In this document: positions 1-64,000 of the stretch, in pieces
Layout of the letters: each line of letters opens with the position of its first letter
Position numbering within the stretch: position 1 is the stretch's first letter
Source of the DNA: Candidatus Tayloriibacteriota bacterium
GTDB taxonomy: Bacteria > Patescibacteriota > Minisyncoccia > Phycocordibacterales > PALSA-1337
Length of the DNA: 64,000 nucleotides
Direction of reading: 5' to 3'
NCBI GenBank assembly: GCA_052034805.1
Contig: JBPOID010000007.1
Coordinates: 26,495 to 90,494, forward strand
Position numbers and translations under genes: made by a program
The notes under the pieces: model-generated
What the model saw: only the letters and a program-made list of their open reading frames with translations
What the model was told of the DNA's origin: nothing
Database searches by the model: none

Positions 1-145
1 AGTCGATTTGGAACTCTTTTTCTGAGAGTATTTCCATAGCCTCGACTCCGTCTTTTGCAGAGAGAACATCATGTCCAGATCTGGACAATAGTTGTTTAAC
101 TGCAAATGTCACCATATCCGTATCCTCGACGAGCAGGATCACCAT
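1..145 (-). CDS. Response regulator receiver domain protein (N-terminal part only, runs off window start)
   Basis: Reverse-strand translation MVILLVEDTDMVTFAVKQLLSRSGHDVLSAKDGVEAMEILSEKEFQID is a typical CheY-like receiver N-terminus. An AAGGAGG RBS lies 9 nt upstream of the ATG at 145. Confidence 0.55.
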   Translation of the reverse strand, partial: MVILLVEDTDMVTFAVKQLLSRSGHDVLSAKDGVEAMEILSEKEFQID

Positions 146-311
146 TTTTCTCACCTCCTTGTTTTTGGCAATCCTTATTCCATCTACAGTCCCAACCTTC
201 TGGCTTGTTGTGCCTGAGGTTTCTAGCAATGTTGTTAGCATCGTTTCCCTTTTTTTTACTGTGCTATTTCCGATTGTTGCGGAAATCTAGTAATATGATA
301 TCATCACATTT

Positions 312-1370
312 ATGAATAGTCAAGTAGCAAAGAAAAAGGTCTTTATCGGTATGTCGGGCGGAGTAGATAGCTCCGTTTCTGCCGCGATATTGAAAGATGC
401 CGGATACGATGTAACTGGTGTATTTATAAAGGTTTGGCAACCTGATTGGATACCGTGTACCGCAAAAGAAGACAGAATAGATGCTATGAGAGTAGCTTTG
501 GAGATTGGTATTCCATTTATCACTCTTGATCTAGAAAAGGAATACAAGAAAGAAGTTGTTGATTATATGATAGAAGAATATAAATCTGGTAGAACACCTA
601 ATCCAGATGTTATGTGTAATGCTTATGTTAAGTTCGGTGGCTTCTATAATTGGGCCATGTCACAAGGTGCAGACTTCGTTGCTACTGGACATTATGCAAG
701 AATAGAGAATGGAGAATTGAAAATGGGTGATGATAAGAATAAAGATCAAAGTTATTTCTTATGGACAATAAAGAAAGAGCAATTATCACATATAATTTTC
801 CCCGTAGGTAATATAGAGAAACCTGAAGTGAGAAAATTGGCAAAGAAATTCGGACTTTCTACAGCAGATAAGAAAGACAGTCAGGGTATATGCTTTATCG
901 GTAAAATTGATATAAAAGATTTTCTTTCACATTATATTCCTTTTGAAAGAGGAGATGTTCTAGATATGACAAATAAAGTTATTGGTTATCATAATGGTTC
1001 GTTCCTATACACTATAGGTGAAAGACATGGTTTTACTATTACAGAAAAGACTCCGAATGATCTTCCATATTATGTAATTTCAAAAGATATAAAGAAAAAC
1101 ACTATTACTGTTTCTAATAAAACAGAAAATAATGAACTTCCAAACGGTATTAAACAAATAAAATTAAGAAATATAAATTGGATAAATGAAAAGCCAAAAA
1201 TTGGTTATGTATTGGAAGCGCGTTCAAGATATAGACAAGAATTAAATAAAATAAAAATAATAGGAGAGGATACTATAGAGTTCGAAAAGCCACAATATAC
1301 TATTTCTTCGGGACAATCATTAGTTATCTACTATAACAATACATGCCTAGGAGGAGGAATTATAGTATAA
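312..1370 (+). CDS. mnmA: tRNA-specific 2-thiouridylase MnmA
   Basis: N-terminal PP-loop SGGVDSS and the overall MnmA architecture, 352 aa. Confidence 0.8.
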   Translation: MNSQVAKKKVFIGMSGGVDSSVSAAILKDAGYDVTGVFIKVWQPDWIPCTAKEDRIDAMRVALEIGIPFITLDLEKEYKKEVVDYMIEEYKSGRTPNPDVMCNAYVKFGGFYNWAMSQGADFVATGHYARIENGELKMGDDKNKDQSYFLWTIKKEQLSHIIFPVGNIEKPEVRKLAKKFGLSTADKKDSQGICFIGKIDIKDFLSHYIPFERGDVLDMTNKVIGYHNGSFLYTIGERHGFTITEKTPNDLPYYVISKDIKKNTITVSNKTENNELPNGIKQIKLRNINWINEKPKIGYVLEARSRYRQELNKIKIIGEDTIEFEKPQYTISSGQSLVIYYNNTCLGGGIIV

Positions 1371-1377
1371 TCTTTTC

Positions 1378-2223
1378 ATGGAGAGAAATATAACTATTAC
1401 AAAAGCTAATGGTCAGAAAGAATTTTTTGATAAACAAAAACTTCTTCATTCACTTAGTAATGCTGGCGGTAATAATCAAATTGTAAATGATATCGTTAAT
1501 CATATAAGTAGTGAAATAAAAGATGGCACCACTACTTCTGATATATATAGACATGCCTTTGATCTTCTGAGAAATCATTCTGTGCCTATAGCTGTAAAAT
1601 ATTCTTTACGTAGAGCTATAGGGGAATTAGGTCCTGGTGGTTTCCCATTCGAAAGATTTGTTGCAAAAATATTTAATACTTGGGGTTATGAAGCCATCAC
1701 AGACCAAATAGTCATGGGTTCTTGTGTAGATCATGAAATAGATGTCGTAGCTTGGAGAGGAAATGACCTAGCTATGGTTGAAGCGAAATTCCATAATGAA
1801 TTCGGTATGAAATCAGATTTGAAAGTAGTTCTTTATGTAAAAGCTCGTTATGATGATCTTTCTAAAAAAGTATTTAATTTTGGCAATAAAGAAAGAAAAT
1901 TAACTGAAAAATATATTTTTACAAATACAAAGTTTACAGATAAAGCAATACAATACAGCAAATGCCAAGGATTAAGCCTAATAGGTTGGAATTATCCATT
2001 AAGTGGAAATCTTCATGATATTATAACCCAGTACAGATTGCATCCTATAACTAGTTTATCATTGTTGAATAATCAAAATAAAAAAGATTTAATAGACAGA
2101 GGAATACTTATCTGTACAGATTTGATAAATGATCCAAAAATATTAGATTCTATAGGTATAAATAAAGAAAATATAAAAAATATAATTTCTGAAGCGAATA
2201 TTGTTATAAATAGTAATAAATAA
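1378..2223 (+). CDS. ATP-cone domain fused to an Mrr-like (PD-(D/E)xK) restriction-endonuclease-type domain
   Basis: The N-terminus (ITKANGQKEFFDKQKLLHSL) resembles an ATP-cone. The central region (FERFVAKIFNTWGYEA...DHEIDVVAW...VEAKF) resembles the Mrr catalytic core. Confidence 0.45.
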   Translation: MERNITITKANGQKEFFDKQKLLHSLSNAGGNNQIVNDIVNHISSEIKDGTTTSDIYRHAFDLLRNHSVPIAVKYSLRRAIGELGPGGFPFERFVAKIFNTWGYEAITDQIVMGSCVDHEIDVVAWRGNDLAMVEAKFHNEFGMKSDLKVVLYVKARYDDLSKKVFNFGNKERKLTEKYIFTNTKFTDKAIQYSKCQGLSLIGWNYPLSGNLHDIITQYRLHPITSLSLLNNQNKKDLIDRGILICTDLINDPKILDSIGINKENIKNIISEANIVINSNK

Positions 2224-2227
2224 TACT

Positions 2228-2821
2228 ATGTCAAAAATAGAAGAAATGAAAAAGATTCATGATGAAATCTTGGTTTTAAAGGCCTCGCCATTATATGAAT
2301 ATAGAGTTTCTAATAAATATTTTCCAGTTATAGGTGAAGGCAGTCATGATTCAGAAATAATGTTTATTGGTGAAGCTCCAGGTAGAAATGAAGCCAAAAC
2401 AGGAAAACCATTCTGTGGTGCTGCGGGCAAAGTATTGGATGAATTATTGAATCATGTAGGTATAGATAGAAAAAATATTTATATTACAAATATTGTGAAA
2501 GATAGACCACCAGAAAACAGAGATCCATCAGCCAAAGAAATAGAAATATACGGCCCATTCCTAGATAGACAAATAAATATAATAAAACCAAAAGCAATAG
2601 TAACATTGGGTCGTTATGCTATGGGATATATAATGGAGAAATTTGATTTAGGTTTGGAACTTGAACCTATAAGCAAAGCCCATGGCAAATCCTATTCCGG
2701 CAAGGCTTCGTATGGTAATGTAGATATTATTGCTTTATATCATCCATGTGTGGCAGTATATAATCCAAATAATATAAATAAATTAAAAGAAGATTTTATT
2801 ATACTGAAGAATTATATATAA
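2228..2821 (+). CDS. Uracil-DNA glycosylase, family 4
   Basis: Motifs GEAPGRNEAKTGKPFCGAAGKVLDELL and a C-terminal HP region are characteristic of family-4 UDG. Confidence 0.75.
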   Translation: MSKIEEMKKIHDEILVLKASPLYEYRVSNKYFPVIGEGSHDSEIMFIGEAPGRNEAKTGKPFCGAAGKVLDELLNHVGIDRKNIYITNIVKDRPPENRDPSAKEIEIYGPFLDRQINIIKPKAIVTLGRYAMGYIMEKFDLGLELEPISKAHGKSYSGKASYGNVDIIALYHPCVAVYNPNNINKLKEDFIILKNYI

Positions 2822-2842
2822 GATAAGGATTATAAATATCAT

Positions 2843-4630
2843 ATGAAAAAAACAAAAAGAATTAAGAATAAAATAAATACAGAATGGAATCTGAAGCTTT
2901 TATATAGTGGATATAATGATGCAAAGATAGAAAAAGATATAGAAAATACAGAAAAGATGATAAATGATTTCGCTTCCAAATATGATATTTCTGATAAGAA
3001 TTATTTAAAAGATGAAAATGCTTTATACGAAATATTATCTGATTATGAAAGATTAAGTGAAATTACAGAGAATAATGCTATTACTTATTTTTCTCTATCA
3101 CAAGATCTAAATGCAAATGATAGAATCGCTAGTTCAAAACTAGCTTTACTTTCTAATCGTATGGCAAAGCTTGGTAATAAATTAACATTCTTCGAAATCT
3201 CAATAGGGAAAATAGAAAAGGATTTACAAGATAAATTCCTCAAAAGTGATAAACTCAAACATTTTAGAGTATTTTTGAAAAGAATTTTTGATGATGCAAA
3301 ATATTCATTATCTATACCAGAAGAGAAAATAATGAGCTTGAAATCACAACCAGCTTATGAAATGTGGGTTTCTGGCAATGAAAAGATTTTGAATATGAAA
3401 ACTATTAAGTTTAAAGGTGAAGTTATGCCTATTTCGAAGGCTATGAGCACTATGCGTTATCTTTCTAAATCTGCTGATAGAGAGAAATTAAGTACAGAGA
3501 TAAATAAAGTCCTAAAAGAAGTAGCATCTTTTTCTGAGGCCGAAATAAATGCTGTTATTACAAATAAAAAGATAAATGATGAATTAAGAGGTTATAAGAC
3601 ACCTTATGAAAACAGAATAGTAAGTTGTGAAAATGATTCAAAAGTCGTAGATGATCTAGTAAATATAGTTACTCAAGGTTTCCGTATATCACATAAGTTT
3701 TACAAATTAAAAGCAAAATTATTAAATAAAAAGAGATTAAGTTATGAAGATAGATCTGTAAGTATCGGTAAAATAAAATCATCTTTTAGTTTCAATGATT
3801 CTATATCTTTATTCAAAAAGACTTTAGATAATGTAGATAATAAATTCACAGAGATTCTAAATAGTTATTTAGAAAATGGCCAAATAGATGTATATCCGAA
3901 AATAGGGAAGACTGGCGGTGCTTATTGCGCTGGTTCCTATAAAACACCAACTTTTGTATTATTGAATCATGTTGATGGATTGAATTCATTTTCGACTTTA
4001 GCACATGAGATGGGACACGCTTTCCACACTGAACTCTCCAAATCACAAGGAATCCTATACCATGGATATTCTACTTCACTAGCAGAAACAGCAAGTACAT
4101 TATTTGAAGCATTAGCTTTTGAGAGTGTTTTTGAAAAATTATCACCAAAAGAACAAATAATAGTATTACACGATAGAATAAGTGATGATATCTCCACAGT
4201 TTTCAGACAAATAGCTTGTTTTAATTTTGAATTAGAACTTCACAATACTATACGTGAAAAAGGATTTTTATCTAAAGAAGAAATAGCAAATATTCATAAT
4301 AAAAATATGAAAGCTTATCTAGGTCCCAATTTTGATCTAAAAGAAGATGATGGTTATTTCTTTGTTGTTTGGAGTCATATAAGAAATTTCTTTTATGTAT
4401 ATACCTATGCTTATGGTCAACTTGTAAGCAAGGCACTTTTTGCAAAATATAAAGAAGATAAAAACTTTTGGAAATCAATAGATAGATTCCTAAGTTCAGG
4501 TGGAAAGGCTAGTCCAGAAGAAATATTAAAGGAAATAGGTCTTGATGTTTATAATGGTGAGGTTTGGAAAAAAGGATTGGCTCAAATAGAGAGTGATATA
4601 GATAGATTGGAGAAATTGACTAAAATTTGA
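2843..4630 (+). CDS. pepF: Oligoendopeptidase F (M3 family metallopeptidase)
   Basis: HEMGHAFH zinc-binding HExxH motif, 595 aa, M3B-like layout. Confidence 0.75.
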   Translation: MKKTKRIKNKINTEWNLKLLYSGYNDAKIEKDIENTEKMINDFASKYDISDKNYLKDENALYEILSDYERLSEITENNAITYFSLSQDLNANDRIASSKLALLSNRMAKLGNKLTFFEISIGKIEKDLQDKFLKSDKLKHFRVFLKRIFDDAKYSLSIPEEKIMSLKSQPAYEMWVSGNEKILNMKTIKFKGEVMPISKAMSTMRYLSKSADREKLSTEINKVLKEVASFSEAEINAVITNKKINDELRGYKTPYENRIVSCENDSKVVDDLVNIVTQGFRISHKFYKLKAKLLNKKRLSYEDRSVSIGKIKSSFSFNDSISLFKKTLDNVDNKFTEILNSYLENGQIDVYPKIGKTGGAYCAGSYKTPTFVLLNHVDGLNSFSTLAHEMGHAFHTELSKSQGILYHGYSTSLAETASTLFEALAFESVFEKLSPKEQIIVLHDRISDDISTVFRQIACFNFELELHNTIREKGFLSKEEIANIHNKNMKAYLGPNFDLKEDDGYFFVVWSHIRNFFYVYTYAYGQLVSKALFAKYKEDKNFWKSIDRFLSSGGKASPEEILKEIGLDVYNGEVWKKGLAQIESDIDRLEKLTKI

Positions 4631-4642
4631 TATATTTGTTCT

Positions 4643-6433
4643 ATGAAATCAGAAGATATACGCTTAAGATTCTTAAAATTCTTTGAGAAAAGAGGCCATA
4701 AGATAATACCTTCGGCTTCTCTTATTACTCCCGATAATAAAGGTATTACTAATTCTACTTTATTCAATACTGCTGGTATGCAACCTCTCATACCTTATCT
4801 TCTAGGTAAGGCTCATGAATCTGGAAGTAATAGATTGGTAGATGTTCAGAAATGTATTAGAACTGTTGATATAGATAGTATAGGTGACAAGACTCATGCT
4901 ACATTTTTCGAAATGTTAGGTAACTGGTCTCTGGGTGATTATTTTAAAGAAGATGCAATAAAATGGAGTTATGAATTTCTTACTTCAAAAGAAGAAGGAT
5001 TAGGTCTTGATCCTAAAAGACTTTATGTAACTGTTTTCGAGGGTGATGAAATAGCAAAAAGGGATGAAGAAGCTGTTTCCATCTGGCAGAAAATCTTTCA
5101 AGAAAATAAAATAGAAGGAAATAGGATTTTCTATTTACCTAAAGAGAATAATTGGTGGGAAGCAGGAGACAATGGTCCATGTGGTCCTGATAGTGAAATG
5201 TATTATGATGTATTGAATAAATTCAATGGTAGAGGTTTAAGTCATGAGGAATTCTTGAAGGCTGATGAGGCAAGAGATATTGTAGAGATATGGAATGATG
5301 TCTTTATGCAATATGAGAAAAAAGATGGAAAGGTTATAGGCAAATTACCGAAACCTTCTGTAGATACTGGAGCAGGACTCGAGAGATTAGCTATGGTTAT
5401 ACAAAATGTAGATAATATCTATGATACTGATTTATTGAAACCGATAATGGATAAAATAGAAGAGAATTCTAATTCTGGATTTATAAGAGAGAAGAGAATA
5501 ATATCCGATCATATGAGATCTTCTATTTTTCTTATTGGAGATGGGGTAATACCTTCTAATACCGACAGAGGTTATATTCTAAGAAGACTTCTAAGAAGAG
5601 CTATTAGATATTCAAAGACTATTGATTTGAAAATAAAATTATCTGATTTATTAGACTCAGTTAATATAATCTATAAAGATAGATATAGTGAAATAAAAAG
5701 TAATAATATAAAAGAAGAAATAGATAAAGAAGTAGAAAGATTCGAAAAAACATTAGAAATAGGTTTGAAAGAATTCACTAAAGGCAAAGATGCTTTCACT
5801 CTATTTTCAAGTTATGGTTTTCCTATAGAACTTACTATAGAACTTGCAAAAGAAAAGGGTATAGAAATTGATATGAAGAAATTTGAAGAAGAATTCAAGA
5901 AACATCAGGATCTTTCTCGTTCTGGAGCAGAGCAGAAATTCAAAGGTGGACTTGCAAATCCAAATGATAATACTGTTGTGAGATATCATACCGCTACACA
6001 TCTTCTACATCAGGCTTTACATGATGTATTGGGTGATGGAATAATGCAAAAAGGTTCAAATATAACTACAGAAAGACTACGTTTTGATTTCTCTCATAAT
6101 GGAAAAATGACAGATGAAGAAAAAAAGAAAGTAGAAGATATAGTAAATACAAAAATAAAGGAATCTCTACCAGTAAATATGGTAATTATGCCAAAGCTAG
6201 AAGCAGAGAAAACCGGAGCAAGGCATTTCTTTGGTGAGAAATATGGAGATGAAGTATCTATATATTTTATAGGTAATACTTTGGAATCAGCATATTCAAA
6301 AGAATTCTGTGGTGGACCTCATGTAAAGAATACAAAAGAAATATCTGGAGAAAAAGGTGAATTAAAGTTTAAAATAGCCAAAGAAGAAGCCGTAGCACAA
6401 GGAATAAGAAGAATAAAAGCGGTTTTAGTATAA
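4643..6433 (+). CDS. alaS: Alanine--tRNA ligase, compact form lacking the C-terminal C-Ala domain
   Basis: AlaRS N-terminus (RFLKFFEKRGHKIIPSASLI...FNTAGMQP), WWEAGDNGPCGPDSEMYYD, editing-domain HxxxH (HTATHLLHQALH) and CxxxH (CGGPHV). The protein is only 596 aa. Confidence 0.8.
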   Translation: MKSEDIRLRFLKFFEKRGHKIIPSASLITPDNKGITNSTLFNTAGMQPLIPYLLGKAHESGSNRLVDVQKCIRTVDIDSIGDKTHATFFEMLGNWSLGDYFKEDAIKWSYEFLTSKEEGLGLDPKRLYVTVFEGDEIAKRDEEAVSIWQKIFQENKIEGNRIFYLPKENNWWEAGDNGPCGPDSEMYYDVLNKFNGRGLSHEEFLKADEARDIVEIWNDVFMQYEKKDGKVIGKLPKPSVDTGAGLERLAMVIQNVDNIYDTDLLKPIMDKIEENSNSGFIREKRIISDHMRSSIFLIGDGVIPSNTDRGYILRRLLRRAIRYSKTIDLKIKLSDLLDSVNIIYKDRYSEIKSNNIKEEIDKEVERFEKTLEIGLKEFTKGKDAFTLFSSYGFPIELTIELAKEKGIEIDMKKFEEEFKKHQDLSRSGAEQKFKGGLANPNDNTVVRYHTATHLLHQALHDVLGDGIMQKGSNITTERLRFDFSHNGKMTDEEKKKVEDIVNTKIKESLPVNMVIMPKLEAEKTGARHFFGEKYGDEVSIYFIGNTLESAYSKEFCGGPHVKNTKEISGEKGELKFKIAKEEAVAQGIRRIKAVLV

Positions 6434-6484
6434 ATAAACTATAGGAATATTCTAGTATAGATGTAGTCATGTTATAATATTTGT

Positions 6485-7627
6485 ATGTTTTCTTTGAATT
6501 CTAAAAAGAAAGAAGAATTATCTCTTGTATTGGATATACAAAGTGATCTCGTACGCGCTGCGGTAGTACAATTCTGTCCATTAGAAAAGCCCCATGTGAT
6601 ATATTCTCTATCACAGCATATTTCTTTTGATTCAAAATTGAATGCTTCTAGAATGACTGATCTTATGTTAAAGGCAGTTTCTGATATAGGTATGAAATTG
6701 GTTAAAGATGGAATAAAGGGTATAAAATCTGTACATTATGTATTTTCTTCACCATGGGTTATACCACAATCCAAGACCGTAAAGATAGAATATGAAAATG
6801 AAATAGAGATAAAGGATTCTGTTGTATTAAATATTATAAATAAAGAAAGAAAGGAATTAATAGCTAAATTCAAAGAAAATAATCTTAACAATGAATACGA
6901 ATTCGATATTTCTTTTATAGAAGAAAATGTCTTTGATGTTCGTTTGAATGGATATTCTGTAACTGATTATAAAGGCAAAAAAGCAAAATCATTGGAAATA
7001 TCTTTCGCTACAACACTTAGTTCATACAGAATATTAGATAGAATAGATAAAACAATAAAGAATACTTTAAAGATCAAAAAGGTACATTATCATTCTGCAT
7101 TATTATTGAGATATACAGCCCTTCGTTCACTTATCGATAACAAAGATGAGTATATATCAGTTCATATACATGGAGAGCTTACCGATATTGTAGTTGTAAA
7201 AAGGAATTTCAGTTCACATTTAGCTTCTTTTCCATTCGGCAGAACTACTATTTCTAGGAAATTATCTAATTCTACTAGAAGTACTATGCAGGCTATAGAT
7301 TCTTCTATATCTATGTATGAAGATGAAAGATTAGAAAGATCAGAACAACAGAAAATAATGAAACTCATTCAGCCTATAATAGAAGAATGGAAAAATCAGT
7401 TTATGAATTCAATAAAGAGTATGGGAGAAAATGAAGCAATACCGCATTCTGTATATTTATCTACTCATCGTCATTTTAAACTTTTTAAAAATATAATAGA
7501 GTCTGAGAAATTTGAGGTATTTACTATGGATGATAATTTCGTTGATAAGTCTGTAATATTCGATAGAGCCATAGATAGAAATTCAATAATAGGTATATAT
7601 GCATTTGCTCTAAATGATATGTTATAA
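6485..7627 (+). CDS. Hypothetical protein, divergent actin-like ATPase fold (PilM/FtsA-like)
   Basis: Phosphate-1-like LVLDIQSDLVRAAVV and phosphate-2/adenosine-like VHIHGELTDIVVV motifs resemble Hsp70/actin-fold ATPases. The canonical glycines are replaced. Confidence 0.3.
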   Translation: MFSLNSKKKEELSLVLDIQSDLVRAAVVQFCPLEKPHVIYSLSQHISFDSKLNASRMTDLMLKAVSDIGMKLVKDGIKGIKSVHYVFSSPWVIPQSKTVKIEYENEIEIKDSVVLNIINKERKELIAKFKENNLNNEYEFDISFIEENVFDVRLNGYSVTDYKGKKAKSLEISFATTLSSYRILDRIDKTIKNTLKIKKVHYHSALLLRYTALRSLIDNKDEYISVHIHGELTDIVVVKRNFSSHLASFPFGRTTISRKLSNSTRSTMQAIDSSISMYEDERLERSEQQKIMKLIQPIIEEWKNQFMNSIKSMGENEAIPHSVYLSTHRHFKLFKNIIESEKFEVFTMDDNFVDKSVIFDRAIDRNSIIGIYAFALNDML

Positions 7628-7639
7628 TTATTACAAATT

Positions 7640-9022
7640 ATGAATGAAAAAAGAGTTGTACAAGATATAGTTCCAGGAAAGAAGCGTACTATACGTAATC
7701 TTTCTGTAGATGATACACCTCCTCCTAGACCAAGATCAAAGAAATTAGAAAAAATAGATAATATAGAAAAGACAGATAAAACAGACAGAATATCCAGAGT
7801 AAGAGTAGTAGAGGATGATATAGAAGAAGTAGATAATAGGATAATAGAAGAGAGACTTCACAGAGGCAGTACTAGGAAGAAAAGAGTTTGGGGTACTTTG
7901 CTTACTTTCCTTATTATTTTTGTTGGGGTAGCCATAATAGCTACTGCAGCATCTTTGCTTTATCTAAAAGCTGTGATAACCGTAGTACCTAAAGTCGCTG
8001 ATATAGATGTTAGTGGAACATTTACCGCTATGAAAGATGCGAAATTCCCAGATCTTTCTTATGAAGTTATAATAGCTACGAGTTCAACTGAGCAATCCGT
8101 TCCTGCGACTTCTGGTCCAGCCATAAATACAAAGGCTAGTGGTACACTCTATCTATATAATGAACAAACTAATGCTCAGACATTACTCACAGGTACAAGA
8201 ATTGCTAGTATTCCAAGTATTGTATACAGAACTGTTTCAACCGCGGTAATACCGAAGGCAACTACAGTAAATGGCAAATTAATTCCAGGATCTATTTCTG
8301 TAAAGATAGTAGCTGATCAGGCGGGTAGTAATTATAATGCAAAAATCACAGATTCAATATTCAATATACTAGCTTTCAAAGGTACAGATAGATATGGCAA
8401 GGTATATGGAAAGATGAAAACAGATATAGTCGGAGGATTCAAGGGTAATAAAGAGATAATACCTAAAGATATAGAAAAGACAGCTATAGATAGTATGAAA
8501 GATAGTCTAAAAACAAAGCTATTAGATCAAGTAAAGAGAACTATAAAGTCTGATCATATATTTTTCCCTAATGCTTATAATATAGAATACAATGTTCTAG
8601 ATCCAGTAAAGAAAGATGATAATTATGCAAATCTAACTGTTGTAGCTACTATGTATGCTATGAATTTCAAGAATACTTCTTTTGTTAAATTTGTAGCCGA
8701 TAAAGATATGAACAAATTCCCATCTATAGAATACGATATACAAGGTTTAGATAAATTAAGTTTCTCAATTATTAATCAAAAAGATTTTTCATTAAAATCT
8801 GGTACACCTGTTAACTTTATATTGAAGGGTAGACTAGTATTAACTGGCAAATTCAATCAAGAAGATTTAAAAAATAAATTAAAAGGAATCAAATTAACAG
8901 AAAGTCCAACTGTATTTGGAGAATACAAAGCAATTGATAATGCTTATTCTAGAATATCTCCATTTTGGATGAGATCTTATCCTAATTCAATAAAAGATAT
9001 AACTATAGAGATAAAACATTGA
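7640..9022 (+). CDS. Hypothetical bitopic membrane protein (charged N-terminal region, one TM helix, large extracytoplasmic domain)
   Basis: Basic/acidic N-terminus, hydrophobic segment VWGTLLTFLIIFVGVAIIATAASLLYL, then a 350 aa Ser/Thr-rich domain. Tightly coupled to the upstream actin-like gene. Confidence 0.35.
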   Translation: MNEKRVVQDIVPGKKRTIRNLSVDDTPPPRPRSKKLEKIDNIEKTDKTDRISRVRVVEDDIEEVDNRIIEERLHRGSTRKKRVWGTLLTFLIIFVGVAIIATAASLLYLKAVITVVPKVADIDVSGTFTAMKDAKFPDLSYEVIIATSSTEQSVPATSGPAINTKASGTLYLYNEQTNAQTLLTGTRIASIPSIVYRTVSTAVIPKATTVNGKLIPGSISVKIVADQAGSNYNAKITDSIFNILAFKGTDRYGKVYGKMKTDIVGGFKGNKEIIPKDIEKTAIDSMKDSLKTKLLDQVKRTIKSDHIFFPNAYNIEYNVLDPVKKDDNYANLTVVATMYAMNFKNTSFVKFVADKDMNKFPSIEYDIQGLDKLSFSIINQKDFSLKSGTPVNFILKGRLVLTGKFNQEDLKNKLKGIKLTESPTVFGEYKAIDNAYSRISPFWMRSYPNSIKDITIEIKH

Positions 9023-9045
9023 CTTTTATATAATCCTTTGCTACG

Positions 9046-9315
9046 ATGGTGAGACGTGCTAAATTGATGCAACAAGATATCAATAATACCAATAATTTAA
9101 GGCAAAAAAATACAGCAAATTCATCTTATGGAGTTGTTGTAGAAGCATTGCCGAACACCTTATTTAGGGTCAAAATTGATGGTAAAGATGACATTGTAAT
9201 GGCATATTTGGCTGGTAAGATGAGAATGCACCGTATAAAGGTTCTTATAGGAGATAAGGTAGAACTTACTCTAGATCCATATGGTGGAAGGGCAAGGATT
9301 AGTAAAAGACTTTAA
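9046..9315 (+). CDS. infA: Translation initiation factor IF-1 (start may be internal)
   Basis: [57 protein letters not shown] matches the IF-1 S1-like fold. Confidence 0.85.
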
Positions 9316-9320
9316 ATATA

Positions 9321-9437
9321 ATGAAAGTAAAAGCTTCAGTAAAACCGATTTGTGCAAAATGTAGTGTGGTCCGAAGAAAAGGCTATGTATATGTGATTTG
9401 TTCTGCAAATCCTAGACATAAGCAAAGACAAGGTTAA
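9321..9437 (+). CDS. rpmJ: 50S ribosomal protein L36
   Basis: Not in the ORF track (under 60 aa). Translation [38 protein letters not shown] is a canonical L36 zinc ribbon. It sits between infA and rpsM as expected. Confidence 0.9.
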
Positions 9438-9446
9438 AATATTTAT

Positions 9447-9827
9447 ATGCGTATATTAGGTATTACAATTCCAGATACTAAGCGACTTCCGATTGCGTTA
9501 ACGGAGCTTTATGGTATTGGTAGAGCTCGTGCTCTATTTATATTAAAGAGAGCAAAAGTTGATACAAATCTAACTTCAAAAGATCTATCAGTAGAACAAG
9601 AGAATGAAATAAGAAAAATAATAGAATCATTCAGAATAGAAGGAGATCTAAAAAGAGAGGTAGCTTCAAATATAAAGAGATTGAAAGATATAAAGACATA
9701 TAGAGGAATGCGTCATGCAAGAAAACTTCCTTCTCGTGGACAGAGAACAAAGACAAATTCTAGAACTCTAAGAGGAAATGTGAGAAAGACAATGGGTTCA
9801 GGAAGAAAGAAGGAAGAAAAGAAATAA
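9447..9827 (+). CDS. rpsM: 30S ribosomal protein S13
   Basis: MRILGITIPDTKRLPIALTELYGIGRARA... with a basic C-tail. Confidence 0.9.
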   Translation: MRILGITIPDTKRLPIALTELYGIGRARALFILKRAKVDTNLTSKDLSVEQENEIRKIIESFRIEGDLKREVASNIKRLKDIKTYRGMRHARKLPSRGQRTKTNSRTLRGNVRKTMGSGRKKEEKK

Positions 9828-9847
9828 TATTTTTATAAAATAATAAA

Positions 9848-10297
9848 ATGGGTAAAAAAAGAATTGTAACAACTGAGGGTGAAAAGAAAGAAGCATCAAA
9901 GGATGCAGCAGGTAATCCTGTAGCACCTAAACAAGTATCTTCTTCGAAGAGATTAGATTCTGGTATACTCCATGTTCAATCTACTTATAATAATACAAAG
10001 GTTTTGCTTACCGATAGAGATGGTAAGGCTATAATGTGGTCTTCAAGTGGATCTTTAGGATTCCGTGGTGCAAAGAAGGGTACACCTTTCGCAGCTGCGA
10101 AAGTTGGAGAAACTTTGGCTGTTAAAGCTCAGACTTATGGCTTAAAAGAAATAGATGTAGTAGTAAAGGGCGTAGGTTCTGGTAGAGAAAGTGCTATAAG
10201 AGGCTTTATTTCAAAGGGTGTGAACATTATTTCAATAAAGGATACAACACCAGTTCCTTTCAATGGACCACAATCAAAGAAACCAAGAAGAGTATAA
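9848..10297 (+). CDS. rpsK: 30S ribosomal protein S11
   Basis: GILHVQSTYNNTKVLLTDRDGKAIMWSSSGSLGFRGAKKGTPFAA is the S11 signature region. Confidence 0.9.
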   Translation: MGKKRIVTTEGEKKEASKDAAGNPVAPKQVSSSKRLDSGILHVQSTYNNTKVLLTDRDGKAIMWSSSGSLGFRGAKKGTPFAAAKVGETLAVKAQTYGLKEIDVVVKGVGSGRESAIRGFISKGVNIISIKDTTPVPFNGPQSKKPRRV

Positions 10298-10309
10298 TTT
10301 TATAATAAA

Positions 10310-10915
10310 ATGATTATCGGACCAAAATACAAAATAGCAAGAAGATTAGGAGCAACAGTTTTTGAGAAAACTCAAAATCAAAAATATTCTATACGTGCTT
10401 TAAAGAAAGCAGAAAATGCTCCAAGAAGAGGAGTTAAGAGTGAATACGGACTAGGAATGCTTGAAAAGCAAAAGGCAAGATATAGTTACGGTATAACATC
10501 AAAGCAATTCAGTAAATATGTAAAACAGGCAATAGAGAAAAGAGGTAATTCTTCAGAACTTTTAATAAGAATATTGGAAGGACGTTTGGATAATGTAGCA
10601 TTGAAATCAGGATTTGCTCCAACTAGACAAGCTGCAAGACAACTAGTATCACATGGTCATCTAACTGTAAATGGAAAAATAGTTACTATACCTTCATACG
10701 AAGTAAGTGTTGGTGATATTGTCGGTATAAGAGAGGGAAGCAAGAAAAAAGCTCTTTTCGCAACATTGGATGAAAGATTGAAAACAGTTAAGATCCCTTC
10801 TTGGCTTAAGCTAAACTTTGATAAAAAAGAAATAACAGTAGATGGAATACCGAATGCTCCAGAAAGCGAACTTTTATTCAATGTTTCTGCTGTGCTTGAG
10901 TTCTATAGTCGTTAA
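10310..10915 (+). CDS. rpsD: 30S ribosomal protein S4
   Basis: N-terminal PKYKIARRLG and a C-terminal S4 RNA-binding domain. Confidence 0.85.
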   Translation: MIIGPKYKIARRLGATVFEKTQNQKYSIRALKKAENAPRRGVKSEYGLGMLEKQKARYSYGITSKQFSKYVKQAIEKRGNSSELLIRILEGRLDNVALKSGFAPTRQAARQLVSHGHLTVNGKIVTIPSYEVSVGDIVGIREGSKKKALFATLDERLKTVKIPSWLKLNFDKKEITVDGIPNAPESELLFNVSAVLEFYSR

Positions 10916-10946
10916 TTTTATAAATTAAATTTTTAATAAAAAATAT

Positions 10947-11915
10947 ATGTCTATGAATACTATAATAATCCCATCAAAGCCAAAGATAATCCGCGAGGAT
11001 AATTTTGTTGGTATTTATGAGATAGATGGATTTTATCCAGGATACGGACATACTCTAGGTAACTCTCTACGCCGTATAATACTTTCTTCTCTTCCAGGAT
11101 CTGCAGTAACAAAGGTTAAAATAAAAGGAGTAGAACATGAATTCTCTTCTATAGAAGGAGTAAAAGAAGATGTAATAACAATTCTACTTAATCTAAAGAA
11201 GCTTCGCACAAGACTTTCAACAGATGAAGCTCAAGTTTTGACTATAAAAGCAAAAGGATTAAAGAATATAAAAGCAGGAGATATAGAACATCCAGGCCAA
11301 GTAGAAATAATCAATCCAGAATTGGATATAGCAACTATCACAGATAAGGCTGGAGAATTAGACATGGAAATAACAGTTGAAAAGGGTCTAGGATTTATTC
11401 CAAAAGAAGTATTACATAAGGATAGAGTAGATATAGGTAATATATCTCTAGATGCAATATTCAGTCCTGTAAAGAAAGTTAATTATGAAGTAGAGAATAT
11501 GCGTGTTGGTGATAGAACTGATTTCAATAGACTACGTTTAACAATAGAAACAGATGGTACAATAACTCCAAATGAAGCTCTAGAGCAATCAATTTCAATA
11601 ATGATTTCTCAATTAAAAGCAATTATAGGATTCAAAGAAGAAGAAGTTATAGAGAAAGCTCCAGAAGAAAATGAGGATTCAATTTCAAATGGAGATTCAA
11701 AAGTTGAGCTTGATATGGAATTCTTAAAGACAAGAATAGATTCAATAGGTCTTTCTCCAAGAACAGTAAAGGCTTTGGCAAATGGTAATATAAGAACTGT
11801 AGGAGGATTAGCAAGAAAGAAGGAAGCAGATATATTGGATATAGATGGTCTAGGAAATAAGGGAATTCAGGAAATCAAGAAAGTTCTTGCTCAGTACGGA
11901 ATAACATTAAAATAA
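10947..11915 (+). CDS. rpoA: DNA-directed RNA polymerase subunit alpha
   Basis: N-terminal dimerisation domain plus C-terminal alpha-CTD (GLSPRTVKALANGNIRTVGGL); 322 aa. Position in the alpha operon. Confidence 0.9.
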   Translation: MSMNTIIIPSKPKIIREDNFVGIYEIDGFYPGYGHTLGNSLRRIILSSLPGSAVTKVKIKGVEHEFSSIEGVKEDVITILLNLKKLRTRLSTDEAQVLTIKAKGLKNIKAGDIEHPGQVEIINPELDIATITDKAGELDMEITVEKGLGFIPKEVLHKDRVDIGNISLDAIFSPVKKVNYEVENMRVGDRTDFNRLRLTIETDGTITPNEALEQSISIMISQLKAIIGFKEEEVIEKAPEENEDSISNGDSKVELDMEFLKTRIDSIGLSPRTVKALANGNIRTVGGLARKKEADILDIDGLGNKGIQEIKKVLAQYGITLK

Positions 11916-11924
11916 TATAGTAAT

Positions 11925-12275
11925 ATGAGACATCATTCTTCAAAAAGAAAATTCGGTAGAGAAATGAATCAGAGAGACGCTCTTATACGTTCTCTTTCTA
12001 GAAACCTAATAAATGAAGGCAAGATAACTACTACTCTTGCTAAGGCAAAATCTCTACGTCCTTATATAGAAAAGCTTATTACAAAAGCTAAAACAGATAC
12101 TCTTTCATCCAGAAAACTTCTTATATCTAGAATTATGGGTGAAAAAGAGGTTGATAATTTAATGAAAAATATTGCACCAAGATACAAAACTAGAAATGGC
12201 GGATACACCAGAATAGTTAAGCTTGGAGATAGAGGACTTGACTCTGCCCCTATGGCAATGATTGAATTTGTATAA
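11925..12275 (+). CDS. rplQ: 50S ribosomal protein L17
   Basis: MRHHSSKRKFGR...KAKSLRPYIEKLIT; follows rpoA. Confidence 0.9.
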   Translation: MRHHSSKRKFGREMNQRDALIRSLSRNLINEGKITTTLAKAKSLRPYIEKLITKAKTDTLSSRKLLISRIMGEKEVDNLMKNIAPRYKTRNGGYTRIVKLGDRGLDSAPMAMIEFV

Positions 12276-12283
12276 ATAAAATT

Positions 12284-12628
12284 ATGAATTACACAATAGA
12301 TGCAAAAGGTAAAAAGATGGGTAGAATTGCTTCAGAAGCGGCTAATTTCCTAATGGGTAAGAATACAGTGAAATTTGTTAGAAACAGAGCTCCAGAAGTA
12401 AAAGTTTCAATAATAAACTGTGGAAAGGCTAGTATAGATTCAAGAAAGAAATTAAATAAAGAATATGTTACTTTCACAGGATTCCGTGGTGGAATAAATA
12501 CAGAGACATTATCTCATCTTATAGAGAGAAAGGGTGTTACTGAAGCTTTCAGAAGAGCTGTTTATAGAATGTTACCTTCTAACAGTTTGAGAAAGACAAT
12601 GATGGCAAATCTTACAATTACAGAATAA
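12284..12628 (+). CDS. rplM: 50S ribosomal protein L13 (short form)
   Basis: KMGRIASEAANFLMGKNT...VSIINCGKASI matches the L13 N-terminal core. Confidence 0.8.
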   Translation: MNYTIDAKGKKMGRIASEAANFLMGKNTVKFVRNRAPEVKVSIINCGKASIDSRKKLNKEYVTFTGFRGGINTETLSHLIERKGVTEAFRRAVYRMLPSNSLRKTMMANLTITE

Positions 12629-12633
12629 ATAAT

Positions 12634-13065
12634 ATGGATACAATAATACCAAACAAATCAATCAATAAAGAAGAAAGATATATAGAATCTGTCGGTAGAA
12701 GAAAGACATCTATAGCTCGTGTTCGTATCACTCCATCTACAAAGATGTCATACGAAATAAATGGAAGATCTCTAGAAGATTATTTCCCTACAAAGGAATT
12801 ACGTATGGTTGCTGAAGAATCAATAAATAGTTCAAAACTAACAACAACAAAGTTCAAAATAACAGTAGTATCAAGTGGTGGAGGTATAAGCTCACAAGCT
12901 GGAGCAGTAAAGCTAGGTATAGCTCGTGCCCTTATAGAATATGACAAAGAGCTTCGTGGCAAACTAAAGAAAGCTGGACTTCTAAAGAGAGATCCTCGTG
13001 CAAAAGAAAGAAGAAAGTTCGGATTAAAGAAAGCTCGTAAGTCACCTCAGTGGAGTAAACGTTAA
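12634..13065 (+). CDS. rpsI: 30S ribosomal protein S9
   Basis: YIESVGRRKTSIARVRI... with a C-terminal basic tail ending ...RKSPQWSKR. Confidence 0.9.
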   Translation: MDTIIPNKSINKEERYIESVGRRKTSIARVRITPSTKMSYEINGRSLEDYFPTKELRMVAEESINSSKLTTTKFKITVVSSGGGISSQAGAVKLGIARALIEYDKELRGKLKKAGLLKRDPRAKERRKFGLKKARKSPQWSKR

Positions 13066-13079
13066 AATAAAAAGAAAAA

Positions 13080-13105
13080 CCGGCACTTGTCGGATTTTTC
13101 TTTTT
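13080..13105 (+). terminator. Intrinsic terminator after rpsI
   Basis: ccggcacttgtcgg hairpin followed by atttttcttttt. Confidence 0.55.
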
Positions 13106-13121
13106 AAGTATACTTTCTAAT

Positions 13122-13700
13122 ATGGATAAAGAAAATAAAAACATAAATGAAGATGTTGTTATTGAAGCAGATGAAAATCTCGACGACTCTGTTATTGCAG
13201 AAGAGAATGCAATAGATACAATAAAGAAATTAAAAGAGAAATTAAAAAAGGCTGTAGAAGAAAAACAGGAATATTTGAATTCTTGGCAAAAAGATAAAGC
13301 AGAATTTCTCAATGCTCGTAAACGTGATCAAGAATCACAGAAAGAGTTTATAAAATTCTCTAATGAAGGCCTTATAAATGATTTAATACCAGTACTTGAT
13401 AGTTTCAATATGGCTATGGGTAATAAAGAAGCATGGGAGAAGGCTGACAAGAATTGGCGTATAGGCGTAGAATACATAGCCAATCAATTAAAGAAAGTTT
13501 TATCTGATTTTGGATTAAAAGAAATAGATCCTATAGGCAAAGCTTTTGACCCTATGAGAGATGAAGCCATAGAACATGAAAATGTTAATGATGAAAGTAA
13601 AAACAATACAGTAACTAATGTTATACAGAAAGGTTATGAGCTTAATGGAAAGGTATTGAAAGCTCCAAAAGTAAAGGTTGGAGACTTCAATAAGAAATAA
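13122..13700 (+). CDS. grpE: Nucleotide exchange factor GrpE
   Basis: Coiled-coil N-terminus, KAEFLNARKRDQESQKE, a C-terminal beta domain, and adjacency to dnaK. Confidence 0.8.
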   Translation: MDKENKNINEDVVIEADENLDDSVIAEENAIDTIKKLKEKLKKAVEEKQEYLNSWQKDKAEFLNARKRDQESQKEFIKFSNEGLINDLIPVLDSFNMAMGNKEAWEKADKNWRIGVEYIANQLKKVLSDFGLKEIDPIGKAFDPMRDEAIEHENVNDESKNNTVTNVIQKGYELNGKVLKAPKVKVGDFNKK

Positions 13701-13730
13701 TTCCTCAAATTATAAAAATAAATAAAAGAA

Positions 13731-13795
13731 GAGACCAGCTTAATTTCTCCATGTTTCGTCGGTGGGGGATGGGGAGGATAAGCTGGTCTTTTTGA
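13731..13795 (+). terminator. Large hairpin (12-bp stem, about 32-nt G-rich loop) plus T-run downstream of grpE
   Basis: agaccagcttaat ... ataagctggtct followed by ttttt. The loop contains ggtgggggatggggagg. Confidence 0.45.
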
Positions 13796-13799
13796 GTTT

Positions 13800-13990
13800 A
13801 GGTGGGGGAAACTAAGTTGCTAATTACTCAAGGAAAAAGCAACTTTTGTATTTGACTGCGCCAATTTCAGGCTTCATCTTCATCAACAGGTAGAATAGAA
13901 ACCTGGGCTCTTTCTGGCGCAGAATTCGCGATGGTTCACTAGGTTTTTGTTCACCGTACTACCCTTGATGATATTATCATACAAAATCTT
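13800..13990. other. GC-enriched, hairpin-dense intergenic segment (candidate structured RNA or regulatory leader upstream of dnaK)
   Basis: About 50 % GC against a 30 % background. Paired arms ctgcgccaa/ctggcgcag and aagttgc/gcaactt, plus the palindrome atgatattatcat. No ORF on either strand. Confidence 0.3.
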
Positions 13991-14035
13991 TTTTAGCAAT
14001 ATTGAATAGTTTTATATTTTATATATAATATTCTC

Positions 14036-14359
14036 ATGTTAAAACTAGAGAATAAGCAAATAAATAGTATATTCGAAAGAATAGTAAAGGATAAAAACGG
14101 AATTCTAGTCCGTATTAGATTTACTATTATAGAAACAGAAGGAAAGTTTCAGGGACATATAATATCAGTCACTCCATTATCTGTTTCAAATGAAAATACA
14201 GAAAAAGATATAAAAGAAAATATAATATATCTTCCTAAAATAAAGATATCCCAAATATTCTCAATTGATACTTATACTTCATCAAATTCAATTATTTCTC
14301 CATATCTTTCTCTTGAATTTTTAATGAGTCAACCAACCAGAGCTCCATCAAATAGATAA
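14036..14359 (+). CDS. Hypothetical small protein
   Basis: 107-aa ORF between grpE and dnaK with no recognisable family. AT-rich, typical codon usage. Confidence 0.25.
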   Translation: MLKLENKQINSIFERIVKDKNGILVRIRFTIIETEGKFQGHIISVTPLSVSNENTEKDIKENIIYLPKIKISQIFSIDTYTSSNSIISPYLSLEFLMSQPTRAPSNR

Positions 14360-14403
14360 TTATTTTGTTTTATTATTAACATTATAATTTAATCTATTTA
14401 ATT

Positions 14404-16314
14404 ATGTCTAAAATAATAGGAATTGATCTGGGTACTACTAATTCTGCTGTTGCAGTAATGGAAGCTGGTACTCCAAAAATATTAGAAAATGCAGAAGGTG
14501 CGAGAACTACACCATCTATAATAGCTTTATCAAAAACCGGAGAAAGAATGGTGGGTTTGCTTGCGAAGCGTCAAGGTGTTACGAATCCAAAGAATACTAT
14601 TTATCAAATAAAAAGATTTATAGGTCATAATTTCGACGATCCTGCAGTACAGAAAGACCGTGCTTCTGTACCATTCGAAATGCAGAAATCAGCAACAGGT
14701 GGAATAGAAGTAAAAATGGGAGACAAATGGTATAGACCCGAGGAAATATCTGCAATGATTCTAGGAAAAATGAAAGCAGATGCCGAAGCTAGATTAGGAG
14801 AAACTGTCACAGAAGCTGTTATAACAGTGCCAGCATATTTCAATGATGCTCAGAGACAAGCAACAAAAGACGCTGGTAAAATAGCAGGTCTAGATGTTAA
14901 AAGAATAATAAATGAACCTACAGCAGCCGCTCTTGCATATGGATTCGATAAGAAAAAAGATGAGAAAATAGTTGTCTTTGATTTCGGTGGTGGAACATTT
15001 GATATTTCTGTACTAGAAGTCGGAGATGATGTTGTAGAAGTAAAATCAACAGATGGAGATGCTCATCTAGGAGGAAAAGATATTGATCAGAAAATCATAA
15101 ATTGGCTTGCTGATGAGTTCAAGAAACAAGAGGGTATAGATGTGAGAAAAGATGCTCTTGCTTTGCAGAGATTGGATGAAGCTGCAGAAAAGGCAAAGAT
15201 AGAACTTTCAACAGCTGTACAAACAGAAGTTAATATACCATTCCTTACTTCTGGTACAGATGGACCGAAACATCTTCTTATCACTATGACTCGTGCGAAA
15301 TTGGAAGAGCTTACTAGTGAATTCATAGATCGTGCAATAGCTATAACAAAGAGAGCTATGGATGCTTCACCATTCAAGATTGCCGATATAAATGAAGTTG
15401 TTCTCGTAGGAGGACAAACTCGTATGCCAGCCATGCAAAAGGCTGTGAAAGATTTCTTCGGAAAGGAATTACATTTAGGTGTAAATCCAGACGAAGTGGT
15501 TGCGGTGGGCGCTGCTATACAAGGAGGAATATTAGCTGGAGATGTAAAAGGAGTATTGCTATTGGATGTTACTCCATTATCTCTTTCTATAGAAACAATG
15601 GGAGGTGTTGCTACAAAGTTAATAGAAAAGAATACAACTATACCAACTCAGAAAAGTCAGGTATTCTCTACGGCCGCAGATAATCAAACATCAGTAGAAA
15701 TACATATAACTCAAGGAGAAAGACCTATGGCAGGAGATAATAAGTCTCTAGGACGCTTTATATTGGATGGTATAGCTCCGGCACCACGCGGTATGCCACA
15801 AGTAGAAGTTACATTTGATCTAGATGCAAATGGAATACTTTCTGTAACCGCAAAGGACAAAGCCACAGGAAAGGCTAATAGTATAAAGATAACTGCAAGC
15901 TCAGGTCTTTCAAAGGAAGAAGTAGAAAGAATGAAAAAGGAAGCAGAAATGCATAGTGCAGAAGATGCAAAGAAAAAAGAAATGGTAGAAGGCAAAAATG
16001 TTGCAGAACAACTTATCTATACTTCAGAAAAGTCTTTGAAAGATGCAGGAGATAAAGTCCCTGCAGATCTTAGAAAGTCTATAGAAGATAAAATAGCAGA
16101 TTTAAAAACTGCAAAAGAGGGAACAGATCCATCTCTTATGAAGAAAGCTACGGAAACGCTATCAAACGAATTATCAAAGATAGGAGAGATATTGTCGAAG
16201 GCACAAGCCGAAGCTTCCAAGGAGAATCCAGGAGCAAATACTGCAAATCAAGCAGGTAATGATAAAGGCTCTGAAGGTGATGTAAAGGATGCAGAGTTTA
16301 AGGAGAAAAAGTAA
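14404..16314 (+). CDS. dnaK: Chaperone DnaK (Hsp70)
   Basis: [22 protein letters not shown], the full Hsp70 domain order, and a C-terminal lid with an acidic tail. Confidence 0.95.
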
Positions 16315-16380
16315 GATAATTGACAAATAAATTCATTAGTAATATTATTGTATTACACATTGCCTTCGGGCTCCGAGATT

Positions 16381-16408
16381 CCCCGCCAATTTGGCGGGGT
16401 TTCGTTTT
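16381..16408 (+). terminator. Intrinsic terminator after dnaK
   Basis: ccccgccaatttggcgggg hairpin followed by tttcgtttt. Confidence 0.7.
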
Positions 16409-16456
16409 AAATGTTAATCAATAGTTTAATTTCATTGATAATATTAGATATATAAA

Positions 16457-16492
16457 AAGCAGACCCGCATATAAATGCGGGTTTGTTGTTTT
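16457..16492. terminator. Bidirectional intrinsic terminator
   Basis: acccgcatataaatgcgggt hairpin flanked by A-run and T-run. It serves the convergent minus-strand gene at 16506..16823. Confidence 0.6.
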
Positions 16493-16505
16493 ATCTAGAG
16501 TAGAG

Positions 16506-16823
16506 TTATTTCACCCCTTGCTCTTGATTGTATAGTTCATCGATTCTCTGTGAGAGTTCATCATCGGTAGGCATATTGTGAACGTTTTCCAGCTTGCCTT
16601 CGATATCAAAGTGAATGACCCAGAGAACACCATCCACCATCGTTGATAGAACTTCCACCGCATGAACATTATCATTAATCTTGAAAATAGTTTTATTCAG
16701 ATAATATCTTTCGTTGTTGGGATCATAGGATCGGAGTTTTGCCGAAATACTCTGAATGACTTCTCTTTTTTTCCTATCATCAGAAATTTTCATTTTCTCC
16801 CTCTTATTTTGTTGTTTTATCAA
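16506..16823 (-). CDS. Hypothetical small protein (lone minus-strand gene between dnaK and the J-protein gene)
   Basis: 105-aa ORF with its own terminator. No recognisable family. Confidence 0.35.
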   Translation of the reverse strand: MIKQQNKREKMKISDDRKKREVIQSISAKLRSYDPNNERYYLNKTIFKINDNVHAVEVLSTMVDGVLWVIHFDIEGKLENVHNMPTDDELSQRIDELYNQEQGVK

Positions 16824-16946
16824 GAACTGATTTCAGTTATTTGTATCACAATATTTATATATAGTCAATTCATCATTATTTCCTTATAGATATTATTTTT
16901 TATAATTTTCTAGCGCAAAAAGCATTTTTTTGTTATAATCCAAGCC

Positions 16947-17819
16947 ATGTCAAAAGATTACTATAAAATACTAGGCGTAGAAAAAAACGCTTCAAAAGAC
17001 GATATAAAAAAGGCTTTTAGAAAAATAGCCCATGAACATCATCCAGATAAAGGTGGTGGAAATCCTCAGATTTTCAAAGAAGCTAGTGAAGCTTATTCTG
17101 TATTGGGAGATGATGCGAAAAGACAACAATACGATACATTTGGTTCTACTTCTAGTGGTTTCAACCCTGGTCAGGGTGGCTTCGGTGGTGGCGGATTCTC
17201 TGGAGGCTTTGATTTTTCTAATTTCGCTCGTCAATACAGTTCACAGAATGGTCAAGCATTCGAATTCGATCTAGGTGACATATTCGGAGATTTCTTCGGG
17301 GGTGGTTCTAGACGTCCGCGTAAAGGTGCAAATATAAATATTGATGTTGAATTGAGTTTCAAAGAATCAGTATTCGGTTTAGAAAAAGAAATAACCATAA
17401 ATAAAGAAAAGTTAGTAATAACTATTCCTCCAGGTATTGAGAATGGTCAAGGATTAAGAGTTCAAGGAAAAGGAGAAGATGGAGAAGGTGGAAAAGGAGA
17501 TTTGATCGTGCGCATATGGGTAGAATCTCATCCAGTATTCCGTAAAGAAGGATATAATCTAATAATGGAATTACCATTAAAGCTCACTACAGCTCTTCTC
17601 GGTGAAAATATGGATATAGATACATTGGATGGAAAAATAGAATTAAAGATTCCAGCTGGTACAACTCATAATGAAATACTTAGAGTAAAGAATAAAGGAG
17701 TTCCAAATGGTCGTGGTAAAAGAGGTGATCTTCTAATAATCACAAAGGTTAATATGCCAAAGAAATTAAGCAAGAACGCCCAAAAACTAATAGATGAATT
17801 AAAAAAGGAAGGTATATAA
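16947..17819 (+). CDS. DnaJ-family co-chaperone, type II/CbpA-like (no zinc finger)
   Basis: J domain DYYKILGV...HPDKGGGN, Gly/Phe-rich linker and C-terminal substrate-binding domains. No CxxCxGxG repeats. Confidence 0.8.
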   Translation: MSKDYYKILGVEKNASKDDIKKAFRKIAHEHHPDKGGGNPQIFKEASEAYSVLGDDAKRQQYDTFGSTSSGFNPGQGGFGGGGFSGGFDFSNFARQYSSQNGQAFEFDLGDIFGDFFGGGSRRPRKGANINIDVELSFKESVFGLEKEITINKEKLVITIPPGIENGQGLRVQGKGEDGEGGKGDLIVRIWVESHPVFRKEGYNLIMELPLKLTTALLGENMDIDTLDGKIELKIPAGTTHNEILRVKNKGVPNGRGKRGDLLIITKVNMPKKLSKNAQKLIDELKKEGI

Positions 17820-17830
17820 TAAATAAAAAA

Positions 17831-19324
17831 ATGTCTATATCTAAATATTTAAAAAGTCATGCTGTATTGGTGAGTACTATCACTATTTTACTCATAATTA
17901 CTGGCATAATAGCTGGGCGTATCAGTAAGAAAAATAAAATAGTAGTTGATTCTTCATCAAATGTTAAACAAGTATCTATTGTCTCTGTAAATAATTTTAG
18001 AAATGACAATTCTACAATATCTGCAGATGGAGTTGTCGAATCAATATCTCAAGTAGATATAAAGAGTCAGGTTTCTTCTCCTGTAACAAAGATAAATATA
18101 TCTGTTGGTGATAATGTATACAAAGGCCAGATAATAATGGAGCTTCAAAATGCAGATATACAAGCCCAGCTAGAGCAGGCTCGTGCAAATCTAGAATTAG
18201 CAAAAGGACAGTATTCTTCAGATGGTGTTGTTATAGATAGTAATCGTAAAACAGTAATTGATAAAATCAAAGACGGATATACAAAGACAAATGATGTTAT
18301 TAATGCTCAAATAGGTCAATTCCTATATAGTGGAAATCCAAATATCATACAATTACAATCTTTGATAATTGATTCTGATATTGTTAATAAATTAAGTACG
18401 AACTGGACTGAGTCTTTATCAGCACTTAGAGATTGGAAGATATCAATAGATACTTTATCTGAAAAATCCACACAAGCAGAAGTCGATAAGGCCTTATCAA
18501 TAGCACAGAAAAGTATATTAAAAGTAAGTAATTTCATAGATATACTTTCTGATGCTTTGATAAATGTTGCTAATATATCTAATCAAACAACTATGAATCT
18601 AGTATCAGGCTGGAAAAGTACAGCAACTTTGGCACGCACAACAGTAAATGCCACTATTTCATCTATTACATCCAGTGGTTATTCTATAGTCTCAAATCAA
18701 GCTCAGATATTATCCGCAGAAGCAGGGTTAAAGAATTTACAAGCTCAATTAGCTAAAACAATAATAATTTCACCTATAGATGGGAAAATAGCCAGTCTGC
18801 CATTAAGAAATGGTGAATTTGCAAGTCCAGGTCAATTATTAACAACTATAATAGGTTCTGGTGGATTACAAGTAAAAGCTTATGCAAGTGGCGAAGACTT
18901 GGAACGTATAAAGAAAAATGCAGATGTAATTATTCAAGATAATATAAAGGGTAGTGTGATAAATGTTTCTCCTGGTGTAAATCAAATAAATAAAAAAGTT
19001 GAAATAAAAATAGCAATAAAAGATTCAGATAAATCAGGATTAATAGTAGGACAGAATGTAAAAGCTATGATAAAAGCTGATAATATTATCAGTTCTGATC
19101 TTGAAAAAGATTCATATATTATTCCAATTCAGAATGTAAAGATAGTACCAGGTTCAGCCTATGTATTTACTGTTGATGAAAATTCAAAGATAGTCAAAAA
19201 TGAAGTTACTTTGGGAGAAATAAAAGGTGATTTTGTAGAAATAAAATCAGGAATTACTGAAGATATGAAAATAGTCTCTCCTGTCTATGAATTAGAAGAA
19301 GGAGAAAAAGTCACAGTTGAATAA
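17831..19324 (+). CDS. Efflux RND transporter periplasmic adaptor (HlyD-type membrane fusion protein)
   Basis: N-terminal TM anchor, coiled-coil region (QAQLEQARANLELAKGQ) and C-terminal beta domains. Immediately upstream of the RND permease. Confidence 0.55.
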   Translation: MSISKYLKSHAVLVSTITILLIITGIIAGRISKKNKIVVDSSSNVKQVSIVSVNNFRNDNSTISADGVVESISQVDIKSQVSSPVTKINISVGDNVYKGQIIMELQNADIQAQLEQARANLELAKGQYSSDGVVIDSNRKTVIDKIKDGYTKTNDVINAQIGQFLYSGNPNIIQLQSLIIDSDIVNKLSTNWTESLSALRDWKISIDTLSEKSTQAEVDKALSIAQKSILKVSNFIDILSDALINVANISNQTTMNLVSGWKSTATLARTTVNATISSITSSGYSIVSNQAQILSAEAGLKNLQAQLAKTIIISPIDGKIASLPLRNGEFASPGQLLTTIIGSGGLQVKAYASGEDLERIKKNADVIIQDNIKGSVINVSPGVNQINKKVEIKIAIKDSDKSGLIVGQNVKAMIKADNIISSDLEKDSYIIPIQNVKIVPGSAYVFTVDENSKIVKNEVTLGEIKGDFVEIKSGITEDMKIVSPVYELEEGEKVTVE

Positions 19325-19355
19325 TTAAAATAATCTAATTATAAAAAGATAATAA

Positions 19356-22300
19356 ATGAAAGAAAAAAATAATCATGGGCATTCATCAGATGCTAAATAT
19401 CTAGAGAGATTGGAATTCAGGCCAGAGCTTCGCAATATGTGGCTTTATTTCTTCATAAAGAATTTTAGAGTAGTTATTTTACTTATTCTTATGATTTCTA
19501 CATGGGGAATATATTCTTTTCTGAAACTACCTCGTGAATCAAATCCAGAAATAAAGATTCCCATAGCTATTGTCACAACTCTTTATCCAGGTGCTTCACC
19601 TGCTGATGTAGAAGAATTTGTAACAAAAAAGATAGAAACTGAGATATCTGGTTTAAAAGGTTTAAAAAAAATAACATCTAATTCATTCAATTCTATCTCT
19701 TCTATTCAAGTAGAATTCGATGCCAAACAAGATGTAGAAGATTCTATACGTCGTCTCAGAGATAAGGTTTCTACAGCTAAAACAAAGATATCAACTCAGG
19801 CTGAAGATCCACAAGTCCTAGAAGTTTCATTAGACGATACACCTATATGGTCAATATCACTTACTGGTCCATATGATGGATTTACATTGCGTAAATATGC
19901 AGAAACTATAAAGGATGAATTAGAGAAAATATCTGGAGTTCGTGAGATGAGGATTTCTGGTGGAGATGAAAAAGAAATAGAAATAGCTTATATTCCTGAG
20001 AATCTATTGTTTTATGGAATCTCTACGGCAGATGCAAATCAAGCCATAATATCTACCAATATTGCCATACCTGCAGGAAATTATGAAAGTGGTAGCTATG
20101 TAGTTCCTATTCGTTCTGATGCGCGTACAAATACAATATCAGATATAAGTCGCATACCTGTAGGTCATAATGATGGCGGTGGTACTATACTTTTAAGTGA
20201 TATAGCTCGTATAACTGAAAAAAGTTTAAAGAAAACTTCATACTCAAGATTTTCTATAGAAGGAGAGCCTTCTAGAAATTCTGTAAGTCTATCACTTATA
20301 AAACGCCAAGGAGCATCGGTATTAGATACCGTAGATATGGCAAAATCAACTGTTGATAAAACAATATCAAATTTTCCTCCAGGTATTAAATATGATATTT
20401 CTTTAAATCTTGCAGAAAGGGTTAGAAATGATTTCGTTCAGTTATCTGATGATTTTCTTCTTACAGTATTTCTAGTTGCTATAATATTATTCTTAATTGT
20501 TGGCCTGAAAGAAGCTTTCGTAGCAGGACTTGCTATACCTTTAGTGTTCTTTGCGAGTTTCGGATTGTTGCTCATGTTTGGTATTACTTTGAATTTCTTA
20601 TCACTTTTCTCTTTAATTCTATCTTTAGGATTATTGGTAGATGATGCGATAGTGGTGGTCTCTGCTACGAAACAATATCTAAATACTGGTAAATTCACAC
20701 CAGAAGAAGCCGTACTTTTAGTATTGAATGATTTCAAATGGGTACTTACAACAACTACCTTGGCTACTGTATGGGCATTTCTACCATTACTTTTTGCTAC
20801 TGGTATTATAGGCCAATATCTAAAGTCTATTCCAATAACAGTCTCTATTACTCTGATCTCATCATTATTCATAGCTCTTATGGTAAATCATCCATTAGCT
20901 GCAGTATTGGAAAGAATAAGACTTAATCGTCGTTTCTTTTTCATTATAGAATCTGTACTGATGGTTTTTACAGTATCTATGTTCTATATAGGTGGTCTTT
21001 ATGAAATCATATTAGCTATTATTTCTCTTATTATTCAGGCATATCTTATATGGTGGTATGAAAGAGATGGCAAAGCTATTCTTTTAGAAAATGCGAAATT
21101 AATGGATAGGGAATGGAAAGATGATAATTTAATAAAAGAAAAACTTAGAAAACAAGGAAGTCGTGAGCATGAAAGTTTAAGTGCTAGACTAATACATGGA
21201 ATTATAAATTTCAATTATCTTTTGCCTTTATATGAAAAGTATTTTAAACATTATATCTTGAATAAGAAACGTCGTAGGAATGTTATCATAGGTGTTATTG
21301 CATTATTTATTTTCTCATTAGGTTTGGTCAAAAGTGGCATAGTTCGTTCAGAATTTTTCCCAGTATCCGATCAAGATTATGTATATGTAGATATCAAAAC
21401 TCCAGTAGGTACTAAACTTGGAGAAACAGATATTCGTACACGCGGTGTAGAAGAAAAATTATTATTATATAAGGATATAGCCAATTTCTCGACTATTATA
21501 GGTAGAGGAAGTATATCTTCAGGTAATAATAATGATGCTACAAATCTGGCTTCGATAACTGTCACTCTAAAAGATAAGAAAAATAGAAGTATGAAATCTT
21601 ATGAATTTGCAGATTTACTAAGACATGATCTCACAGCTTTATCTACTCCAGGAATAGTCATAAGTGTTTCAAATCCCGCTGGAGGTCCACCATCTGGATC
21701 AGCTTTCGAAGGACGTATAACAGGTGATAGTCTAGAAGTTTTGACCAAGATAGTATCAGATCTTCGTCCTAAGCTTCTATCAATACCTGGAGTTATAAAT
21801 GTGAATATCTCACAGAAAGATTCTGTACCGCAATATACATTTACTTTAGATCCAATAGCAATGGAACAAAATTATCTCAATGCTTCTTATGTCGGTTCAG
21901 TTCTTCGTACTGCTGTTTCTGGTACTGAATTGATAAAAATAATTCAAGAAGATAAAGAGATAAAAGTGATAGCAGTATTTAATTCTAATTCAATACCAAA
22001 TCTTTCTTCAATACAGAATCTACAAATATTAAATAATCGTAAACAACCAGTCTTTTTGAAAGATATTGCCAAAATAGAATTAAAGCCTGATGTAGATGTA
22101 ATAACTCGTATAGATCAGAAGAGAACAATACTTCTTTCTGCTGGTGTAGATAGTAGTACTAATGGACAGACAGTACTTGCGCAATTTGAAAAAAATATAG
22201 AAAATTACGTATTTCCATCAGGTTATTATATAAAATATGGAGGAGAAAATGAATCAAATGCAGAATCTGTGGCTTCTATTTTTAGAGCTATGATAATTGC

Positions 22301-22769
22301 TCTTATACTTATAGTTGCAACATTGGTAATACAGTTTAATTCATTCCGCAAGGCATTTATCGTTCTCGTACCTATACCACTTGCTCTTATTGGGGTATTC
22401 TTCGGAATGGCAGTATTTGATGTACCGCTCAGTTTACCAGCGCTTATAGGAGTGTTAGCATTGTTTGGTATTGTTGTTAAGAATGCGATTATTTTGGTTG
22501 ATAAAATAAATATAAATATAGAAAGCGGAATAGAATTCGAATCAGCAATAGCAGATGCTGGTAAATCGAGATTAGAAGCTATTTTCATTACTTCTATATG
22601 TACTATTATAGGTATTTTGCCAGTAACATTATCAAATGAATTCTGGAGAGCCCTCGGTAGTTCGGTTATATTTGGCCTTACACTTTCTTCATTCCTTACA
22701 TTGTTTATTATCCCAGCACTTTATCTAGTATGGGTAAAAGATGAAAAATCTGATATTATTAATTCATGA
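19356..22769 (+). CDS. RND superfamily efflux transporter permease (AcrB-like)
   Basis: 1137 aa, a 12-TM layout with two large periplasmic loops, and conserved TM4-like ...SLGLLVDDAIVVV. Confidence 0.7.
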   Translation: MKEKNNHGHSSDAKYLERLEFRPELRNMWLYFFIKNFRVVILLILMISTWGIYSFLKLPRESNPEIKIPIAIVTTLYPGASPADVEEFVTKKIETEISGLKGLKKITSNSFNSISSIQVEFDAKQDVEDSIRRLRDKVSTAKTKISTQAEDPQVLEVSLDDTPIWSISLTGPYDGFTLRKYAETIKDELEKISGVREMRISGGDEKEIEIAYIPENLLFYGISTADANQAIISTNIAIPAGNYESGSYVVPIRSDARTNTISDISRIPVGHNDGGGTILLSDIARITEKSLKKTSYSRFSIEGEPSRNSVSLSLIKRQGASVLDTVDMAKSTVDKTISNFPPGIKYDISLNLAERVRNDFVQLSDDFLLTVFLVAIILFLIVGLKEAFVAGLAIPLVFFASFGLLLMFGITLNFLSLFSLILSLGLLVDDAIVVVSATKQYLNTGKFTPEEAVLLVLNDFKWVLTTTTLATVWAFLPLLFATGIIGQYLKSIPITVSITLISSLFIALMVNHPLAAVLERIRLNRRFFFIIESVLMVFTVSMFYIGGLYEIILAIISLIIQAYLIWWYERDGKAILLENAKLMDREWKDDNLIKEKLRKQGSREHESLSARLIHGIINFNYLLPLYEKYFKHYILNKKRRRNVIIGVIALFIFSLGLVKSGIVRSEFFPVSDQDYVYVDIKTPVGTKLGETDIRTRGVEEKLLLYKDIANFSTIIGRGSISSGNNNDATNLASITVTLKDKKNRSMKSYEFADLLRHDLTALSTPGIVISVSNPAGGPPSGSAFEGRITGDSLEVLTKIVSDLRPKLLSIPGVINVNISQKDSVPQYTFTLDPIAMEQNYLNASYVGSVLRTAVSGTELIKIIQEDKEIKVIAVFNSNSIPNLSSIQNLQILNNRKQPVFLKDIAKIELKPDVDVITRIDQKRTILLSAGVDSSTNGQTVLAQFEKNIENYVFPSGYYIKYGGENESNAESVASIFRAMIIALILIVATLVIQFNSFRKAFIVLVPIPLALIGVFFGMAVFDVPLSLPALIGVLALFGIVVKNAIILVDKININIESGIEFESAIADAGKSRLEAIFITSICTIIGILPVTLSNEFWRALGSSVIFGLTLSSFLTLFIIPALYLVWVKDEKSDIINS

Positions 22770-23731
22770 AATCAACAAATAATAAAATCTTATTATCAGG
22801 AGTAAAACCTACAGGTAGGCCACATATAGGGAATTATTTCGGTGCCATGAAGCAATACACTGAACTTCTTTTGAATGGCAATTATGATTGTTATTTCATG
22901 ATAGCTGATTATCATGCTTTGAATCTTATTCAAGACAGGGAAGAAATGAAGAATAATATAATAGATTTAGCTATAGACTATATAGCCATAGGTCTTGATC
23001 CAGAGAAATCAACAATATTCAAACAATCAGACGTTTCTTCTCATACTGAACTCGCATGGATATTCGATACTATAACCACAATGCCATATCTAATGCGTGC
23101 ACATGCCTATAAAGACGCAGAAGCAAAGAATAAAGAAATAAATGTCGGCACATTCAATTATCCAATGCTTATGGCTTCAGATATTTTGCTTTATGATACA
23201 GATATAGTCCCTGTAGGTCAGGATCAGAAACAACATGTAGAATATACCCGTGATACAGCTCAGAAATTCAATAATATTTATGGAGAAATATTCAAATTAC
23301 CAGAACCATATATTATAAAAAATGTAGCCATAGTCCCAGGAATAGATGGAGAAAAGATGTCAAAAAGTTACGGTAATACAATATCTTTATTTGCTAGTAG
23401 AGATGAAATAATAAAATCAGTTATGAGTATAGTTACAGATTCTAGCGGTGAATTACCTATAAATGTCTATAATATACATAAACTAATAAAGAAAGAAGAA
23501 GAATTAAAGAAATTATACGAAGAAAATAAAGGCAAATATAAAATTCTAAAAGAAGCTTTAATAGAAGATTTAGATTCTTTTATAAAACCTCTAAGAGATA
23601 AAAGAGAAGAATTAGCAAAAGATAGAAATAAAATCATACAGATATTAGAGGAGGGTGGAGATAAAGCAAGGAAAGTAGCTCAAAATAAATTAGATAAAGT
23701 AAAAGAAGCTATAGGAGTATCAATAAAGTAG
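22766..23731 (+). CDS. trpS: Tryptophan--tRNA ligase
   Basis: Class I signature PTGRPHIGNYFGA (HIGH variant), KMSKS (EKMSKSYGN), 321 aa. Overlaps the RND gene by 4 nt. Confidence 0.85.
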   Translation: MKSTNNKILLSGVKPTGRPHIGNYFGAMKQYTELLLNGNYDCYFMIADYHALNLIQDREEMKNNIIDLAIDYIAIGLDPEKSTIFKQSDVSSHTELAWIFDTITTMPYLMRAHAYKDAEAKNKEINVGTFNYPMLMASDILLYDTDIVPVGQDQKQHVEYTRDTAQKFNNIYGEIFKLPEPYIIKNVAIVPGIDGEKMSKSYGNTISLFASRDEIIKSVMSIVTDSSGELPINVYNIHKLIKKEEELKKLYEENKGKYKILKEALIEDLDSFIKPLRDKREELAKDRNKIIQILEEGGDKARKVAQNKLDKVKEAIGVSIK

Positions 23732-23885
23732 TCGTATTTTAACAAATATCTTGACCTTAAAGGTTTTTATATTGTAAAACTAGGGTTTTTATCATTTCTT
23801 TATTATTTTTTTATAATTTCTTTATTTTCATAATATATACTTTTTTATTATAAATAATTTCTACGAGAGTAGATAAATAAAAAGC

Positions 23886-24440
23886 ATGTATAATAAAAAA
23901 CATAAAGATAATCCAAATACAATAGGGAATACAATAAGAAAAAATATAATAAAGAAAGGCAAAAGAGAAAGCAAAATATTTAATAAAAATAAAAAAGGAT
24001 TCACTCTAATAGAAATACTCATAGTTATAGGAATAATAGCTATTCTCGCTGCTGTAGTACTGGTTGCGGTGAATCCTTCTAGACAATTCAAGCTTGCTAG
24101 AGATTCTCAAAGAGTTAGTAATGTAAATGCATTATTGAATTCTATAAGCCAAAATATATCAGAGAATCACGGAGTCTTTTATTGTGCTGGTAGCCCTCTT
24201 TCTTTGCCATCCATTCCTACAATAGTGAAAAGTGATATATCATCGAATGGCTTCGATCTCGCGCACTGTGTCGTTCCTACCTATATTTCATCTCTACCCT
24301 ATGATCCTAGTGCTGTAGGAGCTTATTATAATAATGATACTGATTATGATACAAAATATGTTATATATCAGGATATAAATGGCAGAGTAACAGCTAGTTC
24401 AACAGGAGAAATAACAACATCTATATCAGTTACAAGATAA
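23886..24440 (+). CDS. Type IV pilin-like protein (prepilin N-terminal methylation domain) with an unusually long leader
   Basis: GFTLIEILIVIGIIAILAAVVL consensus helix preceded by about 38 basic residues. No internal Met offers a shorter start. Confidence 0.65.
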   Translation: MYNKKHKDNPNTIGNTIRKNIIKKGKRESKIFNKNKKGFTLIEILIVIGIIAILAAVVLVAVNPSRQFKLARDSQRVSNVNALLNSISQNISENHGVFYCAGSPLSLPSIPTIVKSDISSNGFDLAHCVVPTYISSLPYDPSAVGAYYNNDTDYDTKYVIYQDINGRVTASSTGEITTSISVTR

Positions 24441-24464
24441 TATATTTATATTATACTGATTAGT

Positions 24465-25529
24465 ATGATTCCTAAAGACTTTTTTTCACCATTATCTAAT
24501 AATAAAATCAAAAAGATATTATTTTCTTGTATCACTATAATAATTTTAGCTCTTTTATTAAAGAATACAGGTAATAATAAAAATCATACAAATAATATCG
24601 ATATAAAGAAAAGATCAAATAATTCTGAAAAAGTAATAGATAGAATAGAATCAATAGAAAGTATTGATAATACAGAATCTATAGATAATCCGAAATCCAT
24701 AGATAATACTACGAAAAACAATACCACAAAGGTATCAGATAAAAATACATCCAATAAAGAAATAATAGACAATACAAAGCCAAAGCCAGAAATAACAGCA
24801 GAAGAATATCTAGTAGGGAATATAGAAACTGGAAGTATTTATTTATCCAAAAATCCAAATAAAGTATTTCCTATAGCGTCTATTAGCAAATTAATAACTG
24901 CAGTTATGGCAAAGAATATACTCAATTCTACTAGTACAGTTATTATTACCGATAAAATGTTAGAACCATATGGAGATGCGGGGAAATTGGTAATAGGTGA
25001 GAAATACACAATAGATGAATTATTATATCCATTATTATTAGAATCAAGTAATGATGCAGCGGAGGCCATAGCAGAATCTTATGGTTATGAAGATTTTATG
25101 GAAAAAATGAATTCTATAGCCAATGAATTAGGTATGGTATCTACTTCCTTTAAAGATCCAATAGGATTAAGTTATGAAAATATATCTAATGCAAATGATT
25201 TATTTACCTTAGTAAAATACGCTTATTATAATCAAAGACCAATATTCGATATTACAAAGAAAATAGATATGACTCTTTCTAGTACAACAGATCATATTGA
25301 ACATAATTATAAAAATATAAATCCATTAGCATCAGATCCTAACTTTATAGGAGGCAAGACTGGCAGAACAACAGAAGCCAGAGAAAGTATGATATCTATT
25401 TTCGAATATAAGATAGATAATAAAGCCTATCCAATAGCTGTTATTGTGCTTAGATCAGATTTTGGTGAAAGAGAGAATGATACAAGAGTGCTTATGCGTA
25501 AATTAGCTAGTAAAATAGACATGAATTAG
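24465..25529 (+). CDS. D-alanyl-D-alanine carboxypeptidase (peptidase S11, PBP5-like)
   Basis: SxxK (IASISKLIT), SxN (LESSNDAAEA) and KTG (GGKTGRTTEA) motifs. N-terminal TM plus a low-complexity repeat linker. Confidence 0.75.
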   Translation: MIPKDFFSPLSNNKIKKILFSCITIIILALLLKNTGNNKNHTNNIDIKKRSNNSEKVIDRIESIESIDNTESIDNPKSIDNTTKNNTTKVSDKNTSNKEIIDNTKPKPEITAEEYLVGNIETGSIYLSKNPNKVFPIASISKLITAVMAKNILNSTSTVIITDKMLEPYGDAGKLVIGEKYTIDELLYPLLLESSNDAAEAIAESYGYEDFMEKMNSIANELGMVSTSFKDPIGLSYENISNANDLFTLVKYAYYNQRPIFDITKKIDMTLSSTTDHIEHNYKNINPLASDPNFIGGKTGRTTEARESMISIFEYKIDNKAYPIAVIVLRSDFGERENDTRVLMRKLASKIDMN

Positions 25530-25620
25530 GTCTTGTGTATAAATATATTTGTACCACTTTTCCTATTAAAGTATAATTATATAGTCGACAATTTATTATA
25601 AATATAATTAATATAATTTT

Positions 25621-25848
25621 ATGAAAGCACTTCATATGATTTCATGGATACTTCTAATAGTTGGAGGCCTAAACTGGCTTCTACAAGGAGCTTTCCTATG
25701 GGATGTTGGCGCCCTATTTGGTGGCCAAACAGCAGTAGTATCTAGAATAATATATGTTCTAGTTGGTCTATCTGCTCTAGTTGAGCTATTCTCTCACAAG
25801 GGAAATTGCAAGGCTTGCAAGAGTGGAGATATGTCTCAAACTATGTAA
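25621..25848 (+). CDS. DUF378-family small membrane protein
   Basis: ISWILLIVGGLNWLLQGAFLWDVGALFGG resembles the DUF378 two-helix pattern. Confidence 0.5.
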   Translation: MKALHMISWILLIVGGLNWLLQGAFLWDVGALFGGQTAVVSRIIYVLVGLSALVELFSHKGNCKACKSGDMSQTM

Positions 25849-25877
25849 TAGTTTCATTTTTTTAATTATGTACATGC

Positions 25878-25903
25878 AAAAAGACCCCAAAGGGGTCTTT
25901 TTG
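25878..25903. terminator. Intrinsic terminator (bidirectional)
   Basis: aaaagacccc aaa ggggtcttttt. It serves the convergent genes on both sides. Confidence 0.7.
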
Positions 25904-25916
25904 TTATAAAAAAGTT

Positions 25917-25949
25917 CACCATCAATCTCTTTATCAGGGATTGATGGTG
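25917..25949 (-). terminator. Hairpin terminator for the minus-strand gene 25957..26472
   Basis: 11-bp stem caccatcaatc/gattgatggtg followed on the minus strand by a T-run. Confidence 0.5.
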
Positions 25950-25956
25950 TGTGAAT

Positions 25957-26472
25957 TCATTGAGGAGGCTTTTTGAACCTCTCTGTGCTGTCTTTCATAT
26001 CCATATCGGGGAAAAGTCCTAAGGGGAATATGAGGGGTGGGTTATCTTTATAAGAATATTTTGAATCATGTATTCTCGAACCCCAAAGTTTTCTTACCAA
26101 TTCATCGTATACATGATCCAATACAGGATCGGAGAAGAATTGTTCCTTATCTGTCAGTTCTACCCATTTTGCATGTAATATTGACATAGGACCCAAATCT
26201 ATTTTCACAAGTACTATATGATCACAGCTCCGACAATGAGAGAAAGTTCTTTTCTCTATTCTCCTTATCCAAAATCGAAGTTTTCCTGCTGGACTTCGTG
26301 TGGATATCATCTCATCTGAAGCCATTATTATCTTGTGCCTACGATGATTTTTGTGTTTTCTCCATTCACCACATTTAGGACATCTTCTGCCTATATTTTT
26401 ATAGAATCTGTATAGCTTATGCCATATCAGAAATACGGCAACAGACAATACAATCCTTAAAATCATATGCAT
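25957..26472 (-). CDS. Hypothetical protein with N-terminal TM helix and Cys-rich zinc-ribbon-like motifs
   Basis: RRCPKCGEW ... CRSCDH. Moderately elevated GC compared with flanks. Confidence 0.35.
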   Translation of the reverse strand: MHMILRIVLSVAVFLIWHKLYRFYKNIGRRCPKCGEWRKHKNHRRHKIIMASDEMISTRSPAGKLRFWIRRIEKRTFSHCRSCDHIVLVKIDLGPMSILHAKWVELTDKEQFFSDPVLDHVYDELVRKLWGSRIHDSKYSYKDNPPLIFPLGLFPDMDMKDSTERFKKPPQ

Positions 26473-26636
26473 TTTTAGCCTTATTTTATAGTTGTGCTCA
26501 TTTTCTATAATAATTATAATATATAATCAAATACTTGCTAAATATATATAAGTGTGATATTGTTTTGAATGGATAAGACGCATATGGTATGCGTCTTTTA
26601 AGTGCCTAACAACAATAAAGGCATTTGAAAAGTTAG

Positions 26637-27530
26637 TTGAAAAGAAGGAAAAAACCTATGAAAAACCTCAGTCTCAGTCTCGGTATTCACAGGAAGTGGG
26701 TTCGTTTCGTGTTTATGGCCTTCATGGCCATCTTCGTTCTCGGTGCGCAGGTTGTCTCGGTGAAAGCTTCGATCAGCCCTCCGCCACCACCTAATACTGA
26801 TTACTGGTATGTAGGTACGCCGAAATTCACCGGTACGTATCTTTCTGGTCCCACTCTAACAATGTGGGGTACTCCTGTGGGTAGTGGCTTTACTTACTCC
26901 CCACCTACTGATGCCCTCGGGGTAGATCCTTTAGGATCTACTGCAATGTGGCTAATGATTCGTACCTCATCAGCGTCTTACTCTAAAGCTAGTACGATGG
27001 TAAATGGATTCTACAAAACCGACGGGTCACCAGTGGCAAGGTATATTTCATTCTGGTATCAAACCTCGGATGTGTCACTAGGTTCTCCATTGCAGGTAAA
27101 ATTGGGGAATACGGTGATAGCAAGTATTACGGCGAATAAGTCCAGTTGGACCAGATTTGAGACCGTAGCTAACACAACATCCACAGGACAATACGAACTC
27201 TCTTTTCTCCTGAATAGGGGATCAGCTCCAGGAACGGTATTTCCTCAAGCGAAAATCGATGCAGTTCATTGCATACCAGATTTTTCGGTTCCACTTTCAA
27301 CTCCACCAAGTACTTCTTTCAAGATTTCTGGTGGAAAAGTAAAGTGGAAATATAGTGACTACGGGGACTTTTTCTTTTTGGTAGAGAAATCAAGTCTTGC
27401 TCCTGGTGCTTGGACCATGAAGACATCAGGTATAACTCTTGGTGCGGACGGGTGGTGGACATACACCATTCCTACTGGTGCAAATCACTTCTACGAATTA
27501 TACTCGCCATTGAATGCAAGCGGTCTCTGA
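26637..27530 (+). CDS. Hypothetical secreted protein (signal peptide, poly-Pro stretch)
   Basis: Signal-like N-terminus followed by SISPPPPPNTDYWY. About 48-50 % GC, far above background. Clean terminator downstream. Confidence 0.5.
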   Translation: MKRRKKPMKNLSLSLGIHRKWVRFVFMAFMAIFVLGAQVVSVKASISPPPPPNTDYWYVGTPKFTGTYLSGPTLTMWGTPVGSGFTYSPPTDALGVDPLGSTAMWLMIRTSSASYSKASTMVNGFYKTDGSPVARYISFWYQTSDVSLGSPLQVKLGNTVIASITANKSSWTRFETVANTTSTGQYELSFLLNRGSAPGTVFPQAKIDAVHCIPDFSVPLSTPPSTSFKISGGKVKWKYSDYGDFFFLVEKSSLAPGAWTMKTSGITLGADGWWTYTIPTGANHFYELYSPLNASGL

Positions 27531-27544
27531 GTAAGTTCTTTCAC

Positions 27545-27577
27545 CCCCAACGTTTCAAAGCGTTGGGGTTTTCTTTT
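27545..27577 (+). terminator. Intrinsic terminator
   Basis: ccccaacgtttcaaagcgttgggg followed by ttttctttt. Confidence 0.7.
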
Positions 27578-27599
27578 ATTTAAATTTATAAGTATACCT

Positions 27600-28169
27600 T
27601 TATGGTTTTCTACCTTTACCCAAGGTTATTATTGCAGTCATCATAGAATTAGTGATTATCATAGCTATAGAATGCAATGTAGTTGCTATATTGTATGATT
27701 GCAATGAGAATAATGCTAATATATGGCGTAATACATTTGCGCTATATAGTATTGGAGTTTCTGATTTTGGATTTTGCCAAGTTTTCCTAAGTGTAGGTAT
27801 AAATGCTATGAGATCTATAGACACGGCTATTATTACTGATACTGTAGGGTCCTTTGTTATTATCCAAGGGATAATTCCGAGTAATGCTATAACAAAGAAA
27901 ATTGTATCGGATATTAGTATTTTCTTGAATCCGTATTGAAGAGAGAATATGAAAATTAATAGAGTAAAGATTTCTGAAGCAGCTGTAGGCAATGCTCCTA
28001 TGCCTGCTCCTTTTGCTAATTGACCAAAGAATGTTATAGCAGAAACTGTAGTCCATACCATCCATGTATATGGATGAGGTTGTACTCTTCTTTTAACTAT
28101 ATCTATGAGATAAGGTATATTACCGACTACTGCTAGAATTGCTGCTATTATTGCTAATGTTTCTTTCAT
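27600..28169 (-). CDS. Hypothetical polytopic membrane protein, paralog A (partner at 36076..36630)
   Basis: About 6 TM segments. Shares the motif IAFIPTLRKTWQNPKSE with IGFIPTLQSVWTKPQNE of the second copy. Confidence 0.5.
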   Translation of the reverse strand: MKETLAIIAAILAVVGNIPYLIDIVKRRVQPHPYTWMVWTTVSAITFFGQLAKGAGIGALPTAASEIFTLLIFIFSLQYGFKKILISDTIFFVIALLGIIPWIITKDPTVSVIIAVSIDLIAFIPTLRKTWQNPKSETPILYSANVLRHILALFSLQSYNIATTLHSIAMIITNSMMTAIITLGKGRKP

Positions 28170-28241
28170 TTATTTAACAATAATTTTAACATATTTCTAT
28201 TTATATAGAAATTATATATAGAATGGTCTTTTGATAGAGAA

Positions 28242-29510
28242 TTATATATTAACTGAATTCGTACCAGCTATATATCCTGTAGTCCAACATATTTGCAAAC
28301 TATATCCTCCAGATGGTCTATCTATATTTAGAATATCTCCAATAAGAAAAAGATTAGGGAATAGTCGTGATTTCATGGTTTTGAAATCTACTTCATCTAG
28401 TGATACGCCACCACTTGATATAATAGCTTTATCTATTCCTAATAATCTATCTACATTTATAGGTATATCTTTTAATAATTTTACTAATTCTAGTCTTTCT
28501 TCACGACTTATACTATTGCATTTCTTATCTCCATCTATTTTAGACAATTCTATTATTATAGATACCATGGTAGAAGGTATGAGTTCGTTTAGAGAATTTT
28601 TGATTTTTCTTTTATCATTTTCTTTGAATATTTCTTGTAATTTATTATTCAATTCTCCATAATCTAGATCTGGTAATAGATCTAGAGATATAATGACTTC
28701 ACCATATTTCAATAATTCTCCTATGTCTTTACTCATATTGAGTATTGTTGGTCCAGAAAGCCCATTATGAGTGAATAAGATTTTTGTATCCCTATCTCTT
28801 ATTTCTTGTTTAACTTTATTTTGAAAAGTAGTTATTTTTATATTTTTTAGACTTGTACCTGCAAGCTTTTTTATCCATTTATCTTTTACTGATATTGGAA
28901 CTAGGGAAGGTTCTGCATTTATAATCTTATGTCCTAGATTAGATAACCATTTATATGCATCTCCGTTCGAGCCCGTCTCGGGTCTCGATACGCCACCAGT
29001 AGCCACGATCACTGATTTCGCTTTTATTATTTTATTATTCTTTAATCTAACCCCGATTATCTTTTTATTTATACCATTACCTTCTGTAGCAATATCTATT
29101 ACCGGAGTATTGGACAATATAGTGACTTTATTTTCTTTCATGTATTCTACCAATACATTCCATACGGATTCTGCTTTATCTGTAATAGGGAATACACGTT
29201 TTTCATTTTCTATCTTCGTATACATTTTCTTGCTATGAAAGAAATCAATAGCATCTTTTACACTATATTGTGAAAAAGCTGAGAAAAGGAATTTTCCATC
29301 ATCTTTGAATTTTTCTAATAGTTTTCTATTATCAAATTCTGCATTAGTTACATTGCATCTACCACCACCGGTTATGAGTAATTTCTTTCCTAATTTATCA
29401 TTCTTTTCTATTAGCAATACTTTTGCACCGAGACTAGAAGATCTACCAGCAGACATCATACCCGCTGGTCCTCCTCCTATAACTATTGTATCCCATACTA
29501 TATTTTCCAT
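28242..29510 (-). CDS. HI0933-family FAD-dependent oxidoreductase (BaiN/YhiN-like flavoprotein)
   Basis: VIGGGPAGMMSAGRSS...LLIEKNDKLGKKLLITGGGRCNVTN is the family signature. Confidence 0.7.
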   Translation of the reverse strand: MENIVWDTIVIGGGPAGMMSAGRSSSLGAKVLLIEKNDKLGKKLLITGGGRCNVTNAEFDNRKLLEKFKDDGKFLFSAFSQYSVKDAIDFFHSKKMYTKIENEKRVFPITDKAESVWNVLVEYMKENKVTILSNTPVIDIATEGNGINKKIIGVRLKNNKIIKAKSVIVATGGVSRPETGSNGDAYKWLSNLGHKIINAEPSLVPISVKDKWIKKLAGTSLKNIKITTFQNKVKQEIRDRDTKILFTHNGLSGPTILNMSKDIGELLKYGEVIISLDLLPDLDYGELNNKLQEIFKENDKRKIKNSLNELIPSTMVSIIIELSKIDGDKKCNSISREERLELVKLLKDIPINVDRLLGIDKAIISSGGVSLDEVDFKTMKSRLFPNLFLIGDILNIDRPSGGYSLQICWTTGYIAGTNSVNI

Positions 29511-29531
29511 AGTATTATGATAATTAATTAT

Positions 29532-30740
29532 TTAGTCTATAAAGGTTAAAGCTTTTCCACCTTTACCAGCACGACCTGTACGGCCTATGCGATGTATATA
29601 GTCTTCGTATGTAGCAGGAAGTTCATAGTTTATAACATGACTTACATCAGGTATATCAAGCCCTCTTGCCGCGACATCTGTAGCAACTAGAACATTTGAT
29701 ATATTATCTCTGAATGATTTTAGAGCTTTTTGTCTTTGACTATGATTTTTATTTCCATGTATTGATTCTGCTTTTAATCCTTTATCGCATAGAAGCTTAG
29801 ATAATTTCTCAACACCATGTTTTGTTCTACCGAATATTATTACTTTATTGAATTCATTATTCGATAACATATCATGTAATAGATCGAATTTTGGTTTATT
29901 TCTTACATATACTACGTCCTGATCTACACTACGCGCGGTGTCGCCGGTCTTCACAGAAATACTTATAGGATTATTCAAGAATTCTTTTATAAGATTCTTT
30001 ATATCACTAGACAATGTAGCTGAGAAGAATAGAGTTTGTCTTTGTTTTGGCATTTCTCCTATCAAGAAACGCATATCATTTATGAATCCCATATCGAGCA
30101 TTCTATCGCTTTCATCTAATACAACAGTTTGGCATTTCTTTAGATTTATACAATTTCTCTTTACCAAATCTTTTATTCTACCAGGAGTTCCTATTACGAA
30201 ATTATGAGGACGACGCAAATCATTTATCTGACGGAATATAGGCATACCTCCAACTGTTGATACTGAATATATATTTAGACCATTAGCAAATTTGACCAAT
30301 TCTTGATTGATCTGTATTGCAAGCTCTCTTGTTGGAGTCATTATTAATATATTCTGTGTTCTATCTTTTATTACTTTATTTATTAAAGGAATAATAAAAG
30401 CAGCTGTTTTTCCTGTACCTGTATTCGCAATACCTACTATATCGCGTCCTTCTAATGTATGTGGTATAGATTGATCTTGTATTGGGGTAGGGTTTATATA
30501 TCCTGCATTTATTACATTTTTCTTTAACATTTCATCTATAGCAAAACTAGCAAATGAATTCACCGGTACATAAGGTTTAACATCTGCTACAGGCATAGCT
30601 TTATTTATAAATTTTGGAATATCACGAAATTCTCCATGATTTGATCTGGAATGTTTTCTCGCGAATCTATTCGCAGGTCTTTTCGATGGTTTAGCAAACC
30701 TTTTAATAGATGGTTTGCCATCAATTCTTTTTTTAAACAT
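29532..30740 (-). CDS. DEAD-box ATP-dependent RNA helicase
   Basis: Q-motif GYINPTPIQ, Walker A ANTGTGKT, DESD box (VLDESDRMLDMGF), SAT, HRIGRTGRAG. Basic N-terminal extension. Confidence 0.8.
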   Translation of the reverse strand: MFKKRIDGKPSIKRFAKPSKRPANRFARKHSRSNHGEFRDIPKFINKAMPVADVKPYVPVNSFASFAIDEMLKKNVINAGYINPTPIQDQSIPHTLEGRDIVGIANTGTGKTAAFIIPLINKVIKDRTQNILIMTPTRELAIQINQELVKFANGLNIYSVSTVGGMPIFRQINDLRRPHNFVIGTPGRIKDLVKRNCINLKKCQTVVLDESDRMLDMGFINDMRFLIGEMPKQRQTLFFSATLSSDIKNLIKEFLNNPISISVKTGDTARSVDQDVVYVRNKPKFDLLHDMLSNNEFNKVIIFGRTKHGVEKLSKLLCDKGLKAESIHGNKNHSQRQKALKSFRDNISNVLVATDVAARGLDIPDVSHVINYELPATYEDYIHRIGRTGRAGKGGKALTFID

Positions 30741-30969
30741 ATATTTCTTCTAGTCTTTAGGTATAAGGTATAAGCCGACTAGTATCTCTTTATTTCCAGA
30801 AGAATATATATGGATATAGAGATATAACTTAACTCTGTGAGTATATTACATACTGGCTATTTTGTCAATATTAACGTCTAATTATATATATTATTCTATA
30901 AAGAGCTTATATTAGACATTATATTAACACTTGCATTATATCTATATATATGGTATAGTTATATACAGT

Positions 30970-31236
30970 ATGGTTCTCAACAAAATCGAAGAGGGGAAAT
31001 TGGCGGAAGTCAAAGCGATTTGGAGAAGAATTTACCTTCATCCGGATCAGGATTTCCTTAATCAGGCAACCAATATGGTAGCATCTTTTTTGAAGGATCT
31101 GAGAGAAAAAGATCCAACATACAAGGATGTGTATCTTTGGCACATGCTTTCTGGTAGTACCGGTGGTACTATCTTTGACTTCGGGGGTGAATTGATTTAC
31201 ACCTTTATGAAGGAAATGGAAAAGAGGATTCCATAA
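30970..31236 (+). CDS. Hypothetical small protein (GC-enriched)
   Basis: Start chosen at the internal Met (MVLNKIEEGK) of ORF 30931..31236. About 42 % GC. Terminator hairpin immediately downstream. Confidence 0.3.
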   Translation: MVLNKIEEGKLAEVKAIWRRIYLHPDQDFLNQATNMVASFLKDLREKDPTYKDVYLWHMLSGSTGGTIFDFGGELIYTFMKEMEKRIP

Positions 31237-31254
31237 AAGAAATTCCTCAATCAA

Positions 31255-31287
31255 AGAACCGGCCCTAAAGGTCGGTTTTTCTTTTTA
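31255..31287 (+). terminator. Intrinsic terminator
   Basis: aaccggccctaaaggtcggtt followed by tttctttttaat. Confidence 0.5.
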
Positions 31288-31319
31288 ATATAATAGAAAG
31301 TATAAAATAAAAGATAATA

Positions 31320-31350
31320 GAAAAAGCGCGGGGCAGGCCGCGCTTTCTAA
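31320..31350. terminator. GC-rich bidirectional terminator hairpin
   Basis: agcgcgg-ggcagg-ccgcgct flanked by A-run and T-run. It serves the minus-strand gene 31381..31641. Confidence 0.55.
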
Positions 31351-31380
31351 TTTTGTCGTCCCTTGGGAGACGATGTATTG

Positions 31381-31641
31381 TTACGCCGCGATGGCGTGAT
31401 GTTCTTGAATCCTTGGCAAAGCCATAAGGAAACCGAGAAACGTATTCTCTGTAACAATGACTCCATCTGCTTTTTGGACATTATGAGTCATCTCTGTATT
31501 CGTGGGTATAGGATCAACTTCCATACGGAAGCTGTATCTTGTAAGTCTCGTAGCTTTTTCTGGTGTAAGCTCCGAAGCTTGTCTCGTGAATTCCTCGAGA
31601 CTTTCAGTGTCTCTCAAATCTAGCAATACCATAAGTTTCAT
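31381..31641 (-). CDS. Hypothetical small protein (GC-enriched)
   Basis: 86-aa ORF, about 47 % GC, with its own terminator. No family recognised. Confidence 0.35.
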   Translation of the reverse strand: MKLMVLLDLRDTESLEEFTRQASELTPEKATRLTRYSFRMEVDPIPTNTEMTHNVQKADGVIVTENTFLGFLMALPRIQEHHAIAA

Positions 31642-31778
31642 TGACTATCTTTTGACTTTGACCAGCCATGGTTTTGATCAAAAGACATTTACTAATCTGC
31701 CATCACTATATGATAGTTTGGTATAAAAATCAAGTGTATTTGTTGATAATTAGATTATCAGTATTTATCGGTTTTTTA

Positions 31779-31943
31779 ATAATTACTTATTTTAAATCCA
31801 ATATAAATACCCAATATTCCACCTATAGCGGTAAATATTATAGATGAAAAGGAAAGCATTCCTTCTCCCCATATACTAGGTATAAAACCGCCAATAGTTG
31901 AACCTATAAACATTCCTATCCAAATTAAAGTTTTTGAACTCAT
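31779..31943 (-). CDS. Small hydrophobic protein (about 54 aa, two predicted TM helices)
   Basis: Not in the ORF track. Translation MSSKTLIWIGMFIGSTIGGFIPSIWGEGMLSFSSIIFTAIGGILGIYIGFKISNY is cleanly hydrophobic. Located just downstream of the MFS gene on the same strand. Confidence 0.35.
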
Positions 31944-31950
31944 ATAGAGA

Positions 31951-33147
31951 TTATACCATCGATTCCATTGTTATATCTTCTGGTAAATTCATTTTCTCTA
32001 ATTCTTTTCTCTTTTTGTATAAGATTATAAAAGAAATAAATAAACATATTGAACTAAATAAAAATGGTATTATCACATCTAAACCATACATCAATCCTGA
32101 CAAGAATGGTCCGATCATCATACCTAATGATGTAATAGACGATAGTATACCGAGAGATTCACCACGTTCATTCTTTTTTGCTTGTCCTACTATTTGGCTT
32201 GTCATTATTACTCTTAATATTGATTGACTAAAGGTGATTATAAGCAATCCTATACAGAATACATAAAACAATTTTATACTTAGTAATATAAAGCCGAATG
32301 CAAATATAATTAATGCATTTAATTCTAATTTAGGTTCTTCGAAATATTTTAGCCAAATATGTTTCATCGCTAATCCCTGATTGATCGCTATAACTATACC
32401 TATTATTCCGAATATAATACCTCCTACTAATTCATTAAAAGAAAATACATCTCTTAAATATAAAGAGAATACAGCTTGGTATACAGATAATGATAAACCA
32501 AATAAAAACCAAGAAAGATAATTATTTCTAAGTGAATGATTCTTAACAGCTCTTATAATAGGTAAAAAAGGATTTATGCTTATTGGTTTTGTATTTAGAT
32601 TTTTATTAGTTTCTTCTAGAATAAATGTTGCCAATATTCCATTAAATAAAGCCAAGCCACCAACGAAGAAAAATGGCACACTATGTCCTATATGTCCCAA
32701 TACACCACCCAAGAATGGTCCAAGTATAAAAGCAATACCGAATATAGCACCTATAAGTCCTAGATTTGTTGTTCTTTCTTTATCATCTTTGGATATATCT
32801 GATAAATAACTTTGAGCTATGGGGAAATTACCAGCCATTATTCCATCTATTATTCTACCTATGAATAAGAAGAATATATTCGTAGCACTAGCAAAGACAA
32901 ACCATCCTATTGCAGTACTGAATATGCTTAGTATAAGCATTGGTCTACGTCCGAATCTATCTGATAATGCTCCTATAATAGGTGCACTAAAGAATGAAAA
33001 TAATGCATAAATAGAAAATAGGGAAGTTATGATAAAAGCAGAATTACTGAAACTAGCAACATAGAAAGGTAAAGTCGGTATAACTATACCTAGACCTATA
33101 ACGTCTATAAATACGGTTAATAATATTACTAATTTTATTTTCGGCAT
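31951..33147 (-). CDS. MFS transporter (drug:H+ antiporter-like)
   Basis: 12-TM layout and MFS motif A (GALSDRFGRRPMLILS). Confidence 0.75.
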   Translation of the reverse strand: MPKIKLVILLTVFIDVIGLGIVIPTLPFYVASFSNSAFIITSLFSIYALFSFFSAPIIGALSDRFGRRPMLILSIFSTAIGWFVFASATNIFFLFIGRIIDGIMAGNFPIAQSYLSDISKDDKERTTNLGLIGAIFGIAFILGPFLGGVLGHIGHSVPFFFVGGLALFNGILATFILEETNKNLNTKPISINPFLPIIRAVKNHSLRNNYLSWFLFGLSLSVYQAVFSLYLRDVFSFNELVGGIIFGIIGIVIAINQGLAMKHIWLKYFEEPKLELNALIIFAFGFILLSIKLFYVFCIGLLIITFSQSILRVIMTSQIVGQAKKNERGESLGILSSITSLGMMIGPFLSGLMYGLDVIIPFLFSSICLFISFIILYKKRKELEKMNLPEDITMESMV

Positions 33148-33272
33148 TTCATCTATGTATAATTAAAGCTATAGAAGTATAACATATGTATAACTGTTGA
33201 TTGTGTATATATGGATAGCATACTATAATATACAGGATATTTTTACATTGTAATATATTTTTTTAAATTAAT

Positions 33273-33974
33273 ATGATAAAAAAAGATAAAGGTTTTACTC
33301 TTATTGAACTTCTAGTTGTGATTTCAATAATAGGATTATTATCTACTGTTGTTCTAGCTTCCGTATCTGATACTAGATATAGAGCGATAAATGCCACTGT
33401 ATCTCAAGAAGTACGCAATCGAGAAACTGCAATGAATTTGCTTTTGGAAACTACTGATAGAGCATTCCCTGATCCTGGTAATACTTCTATGCCTGGTAAT
33501 ATAGTTGGTATAGGATCTTATTATTGTTTTGCAAAGAATGAGACAGATTGTTATTTTGCTGACACTTTGCTTAGTAGTGCTCCTATAGGTAATGGACTAT
33601 ATTCATTATTCAAAGCAAAAGAAGAAGATCCTCTCATGTTATCTCAATTAGCTACAGTTGGTGGAGGTCCACAAGCCGAATCATATTATTTGAATAATTA
33701 TATTGCTCCAGCAACTTATAAATATGGAACAGTAAAGGTTGGTCCACATAATAAAAGTTATAGTGTCGGTATTTTCTATAGATGTGCTACATCTGTTGTG
33801 AAAGATGGACTAACATACTGTTCTGGTGCAAATATATATTGGGTTCAAGTTAATTCTAGTATATGTAGGAATGGTCAGGTATTACTTTCTGGTGGCGGAA
33901 ATAATAATGTTCTATGTTATCAGGGTGCAGATGGAAATCCACCTTATGGTACCGAAGATACTAGTATTCTATAG
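33273..33974 (+). CDS. Type IV pilin-like protein (prepilin N-terminal domain)
   Basis: Short leader MIKKDKG followed by FTLIELLVVISIIGLLSTVVL. Confidence 0.7.
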   Translation: MIKKDKGFTLIELLVVISIIGLLSTVVLASVSDTRYRAINATVSQEVRNRETAMNLLLETTDRAFPDPGNTSMPGNIVGIGSYYCFAKNETDCYFADTLLSSAPIGNGLYSLFKAKEEDPLMLSQLATVGGGPQAESYYLNNYIAPATYKYGTVKVGPHNKSYSVGIFYRCATSVVKDGLTYCSGANIYWVQVNSSICRNGQVLLSGGGNNNVLCYQGADGNPPYGTEDTSIL

Positions 33975-33995
33975 ATATTGAATAATTATATAAAA

Positions 33996-34508
33996 TCAGA
34001 TTTTTCTACTATCATAGGCCCAATGCAATAATGCTTGTCTTTGTACTGGTCTACAGCTCATATCCATAGCTCTACAATTGTATTTTATTTGATAGATATG
34101 TCTCTTTATCGCTAGCCATCTCTTTATTTGTCTATCATCATCTATACATCTGCGTCCCATATAATATCTACAATACCATTGGAACCATCCGCGAGGATCT
34201 TCCTCGTATATCCAGCCTTTCTTTTGCCATATAGAAAGCGATTGACTAGCATTAACTTTGAAAAAATTAAGCTCAGGGTCTGGTTTATATGAATCTGGAC
34301 TTTGGAATTTGGCTTTAGAAAACCAATCTTTAGGAAATTCCTCGATACAATCTCGCATATATACACCACCGAATACTCCAAGTCCGAGCATTTCTTTTGG
34401 TGTTAGATCTGGTTTGAATCTTTTATCAAAGTTTTTACCTATAGGTTCTTTTAATTCATAGGTATAATTTTTCTGCATTCTATCATTAACTTTGATAATT
34501 TTATTCAT
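33996..34508 (-). CDS. Hypothetical protein (Trp/Tyr/Cys-rich C-terminal half)
   Basis: 170 aa with GWFQWYCRYYMGRRCIDDDRQIKRW. No family assigned. Confidence 0.35.
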   Translation of the reverse strand: MNKIIKVNDRMQKNYTYELKEPIGKNFDKRFKPDLTPKEMLGLGVFGGVYMRDCIEEFPKDWFSKAKFQSPDSYKPDPELNFFKVNASQSLSIWQKKGWIYEEDPRGWFQWYCRYYMGRRCIDDDRQIKRWLAIKRHIYQIKYNCRAMDMSCRPVQRQALLHWAYDSRKI

Positions 34509-34513
34509 TATAT

Positions 34514-35236
34514 TTAATTCAAACGGAATGATACCTTCACTGTTACCATAATATCTTTTTCTATACTAGAAGTATCATAATTTCCATAATCAGATATATC
34601 AACTGAATTAGATTGTAGAACTTGAACTACTCCACTTGAAGCTGATTGTACACTACCTACACTTTGACCAGTACCCTGGGCTATTTTCTCAGCTCTGGCT
34701 TTAGCATCCTGTACTGCTTGTGTTAGAAGAGAGACTCTTAGATCTGGTAATTTCGAATAATAATATTCTAGAGATTGAACTGATATTATAGCTCCTTGTG
34801 CTGCTAATTCTGGTATTTTCTTTGATATTTCTGTGATTTTATTAACATCATCTGATTGAATTGTTATTGTCTGTGCCAATTGATAACGCACTTGATTATT
34901 AGAATTTTGATCATACATTTGATTCATAGAAATAGGACTTGATATGAGATTGTCATTATCTATTCCGAATTTTTTCAATAATTCTTTTGCTAAATTGAAA
35001 TCATGAGAGATATCCTTGTAACCCTGAGAAAGTTCATCAGTCGTTGCGATGCGATTGATAGAAATAATCAATTTTGCTTTGTCAGAAGTAACTTGCTTTT
35101 TCACTGAACCTACAACTGAAAGTATATTTTTATTATTTATTGATTGTGATGAATAATAGAATATACCAAATACCAATGAACTGATAATTAATGCTATACC
35201 AATAATCATTGATGGAGAGAATTTTGATTCATTCAT
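34514..35236 (-). CDS. SIMPL-domain (DUF541) protein
   Basis: N-terminal TM anchor, central ...AQGAIISVQSL..., and a C-terminal VTVKVSFRLN typical of SIMPL/26-kDa periplasmic immunogenic protein family members. Confidence 0.6.
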   Translation of the reverse strand: MNESKFSPSMIIGIALIISSLVFGIFYYSSQSINNKNILSVVGSVKKQVTSDKAKLIISINRIATTDELSQGYKDISHDFNLAKELLKKFGIDNDNLISSPISMNQMYDQNSNNQVRYQLAQTITIQSDDVNKITEISKKIPELAAQGAIISVQSLEYYYSKLPDLRVSLLTQAVQDAKARAEKIAQGTGQSVGSVQSASSGVVQVLQSNSVDISDYGNYDTSSIEKDIMVTVKVSFRLN

Positions 35237-35331
35237 TGAATTTTATTTTAAATTTTAATTATCTATATTTTATAATAATCGTCTATAATAGGCAAAATTG
35301 TTTAATGTTTTAGTATTTGTATAGAAATGAA

Positions 35332-35634
35332 TTATTTTCTGGGTGGTCCCCATTGCCATCTAGGTTTCTCTCCTTTTCTATAACAGATAAATATCAGAAG
35401 GGCAGTCGATATAATAATAGGCAATGCAAATGTAAGGAAATTACTTCCTGAATCAGGATTTCCTGGTATAGATTCTTCTCTTGTGAGCACAAGGGTTAAT
35501 ATAAATGAAATATATAGAATAATGACAAGCCATCCTTGCCATTTCACAGGTGTCCAACCCCAGCCATAGAGTTTAGCTTTGAACCAATAGCCTTTTGGAT
35601 TGTCTTTGAAGTAATTTATATAGTCTTTGATCAT
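35332..35634 (-). CDS. Hypothetical small membrane protein
   Basis: 100 aa, Trp-rich N-terminus (YGWGWTPVKWQGW), two hydrophobic helices. Confidence 0.35.
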   Translation of the reverse strand: MIKDYINYFKDNPKGYWFKAKLYGWGWTPVKWQGWLVIILYISFILTLVLTREESIPGNPDSGSNFLTFALPIIISTALLIFICYRKGEKPRWQWGPPRK

Positions 35635-35701
35635 GTGTGTATTTTAACAGAGATTAAATGGAAATAGTAATGATTGGTTGTAATATTATTTTATATAAAA
35701 G

Positions 35702-35726
35702 AAAACGCATCTTTCTGAGATGCGTT
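35702..35726. terminator. Perfect 10-bp hairpin terminator (bidirectional)
   Basis: aaacgcatct ttctg agatgcgttt flanked by T-runs on both strands. Confidence 0.6.
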
Positions 35727-35742
35727 TTTGATTCTCTTAAAA

Positions 35743-36045
35743 TCAATCTAAGATCCCACATTGACCCTGATTGGGGATCCAAAGCACCGCTTCAGGCCAC
35801 TTTAGAGTTGATCTTTGAAGATTTTGAGGAAAATGAATGACTCGTCCGTCAGGGAAATGGGTGATTTTCGAAATCTTTCCTAGAATCGTCCCCCATTCAC
35901 CATAATAACGGTGTGAGATAAGAATCTCTGTTCCGTTCGAAAGTGCTTGTTCAAAAGCTTCTTTCGATGGGATATTGTCACGCTTAATCCCTATAAAGAT
36001 ACTTCTGGGATTTGAAGGGTAGCCATTTCGGTCTAGACGTGCCAT
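35743..36045 (-). CDS. Hypothetical protein (GC-enriched island)
   Basis: 100-aa ORF, about 47 % GC, followed by a terminator. No family recognised. Confidence 0.3.
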   Translation of the reverse strand: MARLDRNGYPSNPRSIFIGIKRDNIPSKEAFEQALSNGTEILISHRYYGEWGTILGKISKITHFPDGRVIHFPQNLQRSTLKWPEAVLWIPNQGQCGILD

Positions 36046-36075
36046 ACCTGTCCTTTCTTTTTTGAGTTGATGGGT

Positions 36076-36630
36076 TTAGCGAAGTGCGAGCAGTACCACA
36101 ACGAGGTGAAGCCATAAGCAGTTCACAGGATAAACCAAATCTTGCTTTTGTCCTTTCCACCGGAGAATTACAACGATGGTTTGAAAAGCAAACGAGATGG
36201 TCCATAGAAACCAGCATAGGGCGATTTCATTTTGAGGTTTTGTCCAGACACTTTGCAATGTCGGGATGAAACCAATGGTTATACCGAGCTGGAGCATCAT
36301 ATTGGTAACAGTGGGAGACTTGAGTTTCCACCACAAGAGACTTGCTGTGATACCAATCACGAGAACAATACTATCATTTGTACTCAATCCTTTGAGTTGT
36401 CCTTGGAAAAGGGTAAGTAAAAAGGTAAGTATGCATTGAATACTGCTAATGGTTGGAAGAAGACTCTTCCAACCATCCTTGCTCATCGCTTTATAGGAAG
36501 TGAAATTAAGGAGCGTCATAAAGCCCCATACTGCCCATGAAGTGATATTGGGATTGGCATGTCCTTGTAAAGTCTGCCAATTATAGATACCGAAAGCGAG
36601 AACATTTATAAGTCCCGCCATAACACCCAA
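36076..36630 (-). CDS. Hypothetical polytopic membrane protein, paralog B (partner at 27600..28169)
   Basis: Shared motif GFIPTLQSVWTKPQNE and the same length and topology as paralog A, but in a GC-rich context. Confidence 0.5.
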   Translation of the reverse strand: MGVMAGLINVLAFGIYNWQTLQGHANPNITSWAVWGFMTLLNFTSYKAMSKDGWKSLLPTISSIQCILTFLLTLFQGQLKGLSTNDSIVLVIGITASLLWWKLKSPTVTNMMLQLGITIGFIPTLQSVWTKPQNEIALCWFLWTISFAFQTIVVILRWKGQKQDLVYPVNCLWLHLVVVLLALR

Positions 36631-36788
36631 AAGAATGTCTAGTTTCAGAAAATTTCCTCTGTATAGCCTGACGGGATTGTCAGTCTTTTATCATATTACA
36701 ATATAAATAGTATAAAGTCAAATATACTTTGGGTTAATCTAATCTCTAATTACAATACTTAATATTTCTATTATTTATTTTATATAAT

Positions 36789-37034
36789 CTAAGATTTCTT
36801 CCATCTAGGGGCGAATCTAATCATCCAAGCAAAAAATTTAGCTTTGATTGGACTAGTACCATTTTTTCTCATTTGTTCATAACAGACTTTCTGAAATCCT
36901 TTAAGATCTCCCTCATAACAAAGCTTTCCTCCTTTAAAACAATAACTACAATAACGTGGATTCTCACGATTATCTCCCATCGGGTCCATATTAAATGGCA
37001 TTAGACAACTCTCACAACTTTTTGTTTTATTCAT
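36789..37034 (-). CDS. Zinc-ribbon domain protein (Zn_ribbon_2-like)
   Basis: CESCLMPF...ENPRYCSYCFKGG pattern resembles the family CxxCGMPL...YCSYC. Confidence 0.5.
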   Translation of the reverse strand: MNKTKSCESCLMPFNMDPMGDNRENPRYCSYCFKGGKLCYEGDLKGFQKVCYEQMRKNGTSPIKAKFFAWMIRFAPRWKKS

Positions 37035-37065
37035 GGTATTTATTATATCACTTTTTATATAAAAA

Positions 37066-38532
37066 CTACTCTAAATCAAATCTAACTACACACTTATCAG
37101 CCCGTACTCTCGGAAGATTAAGTCTACTCCATTCGGTATCGCCACCTTTGAGACTTATAGCTTTTATTCCAACTTGCTCGGCTTTGTAAGCGGCCAATCG
37201 GCTTGTATTGCCACGTCTGCAGACAAATATGACAGCTGTATTTTTGATCAGGTTTTTCTTGTTCTTTTTGAGATAGTCATCAAGACTATGAACTGGGACA
37301 TGGATTGATCCAGGAATATGATGGTCCTCGTACTCGCTATCATTTCTTACGTCAATAACAAGATAGCCATCTTTGTGAGCAATTTCTTCTTTATGCTTAA
37401 CTTTCTCCCAAATTTGTTCAGGTGTTTCGGTAAAGAGTAGTGAAAATGTCTCCTGTGAGTCGAGTTCTTTGATAGTTGGAATAGGTGTGGCAGGAATATG
37501 AGCGCCTTTTTCTTTGAGTAATTGCTCGTTTTCAATTTTTGGAAAATGTGACGGGTCGAGGTATTCAAAATACTCATCAATATATGGAAATGGACTATCA
37601 GGACAGACAAATACTGCAATCTTTTCCTCGCCAGACAATCTTTGCTTTGAAAGATGATTGAGAAGACCGACAAGCGCAAAGCCAGAACTTGGTCCGACAA
37701 AAAGTCCTGCACGACAGAGGTCCATAGACATTTTGAATGATTCGGTTGTGCCGATTTCTACCTGATGATCAAGTACAGACTTCCAGTCAAAGGCAATCTC
37801 TCGTAAGAGATTGTTTGTTCGCACCCCGGGTACTGGGTTGTTGGCAATACGAGATACTCCAACTATTTCAATGTCTGACTTTTTCTCTTTGAGATATGAA
37901 CCGATACCAACAACTGATCCAGTCGTACCAAGACCAACTGATAACATCGATATCTTGCCCTTAGTTTGTTCCCATATCTGCGGACCAGTCCATTTGTAGT
38001 GAGCGGCAGGATTGGCCTCATTGTCATATTGACCAGGATTAAACCATCCTTTTTCCTTGGACCACACTTTTGCTTTGTAGATTCCGCTTGTAGGATCGCT
38101 TGGATCAGGACAGATCGGCTCTTTATTGACGATAACTTCGTTACCGAGGAATCGTAGGATATTCAATTTGCCTCGGCTTACCTCATGAGACACAACTGCC
38201 TTGGTGTGGGGTATGCCCATAAGTCGTGCTATAACAGCCAGTGAGAAAACAGTATTGCCTGAAGAATTTTCGATAATAGTATCAGGCAATAATCCTTTTT
38301 CTTTACGGTCCAAAAGCATATTGTATGCAGGCAATGACTTTACATTCGCAAGTGGCAATGCATTCATAAGCTTGGCAAAAATACGCACGCCGTCTTTGCG
38401 ATACGGATTCAGGTGGTCGGGTATCTCTACAAGTGGCGTGTATGGCGCATTGTCGGGGTTGAGAAAATCAAGAACAGCGTCGCTGCCTTCAAAAGTATTG
38501 AGTATTTTTTGTTCGTTAGTTTTTGGAATCAT
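37066..38532 (-). CDS. Fusion of a PLP-dependent cysteine-synthase-like (fold type II) enzyme with a rhodanese domain
   Basis: N-terminal TPLVEIP...NVKSLPAYNML...GTTGSVVGIGSYL matches the CysK/CBS-family layout. C-terminal YLVIDVRNDSEYEDHHIPGSIHVP...FVCRRGNTS is a rhodanese with catalytic Cys. Confidence 0.6.
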   Translation of the reverse strand: MIPKTNEQKILNTFEGSDAVLDFLNPDNAPYTPLVEIPDHLNPYRKDGVRIFAKLMNALPLANVKSLPAYNMLLDRKEKGLLPDTIIENSSGNTVFSLAVIARLMGIPHTKAVVSHEVSRGKLNILRFLGNEVIVNKEPICPDPSDPTSGIYKAKVWSKEKGWFNPGQYDNEANPAAHYKWTGPQIWEQTKGKISMLSVGLGTTGSVVGIGSYLKEKKSDIEIVGVSRIANNPVPGVRTNNLLREIAFDWKSVLDHQVEIGTTESFKMSMDLCRAGLFVGPSSGFALVGLLNHLSKQRLSGEEKIAVFVCPDSPFPYIDEYFEYLDPSHFPKIENEQLLKEKGAHIPATPIPTIKELDSQETFSLLFTETPEQIWEKVKHKEEIAHKDGYLVIDVRNDSEYEDHHIPGSIHVPVHSLDDYLKKNKKNLIKNTAVIFVCRRGNTSRLAAYKAEQVGIKAISLKGGDTEWSRLNLPRVRADKCVVRFDLE

Positions 38533-39484
38533 GGCTAAAAGTAAATTCAGGGTCTATTTGGTTTGTAAGATCACCGAATCGTTCTTTTACAAAACCCTGT
38601 GCGACGTATTTTTTATGTAATTCCCAGATTTTTTTGAGTCTCGCATCTCGATTGTCTGGTTCGGCATTTAATGTACTAAAAACTTTCTCAAGTAATTCTT
38701 GATTATTGATATTAAGTTTCGATACAGACAATGCGGCACCATCTTGGTCGATAGTGCGAATATGTTCGTCATCAGTGAAGAATCCGATGATCTTTTTCTC
38801 GGTAATATGCGATTTTATAAATTCCATATCATTATCATTTCTGATTTTGTTACCAATTACTCGCACGCTATCTGCGACATCGGCTTCAGTCGCCAATTCC
38901 ATGTATTTGGTATAAACCTCAATACTTCGCATGGTTGGTTCAACGATGAGGCAGGTCAGATCGAACTGAGCATGAAGTGTCCCTGCAAATGAATCTACCC
39001 CTGCGACCATATCAGCAATTACATAGCCGTTCTTGTCGTCGGTGTGATTCAAAATGCTTTCGAGGATGGCAAGATTGTTGTGATAGCAACTAGCGCCGAT
39101 GTCTTCTTCTTGGTAGGTACCAACCGCAAAGACAGAAAGATTGCCTCGATGAAGTCCGTACGAGCCGATAGGTGTCTCCTTGATTGATTCAATTTTTATA
39201 ATGTTCGACTTGCGTGTCGGCGGTGTTGATTTGCGGAATGCACCAAGGTTTGTAATGTCGTTGTTACCAATAAGCCACTTTTTTATTTCCTCTGACACTT
39301 TCGGGTGCGATAGATGTTTATCGAAGGGAATACCATCAAAACCAAGTAGCTCTGGTGCATGGATGTTGAGATCAGCATCAAAAACAGCTACCTCTTCGGT
39401 AGTCTTTTTTGAAACATATGTGGCGAATGAGGCGGAAAGCGTACTCTTGCCCGATCCGCCTTTTCCAACAAAGGCGATTCTCAT
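38516..39484 (-). CDS. MinD/ParA-superfamily P-loop ATPase (CooC-like)
   Basis: Deviant Walker A IAFVGKGGSGKST and downstream VFDAD. Overlaps the PLP/rhodanese gene by 17 nt. Confidence 0.6.
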   Translation of the reverse strand: MRIAFVGKGGSGKSTLSASFATYVSKKTTEEVAVFDADLNIHAPELLGFDGIPFDKHLSHPKVSEEIKKWLIGNNDITNLGAFRKSTPPTRKSNIIKIESIKETPIGSYGLHRGNLSVFAVGTYQEEDIGASCYHNNLAILESILNHTDDKNGYVIADMVAGVDSFAGTLHAQFDLTCLIVEPTMRSIEVYTKYMELATEADVADSVRVIGNKIRNDNDMEFIKSHITEKKIIGFFTDDEHIRTIDQDGAALSVSKLNINNQELLEKVFSTLNAEPDNRDARLKKIWELHKKYVAQGFVKERFGDLTNQIDPEFTFSHDSKN

Positions 39485-39487
39485 ATA

Positions 39488-39835
39488 TTAATCGGTGCAC
39501 TTATTACAAGACCCTCGAACAGTAATATCTTCAACCTTATGACCCTTGATCGCTTTGTGGGGAATATGTATTTCTTCAACCTTTCCGCAATCATTGCAGA
39601 TGAAATGATCATGGCTTTCGTGAGCTGATTCATACGCCACAGACTTGTTATCAATCATCACTCTCTTTATCTTCTTGTCAGAGAGTAGTTGCTCGACATT
39701 GCGAAAGACTGTCGAATAATCGGCATCGGGAATAACTTTATGGATTTCAGCAATGGTCAAAAGATGCTTTTTCTTGAGCAATGTAAGTATATGTTCTTTG
39801 TATATGTTTGTTCTCATAATGCAAGTAATTTGCAT
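39488..39835 (-). CDS. Fur-family metalloregulator
   Basis: N-terminal winged helix, HESHDHFICNDCGKVEEI and a C-terminal CNKC. 4 nt upstream of the ATPase gene. Confidence 0.7.
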   Translation of the reverse strand: MQITCIMRTNIYKEHILTLLKKKHLLTIAEIHKVIPDADYSTVFRNVEQLLSDKKIKRVMIDNKSVAYESAHESHDHFICNDCGKVEEIHIPHKAIKGHKVEDITVRGSCNKCTD

Positions 39836-39900
39836 AATAAACTAAGACAAGAGAAAAGTAAAGTTCCAGATAATGCAGGAAAATGATAAAATGACACAAC

Positions 39901-41067
39901 ATGACACGATTACACAAAATTACGCTTGGTATGCTTTTTGCACTCTGCCTCGTATCTCCAGTATTGGTGCAGGCTCAAGAACTCATTCAGGATAAGGTAG
40001 ATATTATTCGAGCAAAGGTGCTTGAAATTGTAAAAGAAGAAGTTAAAAATGTTCCCGGAACAGATATTCGATCACAAAATCAGACAATCAAGGTTGAAAT
40101 TCTCGAAGGAAATGAAAAAGGAAAACAGCTCACCGTCGATAACGATTACTTAAATCTAGATGTTGGAGAAGTCTTTTATTTGAGACATCAATATGGTGGT
40201 ATGGATGGGACTAACTATTATTCAGTCGATGAACCGTATCGTCTACCTCATGTACTCATTCTCGTAGCTCTTTTTATAATTGCTATTTTTGTATTTGGTG
40301 GCATTCAAGGTGTGCGTGGACTGGTGAGTCTTGTCGGTAGTTTTCTTTTGATTATGTACGTGCTCTTGCCTGGAATACTGCATGGATATTCGCCACTCTT
40401 AGTAACGATAGGTGTGTCTTCGCTCATTATCATCGTCGGATCATATATCACGCATGGTTTTAACAAGACGACAAGCTCGGCGGTTCTAGGAATGGTTATC
40501 ACCGTTATCATCACCGGACTTCTTGCTGTCTGGGCGGTCCATTTCACTCGACTCAGTGGCTTCGGTTCAGAAGAAGTTACTTATCTCAATCTAAATACGA
40601 GAGGTACACTCGATGTGATCGGACTTCTCCTTGGTGGAATCATGATTGGTCTCCTCGGGGTGCTCTATGACGTAGCTATTGGTCAGGCGATTTCAGTTGA
40701 GGAGTTGATTCGCATTGCGCCTCATGTACCAAAGAAAACTATATATCAACGAGCGATCCGTATCGGCCGAGAGCATATCGGGGCACTCGTGAACACTCTT
40801 GCCATAGCCTATGTCGGTGCATCCTTGCCACTTCTGCTTTTGTTCGTCCAAACATCGACTTCGAGTCTTGCTAATATTGCTAACAGAGAAATATTTGCCA
40901 CAGAGATCGTCCGTACCATGATCGGTAGTATTGGCCTTATCTTGGCCGTACCTATTACAACCTTTGTGGCCGTTTGGTTGCTTATGAGTACGAAGAAGAA
41001 CAATGTATCGCAGGAAAAACTACAGCAAGAACAAGAGGCGCTGGAACATGCCGGGCATCATCATTAA
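39901..41067 (+). CDS. Polytopic membrane protein, possibly YibE/F-like
   Basis: Signal peptide, about 100-aa extracytoplasmic domain, then 7-8 TM helices. His-rich C-terminus (HAGHHH). Confidence 0.35.
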   Translation: MTRLHKITLGMLFALCLVSPVLVQAQELIQDKVDIIRAKVLEIVKEEVKNVPGTDIRSQNQTIKVEILEGNEKGKQLTVDNDYLNLDVGEVFYLRHQYGGMDGTNYYSVDEPYRLPHVLILVALFIIAIFVFGGIQGVRGLVSLVGSFLLIMYVLLPGILHGYSPLLVTIGVSSLIIIVGSYITHGFNKTTSSAVLGMVITVIITGLLAVWAVHFTRLSGFGSEEVTYLNLNTRGTLDVIGLLLGGIMIGLLGVLYDVAIGQAISVEELIRIAPHVPKKTIYQRAIRIGREHIGALVNTLAIAYVGASLPLLLLFVQTSTSSLANIANREIFATEIVRTMIGSIGLILAVPITTFVAVWLLMSTKKNNVSQEKLQQEQEALEHAGHHH

Positions 41068-41257
41068 TTTAGTATAGATATTGCACTAGATATAGGAACC
41101 TTTTGGAAGAGAAATTATGCCAACATTTGGCTATAAAATGAGAAGCAGGGTTTTTTTGGAATTGTGAGGATGAGCGAGTAAGATTATTTAATGGAATATA
41201 AACAGAAAACCCACCATCTCACGACAGGGGTTCCTGTGCTGAGTTGGTGGGCTATGA

Positions 41258-41665
41258 TTAGAAACGAAGGTCAATCCGTGGAGCTGTAAAAATGAAGCCG
41301 TCTGCAGTCTGAAAGCAAACACATCCATTCACAGCAATACTCAAAGGTGTTTCGATAATCGTAACTTTTTGACCTTTTACGTATTCTTTCCACTCGTTGC
41401 CAACATATCGAACAACATTGCCAATCATCTTGTCTTCAAACCGAGTTGCAAATTGAATTGCTGTAGGTTTGTAGTCACGGATTTTTGCAATCTCTTCTTT
41501 GAGCTCTGGATACAGGCGCTCCATTTCAAGGAGACCGTTGTCGCAGAGATGGTGTCTGACTGAGTTCCAAAGGAACTTTGTTTCCTCGCTTAGCATATCA
41601 ATGTCTTTTCTGGTTGGTTGTTTAATTATGAAAATTGCTACTAAATGTAGTAATATCACATACAA
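41258..41665 (-). CDS. Hypothetical protein (true start probably the internal Met, MLSEETK)
   Basis: 135-aa ORF at the edge of the GC-enriched block. Confidence 0.3.
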   Translation of the reverse strand: MYVILLHLVAIFIIKQPTRKDIDMLSEETKFLWNSVRHHLCDNGLLEMERLYPELKEEIAKIRDYKPTAIQFATRFEDKMIGNVVRYVGNEWKEYVKGQKVTIIETPLSIAVNGCVCFQTADGFIFTAPRIDLRF

Positions 41666-41684
41666 ATAAATATGTCAAGTATTG

Positions 41685-41703
41685 GCTCCGCGACCAGGGC
41701 TCG
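41685..41703. repeat. 19-nt exact direct repeat of the tRNA-Asn 3' end (att-like site)
   Basis: gctccgcgaccagggctcg is identical to 43197..43215, which covers the discriminator, 3' acceptor strand and T-stem of the tRNA at 43198..43270. Confidence 0.8.
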
Positions 41704-41736
41704 GTCATTATGAATTGTAGGAAAGTAAAAATGGAA

Positions 41737-42168
41737 CTAAGACTCAGGAATTTGTTTCTTGTGTATAAATGATACAAAAGAAAAGATAACAGAAGATATA
41801 ACGCTAAGTGGCATCAAGGTTCTCCATATTGAATCCATTATAAGACCGTACTGAGGCATTGTTCCTCCGAATTGATAAGGAGTGAATATCATGATTACAT
41901 AAGAAACTAGCATACCGATAACAAGAATAAAGAAAGAAATCTTGCTCATTAGGGTGATTTTATTTTTGAATGCACAATAAATATAAAATATACCAAGATA
42001 AAGAGCTGTGATTGGAGCAAATAGTCGAGCGAAATATTGAGGATTGGTTATATGGGCAACTGAATATGAAAAATCATCATAAAACCAACTAAACATAATT
42101 ACACCAAAAATTATTAATGCTAAACCAAATAAATAGTGAAAAAATTTAATCATGGATTTATTATACAT
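41737..42168 (-). CDS. Hypothetical membrane protein (4 TM)
   Basis: 143 aa, hydrophobic, AT-rich. Confidence 0.4.
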   Translation of the reverse strand: MYNKSMIKFFHYLFGLALIIFGVIMFSWFYDDFSYSVAHITNPQYFARLFAPITALYLGIFYIYCAFKNKITLMSKISFFILVIGMLVSYVIMIFTPYQFGGTMPQYGLIMDSIWRTLMPLSVISSVIFSFVSFIHKKQIPES

Positions 42169-42329
42169 CCTTATGAATTGATCATCAATTATAAACTGTG
42201 CTCACAACGCTCCGTCTTTCTCGCCCTGATTCGTAGTAAAAATAGAAAACCCACCTATTTTATGATAGGAGGATTTTCTATTGAAATAGTTAAAAACTGA
42301 TGTTTTTTTAGGAAATCAATAATTCAAAA

Positions 42330-42854
42330 CTAATTTCTATAATCCGTCCAGTATTCTCCAGTATCTATAGATTTAATACAATATTTTTTGTATTCTCCAG
42401 TATTATCACAAATATTTTTATCTTTTTTTAAGAATGCTATTTTTGCAAAACATTCTCTATAGTGTCTTTCTCCAGAAGGGAGGTTGTAACATATATTTTC
42501 ATCTTTCAAATCATATGCTACAGATTGATAACATAATTCACTTGATTGAGTGTTCTGTGTTACTACAGTTTGTTTGCAAGCTTTAATATCTTTAAATTTA
42601 ATACCATAATCTGAGAAGCAATCATTTTTTACTTCAGGTATTAGATTACAAACATTCATATCTTTTAAGCTTATTGCTTCTCCAGAAAGACATTCTCCTT
42701 TATATTTTTCATTACTACATTTTTTAATTATTCTTTCACTTACATTATCTCCAGTCTCTTGTCGAATACCTAATGGTATGTTTTTTGATTTATATAAATA
42801 AAGACCACCCACAATAATTAATAAAATTATTGGAACTAAAATTATTTTTTTCAT
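42330..42854 (-). CDS. Secreted/anchored cysteine-rich repeat protein
   Basis: N-terminal signal/TM MKKIILVPIILLIIVGGLYLY followed by repeated C-x(n)-C units (14 Cys in 150 aa). Confidence 0.45.
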   Translation of the reverse strand: MKKIILVPIILLIIVGGLYLYKSKNIPLGIRQETGDNVSERIIKKCSNEKYKGECLSGEAISLKDMNVCNLIPEVKNDCFSDYGIKFKDIKACKQTVVTQNTQSSELCYQSVAYDLKDENICYNLPSGERHYRECFAKIAFLKKDKNICDNTGEYKKYCIKSIDTGEYWTDYRN

Positions 42855-42949
42855 TTATTTTTTACTAATAGAATTATAATACGACTCTTTAATTATAATT
42901 TATTTTAGATTATAAGTAAAAAGAGATAATTATTTTTTTAAATTTATCC

Positions 42950-43192
42950 TTAAATAGTAGCAAGATATATCTGAACAGTACCAATACCAATTGAAACAAT
43001 GATCGCAACTATTGCTAAATATAGAGATGATTTTGCAAAACGTTCGGAAGATTCTTCATTTTTCAATGCTAACCTTCTAAGTAGTTCATATTGAGAGAGT
43101 ACACCGAAACTAGGGTCTGAATTATTAATTATTTGAAATAATTCCTCTTCATTAAGTTTTCTCACATCTTTACCAAAATTTGTATTATTCAT
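42950..43192 (-). CDS. Small tail-anchored hypothetical protein (shortened from ORF 42950..43366)
   Basis: The long ORF reads through the tRNA gene. The start is moved to MNNTNFGK immediately downstream of the tRNA. C-terminal TM helix. Confidence 0.35.
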   Translation of the reverse strand: MNNTNFGKDVRKLNEEELFQIINNSDPSFGVLSQYELLRRLALKNEESSERFAKSSLYLAIVAIIVSIGIGTVQIYLATI

Positions 43193-43197
43193 TTCTG

Positions 43198-43270
43198 CTC
43201 CGCGACCAGGGCTCGAACCTGGGACATCCTCGTTAACAGCGAGGCGCTCTACCAACTGAGCTATCGCGGA
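43198..43270 (-). tRNA. tRNA-Asn (anticodon GTT)
   Basis: Reverse complement folds as a cloverleaf. Acceptor TCCGCGA/TCGCGGA, D-arm GCTCAGTTGGTAGAGC, anticodon stem CCTCG/CGAGG with loop CTGTTAA, T-arm CCAGGTTCGAGCCCTGG. No CCA encoded. Confidence 0.85.
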
Positions 43271-43307
43271 ATATCCTCTTTTAAAGAGTATTGCTATAAT
43301 AGCAAAT

Positions 43308-43520
43308 ATGTATATAAAAGTGAAGGTTATAACAGAATCAAGGAAAGAAGAAATAAAAAAAGTCAAAGATGATCATTATGATATATCCATAAGAGAAAAA
43401 GCAGAAAATAATAAAGCAAATAATAGAATATTAGAAATCTTTAGAGATTTATATCCAAATGTTTCTATAAAGATAATAAGCGGTCATCATTCTCCAAGTA
43501 AAATATTAAGCATTGATTAG
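43308..43520 (+). CDS. DUF167 (YggU-like) family protein
   Basis: IKVKVITESRKEEI...ANNRILEIF...ISGHHSPSKILSI matches the UPF0235 pattern ending G..S..K. Confidence 0.5.
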   Translation: MYIKVKVITESRKEEIKKVKDDHYDISIREKAENNKANNRILEIFRDLYPNVSIKIISGHHSPSKILSID

Positions 43521-43588
43521 CACCAAATCAGTAGCTATTATCGTATACTCTAGTATAATTATTTATATAAAAGATAATAAACAAAACT

Positions 43589-43969
43589 ATGAATATAAAC
43601 ATAAAGAATACAAATATGGTTTTGACAGCAGAATTGAGTTCATATTTAGACAAAAGGGTAAAGGTTATTGAGAAATTTTTCAGTCATGATCCTAGTGCAA
43701 AATGCGATATAGAACTTGCAAAGACTACAGAACATCATAAAAATGGTGATATATATCGTGCAGAAATACATATAACAGCAAAGAATAAAAATCATTATGC
43801 TAGTGCCGAAGAAGTAGATATACATAATGCTATAGATATAGTAAAGGATGAAATATTAAGAGAAATAAAATCTCAAAAAGAAAAGAAAATATCTATTGTA
43901 AGAAAAGGTGGCGCAAAGGTAAAAAATATAATAAAAGGATTATTACCAAGCAATAAGAAAAATAAATAA
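43589..43969 (+). CDS. hpf: Ribosome hibernation promoting factor / RaiA family
   Basis: MNINIKNTNMVLTAELSSYLDKRVKVIEKF...YRAEIHI...VDIHNAIDIVKDEILREI follows the beta-alpha-beta-beta-beta-alpha HPF layout. Confidence 0.65.
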   Translation: MNINIKNTNMVLTAELSSYLDKRVKVIEKFFSHDPSAKCDIELAKTTEHHKNGDIYRAEIHITAKNKNHYASAEEVDIHNAIDIVKDEILREIKSQKEKKISIVRKGGAKVKNIIKGLLPSNKKNK

Positions 43970-44144
43970 TTAAATGCCAGCCTTTTTTACTCAAAAAGTA
44001 AATCAATATTTATGTATAGCTCTTATATCTCTTATGACTTTTTGGGTTGTATTGTATTACTTTACTGTAAAGGCTGAAATTATAGGTGAAAATATAATAG
44101 CTTCAAATATTATTCATAATGAAGCCAAATAATATTTTGTAGTT

Positions 44145-45533
44145 TTATCTTAGGAAATCTTTATAAAGCATTTCCTTTTTACCTTCTGGTATTACTTTTT
44201 CTATGAAAAGCATTCCATCTTTATATGATGCTTTTGTTATTTTTACTCTTATATTTTTGTGAAAGAAAAAGGCAGATGGCCATGTATCATATGCTTGTAT
44301 TTTGAGATAATTTTTATATGGATCATCATTTAAATCTATTTTTCCATCTTCTTTTTCTATTTTATCTGTATATGTAGCTTTTGTATGATCTTGTTCTATT
44401 GCTTTTATTTTTCCATTTATCCAATCAGGTAATATTTCTACTAGGAGATCACTACCAGTTTCTACTAGAGCTTTACCTAATACATCTTTCTTTGGTGGCC
44501 ATGGTTCTACTGAGATTTCTTTTGAAGCTACTATAGGTCCATGATCCATTTCACTATCTATACTCATTATAGTTACTCCAGTCTTCCTATCATCAGAAAG
44601 TATTGCACTTTCTATAGGGCAAGAACCACGATATTTGGGTAATAGGGAAGCATGAATATTCAGAGTTTTTGCTTTTGGTATATTTATTATATTATCGGGT
44701 ATTATTTTCCCATAGGCGATAACGACGAATACATCACAATTGTATTTCTTTAATTCCTTTTCTAATTCTTTATTATCTCTTAATTTTACTGGTTGTATTA
44801 CTGGTATATTATGTTCATTTGCCCAAACTTTTGCTTCGGATGCTGTTATATTTAGATTTCTACCTTTTGGTTTATCTGGTGAAGTTACTACGAAAGAAAT
44901 ATGGAATCCTGCTTTATATAATTTCTCCAAGGTTATTGTGGAATAATACGGTGTACCGAAGAATCCTATTTTTATTTTATTATTAGGTCCTTTTCTTGTT
45001 TCTATTTTTTCAAGAATTATTTCTTCACCTTCTGGTGGGGAATCTTTCACATGATAGGCATTATCTATAAATAATATTCCATTCAAATGATCTATTTCAT
45101 GTTGGAATACTTGAGCCAATATTCCACTAGCACCTCTTTCTATCTTTTCTCCTTTTTCATTGTATGCTTTTATTATTACCTTTTTTGCCCTTTTCATCAT
45201 TCCGTATTTCCATCTTACGGAAAGACAACCTTCTTCTACTTCTTGTTTTTCTTTTGAGATTTTCAATATTTCTGGATTTATGAAAATAAGATCAGATCCA
45301 TCGCCTTTGTATTTCTTATCTGCAGATTTTAATACTTCTCCAGATACTACGAATATTCTAAGACTTTCTCCTATCTGAGGTGCGGCTATGGCTATACCGT
45401 CATCTTGACTCTTTAGGGCTATTTTCATATCCTCGATAATTTCTTTTATTTTTGTAGAATTCATCTCGGCAACAGTTAAAGCCTTTGCTTTTTTTCTCAA
45501 GACTTCATTACCATTTTGAACTATATTTCTCAT
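44145..45533 (-). CDS. Fusion protein: peptide deformylase (N-terminal) + methionyl-tRNA formyltransferase (C-terminal)
   Basis: Def motifs GIAIAAPQIG, EGCLSV, HEIDHLNG in residues 1-165. Fmt N-domain FGTPYYS...NIHASLLPKYRGSCPIESAIL and C-domain follow in the same frame with no stop. Confidence 0.8.
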   Translation of the reverse strand: MRNIVQNGNEVLRKKAKALTVAEMNSTKIKEIIEDMKIALKSQDDGIAIAAPQIGESLRIFVVSGEVLKSADKKYKGDGSDLIFINPEILKISKEKQEVEEGCLSVRWKYGMMKRAKKVIIKAYNEKGEKIERGASGILAQVFQHEIDHLNGILFIDNAYHVKDSPPEGEEIILEKIETRKGPNNKIKIGFFGTPYYSTITLEKLYKAGFHISFVVTSPDKPKGRNLNITASEAKVWANEHNIPVIQPVKLRDNKELEKELKKYNCDVFVVIAYGKIIPDNIINIPKAKTLNIHASLLPKYRGSCPIESAILSDDRKTGVTIMSIDSEMDHGPIVASKEISVEPWPPKKDVLGKALVETGSDLLVEILPDWINGKIKAIEQDHTKATYTDKIEKEDGKIDLNDDPYKNYLKIQAYDTWPSAFFFHKNIRVKITKASYKDGMLFIEKVIPEGKKEMLYKDFLR

Positions 45534-45569
45534 ACTAATACTATACTTATTACTAGGCTTTATGGCAAA

Positions 45570-47501
45570 TTATAATAAATTCTCTGGATCAACTTTTATT
45601 GATACAGCGGGGGATAGGGAAATGAGCTTTTCTAATAGAACTCTATCAATCCATTTATCATTTTTCATTCTTATTAGTCCGTGTAATACATATTTTCCCC
45701 TAACTGTATGTGTGAATGCTGGGAAAACCTCGACTTCATAAGGATCTAATATATTTTGGGCTATTTCCATTTCTTTTACTATTTCATCTTTATTTCCTTC
45801 TAATGTAAGTTTTATTAGAGTTGAATATGGTGGATAATTGAATTTTTCTCTTTCAGAGATTGTGTCTTTATAGAAATCATTTGTATTACCTTTCATTCCA
45901 TATTCGAATATTTTCTCATCACTTTTTCTTGTTTGTACTATAAAGTCTCTAGTAGTTAATGATCTCATCTTTATTAGTATTTGTAGTATTTTTTCTTGTA
46001 TGCGGAAATCAGGTATTGAGAATAGAGAATCTAGGGATATTATTACAGAGTTTTCTATTTTATCATGCATATATTGAAGCATCATTTCTGTACCGAGTAA
46101 TATACTTCCTGGTTTATTGCGATATTTCTGCAATACCATTTTTGCTATTTTTTCATTTGGTGTATTCTGTGAATCTATACGGAAAACTTCTATATCTTTG
46201 AATTTATCTTTTATTTTCTCTTCTACCATATCTATACCTATTCCCAATACTGCTAGTTTCCAACTACCGCATACTTTGCAATATTCTTCTGTTGATCTTC
46301 TTTCTCCACATCTATGACACATGAAATAGCTTTTTTCTTCTCCTGTCCCTGATTTTATTTTATGAACTATAACTGGCAAACTACATTTATTACATGTGAC
46401 TATATTCTGACAATCTCCACATACTGTAGTTGGTGCTATACCACGACGTAATGCGAATATCATCATTCTTTCACTTTGATCTTTTGTTCTCTGTATTAGT
46501 TCTTCTACTTCTTTTGAAATTATTTTGAAACTAGAAATTTCTTCTTTATTTTCTGTACTTTTCTTTACTCCATATCCTTTCATATCTATCAATGTATCTT
46601 TCGATGTGGAAAGTGATCTAAATTTGAAAGGTGATCCTTCTACTATTTCTCCTTTATTTTTCCTATACAATGTTTCTATTCTAAGGAAATTATCTGAGAA
46701 AAATATTTTCACATTTCTTTTTTCTGCTACTATTTCGGCATAATGTCTCATATCTATATATGGTCTATGTAATGTTTTGTATGCACGACTACTTTCTTTC
46801 TCTACTATTATTGTATCTATATCGTTTCTAGGTATTACTAGGAAAGCTCCAGTCGAAATCACTACTATAGGATGTTCTTCTTTCATCACTGTATTCCATG
46901 TTTCTATCATTTTCTTTTCACCCAGAGAGCTATGAAGTATAAAGGCATAACCTTCTATGCCTTTCTCGAGCATTGAAAAGGCATAATCTGCTTCTTCTAT
47001 AGTAGGGAATAGGAAAAATAAACTTTTCTTTTTTGCGAATTCTTGGCGTATTAGACTTTTCCAATTCCCATAGCGTTCTTCATCATCTCCTTGTATGGCG
47101 TATTTATCTTTCTTGGTTTTATTTGTATTTGTCGAAATCTTTTTGTCTTTTGTTTTTAATTTATTTATATTTTTTAGAATATATTCTGGGATTATTGTAT
47201 TTATTATGCTACCCATATTGCTACAATAATAATCCGCCATATCCTTTACTATATCCATAAAATAATCAGGGAAGAATTCATCGCTTTTTACCTCCCCTAA
47301 TTTCTTCAAAGCAAAAGGACTTTTCTTTATTTCACTTTTCATTTCTAATGCTTCTTTTTTGGAAATAACTATTCCTTTTATAATCTTTTTTCTGAGTGGA
47401 ATATTCACTATAGAGCCAATATTTATATTCTGATCGGTGAAATATGATAATGTTTTCACTCCAACTGTCTTTGCTATTGGAATTACTTCTATAATAAACA
47501 T
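45570..47501 (-). CDS. Primosomal protein N' (PriA)-like with degenerate helicase motifs
   Basis: PriA-like N-terminal 3'BD (MFIIEVIPIAKTVGVKTLSYF...GIVIS) and Cys4-Cys4 zinc region (CGDCQNIVTCNKC...CHRCGERRS...CKVCG). No GxxxxGK[ST] Walker A. The DEEH position reads VEKE. Confidence 0.55.
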   Translation of the reverse strand: MFIIEVIPIAKTVGVKTLSYFTDQNINIGSIVNIPLRKKIIKGIVISKKEALEMKSEIKKSPFALKKLGEVKSDEFFPDYFMDIVKDMADYYCSNMGSIINTIIPEYILKNINKLKTKDKKISTNTNKTKKDKYAIQGDDEERYGNWKSLIRQEFAKKKSLFFLFPTIEEADYAFSMLEKGIEGYAFILHSSLGEKKMIETWNTVMKEEHPIVVISTGAFLVIPRNDIDTIIVEKESSRAYKTLHRPYIDMRHYAEIVAEKRNVKIFFSDNFLRIETLYRKNKGEIVEGSPFKFRSLSTSKDTLIDMKGYGVKKSTENKEEISSFKIISKEVEELIQRTKDQSERMMIFALRRGIAPTTVCGDCQNIVTCNKCSLPVIVHKIKSGTGEEKSYFMCHRCGERRSTEEYCKVCGSWKLAVLGIGIDMVEEKIKDKFKDIEVFRIDSQNTPNEKIAKMVLQKYRNKPGSILLGTEMMLQYMHDKIENSVIISLDSLFSIPDFRIQEKILQILIKMRSLTTRDFIVQTRKSDEKIFEYGMKGNTNDFYKDTISEREKFNYPPYSTLIKLTLEGNKDEIVKEMEIAQNILDPYEVEVFPAFTHTVRGKYVLHGLIRMKNDKWIDRVLLEKLISLSPAVSIKVDPENLL

Positions 47502-47517
47502 GGTATTGTATTATGAT

Positions 47518-48864
47518 TTATTTTTCGCTAAAGGTCTCTATTTTCGCACCTAATTTATTTAATCTTTCTGCCAAATCTTCATAACCTCTATTTATATTAT
47601 ATACACCGCGAAGTATCGATACACCTGGGCAGGCAAGCATAGCTATCATTATAATAACTGAAGGTCTAAGTGCTGGTGGACATACTATATCATTCGCGCG
47701 AAACTTGGTCGGACCCGTGATATAGAATCTGAACGGATCGGCTAGTATTGTATCTGCTCCTAATTTATCTAATTCTTTATAATAAATTGCTCTTTCTTCA
47801 TAAACCCAATCATGGATAAATGTCTGTCCTTCTGCTACTGCACCTATAACTGCAAAGAAGGGTAGATTATCCATATTTATTCCTGGATATGGTTGAGCAT
47901 GTATTTTCTCTTCTAATGCTTTTAGATTTCCTGAATGAGTCTTTATATCTACTAGATTTGTTTCTCCGTTCAATGCTTTATATCTTTTAAGTATTTCATA
48001 TTGAAATCCCATTTTCTCTAATTTTAGAAGTTCAAGTTCTAGGAAATCTATAGGGCAACGTTTAACTGTTATAGATGAATTAGTAACTATAGCTACAGTT
48101 AGAAGCGACATGGCTTCTATAGGATCTTCACTTAATTCGTATTCTATATCTTTATTTATTTCTTTTTTGCCATAAATAGTTAGAGTTGATGTACCTATTC
48201 CTTCTATTTCTACACCTAATGATTGTAGATAAAAGCATACATCTTGTACTTGATAATTAGCAGAAGCAAATTTTATAACAGTTTTTCCTTCTATTCCTGC
48301 CGAAGCCATAATAGTTGTTTCTGTTACAGTATCTCCTGCTTCATAAAGTATTATTTGAGAAGCATTCAATCCTTTATTTGTTATTTTATAATAATCACTT
48401 TTTGTTTCTATTTTTATTCCTAATTTTTCTAATGAATAGAAATAGGGCTTTACTGTTCTTGAACCTAGTTTGCAACCACCGGCTTGGGGTATTTGGAAAT
48501 TATTGAATTTATGTATAAGAGAACCTATTATCATTATTGCACTTCTGGTACGAGATGCATTTTCTTTATCTATTTTTTCTATTTCTATTTTCTTTGGAGG
48601 AATAATAATCAAATCACTATTCTTTCCATTCTTTTTCCATTCTATTTTTACACCTATACTTTCTAATACTTCGGCTATTCTATACACCTCTTCTATTTTT
48701 GGTGCATTTTTTATAATTGTTTTGCCTTTATTGAGTAGAGAAGCACACATTACACCCACTGCACCATTCTTTGAGGTTCTAACTGTTATTTCGCCAGAAA
48801 GCTTCTTTCCACCTTCTATACGGAAATTCAGTGTATTCTTGTCATTTTTCATTTCTTTTTTCAT
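47518..48864 (-). CDS. murA: UDP-N-acetylglucosamine 1-carboxyvinyltransferase
   Basis: EPSP-synthase-fold N-terminus IEGGKKLSGEITVRTSKNGAVGVM and active-site loop AGGCKLGSRTV. Confidence 0.85.
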   Translation of the reverse strand: MKKEMKNDKNTLNFRIEGGKKLSGEITVRTSKNGAVGVMCASLLNKGKTIIKNAPKIEEVYRIAEVLESIGVKIEWKKNGKNSDLIIIPPKKIEIEKIDKENASRTRSAIMIIGSLIHKFNNFQIPQAGGCKLGSRTVKPYFYSLEKLGIKIETKSDYYKITNKGLNASQIILYEAGDTVTETTIMASAGIEGKTVIKFASANYQVQDVCFYLQSLGVEIEGIGTSTLTIYGKKEINKDIEYELSEDPIEAMSLLTVAIVTNSSITVKRCPIDFLELELLKLEKMGFQYEILKRYKALNGETNLVDIKTHSGNLKALEEKIHAQPYPGINMDNLPFFAVIGAVAEGQTFIHDWVYEERAIYYKELDKLGADTILADPFRFYITGPTKFRANDIVCPPALRPSVIIMIAMLACPGVSILRGVYNINRGYEDLAERLNKLGAKIETFSEK

Positions 48865-48965
48865 TTTTAGGGATTTTGGGATTTTATTTATGATTTTCTA
48901 TAAGTTATTTATATCACAAAAAGCTTCCGAAATATAGGAAATTGCAAAATACATAAAATAAGAAT

Positions 48966-49994
48966 ATGATTCAATTATATATGTCATTATTCAGTCAAAA
49001 AATAGGTATAGATCTCGGTACTGCAAATACTTTAGTCTTTGTACCTAATAAAGGTATTGTATTGAATGAACCTTCTGTTGTTGCTGTTTCACTACAAGAC
49101 AAAAGAATTCTCGCAGTAGGAAATGAGGCAAAAGAAATGATAGGACGTACTCCTGATAGTATCATTGCATATAGACCTATGAGAGATGGGGTTATCGCTG
49201 ATTATAGAGTTACTGAAGCGATGCTTAGATATTTCATAGATAAAGCTTTGCCAAAATGGAATATTTTCAAACCTGAAGTTATGGTATCTGTACCTGCAGG
49301 TATTACTTCTACTGAACGTCGTGCTGTTATAGAAGCAACGATAAAGGCCGGTGCAAAGAATGCTTATGTTGTGAAAGAACCGATACTTGCTGCTATTGGT
49401 GCTGGTATCCCTATACATGAGGCGCGTGGACATATGGTGGTAGATATAGGCGGAGGCACAACAGATGTTGCTGTGATTTCTCTCGGGGGAATAGTTGCTT
49501 GTAATTCTGTAAAATGTGCAGGCAATAGAATAGATTCTGCAATAGCAGAATATATAAAGAAAACTTTTAATCTAGCTATAGGTGACAAAACTGCAGAAGA
49601 TATAAAGATAAATATAGGTTCGGCTATACCACTTGAACAAGAATTATCAATGATGGTTAAGGGACGTGATTTCATAACTGGATTACCTCGTTCTACAGAG
49701 TTAAAGACAAATGAAGTTGTCAAAGCTATAAATAAAGATTTACATAATATGATAAAAGCTATAAAGGATGTATTACAGGAAACACCACCAGAATTAGCTT
49801 CTGATATTATAGATTATGGAATAATAATGACAGGCGGTAGTTCAATGTTGAGAAATTTCCCAGAATTAGTATTCCGTAGAACAGGTGTAAAGGCTAAACT
49901 TGCAGATGAAGCATTATTCTGTGTTGTGAAGGGAACGGGTATAGCATTGGATCATCTAGATACATATAAGAAAAGTATTTTAGCTAAAAGATAA
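48966..49994 (+). CDS. Rod-shape protein MreB-like actin homolog (copy 1)
   Basis: IGIDLGTANTLVFV, DIGGGTTDVAVIS, and 340 aa. Confidence 0.8.
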   Translation: MIQLYMSLFSQKIGIDLGTANTLVFVPNKGIVLNEPSVVAVSLQDKRILAVGNEAKEMIGRTPDSIIAYRPMRDGVIADYRVTEAMLRYFIDKALPKWNIFKPEVMVSVPAGITSTERRAVIEATIKAGAKNAYVVKEPILAAIGAGIPIHEARGHMVVDIGGGTTDVAVISLGGIVACNSVKCAGNRIDSAIAEYIKKTFNLAIGDKTAEDIKINIGSAIPLEQELSMMVKGRDFITGLPRSTELKTNEVVKAINKDLHNMIKAIKDVLQETPPELASDIIDYGIIMTGGSSMLRNFPELVFRRTGVKAKLADEALFCVVKGTGIALDHLDTYKKSILAKR

Positions 49995-50662
49995 TGTTTA
50001 AAGAGTTAAAATCTCTAAATCATCATGCGTATTTTATACATAGTTTCAAAGACTCTTCTTTGCATTTAAAGAGTTTTCTAAAAGATAAATTTAATATTAA
50101 AGAAAATAAAAACCCAGACTTTTTCCATGAAGTCTTCGAAATCATGGGTATAGATAATAGTAGAAAGATAAAAGAGAATCATTTATCCAAAAGTTTTATT
50201 AAAGATGGTAAGAAAATATTTATTATAGAATGTTCTGGTATAACACATGAAGCCCAGAATTCACTTTTGAAAATATTCGAAGAACCAAATGAGAATAGTC
50301 ATTTTTTCCTCATTATGCCTTCTCCAAATGTATTATTGCCAACACTTTTGTCTAGAATATTTATTCTAAAGAAAGATAAAGAAGATAATAAAGAGTCTAT
50401 GATACAAGCTTTGAAATTTCTCGAATTATCAAAGACAAAGAAAATAGATTTCGTAGATGAAATGGCAAAAGATATAAGTGATGAGAAAATTACAAAGAAA
50501 GATATACAGGAATTTCTTAATTCTCTAGAATCGATTCTATACGAAAATGGAATAGAAGAGAATAAAAGTATTTTAAAATCTATTATCAAAGCTAGAGACT
50601 ATATGAACGATAGATCACCTTCTATAAAACAATTATTAGAATATATAGCCTTGAATATTTAA
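49994..50662 (+). CDS. DNA polymerase III delta'/delta-like clamp-loader subunit lacking a P-loop
   Basis: SLLKIFEEPNENSHFFLIMPSPNVLLPTLLSRIFIL matches the sensor region (ALLKtLEEPp...TI.SRC) of HolB-like proteins. The N-terminus has HHAYFI but no GxxGxGK. Confidence 0.45.
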   Translation: MFKELKSLNHHAYFIHSFKDSSLHLKSFLKDKFNIKENKNPDFFHEVFEIMGIDNSRKIKENHLSKSFIKDGKKIFIIECSGITHEAQNSLLKIFEEPNENSHFFLIMPSPNVLLPTLLSRIFILKKDKEDNKESMIQALKFLELSKTKKIDFVDEMAKDISDEKITKKDIQEFLNSLESILYENGIEENKSILKSIIKARDYMNDRSPSIKQLLEYIALNI

Positions 50663-50719
50663 TATTTTTATAATTGTGGATAAATATTTGCTATACACTT
50701 GCATTTTAAAATAATAGGA

Positions 50720-51230
50720 GTATTATCTTACATTGGAACTTGTGCAGATGTTAGTTTGTTTGGTGTTTGGGTTAAGTTCAAAAGCTGACTTCGTGCATGA
50801 GTGAGTGAAAAGGTAGAACTCCGCAACAAGAAAGGGCCCCGTCCCTATGAATGCGTTTAGTTATTCATCTAACCGCCCGATGCGCCTCGATGGGAGATCC
50901 AACGATCTCTCTCCGCCTTAGTTGCCGCAGTGTGGTGTCGGTGTTGGGTTACGTTCTACTGGTTAGGAGAAACATTCTTTTAATATAGCACCTTCATGGT
51001 GTAAGAGGGAATGTAATTTTCTTCCATATCCTCTTCAATAGTCTTTAAAACCTGCTCTGGTTGTGTAAGCGTTGGCAGATCGTCATATAACCTATATAGG
51101 TAGCGTCCACATACGCCTGAAAAGGATGATATGAGTGGCGCAAAGACTAGATGTGTGGAGAAAACTCCTATTAGCACCCGTTAGACCTCCGTGTTTCTAC
51201 ATCGGATAAGTCTCGGGTGCTTTTTCTTTA
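50720..51230. ncRNA. Unassigned GC-rich structured-RNA candidate (about 500 nt, 47 % GC, no ORF)
   Basis: Sharp GC rise. Local hairpins include gagatc-caac-gatctc, atgaat/attcat, and a terminal agcacccg...cgggtgct + ttttcttt. Short, weak resemblances to RNase P conserved regions (CUAGAUG; GAAAG..CC..UCC) are insufficient to assign a family. Confidence 0.3.
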
Positions 51231-51255
51231 CATTTTTTTATTTAGACTTTTATTA

Positions 51256-51264
51256 TGTTATAAT
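51256..51264 (+). promoter_or_regulatory. Extended -10 element (TGtTATAAT) immediately upstream of the frr start codon
   Basis: tgttataat at 51256..51264, with ATG at 51271. This implies a very short or absent 5' leader if used. Confidence 0.3.
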
Positions 51265-51270
51265 CTGTAT

Positions 51271-51822
51271 ATGTCATACGATTTCAATAAATTCAAAAAA
51301 TCATTATTAGGCGTGGAAGAATGGATTAAGAAAGAATTCTCAGGTATTAGAACATCTCAGGCTAGTCCAGCGATATTAGATGGTGTAAAGATAGAATCCT
51401 ATGGTGTACTTTCTCCTTTATCCCAATTAGCTTCGGTGATAACTGAGGGTCCTAGAACGCTTCGTATTACTCCTTGGGATAATGCCCAGTCAAAAGAAAT
51501 AGAAAAAGCTATAACAGTAGCCAATCTAGGTGTTTCTGTATCTGTAGATGATAAGGGTCTTAGAGTCAATTTCCCAGAATTAACAGCAGAAAGAAGAGTA
51601 CAGATAGTGAAAATTGCAAAAGATAAATTAGAAGAAGGTAAAAAACAAATACGCACACATCGTGATGAAATAATGAAAGATTTGCAGAATAAAGAAAAAT
51701 CAGGAGATCTAGGTAAGGATGAAGTATTCCGTCACAAAAATGAAGCCCAAAAGATAGTAGATGATGCAAATAAGAAATTAGAAGAACTTTATTCAAAGAA
51801 AGAAAAGGAAATAATGTCATGA
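51271..51822 (+). CDS. frr: Ribosome recycling factor
   Basis: From the internal Met (MSYDFNKFKK) the protein is 183 aa and matches the RRF pattern (GIRTSQASPAILDGVKIESYG...TPWD...AERR). The longer ORF from 51217 adds a hydrophobic extension, which is rejected. Confidence 0.85.
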   Translation: MSYDFNKFKKSLLGVEEWIKKEFSGIRTSQASPAILDGVKIESYGVLSPLSQLASVITEGPRTLRITPWDNAQSKEIEKAITVANLGVSVSVDDKGLRVNFPELTAERRVQIVKIAKDKLEEGKKQIRTHRDEIMKDLQNKEKSGDLGKDEVFRHKNEAQKIVDDANKKLEELYSKKEKEIMS

Positions 51823-52895
51823 CAGTTATTGTTTTTATAATCGTTCTTGCTGTACTTATTTTCGTGCATGAATTGGGGCATTTTCTCTTTGCTAGATGGA
51901 ATGGAATAAGAGTTGATGAATTTGCATTAGGTTTTGGCCCGAAACTTTTCTCAAAGAAAATAGGTGAAACTTCTTATGCTTTGAATCTAATACCTTTCGG
52001 TGGTTATGTGAAAATATTCGGAGAAAATCCAGACGATGATTCTATATCTGGTCCTGATAGTAATAGAAGTTTTGTAAATAAAGCAAAATGGAGACAGATT
52101 TCTGTGCTTTTTGCTGGAGTACTTTTCAACTTTATTTTTGCTTGGATAATAATATCAATTTCTTTTTTATTTGGAGTATTAGCTTCTGTCGATAGTTATC
52201 CAGAATACAAAAATAATATGAGTGATTCTCATATAATAGTGAATTTCATAAGTCCTGGATCACCAGCAGAAGATGCTGGTATAAAGGCAGGAGATGAACT
52301 CATCGCTTCATCCATAGAAGAGATTCAGAAAAATATAAATGAAAGTCAGGATAAGGGTTTTCTTATAAAATACAAAAGAGATGGAGTTGTAAAGGAACAA
52401 ACTATAATAGCAGAAAAGGGTATAGTCGAAGGAAAATATGCAATAGGTATAGCTATGGATAATGCTGGTATTTTGAAATTACCATTACATTTGGCTTTAT
52501 ATGAAGGTGGTAGACTCACCATTCATCTAATGAAAAAAACTGCATTAGGATTTTATGAACTGTTGTCAGGAATATTCCATGGATCATCAAAGATATTATC
52601 TTCTGTTGCTGGTCCTGTAGGTATAGCGGGACTTGTAGGAAATGCTACAAAATTAGGATTTACCTATCTATTAATGTTCACCGCTATGATATCTATTAAC
52701 CTAGGTATATTGAATCTAATACCTTTTCCAGCTTTAGATGGAGGTAGAATATTCTTTGTTATTATAGAAGCTATAATCAGAAGACCTATAAAACCTGTTA
52801 TAGCAAATACAATAAATACTATTGGTTTTGGATTATTACTTTTACTTATGGTTATAGTAACCTATAAAGACATAGTTAAATTATTTGTTAAATGA
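51819..52895 (+). CDS. rseP: RIP metalloprotease RseP (site-2 protease, M50)
   Basis: HELGHFLFA, a PDZ domain, and NLIPFPALDGG. Confidence 0.85.
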   Translation: MTVIVFIIVLAVLIFVHELGHFLFARWNGIRVDEFALGFGPKLFSKKIGETSYALNLIPFGGYVKIFGENPDDDSISGPDSNRSFVNKAKWRQISVLFAGVLFNFIFAWIIISISFLFGVLASVDSYPEYKNNMSDSHIIVNFISPGSPAEDAGIKAGDELIASSIEEIQKNINESQDKGFLIKYKRDGVVKEQTIIAEKGIVEGKYAIGIAMDNAGILKLPLHLALYEGGRLTIHLMKKTALGFYELLSGIFHGSSKILSSVAGPVGIAGLVGNATKLGFTYLLMFTAMISINLGILNLIPFPALDGGRIFFVIIEAIIRRPIKPVIANTINTIGFGLLLLLMVIVTYKDIVKLFVK

Positions 52896-52901
52896 TAATC
52901 T

Positions 52902-54167
52902 TTGGGCTATTATAATGATATGAAACAATCATTACTTTTTACAAAGACAAGGAAAGATTCTCCTAAAGACGAAGTTTCAAAGAATGCAGATCTACTCATA
53001 CGTGCTGGATTTATACATAAAGAAATGGCCGGAGTATATTCCTATTTGCCATTAGGATTGCGAGTTTTGAATAAAATAATTTCTATAATAAGAGAAGAAA
53101 TGAATGCTATAGGAGGTGTAGAATTATTCTTATCTTCTCTACAAGATAAAAAGACATGGGAAACAAGTGCTAGATGGGATGATAAAGCTGTAGATATTTG
53201 GTTTAAAACAAAATTAAAAAATGATACAGAATTAGGTCTAGCTTTTACCCATGAAGAGCCATTAACCAAGATTATGAAGGATCATATAAGATCTTTTCGT
53301 GATTTGCCTGTATATGTATATCAATTCCAAACAAAGTTTAGAAATGAAATACGCGCGAAAAGTGGCATAATGCGTGGTAGGGAATTCCTTATGAAAGATT
53401 TGTATTCTTTCTCCAAAGATGAAAGATCTCATGAAGCTTTCTATGAAAAAGCAAAACAAGCATATATAAATATATTTAATAAAATAGGTATAGGAGATAA
53501 AACTTTTCTAACATTTGCATCGGGTGGTTCCTTTTCAAAATATTCACATGAATTCCAGACTCTTACAGATGCTGGTGAAGACTCAATATTTGTAGATGAG
53601 AAAAAGAAAATAGCTATAAATAAAGAAGTATTGAATGATGAAGTATTGAATGATCTAGGATTAAATAAAAATGATTTGATAGAGAAAAAAGCCGTAGAAG
53701 TTGGAAATATATTTTCTTTAGGTATTAGATTTTCAGAAGCATTCGAATTGAATTATAAAGATGAAAATGGCACAGAAATACCTGTTGTTATGGGTAGTTA
53801 TGGTATAGGTCCAGGTAGAGTTATGGGAACTGTTGTCGAAGTTCTATCTGATGAAAAAGGTTTGATATGGCCTTCTTCTATTGCACCATTTCATATACAT
53901 TTAATATCAATAGAAGATAAATCAGGAAAGGTTAAATCTGAAGCAGATAAACTCTATGATAGATTATTGGAAAAAGGTATAGAAGTTCTATACGATGATA
54001 GAGATATGAGAGCGGGTGAGAAGTTTGCTCAAAGTGAGCTTATCGGAATACCAAAGAGAGTTGTAATAAGTGAAAAGACTTTAGAATCTGATTCTATAGA
54101 AATAAAAGAAAGAAATAGTGAGAAAACAGAAATCATTAGTATAAATAATTTTCTAGAAAATTTATAA
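52902..54167 (+). CDS. proS: Proline--tRNA ligase (short form without INS editing domain)
   Basis: Class II motif 2 FRNEIRAKSGIMRGREFLMKDLYSF plus a C-terminal anticodon-binding domain. 421 aa. Confidence 0.7.
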   Translation: MGYYNDMKQSLLFTKTRKDSPKDEVSKNADLLIRAGFIHKEMAGVYSYLPLGLRVLNKIISIIREEMNAIGGVELFLSSLQDKKTWETSARWDDKAVDIWFKTKLKNDTELGLAFTHEEPLTKIMKDHIRSFRDLPVYVYQFQTKFRNEIRAKSGIMRGREFLMKDLYSFSKDERSHEAFYEKAKQAYINIFNKIGIGDKTFLTFASGGSFSKYSHEFQTLTDAGEDSIFVDEKKKIAINKEVLNDEVLNDLGLNKNDLIEKKAVEVGNIFSLGIRFSEAFELNYKDENGTEIPVVMGSYGIGPGRVMGTVVEVLSDEKGLIWPSSIAPFHIHLISIEDKSGKVKSEADKLYDRLLEKGIEVLYDDRDMRAGEKFAQSELIGIPKRVVISEKTLESDSIEIKERNSEKTEIISINNFLENL

Positions 54168-54207
54168 AATAATAAATTACTTTTGCAAATAGTATTTTTA
54201 TAGCAAT

Positions 54208-55305
54208 ATGGTAATGTATGGCTATAATATGCCAAATACTAATTCCTTTAAAAAATTCAAAGAAAAGATATATGGAATGCTTTCCAATGATATCGGTATA
54301 GATCTAGGTACTGCAAATACTCTAGTTTATTTGCGTGGCAAGGGAATAGTTGTGAATGAACCTTCAGTTGTCGCACTTAATCAGAAAACGGGTAGAGTAG
54401 TCGCCGTAGGGGTAGAAGCAAAGAATATGTTAGGTCGTACACCAGCACATATAACTGCTGTAAGACCTCTTGTTGATGGGGTTATTTCTGACTTTGAGGT
54501 TACAGAAGAAATGATAGCTTATTTTATAAAGAAAGCTGAAGAATATTCCAAGAAAGTTCTAGGTCCAAGAGTTGTTGTCGGAGTTCCATCTGGAGTTACA
54601 AGTGTAGAAATAAGAGCTGTAAGAGATGCTACGAAAAACGCCGGAGCAAGAGAAGTCTATATAGTAGAAGAACCAATGGCTGGAGCTATAGGTATACGTC
54701 TCCCTATAGAAGAACCAATAGGTAATATGGTAATAGATATAGGTGGTGGAACTACAGATATAGCTATTATATCTATGTCTGGAATAGTTAGATCAAAGAA
54801 TTTGAAAATAGCAGGAGATAAACTCAATAATGACATAATGTCATATATAAGAAATGAATTCAAAATATTAGTTGGAGAAAAAACTGCTGAATATATAAAG
54901 ATAGCTGCGGGAGCTGTTATACCAGGTGAATCATTGGAAACAACTATACGTGGTAGAGATCTCATAACAGGTCTTCCTAGAGAAGTAGTGATTACAGATT
55001 CCGATGTGAGAGAAGCCATGGCAAGTTCAATAGAGAATCTAGTAGAATCTTCAAAAGAAGTTCTAGAAACTACACCACCAGAAATACTTTCAGATGTTAT
55101 GAGAAGAGGAATACATCTAGTGGGCGGAGGAGCTCTAATAAAAGGTTTGGATGAATTATTAAAAAAGACATTACAAATACCTGTTTATATTGCTGATGAT
55201 CCTATGTCTGCCATAGCGCGTGGCACAGGTATAATCCTAGAAGATTTGGAAAGATATAAAGATGTTCTAATAAAGAATGAAGATGAATTATATTCTCAAA
55301 AATAA
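54208..55305 (+). CDS. mreB: Rod-shape protein MreB (copy 2; start may be at 54277)
   Basis: FKKFKEKIYGMLSNDIGIDLGTANTLVYL parallels the E. coli MreB N-terminus. DIGGGTTDIAIIS. Followed by mreC/mreD-like/PBP2. Confidence 0.85.
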   Translation: MVMYGYNMPNTNSFKKFKEKIYGMLSNDIGIDLGTANTLVYLRGKGIVVNEPSVVALNQKTGRVVAVGVEAKNMLGRTPAHITAVRPLVDGVISDFEVTEEMIAYFIKKAEEYSKKVLGPRVVVGVPSGVTSVEIRAVRDATKNAGAREVYIVEEPMAGAIGIRLPIEEPIGNMVIDIGGGTTDIAIISMSGIVRSKNLKIAGDKLNNDIMSYIRNEFKILVGEKTAEYIKIAAGAVIPGESLETTIRGRDLITGLPREVVITDSDVREAMASSIENLVESSKEVLETTPPEILSDVMRRGIHLVGGGALIKGLDELLKKTLQIPVYIADDPMSAIARGTGIILEDLERYKDVLIKNEDELYSQK

Positions 55306-56080
55306 TGATCATAAAAAAAGAATTCTATCAAAACCAATAAAGGTAATTTTTTCTGTATTTATTATTGTATTAATAATTCATTTTTCATTGCCGAATAGTT
55401 TGTCATCATTTTTCACTATTATTGTTAGTCCATTCTGGAATATTGAGAAAAATGTAAAATATGGTGATTCATTTATATCTATACAAAATCTCATAAAAGA
55501 AAATGATAGTTTGAAAAAGAAAATAGAAGAAAATGAAAATAGATATACTTTTATAGAATCAATAAGAAAAGAAAATGAGGATTTGAAATATATTATGGGT
55601 AGAGATAGATCTAATAATTCTATTCTTGCTAGAATAATAAAGAAACCACCTTTTTCATCTTATGATGTATTTGTATTAGATATTGGTAATAAAAATAATA
55701 TAAAAGTAGGCGATAGAATATATGCTTTGGGTGATATATTGATAGGTGAAATAATAGAAACTAATCCCATAACTTCAAAAGCAAAACTATATTCTTCTTA
55801 TGGTGAGAAATTTAATATTTTTGTAGGCGATAATCATATAGAAACTGTGGCTCGAGGTATAGGTGGTGGAATATTCGAAGCGGAATTACCTAGAGATACG
55901 AAAATCACTATTGGAGATTCTGTATCTATACCTGATCTTACTAATTCTTTTTCTGGTAAGGTTTATGAAATAAATAGGGAAGCATCAGAACCTTTTTCTA
56001 AAATTTATATAAAACAAACTATAAATCTATATGAATTATCTTGGGTTTTAATAAAACCAATGAATAATACTAAAATATAA
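55277..56080 (+). CDS. mreC: Rod-shape protein MreC
   Basis: N-terminal TM, coiled coil (NLIKENDSLKKKIEENENRY), and C-terminal beta domains. Position after mreB. Confidence 0.6.
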   Translation: MKMNYILKNNDHKKRILSKPIKVIFSVFIIVLIIHFSLPNSLSSFFTIIVSPFWNIEKNVKYGDSFISIQNLIKENDSLKKKIEENENRYTFIESIRKENEDLKYIMGRDRSNNSILARIIKKPPFSSYDVFVLDIGNKNNIKVGDRIYALGDILIGEIIETNPITSKAKLYSSYGEKFNIFVGDNHIETVARGIGGGIFEAELPRDTKITIGDSVSIPDLTNSFSGKVYEINREASEPFSKIYIKQTINLYELSWVLIKPMNNTKI

Positions 56081-56364
56081 TGTTTAATTTTGATAATAAA
56101 AATATAAGAATATTGGCTAATGTTCTGGTATTTTTCTCTATAGTATGGGGATATTGGTGGATGACTTGGATTATATCTCTATCTTTTATTTTTATATTTC
56201 CGAAATATTATGAAATAATGTTTTGGTCTATTATGTATGACTCTATATATGGAGCATCGATTCAGATGTTCTATAATATTCCTTTTGTATTTACAATATT
56301 AAGTATTATACTTCTTATCGTATCTATAATTTTTCGTAAAAATCTATTAGCTTATGAGACGTAA
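56080..56364 (+). CDS. Small membrane protein in the MreD position (MreD-like)
   Basis: 94 aa, three hydrophobic segments, between mreC and PBP2. Confidence 0.3.
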   Translation: MFNFDNKNIRILANVLVFFSIVWGYWWMTWIISLSFIFIFPKYYEIMFWSIMYDSIYGASIQMFYNIPFVFTILSIILLIVSIIFRKNLLAYET

Positions 56365-58027
56365 ATTCAGATTAAATAAAGAAATAGATCCAGATGAAAT
56401 ATTCATCGATTCTAGGAATTTGCCGAAATACGATACAAATCAATTCGAAGGACGTTTAGACAAACCAATTTCTAGAATAAGTTTGTTCTTGGTATTAGCT
56501 TTTTTCTTTATAATAATGATTTCTTTTGGTGTAAAAGTATGGACATTACAGATAAAAGATGGAGAAAAATACACAACAAAGAGTGAGAATAATAGACTCA
56601 GAAGCACACCGATATTTGCCCCGCGAGGTGTCGTATACGATAGAAATGGTGTGGAATTAGTATGGAATGAACCTGGTATAGAAGACGAAGGTTTCCCTTT
56701 GAGGAAATACAAAGATTTACCCGGACTTTCTCATGTTATAGGTTATGTTCAATATCCTTCCAAAGATAGTTCAGGATTTTATTATAAAGAAGATTTCGAA
56801 GGTATAGATGGAGTGGAGGATTATTTTGACGATATTCTAAGAGGACAAAATGGTTCAAAGATAATAGAGGTAGATGCGCGTGGTAAAGTTCAAAGTGAGA
56901 ATATAACCAAACCTCCGAAACAGGGTGAGAACATAACCTTGTCTATAGATTCTAGGGTGCAGTCAGAGATGTACACAGCGATACAGAATGTTGCGAATAA
57001 TGTAGGTTTCGCGGGTGGAGCTGGTATTATTATGGATATTACAAATGGAGAAATAATATCTCTAACTAGTTATCCTGAATATGATTCAGAGATTATGTCA
57101 TTAAAAAAGGATGTAGCGAAAGTAAAATCTTTTTTAAATGATAAAAATAAACCTTTTCTAGATAGAGCTATAGGTGGTCTATATGCTCCAGGGTCTATTA
57201 TAAAACCTTATATAGCTTTAGGTGCTTTGAATGAGAATATTATTGATCCAAATAAAGAAATATTGAGTACAGGTTCAATATCTATACAGAATGATTATGA
57301 TTCTAGTTTACAAACTATATTCAAAGACTGGAAAGCGCTGGGTTATGTAGATATGCGTCATGCTATCGCTATGTCTTCTGATGTTTATTTTTATGAAATA
57401 GGTGGAGGATATAAAGATCAGAAAGGTCTCGGAATAGATAGAATAAATAAATATATGAATATATTCGGTTTCGGAAAGGGAATAGAAAATTCTTTCTTTT
57501 CTGGACCAAATGGAACTGTACCGAATCCAGAATGGAAAAAAGCAACATTCAATGGTGAGACTTGGAGACTAGGTAATACTTATCATACTTCTATAGGACA
57601 ATATGGTTTCCAAGTTTCTCCAATACAAATAGTGAGAGGTATGGGTGCAATAGCTACAGAAGGTATATTACGCAATCCTTCTATAATAAAAGGAGTAGAA
57701 GGTAAAATAATAAATAAAATAGATATAAAGAAAAGTTATTTCGATATTATTCATGAAGGAATGAGACTTGGAGCAACAATAGGTACAGGTAAAGCTCTAA
57801 ATGTTCCATATGTAGAAATAGCTTCAAAATCTGGTACTGCAGAATTAGGTGTTGAAAAGAGTAATGTAAATTCTTGGATTACTGGCTTTTTTCCTTATAA
57901 AAATCCAAAATATGCCTTCACTATAGTTATGGAAAAAGGCTCAGTTCATAACTTAATAGGGGGTGTGGCTGTCATGAAAGATGTATTGGATTGGATGAAT
58001 ACAAATACCCCTGAATACTTCAAGTAA
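56354..58027 (+). CDS. mrdA: Penicillin-binding protein 2 (peptidoglycan D,D-transpeptidase)
   Basis: N-terminal TM anchor. SxxK (GSIIKPY), SxN (MSSDVYF), KSG (ASKSGTAE). Confidence 0.75.
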   Translation: MRRKFRLNKEIDPDEIFIDSRNLPKYDTNQFEGRLDKPISRISLFLVLAFFFIIMISFGVKVWTLQIKDGEKYTTKSENNRLRSTPIFAPRGVVYDRNGVELVWNEPGIEDEGFPLRKYKDLPGLSHVIGYVQYPSKDSSGFYYKEDFEGIDGVEDYFDDILRGQNGSKIIEVDARGKVQSENITKPPKQGENITLSIDSRVQSEMYTAIQNVANNVGFAGGAGIIMDITNGEIISLTSYPEYDSEIMSLKKDVAKVKSFLNDKNKPFLDRAIGGLYAPGSIIKPYIALGALNENIIDPNKEILSTGSISIQNDYDSSLQTIFKDWKALGYVDMRHAIAMSSDVYFYEIGGGYKDQKGLGIDRINKYMNIFGFGKGIENSFFSGPNGTVPNPEWKKATFNGETWRLGNTYHTSIGQYGFQVSPIQIVRGMGAIATEGILRNPSIIKGVEGKIINKIDIKKSYFDIIHEGMRLGATIGTGKALNVPYVEIASKSGTAELGVEKSNVNSWITGFFPYKNPKYAFTIVMEKGSVHNLIGGVAVMKDVLDWMNTNTPEYFK

Positions 58028-58098
58028 TCTTTGTTTTTTCTTGGATTTATGCTATACTATCCTGAATATTTATTAAGAGTACTAAATTTAAATAAAAA

Positions 58099-58566
58099 AT
58101 GAAAGAGACACCACAGTATCTTACGAAGGATAAATTACAAGAATTTGAGAAGGAACTCAATTATCTTAAGAGTGAAAGAAGAAAACAGGTAGCAGAAAGT
58201 CTAGAATATGCAAAAAAATTAGGTGATTTGTCTGAAAATGCAGAATACAATGAAGCACGTCAGGAACAAGCTGAAGTTGAAGATCGTATCGTTCATTTAG
58301 AAAATTTGATAAAGAAAGCTGTTATAGTAGATGAAACTAGTGGAGATAATGCAAATATAGGTTCAGTAGTGAAAGTACAAAAGGTAGGTGAAAAAGATAT
58401 AAGAACATACAAAATAGTAGGTTCAGAAGAAGCAGATATGGCTAGTGGCAAGATATCCAACCTTTCTCCAATAGGTTCTTCATTATTAGGAAAGAAAGAA
58501 GGTGATGTATTCACTTTCAATACTCCCAAAGGTGAGGTAACATATAAACTAATTAGTATAGAATAA
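58099..58566 (+). CDS. greA: Transcription elongation factor GreA
   Basis: N-terminal coiled-coil with the acidic tip (DLSENAEYNEARQEQ) and a C-terminal FKBP-like domain. Confidence 0.85.
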   Translation: MKETPQYLTKDKLQEFEKELNYLKSERRKQVAESLEYAKKLGDLSENAEYNEARQEQAEVEDRIVHLENLIKKAVIVDETSGDNANIGSVVKVQKVGEKDIRTYKIVGSEEADMASGKISNLSPIGSSLLGKKEGDVFTFNTPKGEVTYKLISIE

Positions 58567-58578
58567 ATTTTTTAAAAT

Positions 58579-60036
58579 ATGTCATCTTTAGAAGAGATAA
58601 GAAAGGTCCGCTTAAGTAAACTAGAATTACTAAAAGCGGCAGGTATGAATCCTTTTCCATCAAAGGTTCCTCGTACTTTTTGTTTGCATGATGCAAAAGA
58701 AAATTTCAAAGAATATTCAGAAAGTAAAAAAGAAGTTTCTCTAACAGGTAGAATAATGGTGATAAGAGGCCAAGGAGCTATTCTTTTTGCTGTACTTTAT
58801 GATGGTAAGGGTAAAATGCAAGCAGTATTTAAAAAAGATGAAATAAAAGCAGATAAATTCAAATTATTCACTGATGCAATAGATATAGGAGATTTCATAT
58901 CTGTTACAGGAACTTTCTTTACAACAGAGCGTGGTGAAAATAGTATTTTGGTAAAAGATTGGACAATAGCTACAAAGACTTTGCTTCCACTTCCAGAAAA
59001 ATGGCATGGTATACAAGATACAGATGAAAGATATAGAAAGCGTTATCTTGATATATTAATGAATCCAGAATTATACGATTTATTTAAAAAGAAAACTCAA
59101 TTTTGGGATGTTACTAGGAATTTCTTGAGAGATAATGGTTTTATCGAAGTCGAAACCCCAACACTCGAAGTCACCACAGGTGGGGCAGAAGCTACTCCTT
59201 TCAAAACACATCATAATGATTATGATTTGGATGTATATCTACGTATTTCGGTTGGGGAATTATGGCAGAAAAGACTGATGTCTGCTGGTTTTCCTAAAAC
59301 TTTTGAAATAGGAAGAGTATATAGAAATGAAGGTTCAAGTCCTGAACATTTGCAAGAATTTACTAATATGGAATTCTATTGGTCCTTTGCTGATTATGAA
59401 GATGGAATGAAATTAGTAAGAGAAATGTATATAAAGATTGCAAAAGAAGTCTTCGGTAAAACAGAGTTTACAACTCGTGGTCATACTTTTGATTTGGCAA
59501 ATGAATGGCAGAGAATAGATTATACCGATGAAATAAAGAAACAAACAGGAATAGATATAATCAAAGCCAGTGACAAAGATATAGAAGATAAAATAAAAGA
59601 ATTAAAGATAAAATACGATGGTAAAAATCGTGAAAGACTAGTAGATACATTATGGAAATATTGCAGAAAGAATATCTCTGGTCCAGCATTTCTCGTGAAT
59701 CATCCTGTATTAGTTGCACCACTTGCAAAGAGAATAGAAGGCAAAGATACAGTACAAATGTTCCAACCTATAATAGCCGGTAGTGAAATGGGTAGAGGAT
59801 ATTCAGAATTAAATGATCCTATAGATCAGAGAAATAGATTCGAAGAGCAAAAGAAATTATTAAAATCAGGTGATACAGAAGCTATGATGGAAGATTTGGA
59901 ATTCGTAGAGATGTTGGAGCATGGTATGCCACCTACATGTGGATTCGGATTTGGAGAAAGATTGTTTGCCTTCCTTGCAGACAAGCCAGCTCGCGAATTG
60001 CAAATGTTTCCTCTCATGAGGCCTAAATCAGAATAA
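58579..60036 (+). CDS. lysS: Lysine--tRNA ligase (class II)
   Basis: N-terminal OB fold, FIEVETPTLEVTTGGAEATPF, motif 2/3 regions, 485 aa. Confidence 0.85.
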   Translation: MSSLEEIRKVRLSKLELLKAAGMNPFPSKVPRTFCLHDAKENFKEYSESKKEVSLTGRIMVIRGQGAILFAVLYDGKGKMQAVFKKDEIKADKFKLFTDAIDIGDFISVTGTFFTTERGENSILVKDWTIATKTLLPLPEKWHGIQDTDERYRKRYLDILMNPELYDLFKKKTQFWDVTRNFLRDNGFIEVETPTLEVTTGGAEATPFKTHHNDYDLDVYLRISVGELWQKRLMSAGFPKTFEIGRVYRNEGSSPEHLQEFTNMEFYWSFADYEDGMKLVREMYIKIAKEVFGKTEFTTRGHTFDLANEWQRIDYTDEIKKQTGIDIIKASDKDIEDKIKELKIKYDGKNRERLVDTLWKYCRKNISGPAFLVNHPVLVAPLAKRIEGKDTVQMFQPIIAGSEMGRGYSELNDPIDQRNRFEEQKKLLKSGDTEAMMEDLEFVEMLEHGMPPTCGFGFGERLFAFLADKPARELQMFPLMRPKSE

Positions 60037-60078
60037 ATTTTTTTAAAAGATAATTTTTAAGAGATAATTCATAAAAAT

Positions 60079-60112
60079 AAAAACCATGGAATTCACCATG
60101 GTTTTTGTGTTT
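60079..60112 (+). terminator. Intrinsic terminator after lysS
   Basis: aaaaccatgg aattca ccatggtttt followed by tgtgtttttg. Confidence 0.65.
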
Positions 60113-60128
60113 TTGCATCGTCAATTCG

Positions 60129-60524
60129 TCAATGAACGACGGTCGGCTTTTTCCTGAAATGTTTCTTATTATCAGAATTATTACTGGAATTTGTGTCGTG
60201 ATTTCTGTCGAGAATACTCCCAGGAAGAAATCCGCCGATTGTCATCCATTCAACATCGTATCCTAGTATCTCATTCAAAGCCAATGCGATATTCTTTGCT
60301 TTATCTCCTTTCGTATCCCTGACTATCATATAGGGTGAAGCGCATCTCTCACTTCTCTTTAAATGACATGTTTTGGTGTCTGCAGGGATCACGGTGACGA
60401 TCGCATCAGATGAGTGACCTATGCTATTCAAGACATTGATCACATTGTCTAAGAGGTACTCCAAGATTGGTTTTTTAAAACCCACCAGAATTACGTTTGG
60501 CATATTTCCTTTTTGTTTTTTCAA
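60129..60524 (-). CDS. Hypothetical protein (probable start at MPNVILVGF, 60503)
   Basis: About 125 aa with a Ser/Asn-rich disordered C-terminus. GC somewhat above background. No family recognised. Confidence 0.3.
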   Translation of the reverse strand: MKKQKGNMPNVILVGFKKPILEYLLDNVINVLNSIGHSSDAIVTVIPADTKTCHLKRSERCASPYMIVRDTKGDKAKNIALALNEILGYDVEWMTIGGFLPGSILDRNHDTNSSNNSDNKKHFRKKPTVVH

Positions 60525-60741
60525 CTCCTAAAATACTATAGATTATTTATAAAATTATGTCAATGTTTTTAAATAAATATAAAATCGAATTATTTTCCTT
60601 ATTTATCCACAGTTTTAGCAATACAAAAACATTAAAGTGGTATATAATATCCATTAAGTGGGAAGAGGTGGTAAGAAAGTAATTTTCAAATAATTTAGAA
60701 TTTTTTGAAAAGCTTTATATCAAATCTTACACAATAACTAT

Positions 60742-61182
60742 ATGCTCATCGGAGAATACAGACATGTAATAGATGATAAGAATCGCTTGTCTCTTCCGGC
60801 AAAGTTCCGCAAGGAGACAGGTAGAAAAGTAGTTATAACTTCCGGGCTAGACTCTTGTCTATTTATTTTCACAATAAAGTCCTGGGAGAATATTACAGAA
60901 CGTCTATCTTCTTCTGATTCTTCGATGCTTTCAGCGGACAACAGAAGTTTCAATCGCTATCTCCTAGGAGGTGCGGTTGAAATAGATGTTGATGCATTAG
61001 GTCGAATGCTTATACCAGATTATCTACTAAAAAGAGCACAATTAGGTAGAAATGTTGTGATAGTAGGAGTTAGAGGTAGAGCAGAGATCTGGGCAGAGAG
61101 TCGCTGGGATGCTTATAGAGCCGAGATAGAAGGCAAGGCGGATAAGCTTGCTGAGAAGCTCGGAGAAGCAGGAATGATATAG
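60742..61182 (+). CDS. mraZ: Transcriptional regulator MraZ
   Basis: MLIGEYRHVIDDKNRLSLPAKFR and a second repeat (DALGRMLIP). First gene of the dcw cluster. Confidence 0.85.
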   Translation: MLIGEYRHVIDDKNRLSLPAKFRKETGRKVVITSGLDSCLFIFTIKSWENITERLSSSDSSMLSADNRSFNRYLLGGAVEIDVDALGRMLIPDYLLKRAQLGRNVVIVGVRGRAEIWAESRWDAYRAEIEGKADKLAEKLGEAGMI

Positions 61183-61186
61183 CTTT

Positions 61187-62086
61187 ATGCATATCACAGT
61201 TCTTTTAAAAGAATCAATAGATAATCTCAATATTCATCCTAAAGATGTATATCTTGATGGAACCTTGGGTAGTGGAGGACATACTAGATACGCTATAGAG
61301 AAAGCCAATGGAGATATTACCGTTATAGGTTTAGATGAGGATAAAGATGCATTAGAAAGATCAAGAAAGAATATTTCGAATATTCCAAATCTAGACGAAA
61401 AAAGAATTTTCTTTGTACAGTCTAACTATAGAGATATAGATAAAGTCCTAAATGATATTCATATAGAAAAGGTAGATAAAATAATGCTTGATCTAGGAAT
61501 TTCTTCTAATCAATTAGAAGAATCAAATAGAGGATTTACTTTCAAGAATGATGAACCATTACTCATGACATTTTCTAAAAATCCTAAAGAAGATGATCTG
61601 ACAGCAGAATATATAGTGAATAATTGGGCCGAGGAAAGTATCGCAGATATTATTTATGGTTATGGTGAAGAGAGATATGCTAGGAGAATAGCTCATGCAA
61701 TAGTCGAATATAGAAAAAAGAAAGCCATAAAAACAACATTTGAACTTGTAGATATAGTGAAAAGCGCAGTACCGAAATTCTATCAGAATGGCAAGATTCA
61801 TCCAGCTACTAGAACATTCCAAGCATTGAGAATATCTGTAAATGATGAATTAAATGGCCTTAAAGAAGTTTTAAAGAAAGGATTCGATAGATTATCAGAG
61901 AATGGAAGAATGGCAATAATTTCATTTCATAGTTTAGAAGACAGAATAGTAAAAAATTTTTATAAAGAAAAGATGAAAGAAATGGGTGCAAAGATAATAA
62001 CAAAGAAACCCATAATAGCGAGTGAAGAAGAATTACGATCTAATCCTAGATCAAGAAGTGCAAAATTAAGAATAATAGAAAAATAA
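61187..62086 (+). CDS. rsmH: 16S rRNA (cytosine1402-N4)-methyltransferase RsmH
   Basis: HITVLLKESIDNL...VYLDGTLGSGGHT. Confidence 0.85.
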   Translation: MHITVLLKESIDNLNIHPKDVYLDGTLGSGGHTRYAIEKANGDITVIGLDEDKDALERSRKNISNIPNLDEKRIFFVQSNYRDIDKVLNDIHIEKVDKIMLDLGISSNQLEESNRGFTFKNDEPLLMTFSKNPKEDDLTAEYIVNNWAEESIADIIYGYGEERYARRIAHAIVEYRKKKAIKTTFELVDIVKSAVPKFYQNGKIHPATRTFQALRISVNDELNGLKEVLKKGFDRLSENGRMAIISFHSLEDRIVKNFYKEKMKEMGAKIITKKPIIASEEELRSNPRSRSAKLRIIEK

Positions 62087-62088
62087 TA

Positions 62089-62418
62089 ATGGTAAAGTTC
62101 ATAACAATTTCATATAAAGTTTTACATAAAGAAAGAGAAAGACTATTTTATATTTTGATAGCTTGTGTAGTGTTTACTATATCTCTATACGGTTTTCTTA
62201 TTCAGAAGGCTATTATGAATGTTGTAGCAAGAGAAGATATAGCAAAAGAAATAGCGTTAAACGGAGCAAAAGTTGGGGATTTGGAGGGAAAATATTTATC
62301 ATTGAAGAATAGTATAACCATTGATCTTGCCTATGAAAAAGGATTAAAAGATGCTGTAGCGCCTTACTATATATCAAAGAAATCTATTACTGCCATGGCT
62401 TCGAAAAATGAATTCTAA
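62089..62418 (+). CDS. Small bitopic membrane protein in the FtsL position
   Basis: 109 aa, single TM (LFYILIACVVFTISLYGFLI), between rsmH and ftsI. Confidence 0.4.
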   Translation: MVKFITISYKVLHKERERLFYILIACVVFTISLYGFLIQKAIMNVVAREDIAKEIALNGAKVGDLEGKYLSLKNSITIDLAYEKGLKDAVAPYYISKKSITAMASKNEF

Positions 62419-64000
62419 TTCAATATCAATATCTAGAATACGCATAGTATTAATCCTTATATGCTTTTTTGCTTTGATAATTTTATCAAAGCTTTATTGG
62501 GTTCAAATAATAAAGGGTGATGAATATGCAAAACAAGGAGACGCCCAATACACCAAACCTTCTTCGAAAGTCTTCGACAGAGGTTCTATTTTATTTGAAA
62601 CAAAATCAAAATCAAGAGTTGGTGTTGCTACTATAAAAGATGGATATACATTAGCTATAAATCCAAAGAATATAAAGGATCCAGAAACTATATACAAAAT
62701 ACTTTCACAATATGTAAAAGATATAGATCATGATACCTTTATAAAAAAAGCTAGTAAGACAAATGATCAATACGAAGAAATAATGAAGAGAATAGATACT
62801 GATACAGGTATATCTATAATAGAATTGAAATTATCAGGAGTAGAAGTTGTAGAAGATAATTGGAGAACATATTCAGGAAATGAAATGTCAGCACATACTA
62901 TAGGTCTTGTTGGCTTTAATGGAAAAGATGAATTAAAGGGACAATATGGTCTAGAAAAATATTATGAGAATATACTATCTAGAAATAATTCTGCATCTAA
63001 TGTGAACTTTTTCGCTGAACTTTTCTCAGATATAAAATATAATATCTTTGAAAATGAAAAAGAAGAAGGAGATATAGTATCATCTATAGATCCCACAGTA
63101 GAAAATGAATTAGAGAAAACTCTGGAGAAAATACAAGATACATGGAAATCAGAAAGTGTAGGAGGAATAATAATGGATCCAAATACAGGTGAAATATATG
63201 CCATGGCTCTTAGGCCTACATTTAATCCTAATAATTTAAAAGATATAAAGAATCCAGCAGTATTTTCTAATAGTCTTGTTGAAAGTGTATATGAAATGGG
63301 TTCCATTATAAAACCATTAACTGTAGTGGTGGGTATAGACTCCGGAGCAATTGATAAAGATTTTACATATGATGATACAGGATTCCTAATGCTAGATAAT
63401 AAAAAAATATCGAATTTCGATGGAAAAGCTAGAGGTATAATACCAGTACAAGAAGTATTGAGTCAGTCTCTAAATGTTGGTGCTGCTACTATAGCTCTCA
63501 AAGTAGGTAATGAAGAATTTACAAAATACTTTTTGAGTTTTGGTTTAGGAGATAAAACTGGTATAGATCAGCCGAATGAGCAAGAAGGAATAGTGAAAAA
63601 TCTACAATCAAATAGAGATATAGAACATGCCACGGCATCTTATGGTCAGGGGATAGCCATATCACCAATAGAAACGATAAGAGCTTTGTCTATACTTGCA
63701 AATGGCGGGAAATTAGTAAGACCACATATAATAAAAGAAATAGATTATTCTAATGGTAATAATAAAATTATTCCCATAGAAAGTACACAAGTTATAAAGA
63801 AAGAAACAGCCACAGATGTAACAAAAATGCTTGTAAATGTTGTAGATAAAGCATTACGTAAAGGTGCCGTTAAAATGGATAGATATAGCATAGCCGCAAA
63901 GACAGGTACGGCACAGATTGCAGATAATAAGAATGGCGGGTATTATACCGATAGGTATTTGCATTCCTTTTTTGGCTATTTCCCAGCATATAATCCAAAA
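62408..64000 (+). CDS. ftsI: Penicillin-binding protein FtsI-like transpeptidase (5' portion; open to the end of the window)
   Basis: Not in the ORF track (no stop). N-terminal TM, SxxK (MGSIIKP), SxN (SQSLNVG), KTG (AAKTGTAQ). Overlaps the previous gene by 11 nt. Confidence 0.75.
   Translation, partial: MNSNSISISRIRIVLILICFFALIILSKLYWVQIIKGDEYAKQGDAQYTKPSSKVFDRGSILFETKSKSRVGVATIKDGYTLAINPKNIKDPETIYKILSQYVKDIDHDTFIKKASKTNDQYEEIMKRIDTDTGISIIELKLSGVEVVEDNWRTYSGNEMSAHTIGLVGFNGKDELKGQYGLEKYYENILSRNNSASNVNFFAELFSDIKYNIFENEKEEGDIVSSIDPTVENELEKTLEKIQDTWKSESVGGIIMDPNTGEIYAMALRPTFNPNNLKDIKNPAVFSNSLVESVYEMGSIIKPLTVVVGIDSGAIDKDFTYDDTGFLMLDNKKISNFDGKARGIIPVQEVLSQSLNVGAATIALKVGNEEFTKYFLSFGLGDKTGIDQPNEQEGIVKNLQSNRDIEHATASYGQGIAISPIETIRALSILANGGKLVRPHIIKEIDYSNGNNKIIPIESTQVIKKETATDVTKMLVNVVDKALRKGAVKMDRYSIAAKTGTAQIADNKNGGYYTDRYLHSFFGYFPAYNPK

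Follow-up and report, generated by a model that had tools for sequence, protein, structure and literature searches.

A conserved Fur, CooC-like ATPase and PLP–rhodanese module on a GC-rich island of a Patescibacteria-type bacterium: a candidate metal-starvation system

Metal-regulated chelator pathways are exemplified by SbnA/SbnI/SbnH of staphyloferrin B synthesis and by the Zur-regulated EDDS (aes) cluster of Amycolatopsis japonicum, in both of which a CysK-like PLP enzyme adds an amino-acid amine to O-phosphoserine. CooC-type ATPases, including the Ni-inserting CO dehydrogenase maturation ATPase CooC1 (PDB 3KJE), are encoded beside the enzyme that they mature. O-phosphoserine is also the substrate of PLP-dependent β-replacement with a protein-bound sulfur donor, as in Mycobacterium tuberculosis CysM with CysO and the archaeal O-phosphoserine sulfhydrylase (1wkv). 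Two fungal enzymes, AMA synthase of Aspergillus oryzae (8H4H/8H4Q) and Fda4 of Fusarium poae, comprise a fold-type-II PLP domain followed by a rhodanese domain and form C–N rather than C–S bonds from O-phosphoserine (PMC12751119; 10.1101/2025.10.30.685158). Recombinant Fda4 made its C–N bond in an assay containing only enzyme, PLP, DTT and two substrates (PMC12751119), whilst the metals bound by AMA (aspergillomarasmine A) are limited to Zn, Ni and Co (PMC8319579). Finally, the Nur box of Streptomyces has the sequence tTGCaa-N5-ttGCAA (PMC2691836).

Here we describe a locus that shares features with each of these systems. The window, a 64-kb stretch of DNA analysed at its full length, carries a horizontally acquired island of ~6 kb in a tiny-genome Patescibacteria-type bacterium, and the functional core of this island is a four-gene cassette at positions 37066–41067 (Table 1). 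The conserved unit comprises fur, a gene for a CooC-like ATPase and one for a PLP–rhodanese enzyme, often together with a divergent gene for a His-tailed YibE/F membrane protein. The domain calls of the preliminary description, the YibE/F-like membrane protein among them, were all borne out by profile searches (Table 1; the CbiA/MinD-type ATPase match has an E value of 9e-10). Its author knew of no pathway with exactly this combination and our literature search found no description either; the operon is widely conserved yet apparently undescribed. Tentatively, we favour its interpretation as a response to metal starvation in which the module synthesises an aminopolycarboxylate ligand and delivers Zn, Ni or Co.

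Table 1. Features of the island and its surroundings (window coordinates)
Feature	Position	Strand	Details
Bidirectional terminator-like hairpin	35701–35729		13-bp stem, then T-run on both strands
100-aa ORF	35743–36045	−	GC 0.43; island cargo, not kept with module
184-aa multi-pass membrane protein	36076–36630	−	weak DUF6962 match only; island cargo
81-aa Zn_ribbon_2 protein	36789–37034	−	PF12674 at 7e-10; GC only 0.34
Fold-type-II PLP enzyme fused to rhodanese, 488 aa	37066–38532	−	PALP 3e-46, Rhodanese 2e-15
CooC-like deviant-Walker-A ATPase, 322 aa	38516–39484	−	invariant C133-Y134-H135; 17-nt overlap with PLP gene
Fur-family repressor gene	39488–39817	−	PF01475 at 9e-13; 109 aa; ORF extends to 39835
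Operator palindrome TGCAAGTAATTTGCA (TGCAA-N5-TTGCA)	39820–39834		fur/yibEF divergent promoter region
Promoter-like site for fur-ATPase-PLP	39834–39862	−	−35 TTTACT, 17 nt, −10 TATTAT; consensus scan
YibE/F-family membrane protein, 388 aa	39901–41067	+	PF07907 at 5.5e-67; divergent from fur
135-aa ORF	41258–41665	−	GC 0.395, GC3 0.375; last GC-rich island gene
att-like direct repeat GCTCCGCGACCAGGGCTCG	41685–41703		exact 19-nt copy of tRNA-Asn 3′ end
tRNA-Asn(GTT)	43197–43270	−	ARAGORN + Rfam; 3′ end = second repeat copy

The block at 35330–41703 has a GC content of 40.1%, compared with 32.0 ± 1.2% (maximum 34.5%) in 449 other 6.4-kb windows. Third-codon GC is 0.37 across its eight genes as against 0.22 ± 0.08 outside it, and tetranucleotide distance is maximal over the block (0.39 versus ~0.13). 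Taken together, these shifts indicate that the composition is foreign rather than an amino-acid effect. The GC jump reported previously is therefore real and the block signature distinct from its surroundings, but the proposed level of 43–48% is reached only in 500-nt peaks. The right edge lies at the tRNA-derived repeat, as claimed, whereas the left edge is not at 35330 but at ~35.7 kb, where the terminator-like hairpin also ends the minus-strand transcription unit; background GC is found to its left, and an ORF at 35332–35634 thus falls outside the island. The repeat is identical to positions 43197–43215, a match for which shuffled sequences give an expectation of 0. The very AT-rich 1.5 kb between the two copies (GC 0.23–0.30) contains no integrase gene. 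In two related loci (L002 and L007) a tRNA-Asn gene of like orientation is likewise located 2–4 kb away from the module. We conclude that the block is a recently acquired island adjoining tRNA-Asn.

Several island genes lie outside the conserved unit. The 100-aa ORF has no match in Pfam, NCBIfam, PHROG or PADLOC and was not found in 80 related loci, whilst the 135-aa ORF has no significant match in Pfam, NCBIfam and further family searches. The 184-aa membrane protein is not conserved with the module in related loci; its suggested paralogy with the product of 27600–28169 is real yet distant (26% identity, E 6e-13). The Zn-ribbon gene, 31 nt beyond the PLP–rhodanese gene, had been included in the operon but falls outside the conserved module: it has no match in the 80 related loci, and nucleotide homology to the closest relative (L001) ends at the PLP–rhodanese stop codon (37063), before the Zn-ribbon gene is reached. 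It is a local addition downstream of the operon.

Within the conserved unit the genes are tightly coupled, with 3 nt between the fur stop and the ATPase start and an overlap of the ATPase and PLP–rhodanese genes at 38516–38532. The ATPase gene is directly upstream of the PLP–rhodanese gene in 45 of the 46 loci with enough sequence for adjacency to be judged, identifying the two as true partners. Module loci are found in many Patescibacteria lineages, in small-genome 'Gammaproteobacteria' MAGs and in two archaeal MAGs. Of the 52 loci with the ATPase gene, 37 also contain a Fur-family gene and 11 a YibE/F gene. The rhodanese domain and the ATPase are gained and lost jointly, PLP-only relatives lacking both. 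In some versions a methyltransferase, best resembling the carboxyl O-methyltransferases CmoM, BioC and Tam, is fused to or adjoins the PLP–rhodanese enzyme, and an ATPase–methyltransferase fusion also exists. A single ATPase–PLP–rhodanese fusion (P0118) comes from one short contig.

The fur ORF could begin at an ATG at 39835, within the operator; the conserved start is at 39817, the MRTN... start being common to relatives, and the gene is called as 109 aa in public assemblies. Sequence comparison assigns the protein to none of Fur, Zur, Nur or PerR. The operator is the sole exact TGCAA-N5-TTGCA site in the window, and its core equals that of the Nur box. In 1.05 Mb of related loci there are 35 exact sites, nearly all on the module promoter, against 0.9 expected; the site is present at the fur start of a hold-out locus (L084) too, and lies upstream of ArsP_1 permease genes in two loci (L010 and L018). 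It abuts the −10 box of the fur-ATPase-PLP promoter-like site, whose CTTTAC...TAnnnT pattern is kept upstream in L001, L002, L005, L007, L049 and L068, and is spanned by a plus-strand promoter-like site at 39811–39838 (consensus scan). This conserved Fur-type operator upholds the earlier view that the module is metal-regulated. Where a Fur-family repressor has its operator on the −10 box, scarcity typically turns the genes on; by analogy with that family, the repressor would bind the palindrome, which overlaps both divergent promoters, and most likely release them when its metal is scarce.

Such logic runs counter to a further explanation, namely that the cassette is a mobile resistance island whose task is to conjugate, methylate or export a toxic metal or metalloid ion, not to acquire a nutrient metal. 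The cassette is indeed horizontally mobile, some versions have ArsP_1-family permeases, SAM methyltransferases and a MerC gene in their vicinity, PLP-only relatives are accompanied by ArsR-type regulators and MIP channels, and the ATPase has a weak match to ArsA. That match is limited to the P-loop, however, and the core module has neither an ArsR, MerR or CsoR-type sensor nor a linked efflux P-type ATPase or CDF, making detoxification a very improbable function.

The PLP–rhodanese enzyme of the module has its best PDB sequence match in 8h4q/8h4h (276 bits; 42.7% identity over 328 residues), entries named AMA synthase in Foldseek that include an O-phosphoserine complex. The next best match, a cystathionine β-synthase, stands at ~1e-31 (113 bits), and CysM scores ~100 bits. 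The description of this protein as a CysK-like PLP–rhodanese fusion is correct as regards its fold-type-II PLP and rhodanese domains but not if taken to mean an ordinary cysteine synthase. The latter was ruled out, since the PLP domain scores 139 bits with the cysKM model (cut-off 344), all curated NCBIfam cysteine-synthase models score far below cut-off and AMA synthase is far closer. Judged by sequence, its nearest characterised relatives are AMA synthase and Fda4, and it is the prokaryotic counterpart of the former, a clear homologue with a putatively similar substrate and product. It most likely turns O-phosphoserine into PLP-aminoacrylate and then adds the α-amine of an amino acid, which would yield a 'marasmine'/toxin-A-like aminopolycarboxylate that serves as a ligand of Zn, Ni or Co. 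Distant clusters that combine the same ATPase and PLP–rhodanese pair with an Orn/DAP-type decarboxylase, in one case (L088) together with a serine-kinase-like gene and an amine oxidase, mirror in their logic the chelator pathways of the SbnI/SbnA/SbnH and EDDS types and argue for chelator synthesis, as does the carboxyl-O-methyltransferase-like partner.

Other features point to sulfur. No variation is seen at K65, C141, R238, D394, R396, C438 and G441 or in the rhodanese loop C-x-x-G-x-x-S, and 50 of 52 proteins retain C481; the strict conservation of the catalytic rhodanese Cys438, of Cys141 and of the tail residue Cys481 counts against a chelator, as C–N chemistry gives no reason for it, and so does the joint gain and loss of rhodanese and ATPase. 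A serious rival, if on the unlikely side, is therefore a sulfur relay, close to the sulfur-transfer proposal of the preliminary description, in which the PLP domain forms aminoacrylate from O-phosphoserine, or runs in reverse on cysteine, and a Cys438 persulfide resolved by Cys481 supplies or accepts the sulfur. Cysteine, a persulfide or a ligand with a thiol group would result. The C-Y-H ATPase would, driven by ATP, carry a metal-sulfur centre or provide its scaffold, and the module as a whole would be a Fur-controlled functional analogue of SUF. O-phosphoserine-dependent C–S enzymes do exist, as noted above. A SufS-family desulfurase (E 9e-85) is encoded within the operon of the L088 pair, and Aminotran_5 genes within those of two further distant pairs (L090 and L094), whilst relatives of the ATPase adjoin YcaO and radical SAM genes; moreover, NifH and Mrp/NBP35, relatives of the ATPase fold, carry Fe–S clusters at the equivalent dimer-interface position. 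Yet one Cys and one His per monomer is an unusual Fe–S ligand set, no desulfurase is linked in ~50 Patescibacteria-type loci, and the associated methyltransferase resembles carboxyl, not thiol, methyltransferases. We know of no fold-type-II PLP enzyme that generates a persulfide. Both characterised enzymes of this exact architecture make C–N bonds, Fda4 in the minimal assay described above, so that a rhodanese domain alone implies no persulfide chemistry.

The assignment of the partner protein as a CooC-like ATPase was upheld by sequence, CooC1 (3kje) being the best PDB match (3.4e-12), and by structure, an AF2 model (pLDDT 92) having CooC1 as its best Foldseek match (1.4e-13, TM 0.76). A ParA partition protein was ruled out (NCBIfam ParA_partition 20.9, cut-off 180). 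Residues C133 and H135 align to CooC1 C112 and C114; the C-Y-H motif is found in 47 of 47 close homologues and, as C-[Y/F]-H, in all five remote family members inspected. A remote homologue in locus L089 still neighbours a Fur gene although no PLP gene accompanies it. The ATPase, translationally coupled to the PLP enzyme, is a dimerising ATPase of the CooC type, whose dimer interface is most likely the binding site of a metal ion.

This likeness invites a different and rather doubtful explanation: that the ATPase acts on its neighbour as CooC acts on CO dehydrogenase, by inserting a metal ion (Ni, Zn or Fe). The PLP–rhodanese protein would then be a metalloenzyme with C141, C438 and C481 as ligands whose product need not be a chelator, and Fur control would match its synthesis to cofactor supply. 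Consistent with this are the encoding of CooC-type ATPases beside their targets, the strict coupling of the overlapping genes and the retention of the three Cys across the bacterial family; fungal homologues, with no known ATPase partner, lack at least C141. On the other hand, no PLP β-replacement enzyme is to our knowledge known to require a metal, and the predicted PLP–rhodanese structure has an uncertain domain arrangement (pTM 0.69), which bears on where the three Cys lie with respect to one another. Members of the ATPase family are also found where there is no PLP–rhodanese gene.

Returning to chelator synthesis, the ATPase would spend ATP on passing the ion between the ligand, its partner's rhodanese domain and tail with their cysteines, and client proteins. 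The YibE/F protein, which has a signal peptide and a His-rich C-terminal tail (EHAGHHH), may move the metal or metal complex across the membrane; in eight of the 11 module-linked homologues at least three His lie within the last 30 residues. In other genomes this role may fall to an ArsP_1/DUF1980 permease pair or to a different His-rich membrane protein. Counting against the chelator are the scarcity of transporters, no exporter or importer being obvious in most module loci, the regulator that sequence cannot place, the confinement of the P0118 fusion to one short contig, and the neighbours of distant pairs and of the ATPase family that hint at sulfur chemistry. If the chelator explanation is true, the module would be a compact metal-starvation response suited to minimal-genome organisms.

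How, then, does the module compare with known systems? SUF unites a PLP enzyme, a sulfur acceptor and an ATPase under Fur, as the module may do, but the core has no homology to SufBCD, SufS or SufE, and SufS is of fold-type I. From CysM–CysO and the archaeal sulfhydrylase it is set apart by its cysteine-synthase scores and by a core without a ThiS-like carrier. Nur, the Ni-responsive Fur homologue of Streptomyces coelicolor, recognises matching half-sites at the same spacing, although the outermost operator positions differ (A/T in the present module) and the present regulators show no greater similarity to Nur than to Fur or PerR. The Sbn and aes pathways resemble the distant versions with their decarboxylase and, in L088, serine-kinase-like gene; they lack a CooC-like ATPase, however, SbnA has no rhodanese domain, the PLP domain scores 109 bits against an SbnA-family cut-off of 350, and the module lacks an SbnB-type oxidoreductase or NIS synthetase. 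With CooC1 the ATPase shares the deviant Walker A motif GKGGxGK[ST] and a residue-for-residue alignment of the metal-motif position at the dimer interface, C-Y-H replacing the Ni/Zn-binding C-X-C. It differs in a ~75-residue insert with an invariant TPP motif, in a ~70-residue C-terminal extension ending QIDxxF and in its partner, a PLP enzyme with no CO dehydrogenase nearby. For the PLP–rhodanese enzyme, AMA synthase is by far the best match in sequence and structure (E 5e-81, 42.7% identity), sharing the VPG-R-[TS]..LL family motif, the PLP lysine and the SSGNT loop. The literature examined reports no CooC-like partner or Fur control for the fungal AMA synthase and Fda4, and recombinant Fda4 needs no partner protein for activity (PMC12751119). 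The bacterial family has an extra invariant Cys, C141 (Ser in AMA synthase), and a conserved C-terminal Cys tail.

The unit conserved across genomes proves to be a cassette of four genes: fur, the ATPase gene, the PLP-rhodanese gene and yibEF. A scan of one genome per species yielded 80 loci encoding relatives of the PLP enzyme, in which ORFs were called and then searched with the window's proteins. Forty-six of these loci carry a full-length PLP-rhodanese fusion with at least 1 kb of upstream sequence, and in 45 of the 46 the ATPase gene lies immediately upstream on the same strand, usually overlapping (verified for L014 and L015). Clustering of the neighbouring ORFs places a Fur-family gene in 37 loci, YibE/F in 11, an ArsP_1 permease with its DUF1980 partner in three to four and SAM methyltransferases in about six. 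None of the 80 loci holds the Zn-ribbon gene, the 184-aa membrane paralog or either of the block's two small ORFs. With L001, the closest relative, nucleotide homology (87.4%) spans exactly 37063-41070, from the PLP-rhodanese stop to the yibEF stop. It is these limits, together with the absence elsewhere of the other block genes, that define the unit as the four-gene cassette. The preliminary description, whose domain assignments for the block genes were all confirmed by domain search, had envisaged a four-gene operon; fur, the ATPase gene and the PLP-rhodanese gene retain their place in it, but the Zn-ribbon gene, having no match in related loci, loses its place as fourth member. Three nucleotides separate fur from the ATPase gene, the latter shares 17 nt with the PLP-rhodanese gene, and a further gap of 31 nt precedes the Zn-ribbon gene.

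According to the taxon labels of the public records, the 46 loci belong to Saccharibacteria, Paceibacteria, Peribacteria, Dojka-, Berkel-, Woese-, Uhr- and Liptonbacteria, to small-genome 'uncultured Gammaproteobacteria' and to two archaeal MAGs. Just outside the island lies a type-IV-pilin-like protein (33273-33974; N_methyl signal GFTLIELLVV) of a kind typical of Patescibacteria, in keeping with the labels of the closest relatives. A sister clade of PLP-only relatives (L048-L067, L071-L073 and L078; about 50% identity over residues 1-342) lacks the rhodanese domain, the ATPase and the operator, all three together, and occurs in Proteobacteria, Actinomycetota, Chloroflexota and Acidobacteriota. 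Some of its members adjoin ArsR-type regulators, MIP channels or amino-acid ABC transporters; functional inference from this context was dropped as too variable.

The block in which the cassette resides is compositionally foreign, in agreement with the preliminary description. At 40.1% GC it stands apart from 449 other 6.4-kb windows (32.0 +/- 1.2%, maximum 34.5%); GC3 is 0.37 in its eight genes and 0.22 +/- 0.08 in genes outside, the shift being greatest at synonymous sites, and tetranucleotide distance from the rest of the window peaks at 0.39 over the block, compared with about 0.13 elsewhere. The 43-48% GC first reported is reached in 500-nt peaks only and not by the block as a whole. The right edge does fall at a tRNA-derived repeat, as had been proposed, whereas the left edge lies not at 35330 but at a terminator hairpin. 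In 43 other genomes module GC follows that of the host (0.27-0.72), being on average slightly below the flanks, and in several the deviation is opposite (about -0.09 in L004, L005 and L068). This rules out enrichment as an intrinsic property of the genes; since module GC tracks the host elsewhere, the enrichment here marks a recent transfer, the donor having a GC content of about 42%.

The block shows features of a tRNA-integrated genomic island, namely a direct repeat of a tRNA 3' end and foreign composition. Domain and PHROG searches found no recombinase domain in the block, and no further att copy was detected, at the left edge or elsewhere, by local alignment or with up to three mismatches. 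The repeat pair flanks not the GC-rich block but the adjacent 1.5-kb AT-rich segment (41704-43196), in which no integrase was found. This layout is consistent with successive insertions at tRNA-Asn. The AT-rich segment (GC 0.23-0.30, with the exact 19-nt tRNA-Asn 3' repeat on both sides) resembles what is left of a small element that inserted there after or beside the island. Elsewhere, a large serine recombinase adjoins the module in L004, L005, L012 and L023 (e.g. L004 4836-6197), and in L005 it is followed by a tRNA-Met (6439-6510) immediately upstream of fur. Together with a module about 9 GC points below its flanks in L004 and L005, this suggests that the cassette rides on integrative elements. 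In L002 and L007 the distance between the module and a tRNA-Asn, which has the same orientation, is 2-4 kb; no tRNA-derived repeats were found in L002, L005 or L007. Phage cargo was rejected, as PHROG gave no meaningful match and the PLP-rhodanese gene is absent from IMG/VR viral contigs, and so was an anti-phage defence system, none of the eight block proteins having a PADLOC match.

Two more GC-rich patches occur in this AT-rich genome, one encoding a secreted protein and the other two short ORFs (Table). The secreted protein has no Pfam or PHROG match, and neither patch matches an Rfam family. Non-coding RNA was ruled out as the source of GC-rich patches, as Rfam found only the tRNA.

Table. 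Coordinates of the block and cassette genes, of regulatory and border elements, and of related features in the window and in two distant loci
Feature	Position	Strand	Remarks
Secreted protein, 297 aa	26637-27530		signal peptide, PPPPP run; GC 0.455, GC3 0.41
Two short ORFs	30919-31623		GC3 0.41-0.53
Terminator hairpin, strong, bidirectional	35701-35729		left edge of block, about 35.7 kb
Small ORF	35743-36045	-	
Membrane paralog, 184 aa	36076-36630	-	
Zn-ribbon gene	36789-37034	-	
PLP-rhodanese gene	37066-38532	-	
ATPase gene	38516-39484	-	
fur	39488-39817	-	
Operator TGCAAGTAATTTGCA	39820-39834		single exact copy in window
Promoter-like site TTTACT-17-TATTAT	39862-39834	-	operator abuts its -10 box
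yibEF	39901-41067	+	
Small ORF	41258-41665	-	
19-nt repeat GCTCCGCGACCAGGGCTCG	41685-41703		right edge of block; identical to tRNA-Asn(GTT) 3' end
Membrane ORF, 143 aa	41737-42168		inside AT-rich 41704-43196
Cys-rich secreted ORF, 174 aa	42330-42854		inside AT-rich 41704-43196
tRNA-Asn(GTT)	43197-43270		only tRNA of window
Longer operon, L088	8337-20495		
Longer operon, L090	3277-9091		repeats core

The regulator carries a FUR domain (PF01475, 9e-13) and the H-x-H and CxxC metal-site signature (HESHDHFICNDC...CNKC). The first ATG of its ORF falls inside the operator, the conserved start being 39817. Module upstream regions have in common the palindrome TGCAA-N5-TTGCA, of which 1.05 Mb of loci contain 35 exact copies against 0.9 expected. 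Nearly all of these lie directly upstream of fur, the ATPase gene or the PLP gene, with copies also upstream of ArsP_1 in two loci; in L084, a locus fetched later for another reason, the palindrome is found exactly at the fur start. The operator of the window also sits inside the spacer of a plus-strand promoter-like site facing yibEF and, given its position in both promoter-like sites, can control both divergent units from these predicted promoters. For the regulator, Nur (3eyy) ranks below Fur and PerR. Some module regulators have RHxH in the sheet region corresponding to the Nur Ni-site (histidines H70, H72 and H126); the window protein has none. Assignment of the regulator to Nur, Zur, Fur or PerR was set aside, sequence giving no basis for it.

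The window YibE/F protein, for which no solved structural relative was found, has a signal peptide and ends in EHAGHHH, and eight of 11 module-linked YibE/F homologs have at least three histidines, and up to ten, in their last 30 residues. In L006 (6268-6843) and L007 (3909-4544) the YibE/F position is taken by another membrane protein of 190-210 aa, with His-rich segments (e.g. HQENHDTHSHEHEN) and no Pfam family. Its gene is divergent from the module, with which it shares the operator.

The ATPase has a deviant Walker A motif of the MinD type (GKGGSGKST), and its best solved sequence relative is CooC1 (3kje, 3.4e-12), with C133 and H135 aligning to CooC1 C112 and C114. The C-X-C motif of CooC1 binds Ni or Zn across the dimer. 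CooC1 is also the best structure match to the predicted model (pLDDT 92; E 1.4e-13, TM 0.76), with ParA, NifH and MinD trailing by four orders of magnitude. The fear that the protein might be a plain ParA partition protein, or MinD, is not borne out (ParA_partition 20.9 vs 180, minD_bact 26.6 vs 213, minD_arch 43 vs 202). Across 47 homologs C-Y-H-N does not vary, and neither do a TPP motif within an insert unrelated to CooC and a C-terminal QIDxxF extension. An exhaustive search at E <= 1e-30 gave a family of 179 representative clusters, nearly all matching over the full length, and remote members at 29-34% identity keep C-[Y/F]-H.

The PLP domain of its partner is of fold-type II (PALP, 3e-46), with K65, SSGNT and GLGTTG invariant in 52 sequences. 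The same polypeptide ends in a C-terminal rhodanese domain (2e-15, residues 385-470) with a six-residue active-site loop (C438-R-R-G-N-T-S). C438, G441, D394 and R396 are invariant (52/52). R238 and C141 are likewise invariant in the 52 bacterial sequences, and the tail cysteine C481 is present in 50 of them. An ordinary CysK or CysM, the other identity that might have been expected, is excluded by scores that all fall below the curated cut-offs (cysKM 139 vs 344, cysM 135 vs 394, cysK 115 vs 351) and by NVKSLPA in place of the SVKDR motif; no curated bacterial family reaches its cut-off for this enzyme. A PDB sequence search instead returned 8h4q/8h4h (E 5e-81, 276 bits), far ahead of cystathionine beta-synthase as the next best (113 bits), CysM (about 100) and CysK (at most 113). 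Foldseek, with a predicted model of pLDDT 86, found the same entries (E 2.8e-45 vs 4e-23 for others), which it labels aspergillomarasmine A (AMA) synthase, apo and with O-phosphoserine. Identity is 42.7% over 328 aligned residues, and among characterised PLP enzymes AMA synthase is the closest relative. The domain arrangement is uncertain in the model (pTM 0.69; full-length rmsd to 8h4q about 20 Å).

From O-phosphoserine and L-aspartate AMA synthase makes toxin A, which a second condensation turns into AMA, and the fungal PLP and rhodanese enzyme Fda4 condenses O-phosphoserine with L-alanine (PMC12751119; 10.1101/2025.10.30.685158). Recombinant Fda4 is active with only enzyme, PLP, DTT and the two substrates in the assay (PMC12751119). 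The metals that AMA binds are Zn, Ni and Co; Mg, Ca, Mn and Fe are not bound (PMC8319579). Our preferred reading of the whole cassette, tentative and in our estimation short of an even chance, is chelator synthesis coupled to metal hand-off. Metal scarcity would derepress the cassette; the PLP enzyme would join O-phosphoserine to an amino-acid amine, giving an aminopolycarboxylate ligand; the C-Y-H ATPase would hold Zn, Ni or Co between the subunits of its dimer and use ATP to pass the ion on; and YibE/F would transport the metal or metal complex. That the ATPase rather matures a metal site on the PLP-rhodanese enzyme itself strikes us as improbable, and a role in detoxification as very unlikely indeed.

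Variants of the module bring in further enzymes. L025, L039 and L066 have a methyltransferase gene inserted between those for the ATPase and the PLP enzyme; in P0102, known from two independent assemblies and encoded within a fur-ATPase-fusion operon, a methyltransferase is fused to the PLP-rhodanese enzyme, and in P0291 to the ATPase. The families nearest to the methyltransferase domain of P0102 are carboxyl O-methyltransferases (CmoM, BioC and Tam), whose cut-offs it does not reach. P0118, from a single 4.3-kb contig, fuses ATPase directly to PLP-rhodanese. In non-Patescibacteria genomes a distant pair of ATPase (34% identity, C-Y-H kept) and PLP-rhodanese protein (28% identity, CP[DN]P and PG-RT motifs kept) forms part of a longer operon (L088, L090) that also encodes an Orn/DAP-type decarboxylase, an NNMT/PNMT-type methyltransferase and a SufS-family desulfurase (E 9e-85). 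In L088 there are also genes for a second ATPase, which is fused to a HAD hydrolase, for a cystathionine-gamma-synthase-like enzyme and for an amine oxidase (N-methyltryptophan-oxidase-like), and a divergent fragment resembling the L-serine kinase SerK; this kinase-like gene is the sole indirect support for the predicted C-N bond formation from O-phosphoserine and an amino-acid amine. The operon is probably a gene cluster for some small molecule. Remote ATPase members adjoin Fur and a radical-SAM gene in L089 and lie near an Aminotran_5 gene in L094. In L092 (8001-11357) and L093 (7939-11295) a C-Y-H ATPase is followed by a 730-aa YcaO protein (with a 37-aa ORF between them in L092), amid an ArsR-type regulator, a TonB-dependent receptor, TonB and a heme-oxygenase-like gene, possibly a peptide-derived metallophore locus that uses the ATPase.

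The SufS-like, YcaO and radical-SAM neighbours of these remote relatives, like the invariance of the rhodanese cysteine and its co-inheritance with the ATPase, would suit a scheme in which regulation and ATPase act as in our preferred reading but sulfur is the nucleophile or the cargo. The chemistry of AMA synthase and Fda4, and the absence of a desulfurase from roughly 50 Patescibacteria-type loci, argue the other way, and we regard this main rival as possible but doubtful. More speculatively, and with rather little expectation of being right, the C-[Y/F]-H ATPases may represent a class not recognised before, of proteins that hand off a metal or metal-sulfur unit at the expense of ATP, forming with the PLP-rhodanese enzyme a self-contained machine independent of SUF. 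The relay would run through Cys141, Cys438 and Cys481 of the enzyme and the Cys/His pair of the ATPase, the product in ultra-small symbionts would be a thiolated chelator or metal-sulfur centre, and other bacteria would employ the same ATPase in pathways with YcaO, radical-SAM enzymes and desulfurases.

Chelator synthesis with metal hand-off remains the reading we prefer. Ultra-small symbionts, Patescibacteria among them, are regarded as making next to nothing for themselves; a metal-regulated ligand operon that is both conserved and mobile would, if this reading is true, show how they compete for trace metals while living on their hosts. It would also provide a prokaryotic source and context for aspergillomarasmine-type chelators, which are of clinical interest as inhibitors of the NDM and VIM metallo-beta-lactamases. 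CooC-type ATPases would no longer be confined to CO dehydrogenase, the family thus added having a metal motif of its own and at least 179 clusters (50% identity). The defined operator would open the way to mapping metal regulons in uncultured lineages. The papers searched gave no description of the gene combination, of such prokaryotic AMA synthase relatives or of the operator, and no curated NCBIfam model names the ATPase or the PLP-rhodanese protein.

[quoted passage not shown] The ATPase shares with CooC the MinD-type deviant Walker A motif and the fold, but C133-Y134-H135, invariant in 47/47, stands at the position of C-X-C. The Ni,Fe CO dehydrogenase neighbour of CooC (cooS/acsA) is likewise missing from the module, no CO dehydrogenase gene being found among the conserved neighbour families of the 80 loci or the scanned block ORFs. 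The operator equals in half-sites and spacing (6-5-6, TGCAA-N5-TTGCA core) the Nur box tTGCaa-N5-ttGCAA, the site of the Ni-responsive Fur homolog of Streptomyces coelicolor (PMC2691836), whereas the module regulators stand at least as near to Fur and PerR as to Nur. AMA synthase has the same PLP and rhodanese arrangement as the window enzyme, the chain names of 8h4q/8h4h including a rhodanese domain, but carries Ser where the bacterial family has its invariant C141.

What the first reader, a model, noticed from the sequence alone, without database searches (positions are those of the whole stretch)
41685..43270. 19-nt direct repeat of the tRNA-Asn 3' end 1.5 kb from the tRNA gene: an integration-site signature without an integrase
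The sequence gctccgcgaccagggctcg occurs at 41685..41703 and again at 43197..43215, where it is the 3' end of tRNA-Asn(GTT) on the minus strand. Duplication of a tRNA 3' end is the classical attL/attR footprint of tyrosine-integrase-mediated insertion. The copy at 41685 coincides with the edge of the GC-rich block. The 1.5 kb between the copies carries only a membrane protein, a Cys-rich secreted protein and a tail-anchored mini-protein. No integrase is present in the window. The likely explanations are a decayed integrative element or tandem insertions at one tRNA.
Basis: seen in the sequence. Interest (0 to 1): 0.6.

Follow-up and report, generated by a model that had tools for sequence, protein, structure and literature searches.

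The report
Relic hairpin copying the tRNA-Asn tail
The second copy of the tRNA-Asn tail is real, but it is most likely the end of a worn-out copy of a conserved hairpin element that sits beside this tRNA in many Patescibacteria, not the far edge of a 1.5-kb integrated element.

Summary
The 19-nt direct repeat is confirmed: exactly two copies in 64 kb, none expected by chance, one being the 3' end of tRNA-Asn(GTT). No integrase or recombinase domain was found in the window.

The attL/attR reading is only partly supported. In at least eight other Patescibacteria, tRNA-Asn is followed within 20-60 nt by a strongly folding 100-170-nt hairpin element, here called TDE. It has no Rfam match. Its 3' arm is a near or exact copy of the tRNA 3' end, with no gene in between.

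The window holds both diagnostic blocks of this element: a 20-mer (19/20 identical to L065) at 42209-42228, and TGAC plus the 19-mer at 41685-41707, followed by a TTGACA box. The window copy is degenerate. A 463-bp piece carrying the 143-aa gene splits it, and about 0.95 kb carrying two small genes separates it from the tRNA.

tRNA-Asn is nevertheless a real integration hot spot in this phylum. The resident integrases are large serine recombinases, not tyrosine integrases. They cross over at the extreme 3' end of the tRNA, so they cannot make a 19-nt repeat.

The function of the TDE is unknown; a tRNA-derived structured RNA is my best guess.

The parts
43197..43270 (-). tRNA-Asn(GTT) gene. Its 3'-terminal 19 nt (43197-43215) are the proximal repeat copy. 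CCA is not encoded.
   Evidence: ARAGORN; Rfam RF00005 at 69.7 bits; sequence.
41685..41707 (-). Distal repeat copy (41685-41703) plus the TGAC junction (41704-41707). Together they form the 3' arm of the degenerate hairpin element (TDE).
   Evidence: Exact 19-mer. The 23-mer TGACCGAGCCCTGGTCGCGGAGC is identical to the 3' end of the L065 element, and the TGAC junction is shared with L009 and L078.
42209..42228 (-). TDE 5' motif CAGGGCGAGAAAGACGGAGC: the 5' strand of closing helix P1 plus the start of P2.
   Evidence: 19/20 identical to L065. Among all loci it occurs only in elements downstream of tRNA-Asn, apart from one 3-mismatch hit in L092. Its CAGGGC can pair with GCCCUG of the distal 19-mer.
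42171..42195 (-). AT-rich hairpin (UUUAUAAUUGAUGAUCAAUUCAUAA) at the position of hairpin P3 of the element.
   Evidence: Sequence and alignment of the reconstructed element. The reconstructed copy folds weakly (z = -1.1), so this copy is degenerate.
41718..42180 (-). 463-bp insert that splits the element. It carries the 143-aa four-helix membrane protein gene (41737-42168) and is flanked by a 12/13-nt direct repeat (41705-41717 and 42168-42180).
   Evidence: Repeat family D16; ORF. Homologs at 62-74% identity lie in other Patescibacteria contigs that are not next to tRNA-Asn.
42250..42269 (-). Intrinsic-terminator-like hairpin just upstream (in tRNA sense) of the TDE 5' motif. Relatives have a terminator hairpin between tRNA-Asn and the element.
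   Evidence: compare the trailers.
42330..42854 (-). 174-aa Cys-rich secreted protein gene, lying between the tRNA and the element.
   Evidence: ORF. It belongs to a large Cys-rich repeat family: 434 representative clusters at E<=1e-3. No Pfam or PHROG hit.
42950..43192 (-). ORF of about 80 aa with a C-terminal membrane helix. Its ATG is 4 nt after the tRNA 3' end.
   Evidence: Sequence and ORF list. No family hit and no homolog in any fetched locus.
41650..41678 (-). Promoter-like TTGACA-17 nt-TATTAC directly after the distal copy, upstream of the first gene of the GC-rich block.
   Evidence: Read from the sequence. The same TTGACA box follows the element in L009, L036, L037, L059 and L078. 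The consensus scan did not list it because the -10 hexamer ends in C.
41258..41665 (-). 112/135-aa ORF, the first gene beyond the element and the start of the GC-rich block.
   Evidence: No Pfam hit.

Best explanation
The distal 19-mer is the 3' arm of a degenerate, interrupted copy of a conserved hairpin element (TDE) linked to tRNA-Asn. It is not the far junction of a 1.5-kb integrated element.

In its intact form the element lies directly downstream of tRNA-Asn, after a terminator hairpin. It is 100-170 nt long. Its closing helix is built from a copy of the tRNA's T-stem and acceptor 3' strand (...CGAGCCCUGGUCGCGGAGC) paired with an upstream complementary strand (CCAGGGC..., and in some genomes also GCUCCGCGA). 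Two or three internal hairpins replace the T-loop. A -35-like TTGACA box follows.

So any genome with the element carries a second copy of the tRNA-Asn tail. In the window that copy has stayed identical to the tRNA over 19 nt.

In the window's lineage two things then happened. About 0.95 kb carrying two small genes and a terminator came to lie between the tRNA and the element. A 463-bp piece carrying a membrane-protein gene was inserted into the element near its 3' end.

Shown: homology of the two blocks, the structure and covariation of the element in relatives, and the composite nature of the spacer.

Inferred: the element originated by partial duplication of the tRNA 3' end and acts as an RNA, on the tRNA-sense strand, in the tRNA-Asn trailer. 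My guesses for its role are a tRNA-like processing or stability signal, or an insulator between the tRNA terminator and the next promoter. I give that functional guess only about 0.3.
For: - Two diagnostic blocks are present in the right order and orientation. One is the 20-mer at 42209-42228, 19/20 identical to L065. The other is the 23-mer TGAC+19-mer, 23/23 identical to L065. A chance 19/20 match within 1.5 kb has a probability of about 1e-7 by my calculation.
- The same element follows tRNA-Asn in L009, L036, L037, L059, L064, L065, L078 and L079, and partly in L051 and L054. There is no ORF between the tRNA and the element. Its 3' arm matches the tRNA tail exactly in L065 and imperfectly in the others.
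- These genomes are distant from one another, with HPF protein identity of 32-74%. Yet the element core is 75% identical per column.
- The element is strongly structured. Fold z-scores are -4.7 to -6.4. The consensus fold has 32 pairs, 92.9% of cells paired, and 9 pairs with compensatory changes. None of 500 shuffles reached this, and slid controls gave 33-51% pairing. The second subtype has 11 of 31 pairs with compensatory changes.
- The fold is more stable on the tRNA-sense strand in 8 of 8 cases, which points to RNA.
- TTGACA follows the 3' arm both in the window and in five relatives.
- The sequence directly after the tRNA is unrelated in the window, L065, L009 and L078. That is not expected of the integrase-proximal arm of one element family.
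- The 143-aa gene has homologs elsewhere in ordinary, non-tRNA contexts.
- A 12/13-nt direct repeat flanks its 463-bp segment.
Against: - The window copy is poor. The covariance model of the intact core scores only 8.9 bits (E = 0.18) on the 3' arm and 4.8 bits on the 5' part. The reconstructed element folds no better than shuffles (z = -1.1). Assignment therefore rests on two short sequence blocks and their context.
- The element family is defined from only about 10 loci, all pre-selected for carrying the exact 19-mer.
- Subtypes differ between fairly close genomes: L065 and L059 share 68% HPF identity. This looks like turnover rather than steady vertical descent.
- In L065 the bases after the element's 3' arm (TGAGAATTT) equal those after the true tRNA in L063 and L082. 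In L079 the trailer after the first unit resembles the tRNA trailer of L064. The 3' arm may therefore be a displaced ancestral tRNA end, which is what integration produces.
- A terminator hairpin separates the tRNA from the element in several relatives, so transcription of the element is unproven.
- No closer relative exists to show the state before the insertions. There is nothing between 73% and 99% def-fmt identity.
Confidence: 0.6

Rival explanations
1. Decayed integrative element. A site-specific recombinase of the tyrosine-integrase kind that crosses over in the T-loop inserted an element into tRNA-Asn. The incoming DNA restored the tRNA tail, and the displaced original tail is the copy at 41685. 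The integrase and most cargo were later lost. On this view the conserved hairpin core seen in relatives is the integrase-distal attachment arm of that element family, left behind as a scar.
For: - A repeat running from the T-loop to the 3' end is the textbook identity block of tRNA-targeting integrases (established knowledge).
- The junction TGAC|CGAGCC is the same in four genomes, as expected for a conserved attachment arm.
- The trailer after the distal copy in L065 and L079 looks like a native tRNA trailer.
- One MAG has a clean 24-nt orphan copy (L030) on a different contig from its tRNA, with a recombinase next to the tRNA (L031).
- The three ORFs have no homologs in the syntenic loci of relatives.
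- There are zero SNPs across 41.5-43.0 kb between two strains.
Against: - There is no integrase or integrase fragment in the window.
- None lies between the tRNA and the distal copy in any of the four genomes with this junction.
- The tRNA-proximal arm is not conserved between them.
- Identity covers only 5 of the 7 T-loop bases.
- The core shows compensatory base changes and strand-asymmetric stability. Neither is expected of a dead scar.
- The exact 19-mer and two patterns taken from the TDE core, including its 5' motif, are absent from 2.9 million viral contigs.
- The 143-aa gene occurs in ordinary chromosomal contexts elsewhere.
Confidence: 0.2
2. Footprint of the tRNA-Asn-specific large serine recombinase (LSR) elements that occupy this site in relatives, with the recombinase since deleted.
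For: - LSR genes (Resolvase + Recombinase domains) converge on tRNA-Asn and overlap its 3' end by 33-40 nt in L005, L022, L029, L031, L070, L073, L086, L092 and L096.
- The closest relative of the window (L070/L218, 72-78% aa identity) has such an element of more than 10 kb at exactly this position.
- The family is large: 2043 homologs.
Against: - The conserved C-terminal PTLLR motif is followed by tRNA-complement codons in integrated copies, and by a different native tail in a copy with no tRNA nearby (L265). This places the crossover within the last few bases of the tRNA.
- Accordingly, no tRNA repeat of 10 nt or more exists within 10 kb in L217 or L218.
- tblastn of the L070 recombinase against the window finds only the tRNA complement itself.
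Confidence: 0.05
3. Inert remnant of a partial tandem duplication, or of a second tRNA-Asn gene. On this view the resemblance to the hairpin element of other genomes is incidental.
For: - L079 carries tandem units that unequal crossing-over between the tRNA tail and the element's 3' arm could generate.
- The window copy has lost most of its structure.
Against: - Beyond the 19 nt there is no similarity to the rest of the tRNA.
- The 5' motif, the TGAC junction and the TTGACA box tie the copy to the conserved element.
- The copy is still 19/19 identical, although the surrounding element has decayed.
Confidence: 0.1

Closest known systems
attL/attR repeats of tRNA-targeting tyrosine-integrase elements (T-loop sublocation; from my knowledge of the classification of tRNA integration sites by K. 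P. Williams, 2002)
   Same: A direct repeat of the tRNA 3' end running from the T-loop to the discriminator, 19 nt long, with foreign-looking genes between the copies and an intact tRNA.
   Different: There is no integrase. The tRNA-proximal arm is not conserved. The identity block lacks 2 of the 7 T-loop bases. The distal copy is embedded in a structured, covarying hairpin that occurs without cargo in other genomes. The spacer is composite.
Large serine recombinase integrases (phiC31, Bxb1, A118, TP901-1 type)
   Same: Relatives carry proteins with Resolvase, Recombinase and zinc-ribbon domains next to this very tRNA, inside elements with methylases and a replication ATPase. The identity between attP and attB is short.
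   Different: From my own knowledge, described members mostly target protein-coding genes or intergenic sites. This family targets the extreme 3' end of tRNA-Asn, and its reading frame runs into the tRNA complement. None is present in the window, and the family cannot produce a 19-nt repeat.
tRNA-like structures and tRNA-derived non-coding RNAs (the tRNA-like domain of tmRNA, bacterial Y-RNA-like YrlA, viral 3' tRNA-like structures)
   Same: The element has a helix that copies the acceptor and T-stem stack of a tRNA. In one subtype both acceptor strands are present (GCUCCGCGA...UCGCGGAGC), with the same U1-A72 stem and G73 as tRNA-Asn.
   Different: The T-loop is replaced by 60-100 nt of internal hairpins. 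There is no D arm or anticodon arm. ARAGORN and Rfam do not call it. Nothing shows processing, CCA addition or charging.
Intergenic imperfect palindromes (REP/BIME, ERIC, MITE-like elements)
   Same: A 100-170-bp imperfect palindrome lying between a terminator and the next promoter, with a variable interior and tandem copies in one genome (L079).
   Different: It is single-copy per genome in the data at hand, always next to tRNA-Asn, and its arms copy the tRNA tail. It has no terminal inverted repeats of a known transposon and no transposase.

Membership tests
attL/attR pair of a tRNA-integrated element (tyrosine integrase) | Direct repeat of the tRNA 3' segment bounding the insert | tested here: met
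   Exact 19-nt repeat, 1512 bp start to start.
attL/attR pair of a tRNA-integrated element (tyrosine integrase) | Integrase gene, or a recognisable remnant, inside the repeats, usually next to the tRNA | tested here: not met
   No Pfam, PHROG or tblastn signal in 41704-43196 or anywhere else in the window.
attL/attR pair of a tRNA-integrated element (tyrosine integrase) | Related genomes show an empty site that lacks exactly the segment between the repeats | tested here: inconclusive
   No relative exists between 73% and 99% identity, and the 98.5%-identical strain has the same arrangement. More distant genomes have the duplication without genes.
attL/attR pair of a tRNA-integrated element (tyrosine integrase) | Element-side arms conserved among members of the element family | tested here: not met
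   The distal arm is conserved, but the tRNA-proximal arm is unrelated in the window, L065, L009 and L078.
Large serine recombinase integrative element at tRNA-Asn | Resolvase + Recombinase domain protein converging on the tRNA | tested here: not met
   Present in relatives but absent from the window.
Large serine recombinase integrative element at tRNA-Asn | Far junction compatible with the family's crossover point | tested here: not met
   The crossover is inferred to lie at the last few bases of the tRNA. No long repeats occur in L217 or L218. The window repeat is 19 nt.
Functional tRNA or tRNA pseudogene (distal copy) | Cloverleaf recognised by ARAGORN or Rfam RF00005 | tested here: not met
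   Only one tRNA is called in the window. There is no similarity beyond 19 nt.
Any Rfam 15 family (for the hairpin element) | Covariance-model match at the gathering score or at E<=5 | tested here: not met
   Only tRNA and group I intron hits were found in the window and in eight element-bearing loci.
tRNA-Asn-linked hairpin element (TDE; family defined here) | 5' motif CAGGGC(G/T)(A/C)GAA(A/C)GNCGGAGC upstream of, and on the same strand as, a tRNA-tail copy preceded by TGAC | tested here: met
   42209-42228 and 41685-41707.
tRNA-Asn-linked hairpin element (TDE; family defined here) | Intact P1-P2-P3 fold scored by covariance model R1 | tested here: not met
   8.9 and 4.8 bits only. The reconstructed copy has z = -1.1. 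P2 is lost and the element is split by 463 bp.
tRNA-Asn-linked hairpin element (TDE; family defined here) | Position within about 60 nt of the tRNA-Asn 3' end, followed by a TTGACA box | tested here: inconclusive
   TTGACA is present 6 nt after the copy. But the 5' motif lies 968 nt from the tRNA because of two intervening ORFs.
tRNA-Asn-linked hairpin element (TDE; family defined here) | Transcribed and processed as an RNA | not testable with these tools
   The only evidence is indirect: lower folding energy on the tRNA-sense strand in 8 of 8 cases and compensatory changes.

The most novel reading that the evidence does not exclude
The hairpin element beside tRNA-Asn is an undescribed family of structured RNA in Patescibacteria. 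It derives from, and still mimics, the acceptor and T-stem stack of tRNA-Asn. It would be handled by the tRNA machinery (RNase P/Z, CCA-adding enzyme, perhaps the AspRS/GatCAB route to Asn-tRNA), or serve as a decoy or insulator at a tRNA that integrative elements constantly attack. The window would hold a dead copy into which genes were inserted.
Probability: 0.3. Interest if true: 0.65.

Novelty: new variant of a known kind. Interest (0 to 1): 0.4.

Why it matters
- A duplicated tRNA tail is routinely taken as proof of an integrated island. This case shows a conserved host-side element that produces the same signature without an integration event. Island-finding software that keys on tRNA-fragment repeats would miscall it across a whole phylum.
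- The element itself is a candidate new structured RNA in organisms with very small genomes, where conserved non-coding sequence is rare.
- The comparison also uncovered a large family of serine integrases with a single, highly conserved natural target, the end of tRNA-Asn. This matters for understanding mobile DNA in Patescibacteria and possibly for recombinase tool discovery.

Tried and rejected
- **Third copy of the tRNA tail at the other edge of the GC-rich block (tandem-island model).** None was found with up to 3 mismatches or by blastn-short.
- **Integrase remnants.** tblastn of the L070 serine recombinase, a second serine recombinase and two tyrosine integrases from related elements against the window gave nothing but the tRNA complement.
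- **19-mer as a generic repeat.** It has two copies in the window. It has 93 hits in 185,579 species genomes. In low-GC Patescibacteria these are the tRNA-Asn tail, and the hits in high-GC genomes lie outside any called tRNA and are most likely unrelated. It has zero hits in viral contigs.
- **'Orphan' 19-mers in L036, L051, L054, L063 and L095.** These turned out to be the 3' exon of tRNA-Asn genes split by group I introns, not att sites.
- **Metagenome scan for more elements.** The gapped pattern was too loose. All 120 loci returned were high-GC or lacked a tRNA nearby, so the scan gave no usable hit.
- **Viral-contig scans for the element's 5' motif and 3' junction.** Only unrelated coding hits in high-GC phages.
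- **Known RNA families** (SRP RNA, 6S, tmRNA, raiA and others). No Rfam hit even at E<=5.
- **Closer relatives to define an empty site.** None exists in the protein collection between 73% and 99% identity.
- **Far junction of the L070/L218 and L217 elements.** Not reached within 10 kb.
- **Idea that the distal copy is a primer-binding-like or retro-copied tRNA end.** It reads ...GGAGCCA here, but not in other genomes. I dropped this as a 1-in-16 coincidence.
Full report
**Observation**

The 19-mer GCTCCGCGACCAGGGCTCG is present exactly twice in the 64-kb window, at 41685-41703 and 43197-43215. No further copy exists with up to three mismatches, and none was expected in shuffled sequence. The second copy is the 3' end of tRNA-Asn(GTT) on the minus strand at 43197-43270 (ARAGORN; Rfam 69.7 bits). 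It runs from the T-loop through the T-stem and acceptor 3' strand to the discriminator plus one C. Identity ends sharply on both sides. A sensitive search with the whole tRNA finds no third copy. The distal copy lies at the right-hand edge of a block of about 40% GC (about 35.7-41.7 kb) in a genome of about 31% GC.

**Organism and gene content**

The flanking genes are a def-fmt fusion, PriA, MurA, MreB, HPF and a YggU-like protein. The best matches place the window in Patescibacteria. No ORF of 150 aa or more carries a Resolvase, Recombinase or Phage_integrase domain. The gene-caller tables of three overlapping public contigs show none either. The GC-rich block encodes YibE/F, Fur, a CbiA/ParA-like ATPase, a PALP-rhodanese enzyme and a zinc-ribbon protein.

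**Is the 19-mer a generic repeat?**

No. It is absent from 2.9 million viral contigs. It occurs in 93 stretches among 185,579 species genomes. In low-GC Patescibacteria loci it is the tRNA-Asn tail. The hits in high-GC genomes lie outside any called tRNA and are most likely unrelated. Several apparent orphan copies (L036, L051, L054, L063, L095) are the 3' exons of tRNA-Asn genes interrupted in the anticodon loop by group I introns (Rfam 73-81 bits). That phenomenon is already published (PMC13011429). True extra copies are found in L065 (19 nt, 96 bp from the tRNA) and L030 (24 nt, on another contig of the same MAG as its tRNA).

**tRNA-Asn is an integration hot spot, but for serine recombinases**

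- The synteny tRNA-Asn/YggU/HPF/def-fmt/PriA is conserved across the phylum.
- In the closest relative (L070/L218, 72-78% protein identity), a 577-aa protein with Resolvase and Recombinase domains converges on the tRNA. Its last 12 codons and stop codon...LRDQGSNLGHPR-TAA, are read from the complement of the tRNA 3' half. The stop codon lies in the anticodon loop.
- Behind it lies an element of more than 10 kb with two DNA methylases, an AAA_25 ATPase and an FtsK-like gene.
- Homologs sit in the same overlapping arrangement in L005, L022, L029, L031, L073, L086, L092 and L096.
- Resolvase, Recombinase and the recombinase zinc ribbon are the commonest Pfam families among 58 ORFs within 4 kb downstream of tRNA-Asn.
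- The family is large, with 2043 homologs.
- Of the best 120, 94 end at or run into tRNA-complement codons right after a conserved PTLLR motif. At least nine continue with a different tail (L-x-D-D-V-R-T...).
- One of those nine (P0065, L265) has no tRNA nearby and lies among defence genes, as expected of an unintegrated or differently placed copy.
- Comparing its sequence (CCTACTCTGCTCTGGGCTTTGG) with an integrated copy (L217, TCAACCTTGCTCCGGGAGTAGG) places the exchange within the last few bases of the tRNA.
- Consistently, neither L217 nor L218 has any tRNA repeat of 10 nt or more within 10 kb.

This family therefore explains why the site is variable, but it cannot explain a 19-nt repeat. 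No trace of it exists in the window.

**What the distal copy is**

I printed the 230 nt downstream of tRNA-Asn for all Patescibacteria loci. A conserved element, which I call TDE, appears in L009, L036, L037, L059, L064, L065, L078 and L079. It is cut off by the end of the available sequence in L051 and L054.

- It begins 20-60 nt after the tRNA, usually after a terminator hairpin.
- It contains the motif CCAGGGC(G/T)(A/C)GAA...
- It ends with ...CCCTGGTCGCGGAGC, a near or exact copy of the tRNA tail.
- A TTGACA box follows.
- In one subtype the 5' end also carries GCTCCGCGA. The element then has both strands of the tRNA-Asn acceptor stem and T-stem, with internal hairpins in place of the T-loop.

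The element is strongly structured. Fold z-scores are -4.7 to -6.4. For the subtype closest to the window (L065, L009, L078, L036):
- The consensus fold has 32 pairs with 92.9% of cells paired.
- Nine pairs show compensatory changes.
- No shuffle reaches these values, and sliding the partners drops pairing to 33-51%.

The second subtype shows 11 of 31 pairs with compensatory changes. Folding is more stable on the tRNA-sense strand in all eight cases. The genomes concerned share only 32-74% HPF identity. No Rfam family matches, even at E<=5. Neither of the two patterns taken from the element's core occurs in a related context in viral contigs.

**The window carries a degenerate copy**

- The motif CAGGGCGAGAAAGACGGAGC lies at 42209-42228 on the tRNA strand, 19/20 identical to L065. 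Among all loci it is found only in these elements, apart from one 3-mismatch hit in L092.
- The distal 19-mer is preceded by the same TGAC junction as in L065, L009 and L078. It is followed after 6 nt by TTGACA-17-TATTAC.
- Between the two blocks lie an AT-rich hairpin at the place of hairpin P3 (42171-42195) and a 463-bp segment with the 143-aa membrane-protein gene. A 12/13-nt direct repeat flanks that segment (41705-41717 and 42168-42180).
- Removing the segment gives an 83-nt sequence. It aligns with the family at both ends and keeps helix P1. It has lost P2 and folds no better than shuffles (z = -1.1).
- The covariance model accordingly gives only 8.9 and 4.8 bits.
- Between the tRNA and the 5' motif lie an ORF of about 80 aa, the 174-aa Cys-rich gene and a terminator.

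The 174-aa protein belongs to a widespread Cys-rich repeat family (434 clusters). The 143-aa protein has homologs at 62-74% identity in other Patescibacteria contigs that are not next to tRNA-Asn. So the 1.5 kb is composite, and the repeat predates it.

**Weighing the readings**

The conserved-element reading gets 0.6. It explains the following:
- the shared blocks;
- the absence of any integrase in all four genomes with the TGAC junction;
- the unrelated tRNA-proximal sequences;
- the covariation.

The decayed-element reading gets 0.2. These facts keep it alive:
- The repeat has the classical extent.
- The trailer after the element's 3' arm in L065 (TGAGAATTT) equals the trailer after the true tRNA in L063 and L082.
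- In L079 the trailer after the first of two tandem units resembles the tRNA trailer of L064. The 3' arm may therefore be a displaced ancestral tRNA end.
- Subtypes change between fairly close genomes.

Unequal crossing-over, or homology-facilitated transfer using the 19-nt identity, would give the same patterns. A serine-recombinase footprint gets 0.05 and an inert duplication gets 0.1.

**Limits**

- The element family rests on about ten loci chosen because they contain the exact 19-mer.
- My one metagenome scan used too loose a pattern and returned no usable hit: all 120 loci were high-GC or lacked a tRNA nearby.
- No relative exists between 73% and 99% identity to show an empty site.
- The 98.5%-identical strain has the same arrangement and no SNP in 41.5-43.0 kb.
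- Transcription of the element is not shown.

**Verdict**

The integration-scar interpretation is partly right about the locus but probably wrong about this repeat. The most interesting by-products are a candidate new tRNA-mimicking structured element and a large family of serine integrases specific for tRNA-Asn. Interest is 0.4.

Noticed in passing
L070:1813-3546 (= L218:10001-11734); also L005, L022, L029, L031, L073, L086, L092, L096, L217:10001-11668, L265:10001-11743: A large family of serine recombinases (2043 homologs) integrates at the extreme 3' end of tRNA-Asn in Patescibacteria. The gene converges on the tRNA. After a conserved PTLLR motif, its last codons and stop codon are read from the tRNA complement. 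Copies without a tRNA nearby keep a longer native tail, so integration rewrites the integrase C-terminus.
   Followed up: partly
L036:1905-2156, L051:5936-6158, L054:142-390, L063:790-1012, L095:1378-1603: Group I introns (Rfam RF00028, 73-81 bits) interrupt the anticodon loop of tRNA-Asn, so ARAGORN misses these genes. This is already described in PMC13011429.
   Followed up: yes
window 35700-41680: A GC-rich block (about 40% against 31%) encodes YibE/F, Fur, a CbiA/ParA-like ATPase, a PALP-rhodanese enzyme and a zinc-ribbon protein. Between the window and a 98.5%-identical strain (L219), SNP density is about 5% inside 37-41.5 kb against under 1% in the flanks. This suggests an exchanged or hypervariable accessory island. 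No repeat or recombinase marks its left edge.
   Followed up: partly
window 30900-43200 compared with L064:4081-6664: A DEAD-box helicase (69% identical) lies 1.3 kb from tRNA-Asn in L064 but 12.5 kb away in the window. An HI0933-like flavoprotein is likewise near tRNA-Asn in L056. About 11 kb downstream of the tRNA appears to be lineage-specific.
   Followed up: partly
window 41683-41703: In tRNA sense the distal copy is followed by CA, so it reads ...GGAGCCA like a mature CCA-tailed tRNA. The real gene does not encode CCA. Other genomes do not share this, so it is probably a coincidence.
   Followed up: partly
window 43190-43203: The ATG of the ORF of about 80 aa lies 4 nt after the tRNA 3' end. 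The GGAG of the tRNA tail sits at Shine-Dalgarno distance, which suggests possible co-transcription with the tRNA.
   Followed up: no
window 41197-41215 and 42237-42255: Two nearly identical terminator sequences (17/19 nt) follow the 112/135-aa ORF and the 174-aa ORF. This hints at a duplicated module.
   Followed up: no
L079:1-640 (Paceibacterota MAG WC_11): Two hairpin-element units lie in tandem after tRNA-Asn. The trailer after the first unit resembles the tRNA trailer of L064. This fits unequal crossing-over or repeated insertion at the tRNA tail.
   Followed up: partly
L217:2981-9548: The element next to tRNA-Asn in a 682-kb contig carries, besides the tRNA-adjacent serine recombinase, a second serine recombinase, a ParB-like protein and a tyrosine integrase. 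It may be composite or tandem.
   Followed up: no
window 25900-28200: A second, smaller GC-rich patch (about 39%) holds three ORFs (171, 297 and 189 aa) without Pfam hits. A homolog of the 189-aa membrane protein lies about 1 kb from the 143-aa gene homolog in L223.
   Followed up: no
window 44145-45533: Peptide deformylase and methionyl-tRNA formyltransferase are fused into one 462-aa protein. Some relatives have the fusion and others (L217) have separate genes.
   Followed up: no

What the first reader, a model, noticed from the sequence alone, without database searches (positions are those of the whole stretch)
44145..45533. Peptide deformylase and methionyl-tRNA formyltransferase fused in one 462-aa polypeptide
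All three Def metal-binding motifs occupy residues 1-165. A complete Fmt (N-terminal formyltransferase core and C-terminal tRNA-binding domain) follows in the same frame. In most bacteria def and fmt are adjacent but separate genes. A covalent fusion of the enzyme that adds the formyl group with the one that removes it from nascent peptides is unusual. It could reflect genome compaction.
Basis: seen in the sequence. Interest (0 to 1): 0.6.

Follow-up and report, generated by a model that had tools for sequence, protein, structure and literature searches.

The report
Real peptide deformylase–formyltransferase fusion gene
One real 462-residue gene in an uncultured Patescibacteria-type bacterium joins the enzyme that formylates the starting methionine to the enzyme that later removes the formyl group, but such a fusion has already been published for Exiguobacterium and recurs in relatives, so it is only a modest curiosity.

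Summary
Window 44145..45533 (minus strand) is one uninterrupted 462-aa ORF. It has a peptide deformylase domain (residues 1-165, all three motifs), a roughly 20-residue low-confidence linker, and a methionyl-tRNA formyltransferase (187-462).

It is not an assembly error:
- The identical protein is on three contigs, and a 99% variant comes from another source.
- Orthologues at 73-77% identity are also fused.
- Both halves show purifying selection.

The closest split relatives have the same gene order (murA-like, priA, def, fmt, then convergent hpf). In them def and fmt overlap by 26-32 nt in different frames, so a small indel is enough to fuse them. Other fused proteins are much more distant (43-56%) and have unrelated linkers, so the fused state has arisen, or been lost, repeatedly.

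- The Fmt C-terminal domain is not full length. It lacks about 35 residues, as in all stand-alone Fmt of this lineage.
- "Genome compaction" is not supported. The fused gene is 1389 nt, longer than the split pair in the two closest relatives (1318-1324 nt).

A def-fmt fusion was already described and shown to be functional in Exiguobacterium (PMC12690207). This is a new, independently arisen member of a known kind. Interest is low to moderate.

The parts
44145..45533 (-). Whole def-fmt fusion ORF: 462 aa plus a TAA stop at 44145-44147.
   Evidence: The identical protein is on 3 contigs.
45039..45533 (-). Peptide deformylase domain, residues 1-165. Motif 1 GIAIAAPQ is at 45375-45398, motif 2 EGCLS at 45219-45233 and motif 3 HEIDH at 45087-45101. 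The domain ends in a short helix (155-158) and a strand (160-164). It has no long C-terminal helix.
   Evidence: Pfam PF01327, E 3e-44. TIGR00079 scores above its cut-off. The Def part matches PDB 4je6 with TM 0.77.
44976..45038 (-). Inter-enzyme linker, residues 166-186 (PPEGEEIILEKIETRKGPNNK). It is predicted to be flexible and varies in length and sequence among relatives.
   Evidence: AF2 pLDDT is below 50 for residues 168-183. The 99%-identical variant P0001 has L174P here. Linker comparison is. dN/dS is higher than in the domains, though few codons could be aligned.
44364..44975 (-). Fmt N-terminal formyltransferase (Rossmann-type) domain, residues 187-390. It includes the Fmt-specific insertion loop at 218-235 (nt 44829-44882), N292/H294 (44637-44660) and D330 (44535-44549).
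   Evidence: Pfam PF00551, E 1.3e-34. TIGR00460 scores 222.6 against a cut-off of 201.5. Foldseek to 4iqf/2fmt gives target TM about 0.8. Invariant columns are listed.
44148..44363 (-). Shortened Fmt C-terminal beta-barrel domain, residues 391-462. It keeps the PEGKKEM motif (nt 44169-44189). It lacks the equivalent of E. coli Fmt residues 255-275 and of the last ~14 residues.
   Evidence: Pfam PF02911 covers profile positions 1-48 of 100. AF2 strands are at 422-425, 428-438 and 441-449, with pLDDT above 90.
45570..47501 (-). The priA homologue immediately upstream on the same strand, with a 36-nt gap. It belongs to the conserved murA-like / priA / def / fmt gene order.
   Evidence: The same order is seen in L002-L004 and L014.

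Best explanation
This is a genuine bifunctional gene. Peptide deformylase (residues 1-165) is joined by a flexible linker of about 20 residues to methionyl-tRNA formyltransferase (187-462). The host is an AT-rich (33% GC) uncultured bacterium of the Patescibacteria / Paceibacterota type.

Origin. The ancestral arrangement was def followed by fmt, still seen in the closest relatives. There the end of def overlaps the start of fmt by 26-32 nt in another reading frame. A small indel removed the def stop codon and put the two genes in frame. In this strain the linker later grew to about 20 residues.

How it works (inferred). The two domains fold and act independently. The Fmt half formylates Met-tRNAfMet from 10-formyl-tetrahydrofolate before initiation. 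The Def half, a metal hydrolase using Cys103, His145 and His149, removes the formyl group from nascent chains. Many steps of translation separate the two reactions, so there is no substrate channelling. The fusion mainly fixes 1:1 co-expression and is probably close to neutral. That would explain why the fused state appears and disappears repeatedly among relatives.

Shown here: the ORF, the domains, the motifs, conservation of the fusion, purifying selection on both halves, and the split state of the nearest outgroups. Inferred: both activities and domain independence. These rest on motif conservation, the structure model, and the published complementation by the Exiguobacterium fusion.
For: - ORF and domains.
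- Catalytic residues: all Def motifs are present. Fmt N292, H294, D330, R225 and the PEGKKEM motif are present, and they are invariant or nearly so in alignment A1.
- Not an artefact: the identical protein is on 3 contigs. The cluster is seen in both NCBI and Logan. P0001 is 99% identical, from NCBI/ENA.
- Fused orthologues: L005/P0003 and L006/P0002 show 76-78% identity in Def and 73-74% in Fmt.
- dN/dS is 0.13-0.20 for Def and 0.12-0.18 for Fmt within the fused clade.
- Closest split relatives: L002-L004 show 67-70% identity in Def and 71-72% in Fmt. They have the same synteny, with def and fmt overlapping in different frames.
- Other fused proteins are only 43-56% identical and their linkers are unrelated.
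- AF2 with the alignment gives mean pLDDT 91, with pLDDT below 50 only at residues 168-183, and pTM 0.61.
- Fold matches are to Fmt (target TM about 0.8) and to PDF1A (0.77).
[quoted passage not shown] It is collinear with the window protein, 33% identical over 440 residues.
Against: - No activity, transcript or protein data exist for this protein.
- Only 64 kb of the genome can be seen. There is no second def or fmt in it, but a stand-alone copy elsewhere cannot be excluded. Exiguobacterium does carry a second PDF.
- dS is near saturation, so the dN/dS values are rough.
- Domain independence rests on pLDDT and pTM alone, because no PAE matrix was available.
- An in-frame GTG at Val162 sits where split relatives have the fmt start. 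It could in principle give a separate Fmt, although no Shine-Dalgarno-like sequence precedes it.
Confidence: 0.85

Rival explanations
1. Assembly or sequencing frameshift. Under this reading the true locus holds two separate, overlapping genes as in the sister lineages, and a 1-nt error merged them.
For: The closest relatives L002-L004 are split, with overlapping frames. One related contig, L014, does carry a frameshifted junction, so such differences or errors do occur in this kind of data.
Against: The exact 462-aa protein is on three contigs. A 99% variant comes from another source. Fused orthologues at 73-77% identity have different linkers. The other two frames across the junction are full of stops, and they offer no fmt start other than the in-frame GTG at residue 162.
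Confidence: 0.02
2. The fusion is real but one half is a non-catalytic relic. A stand-alone def or fmt elsewhere in the genome would do the work, as Exiguobacterium keeps a second PDF.
For: Exiguobacterium genomes with the fusion also encode a second PDF (PMC12690207). Only 64 kb of this genome is visible.
Against: All Def motifs and the Fmt catalytic residues are intact. Both halves show dN/dS of about 0.12-0.20. Both score above the curated equivalog cut-offs. There is no second copy in the window. The Exiguobacterium fusion supplied both activities.
Confidence: 0.06
3. The fusion is adaptive rather than neutral. Tethering might bring Fmt to the ribosome through Def, lock the formylation and deformylation capacities to a 1:1 ratio in a very small cell, or stabilise a minimal Fmt. 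The recurrence of the fusion would then reflect selection.
For: Fused proteins fall in many separate places among Fmt relatives. There are 29 among the best 150 cluster representatives, a rough NJ tree needs at least 22 state changes, and linkers differ widely. The fusion has persisted in the window clade through divergence to about 73% identity. Def in this lineage lacks the long C-terminal helix that docks E. coli Def on the ribosome (own knowledge), so its C-terminus is free to carry a partner.
Against: Sister lineages do well with split genes. The linker is disordered, variable and tolerates Leu to Pro. The two reactions are not consecutive on one substrate. Overlapping or abutting genes give a high mutational supply of fusions. 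L007 needs only one stop-codon change.
Confidence: 0.12
4. One ORF gives two proteins. Fmt would also be made separately, by internal initiation at the in-frame GTG (Val162) or by proteolysis in the linker.
For: GTG162 lies where split relatives place the fmt start. The fused orthologue P0003 keeps a Met just before the Fmt core, in 'PPENMKANVGFFG'. The linker is predicted to be disordered.
Against: There is no Shine-Dalgarno-like sequence before GTG162, and there is no ATG between residues 1 and 323. Nothing indicates a cleavage site.
Confidence: 0.07

Closest known systems
Exiguobacterium Def-Fmt fusion (e.g. WP_021067074.1 = P0243; described in PMC12690207, Mol Biol Evol 2025)
   Same: The domain order is the same (Def at the N-terminus, Fmt at the C-terminus). 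The two proteins are collinear over 440 residues at 33% identity. All Def motifs and the Fmt catalytic residues are present. The size is similar (461 against 462 aa). [quoted passage not shown]
   Different: It comes from a different phylum (Bacillota against Patescibacteria) and clearly has an independent origin. From HExDH to the first Fmt strand there are 20 residues, against 39 here. The Exiguobacterium Fmt half is about 40 residues longer: it starts at residue 154 of 461, the alignment ends at residue 402, and about 59 residues follow. The window's C-terminal domain is about 35 residues shorter than E. coli's. Exiguobacterium also has a second PDF, which is unknown for this organism.
Split def-fmt pairs of the nearest Patescibacteria relatives (loci L002, L003, L004)
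   Same: The gene order is the same: murA-like, priA, def, fmt, then convergent hpf and DUF167. Identity is 67-70% in Def and 71-72% in Fmt. The Fmt is the same short form, and Def has the same ending '...D.PPE'.
   Different: There are two genes that overlap by 26-32 nt in different frames. Def ends at PPEI* or PPEM* in L003 and L004, and in a Lys-rich tail in L002.
Canonical def-fmt operon of E. coli (own knowledge; cited in PMC12690207 as Meinnel and Blanquet 1993 and Mazel et al. 1994)
   Same: The two enzymes are the same, in the same order and co-transcribed. The Fmt fold matches 1fmt/2fmt with target TM about 0.8.
   Different: They are separate polypeptides. E. coli Def carries a long C-terminal helix (own knowledge) that this protein lacks. 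E. coli Fmt has the full 100-residue C-terminal domain.
Other multi-domain proteins built on the formyltransferase fold: ArnA and 10-formyl-THF dehydrogenase
   Same: They contain the formyltransferase N- and C-terminal domains fused to a second enzyme. They are structural hits with target TM about 0.76-0.80 for the isolated formyltransferase/hydrolase domains and about 0.38 for full-length ArnA chains.
   Different: The formyltransferase domain is N-terminal, the partner enzyme is unrelated to Def, and the substrates differ. The NCBIfam ArnA model scores far below its cut-off (124.6 against 777).

Membership tests
Peptide deformylase (PF01327 / TIGR00079) | Profile match above the curated cut-off. 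| tested here: met
   PF01327 scores 150.8 bits against 22.8. TIGR00079 scores 128.8 against 103.95.
Peptide deformylase (PF01327 / TIGR00079) | Three catalytic/metal motifs: GxGxAAxQ, EGCxS and (Q)HExDH. | tested here: met
   GIAIAAPQ is at 46-53, EGCLS at 101-105 and QHEIDH at 144-149. The motif definitions follow PMC12690207.
Peptide deformylase (PF01327 / TIGR00079) | Deformylase fold. | tested here: met
   The AF2 model is confident, with pLDDT mostly above 85 for residues 1-165. Foldseek to PDF1A 4je6 gives target TM 0.77.
Peptide deformylase (PF01327 / TIGR00079) | Deformylase activity on N-formyl-Met peptides. | not testable with these tools
   This needs an enzyme assay or complementation.
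Methionyl-tRNA formyltransferase (TIGR00460) | Equivalog profile match above the curated cut-off. | tested here: met
   The score is 222.6 bits against 201.5, but only profile positions 2-250 of 315 are matched.
Methionyl-tRNA formyltransferase (TIGR00460) | Catalytic Asn, His and Asp (E. coli N108, H110 and D146, from own knowledge) and the SLLP motif. | tested here: met
   N292 and H294 lie in NIHASLLPKYRG and D330 in MDHGP. All three are invariant in the 77-sequence alignment.
Methionyl-tRNA formyltransferase (TIGR00460) | The Fmt-specific insertion loop in the N-terminal domain that contacts the tRNA acceptor arm (E. coli residues 34-49 with R42, from own knowledge). | tested here: met
   SPDKPKGRNLNITASEAK at 218-235 aligns to the PDRPxGR loop of solved Fmt structures. 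P222 and G224 are invariant and R225 nearly so.
Methionyl-tRNA formyltransferase (TIGR00460) | Full C-terminal beta-barrel (tRNA-binding) domain of about 100 residues. | tested here: inconclusive
   The domain is present and confidently folded, but it is about 35 residues shorter. PF02911 covers positions 1-48 of 100. There is no counterpart of E. coli residues 255-275 or 301-314. All stand-alone Fmt of this lineage, about 280 aa long, share the shortening.
Def-Fmt fusion proteins (the kind described for Exiguobacterium) | Def and Fmt in one reading frame, with Def N-terminal and no stop codon between them. | tested here: met
Def-Fmt fusion proteins (the kind described for Exiguobacterium) | Common descent with the Exiguobacterium fusion. 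| tested here: not met
   Split relatives are far closer (67-72% identity) than the Exiguobacterium protein (32-36%), and the linkers are unrelated. The architecture is the same but the origin is independent.
Def-Fmt fusion proteins (the kind described for Exiguobacterium) | Both activities supplied by the single polypeptide. | not testable with these tools
   This has been shown only for the Exiguobacterium protein (PMC12690207).

The most novel reading that the evidence does not exclude
Def-Fmt fusions have arisen many times independently within Patescibacteria because the tether is advantageous. In these ultra-small cells a single polypeptide would be the only Def and the only Fmt. It would fix their ratio and possibly bring Fmt to the ribosome through Def, making the formylation cycle a single-protein module.
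Probability: 0.12. Interest if true: 0.5.

Novelty: new member of a known kind. Interest (0 to 1): 0.25.

Why it matters
The fusion gives a natural, independently evolved second example of a single-chain Def-Fmt enzyme, after Exiguobacterium. Here it is paired with a minimal Fmt C-terminal domain.

It also shows how easily adjacent or overlapping def and fmt genes switch between the split and fused states in this phylum. That makes the locus a convenient case for studying the dynamics of gene fusion and fission.

For annotation, these proteins are currently named as either 'peptide deformylase' or 'methionyl-tRNA formyltransferase'. They should be labelled bifunctional.

The finding does not change what is known about formylation and does not open a long-standing question.

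Tried and rejected
- Single-sequence AlphaFold2 gave a useless model with pLDDT 31. It was replaced by the run with an alignment.
- Literature searches pairing deformylase with 'candidate phyla radiation' and 'fused' found nothing. The 'gene fusion' / 'Rosetta stone' search found nothing relevant. Only the Exiguobacterium paper describes a def-fmt fusion.
The taxon is inferred from the names of relatives: Paceibacterota, Parcubacteria and 'Patescibacteria group'. The ENA label 'Candidatus Saccharibacteria' on L005-L008 may be generic.
- The promoter and terminator scan was not above the shuffled expectation. The TTGCCA-17-TATAGT site that ends 7 nt before the ATG is therefore not evidence.
- P0013 first looked like a stand-alone Fmt inside the fused clade. 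Its locus L014 turned out to be a frameshifted copy of the P0002-type fusion, with no proper fmt start. It was not counted as a split gene.
- The NJ tree of Fmt parts has no support values and the sampling favours fused proteins. Its numbers (at least 22 changes, 26 clades) are used only as a rough indication. The claim of independent origin rests on the identity rankings of both domains together with synteny.
- 'Genome compaction' was rejected on gene-span lengths.

Full report
**1. The observation**

Window 44145..45533 on the minus strand is a single ORF of 462 codons, from ATG to TAA.

- Pfam finds Pep_deformylase at residues 1-162 (E 3e-44), Formyl_trans_N at 201-366 (E 1.3e-34) and Formyl_trans_C at 391-438 (E 1.5e-8).
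- The NCBIfam equivalog models for both enzymes score above their curated cut-offs: fmt TIGR00460 at 222.6 against 201.5, and pept_deformyl TIGR00079 at 128.8 against 103.95.
- Against solved structures, residues 184-441 match Fmt chains (E about 1e-46) and residues 2-165 match Def chains (E about 1e-23).
- The three Def motifs are GIAIAAPQ (46-53), EGCLS (101-105) and HEIDH (145-149).
- The Fmt catalytic Asn and His (N292, H294 in NIHASLLP), Asp (D330) and the Fmt-specific loop (218-235) are all present. Their key residues are invariant or nearly so in a 77-sequence alignment.

The junction is at residues 166-186, nt 44976-45038.

**2. It is not an artefact**

- The exact 462-aa sequence is encoded on three contigs, including a Logan assembly of SRR34217542. 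It is recorded from both NCBI and Logan.
- A 99% variant (P0001) from NCBI/ENA differs at three residues. One difference is Leu174 to Pro, inside the linker.
- Two GTDB species representatives (L005 and L006, corresponding to P0003 and P0002) carry the same fusion at 76-78% (Def) and 73-74% (Fmt) identity. Their linkers are shorter.
- The other two frames across the junction contain many stop codons.
- Within this fused clade, Nei-Gojobori dN/dS is 0.13-0.20 for the Def part and 0.12-0.18 for the Fmt part. It is higher in the few alignable linker codons. dS is near saturation, so these values are approximate.

**3. Where it came from**

The window's gene order is murA-like (EPSP_synthase family), priA, def-fmt, then convergent hpf (Ribosomal_S30AE) and a DUF167 gene.

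The closest relatives outside the fused clade (L002, L003, L004) have exactly this order. Their Def is 67-70% identical and their Fmt 71-72% identical to the window's. In them def and fmt are separate genes overlapping by 26-32 nt in different frames. In L003 and L004, Def ends '...DIKDIPPEI*' (or PPEM*), while fmt starts at an ATG 32 nt upstream of that stop.

The fused proteins read:
- P0003: '...PPENMKANVGFFG'
- P0002: '...PPENENVKKIKIGFFG'
- the window: '...PPEGEEIILEKIETRKGPNNKIKIGFFG'

A small frame-restoring indel at the overlap is therefore sufficient to make the fusion, followed by linker growth in this strain. That step is an inference.

The fused gene (1389 nt) is not shorter than the split pairs (1318, 1324 and 1435 nt). 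Compaction is therefore not the explanation.

**4. The fused state is labile and polyphyletic**

Ranking by identity of the Fmt part:
- the three fused relatives come first, at 73-99% (with P0013, whose locus L014 is a frameshifted copy of the P0002-type fusion; see below);
- then about 95 stand-alone Fmt, at 63-72%;
- only then the other 18 fused proteins, at 43-54%.

The Def part agrees: split L002-L004 are at 67-70%, and the other fused proteins at 56% or less.

Other evidence:
- In a search of 1.84 billion cluster representatives, 29 of the best 150 are Def-Fmt fusions.
- Their linkers are unrelated in sequence. The distance from HExDH to the first Fmt strand ranges from about 14 to about 61 residues.
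- A rough NJ tree of Fmt parts needs at least 22 changes of state. It has no support values and the sampling is biased, so it is indicative only.
- Among GTDB loci, L007 has def and fmt in the same frame separated by a single TAA, and L008 and L009 are split.
- L014 is a frameshifted derivative of the P0002-type fusion.

**5. Structure and likely mechanism**

AlphaFold2 with the alignment gives mean pLDDT 91 and pTM 0.61. There are two confidently folded domains, and pLDDT falls below 50 only at residues 168-183.

- The Fmt half superposes on Fmt crystal structures (4iqf, 2fmt, 1fmt; target TM about 0.8). The Def half superposes on PDF1A (4je6; 0.77). No solved chain contains both.
- After the HEIDH helix, Def has only a short helix and a strand. 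It lacks the long C-terminal helix that docks E. coli Def on the ribosome (own knowledge). The stand-alone Def of L003 and L004 end at the same point, so the fusion does not destroy a docking helix.
- The Fmt C-terminal domain aligns to E. coli Fmt 195-254 and 276-300 only. It lacks an internal segment of about 21 residues and the last 14 or so residues. The ~280-aa stand-alone Fmt of this lineage share this shortening.

The best-supported reading is two independently acting enzymes on a flexible tether, made in a fixed 1:1 ratio. Channelling is not plausible because initiation and elongation separate the two reactions (inference).

Residual uncertainty:
- A separate Fmt could be made from the in-frame GTG at Val162. 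There is no SD-like sequence before it and no ATG before residue 323.
- A second def or fmt may exist elsewhere in the genome. None is present in the 64-kb window.

**6. Comparison with what is known**

A def-fmt fusion was reported in the four Exiguobacterium reference genomes. [quoted passage not shown]

That protein (P0243, WP_021067074.1) is collinear with the window protein at 33% identity over 440 residues. It has a shorter linker and an Fmt half about 40 residues longer, and clearly an independent origin.

A patescibacterial example (Candidatus Nealsonbacteria, P0233) is already labelled 'Multifunctional fusion protein' in UniRef. NCBI names the relatives either 'peptide deformylase' or 'methionyl-tRNA formyltransferase'. 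I found no paper discussing the fusion in Patescibacteria/CPR.

**7. Verdict**

The ORF is a real and most likely bifunctional Def-Fmt fusion. It is a new, independently arisen member of a kind already described and functionally validated.

- The Fmt C-terminal domain is truncated, not complete.
- The fusion is not rare in this phylum.
- Genome compaction is not supported.

Interest is low to moderate (0.25). The only potentially interesting angle is the repeated gain and loss of the fusion across Patescibacteria, and whether that recurrence is adaptive.

Noticed in passing
window 45570..47501 (minus strand): The PriA homologue just upstream has no Walker A motif ([AG]xxxxGK[ST]) and no DExH box by regex. 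It reads 'IQGDDEERYG' and 'IIVEKESS' where E. coli PriA has GVTGSGKT and DEEHD (own knowledge). Pfam detects only the 3' DNA-binding domain, and TIGR00595 scores 227.9 against a cut-off of 230.35. It may be an ATPase-dead PriA.
   Followed up: partly
window 43974..44132 (plus strand): A 52-aa hydrophobic ORF lies between the fmt end and hpf. It has no Pfam hit. A small ORF of 50-52 aa is called at the same place in L001 and L002, so it may be a conserved small membrane protein.
   Followed up: no
L014 2462..3789: This is a near-identical copy of the P0002-type fusion, with a deletion in the 'NAYDIKDCPP' region that shifts the frame. Def then ends in 'SAQKMRMLKK*' and fmt is left without a proper start; the gene caller starts at an internal Met. 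It is either an assembly error or a recent pseudogenisation.
   Followed up: partly
L007 3..1601: def and fmt are in the same reading frame, separated only by one TAA codon, and the fmt ATG follows two codons later. One point mutation would create a fusion.
   Followed up: yes
window 43197..43270 (minus strand): tRNA-Asn(GTT) is the only tRNA and the only Rfam match in the 64 kb. The 138-aa ORF 42950..43366 that overlaps it on the same strand is probably spurious.
   Followed up: no
window 45540..45568 (minus strand): A promoter-like TTGCCA-17-TATAGT lies within the 36-nt priA/def-fmt gap and ends 7 nt before the ATG. No Shine-Dalgarno-like sequence is visible. This could mean a very short leader, but the scan as a whole is not above chance.
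   Followed up: no
stand-alone Fmt homologues P0018-P0120 and window residues 391-462: All Fmt of this lineage are about 275-295 aa long, with a C-terminal domain about 35 residues shorter than in E. coli. The same holds whether they are fused or not. How this minimal domain binds tRNAfMet is an open question.
   Followed up: partly
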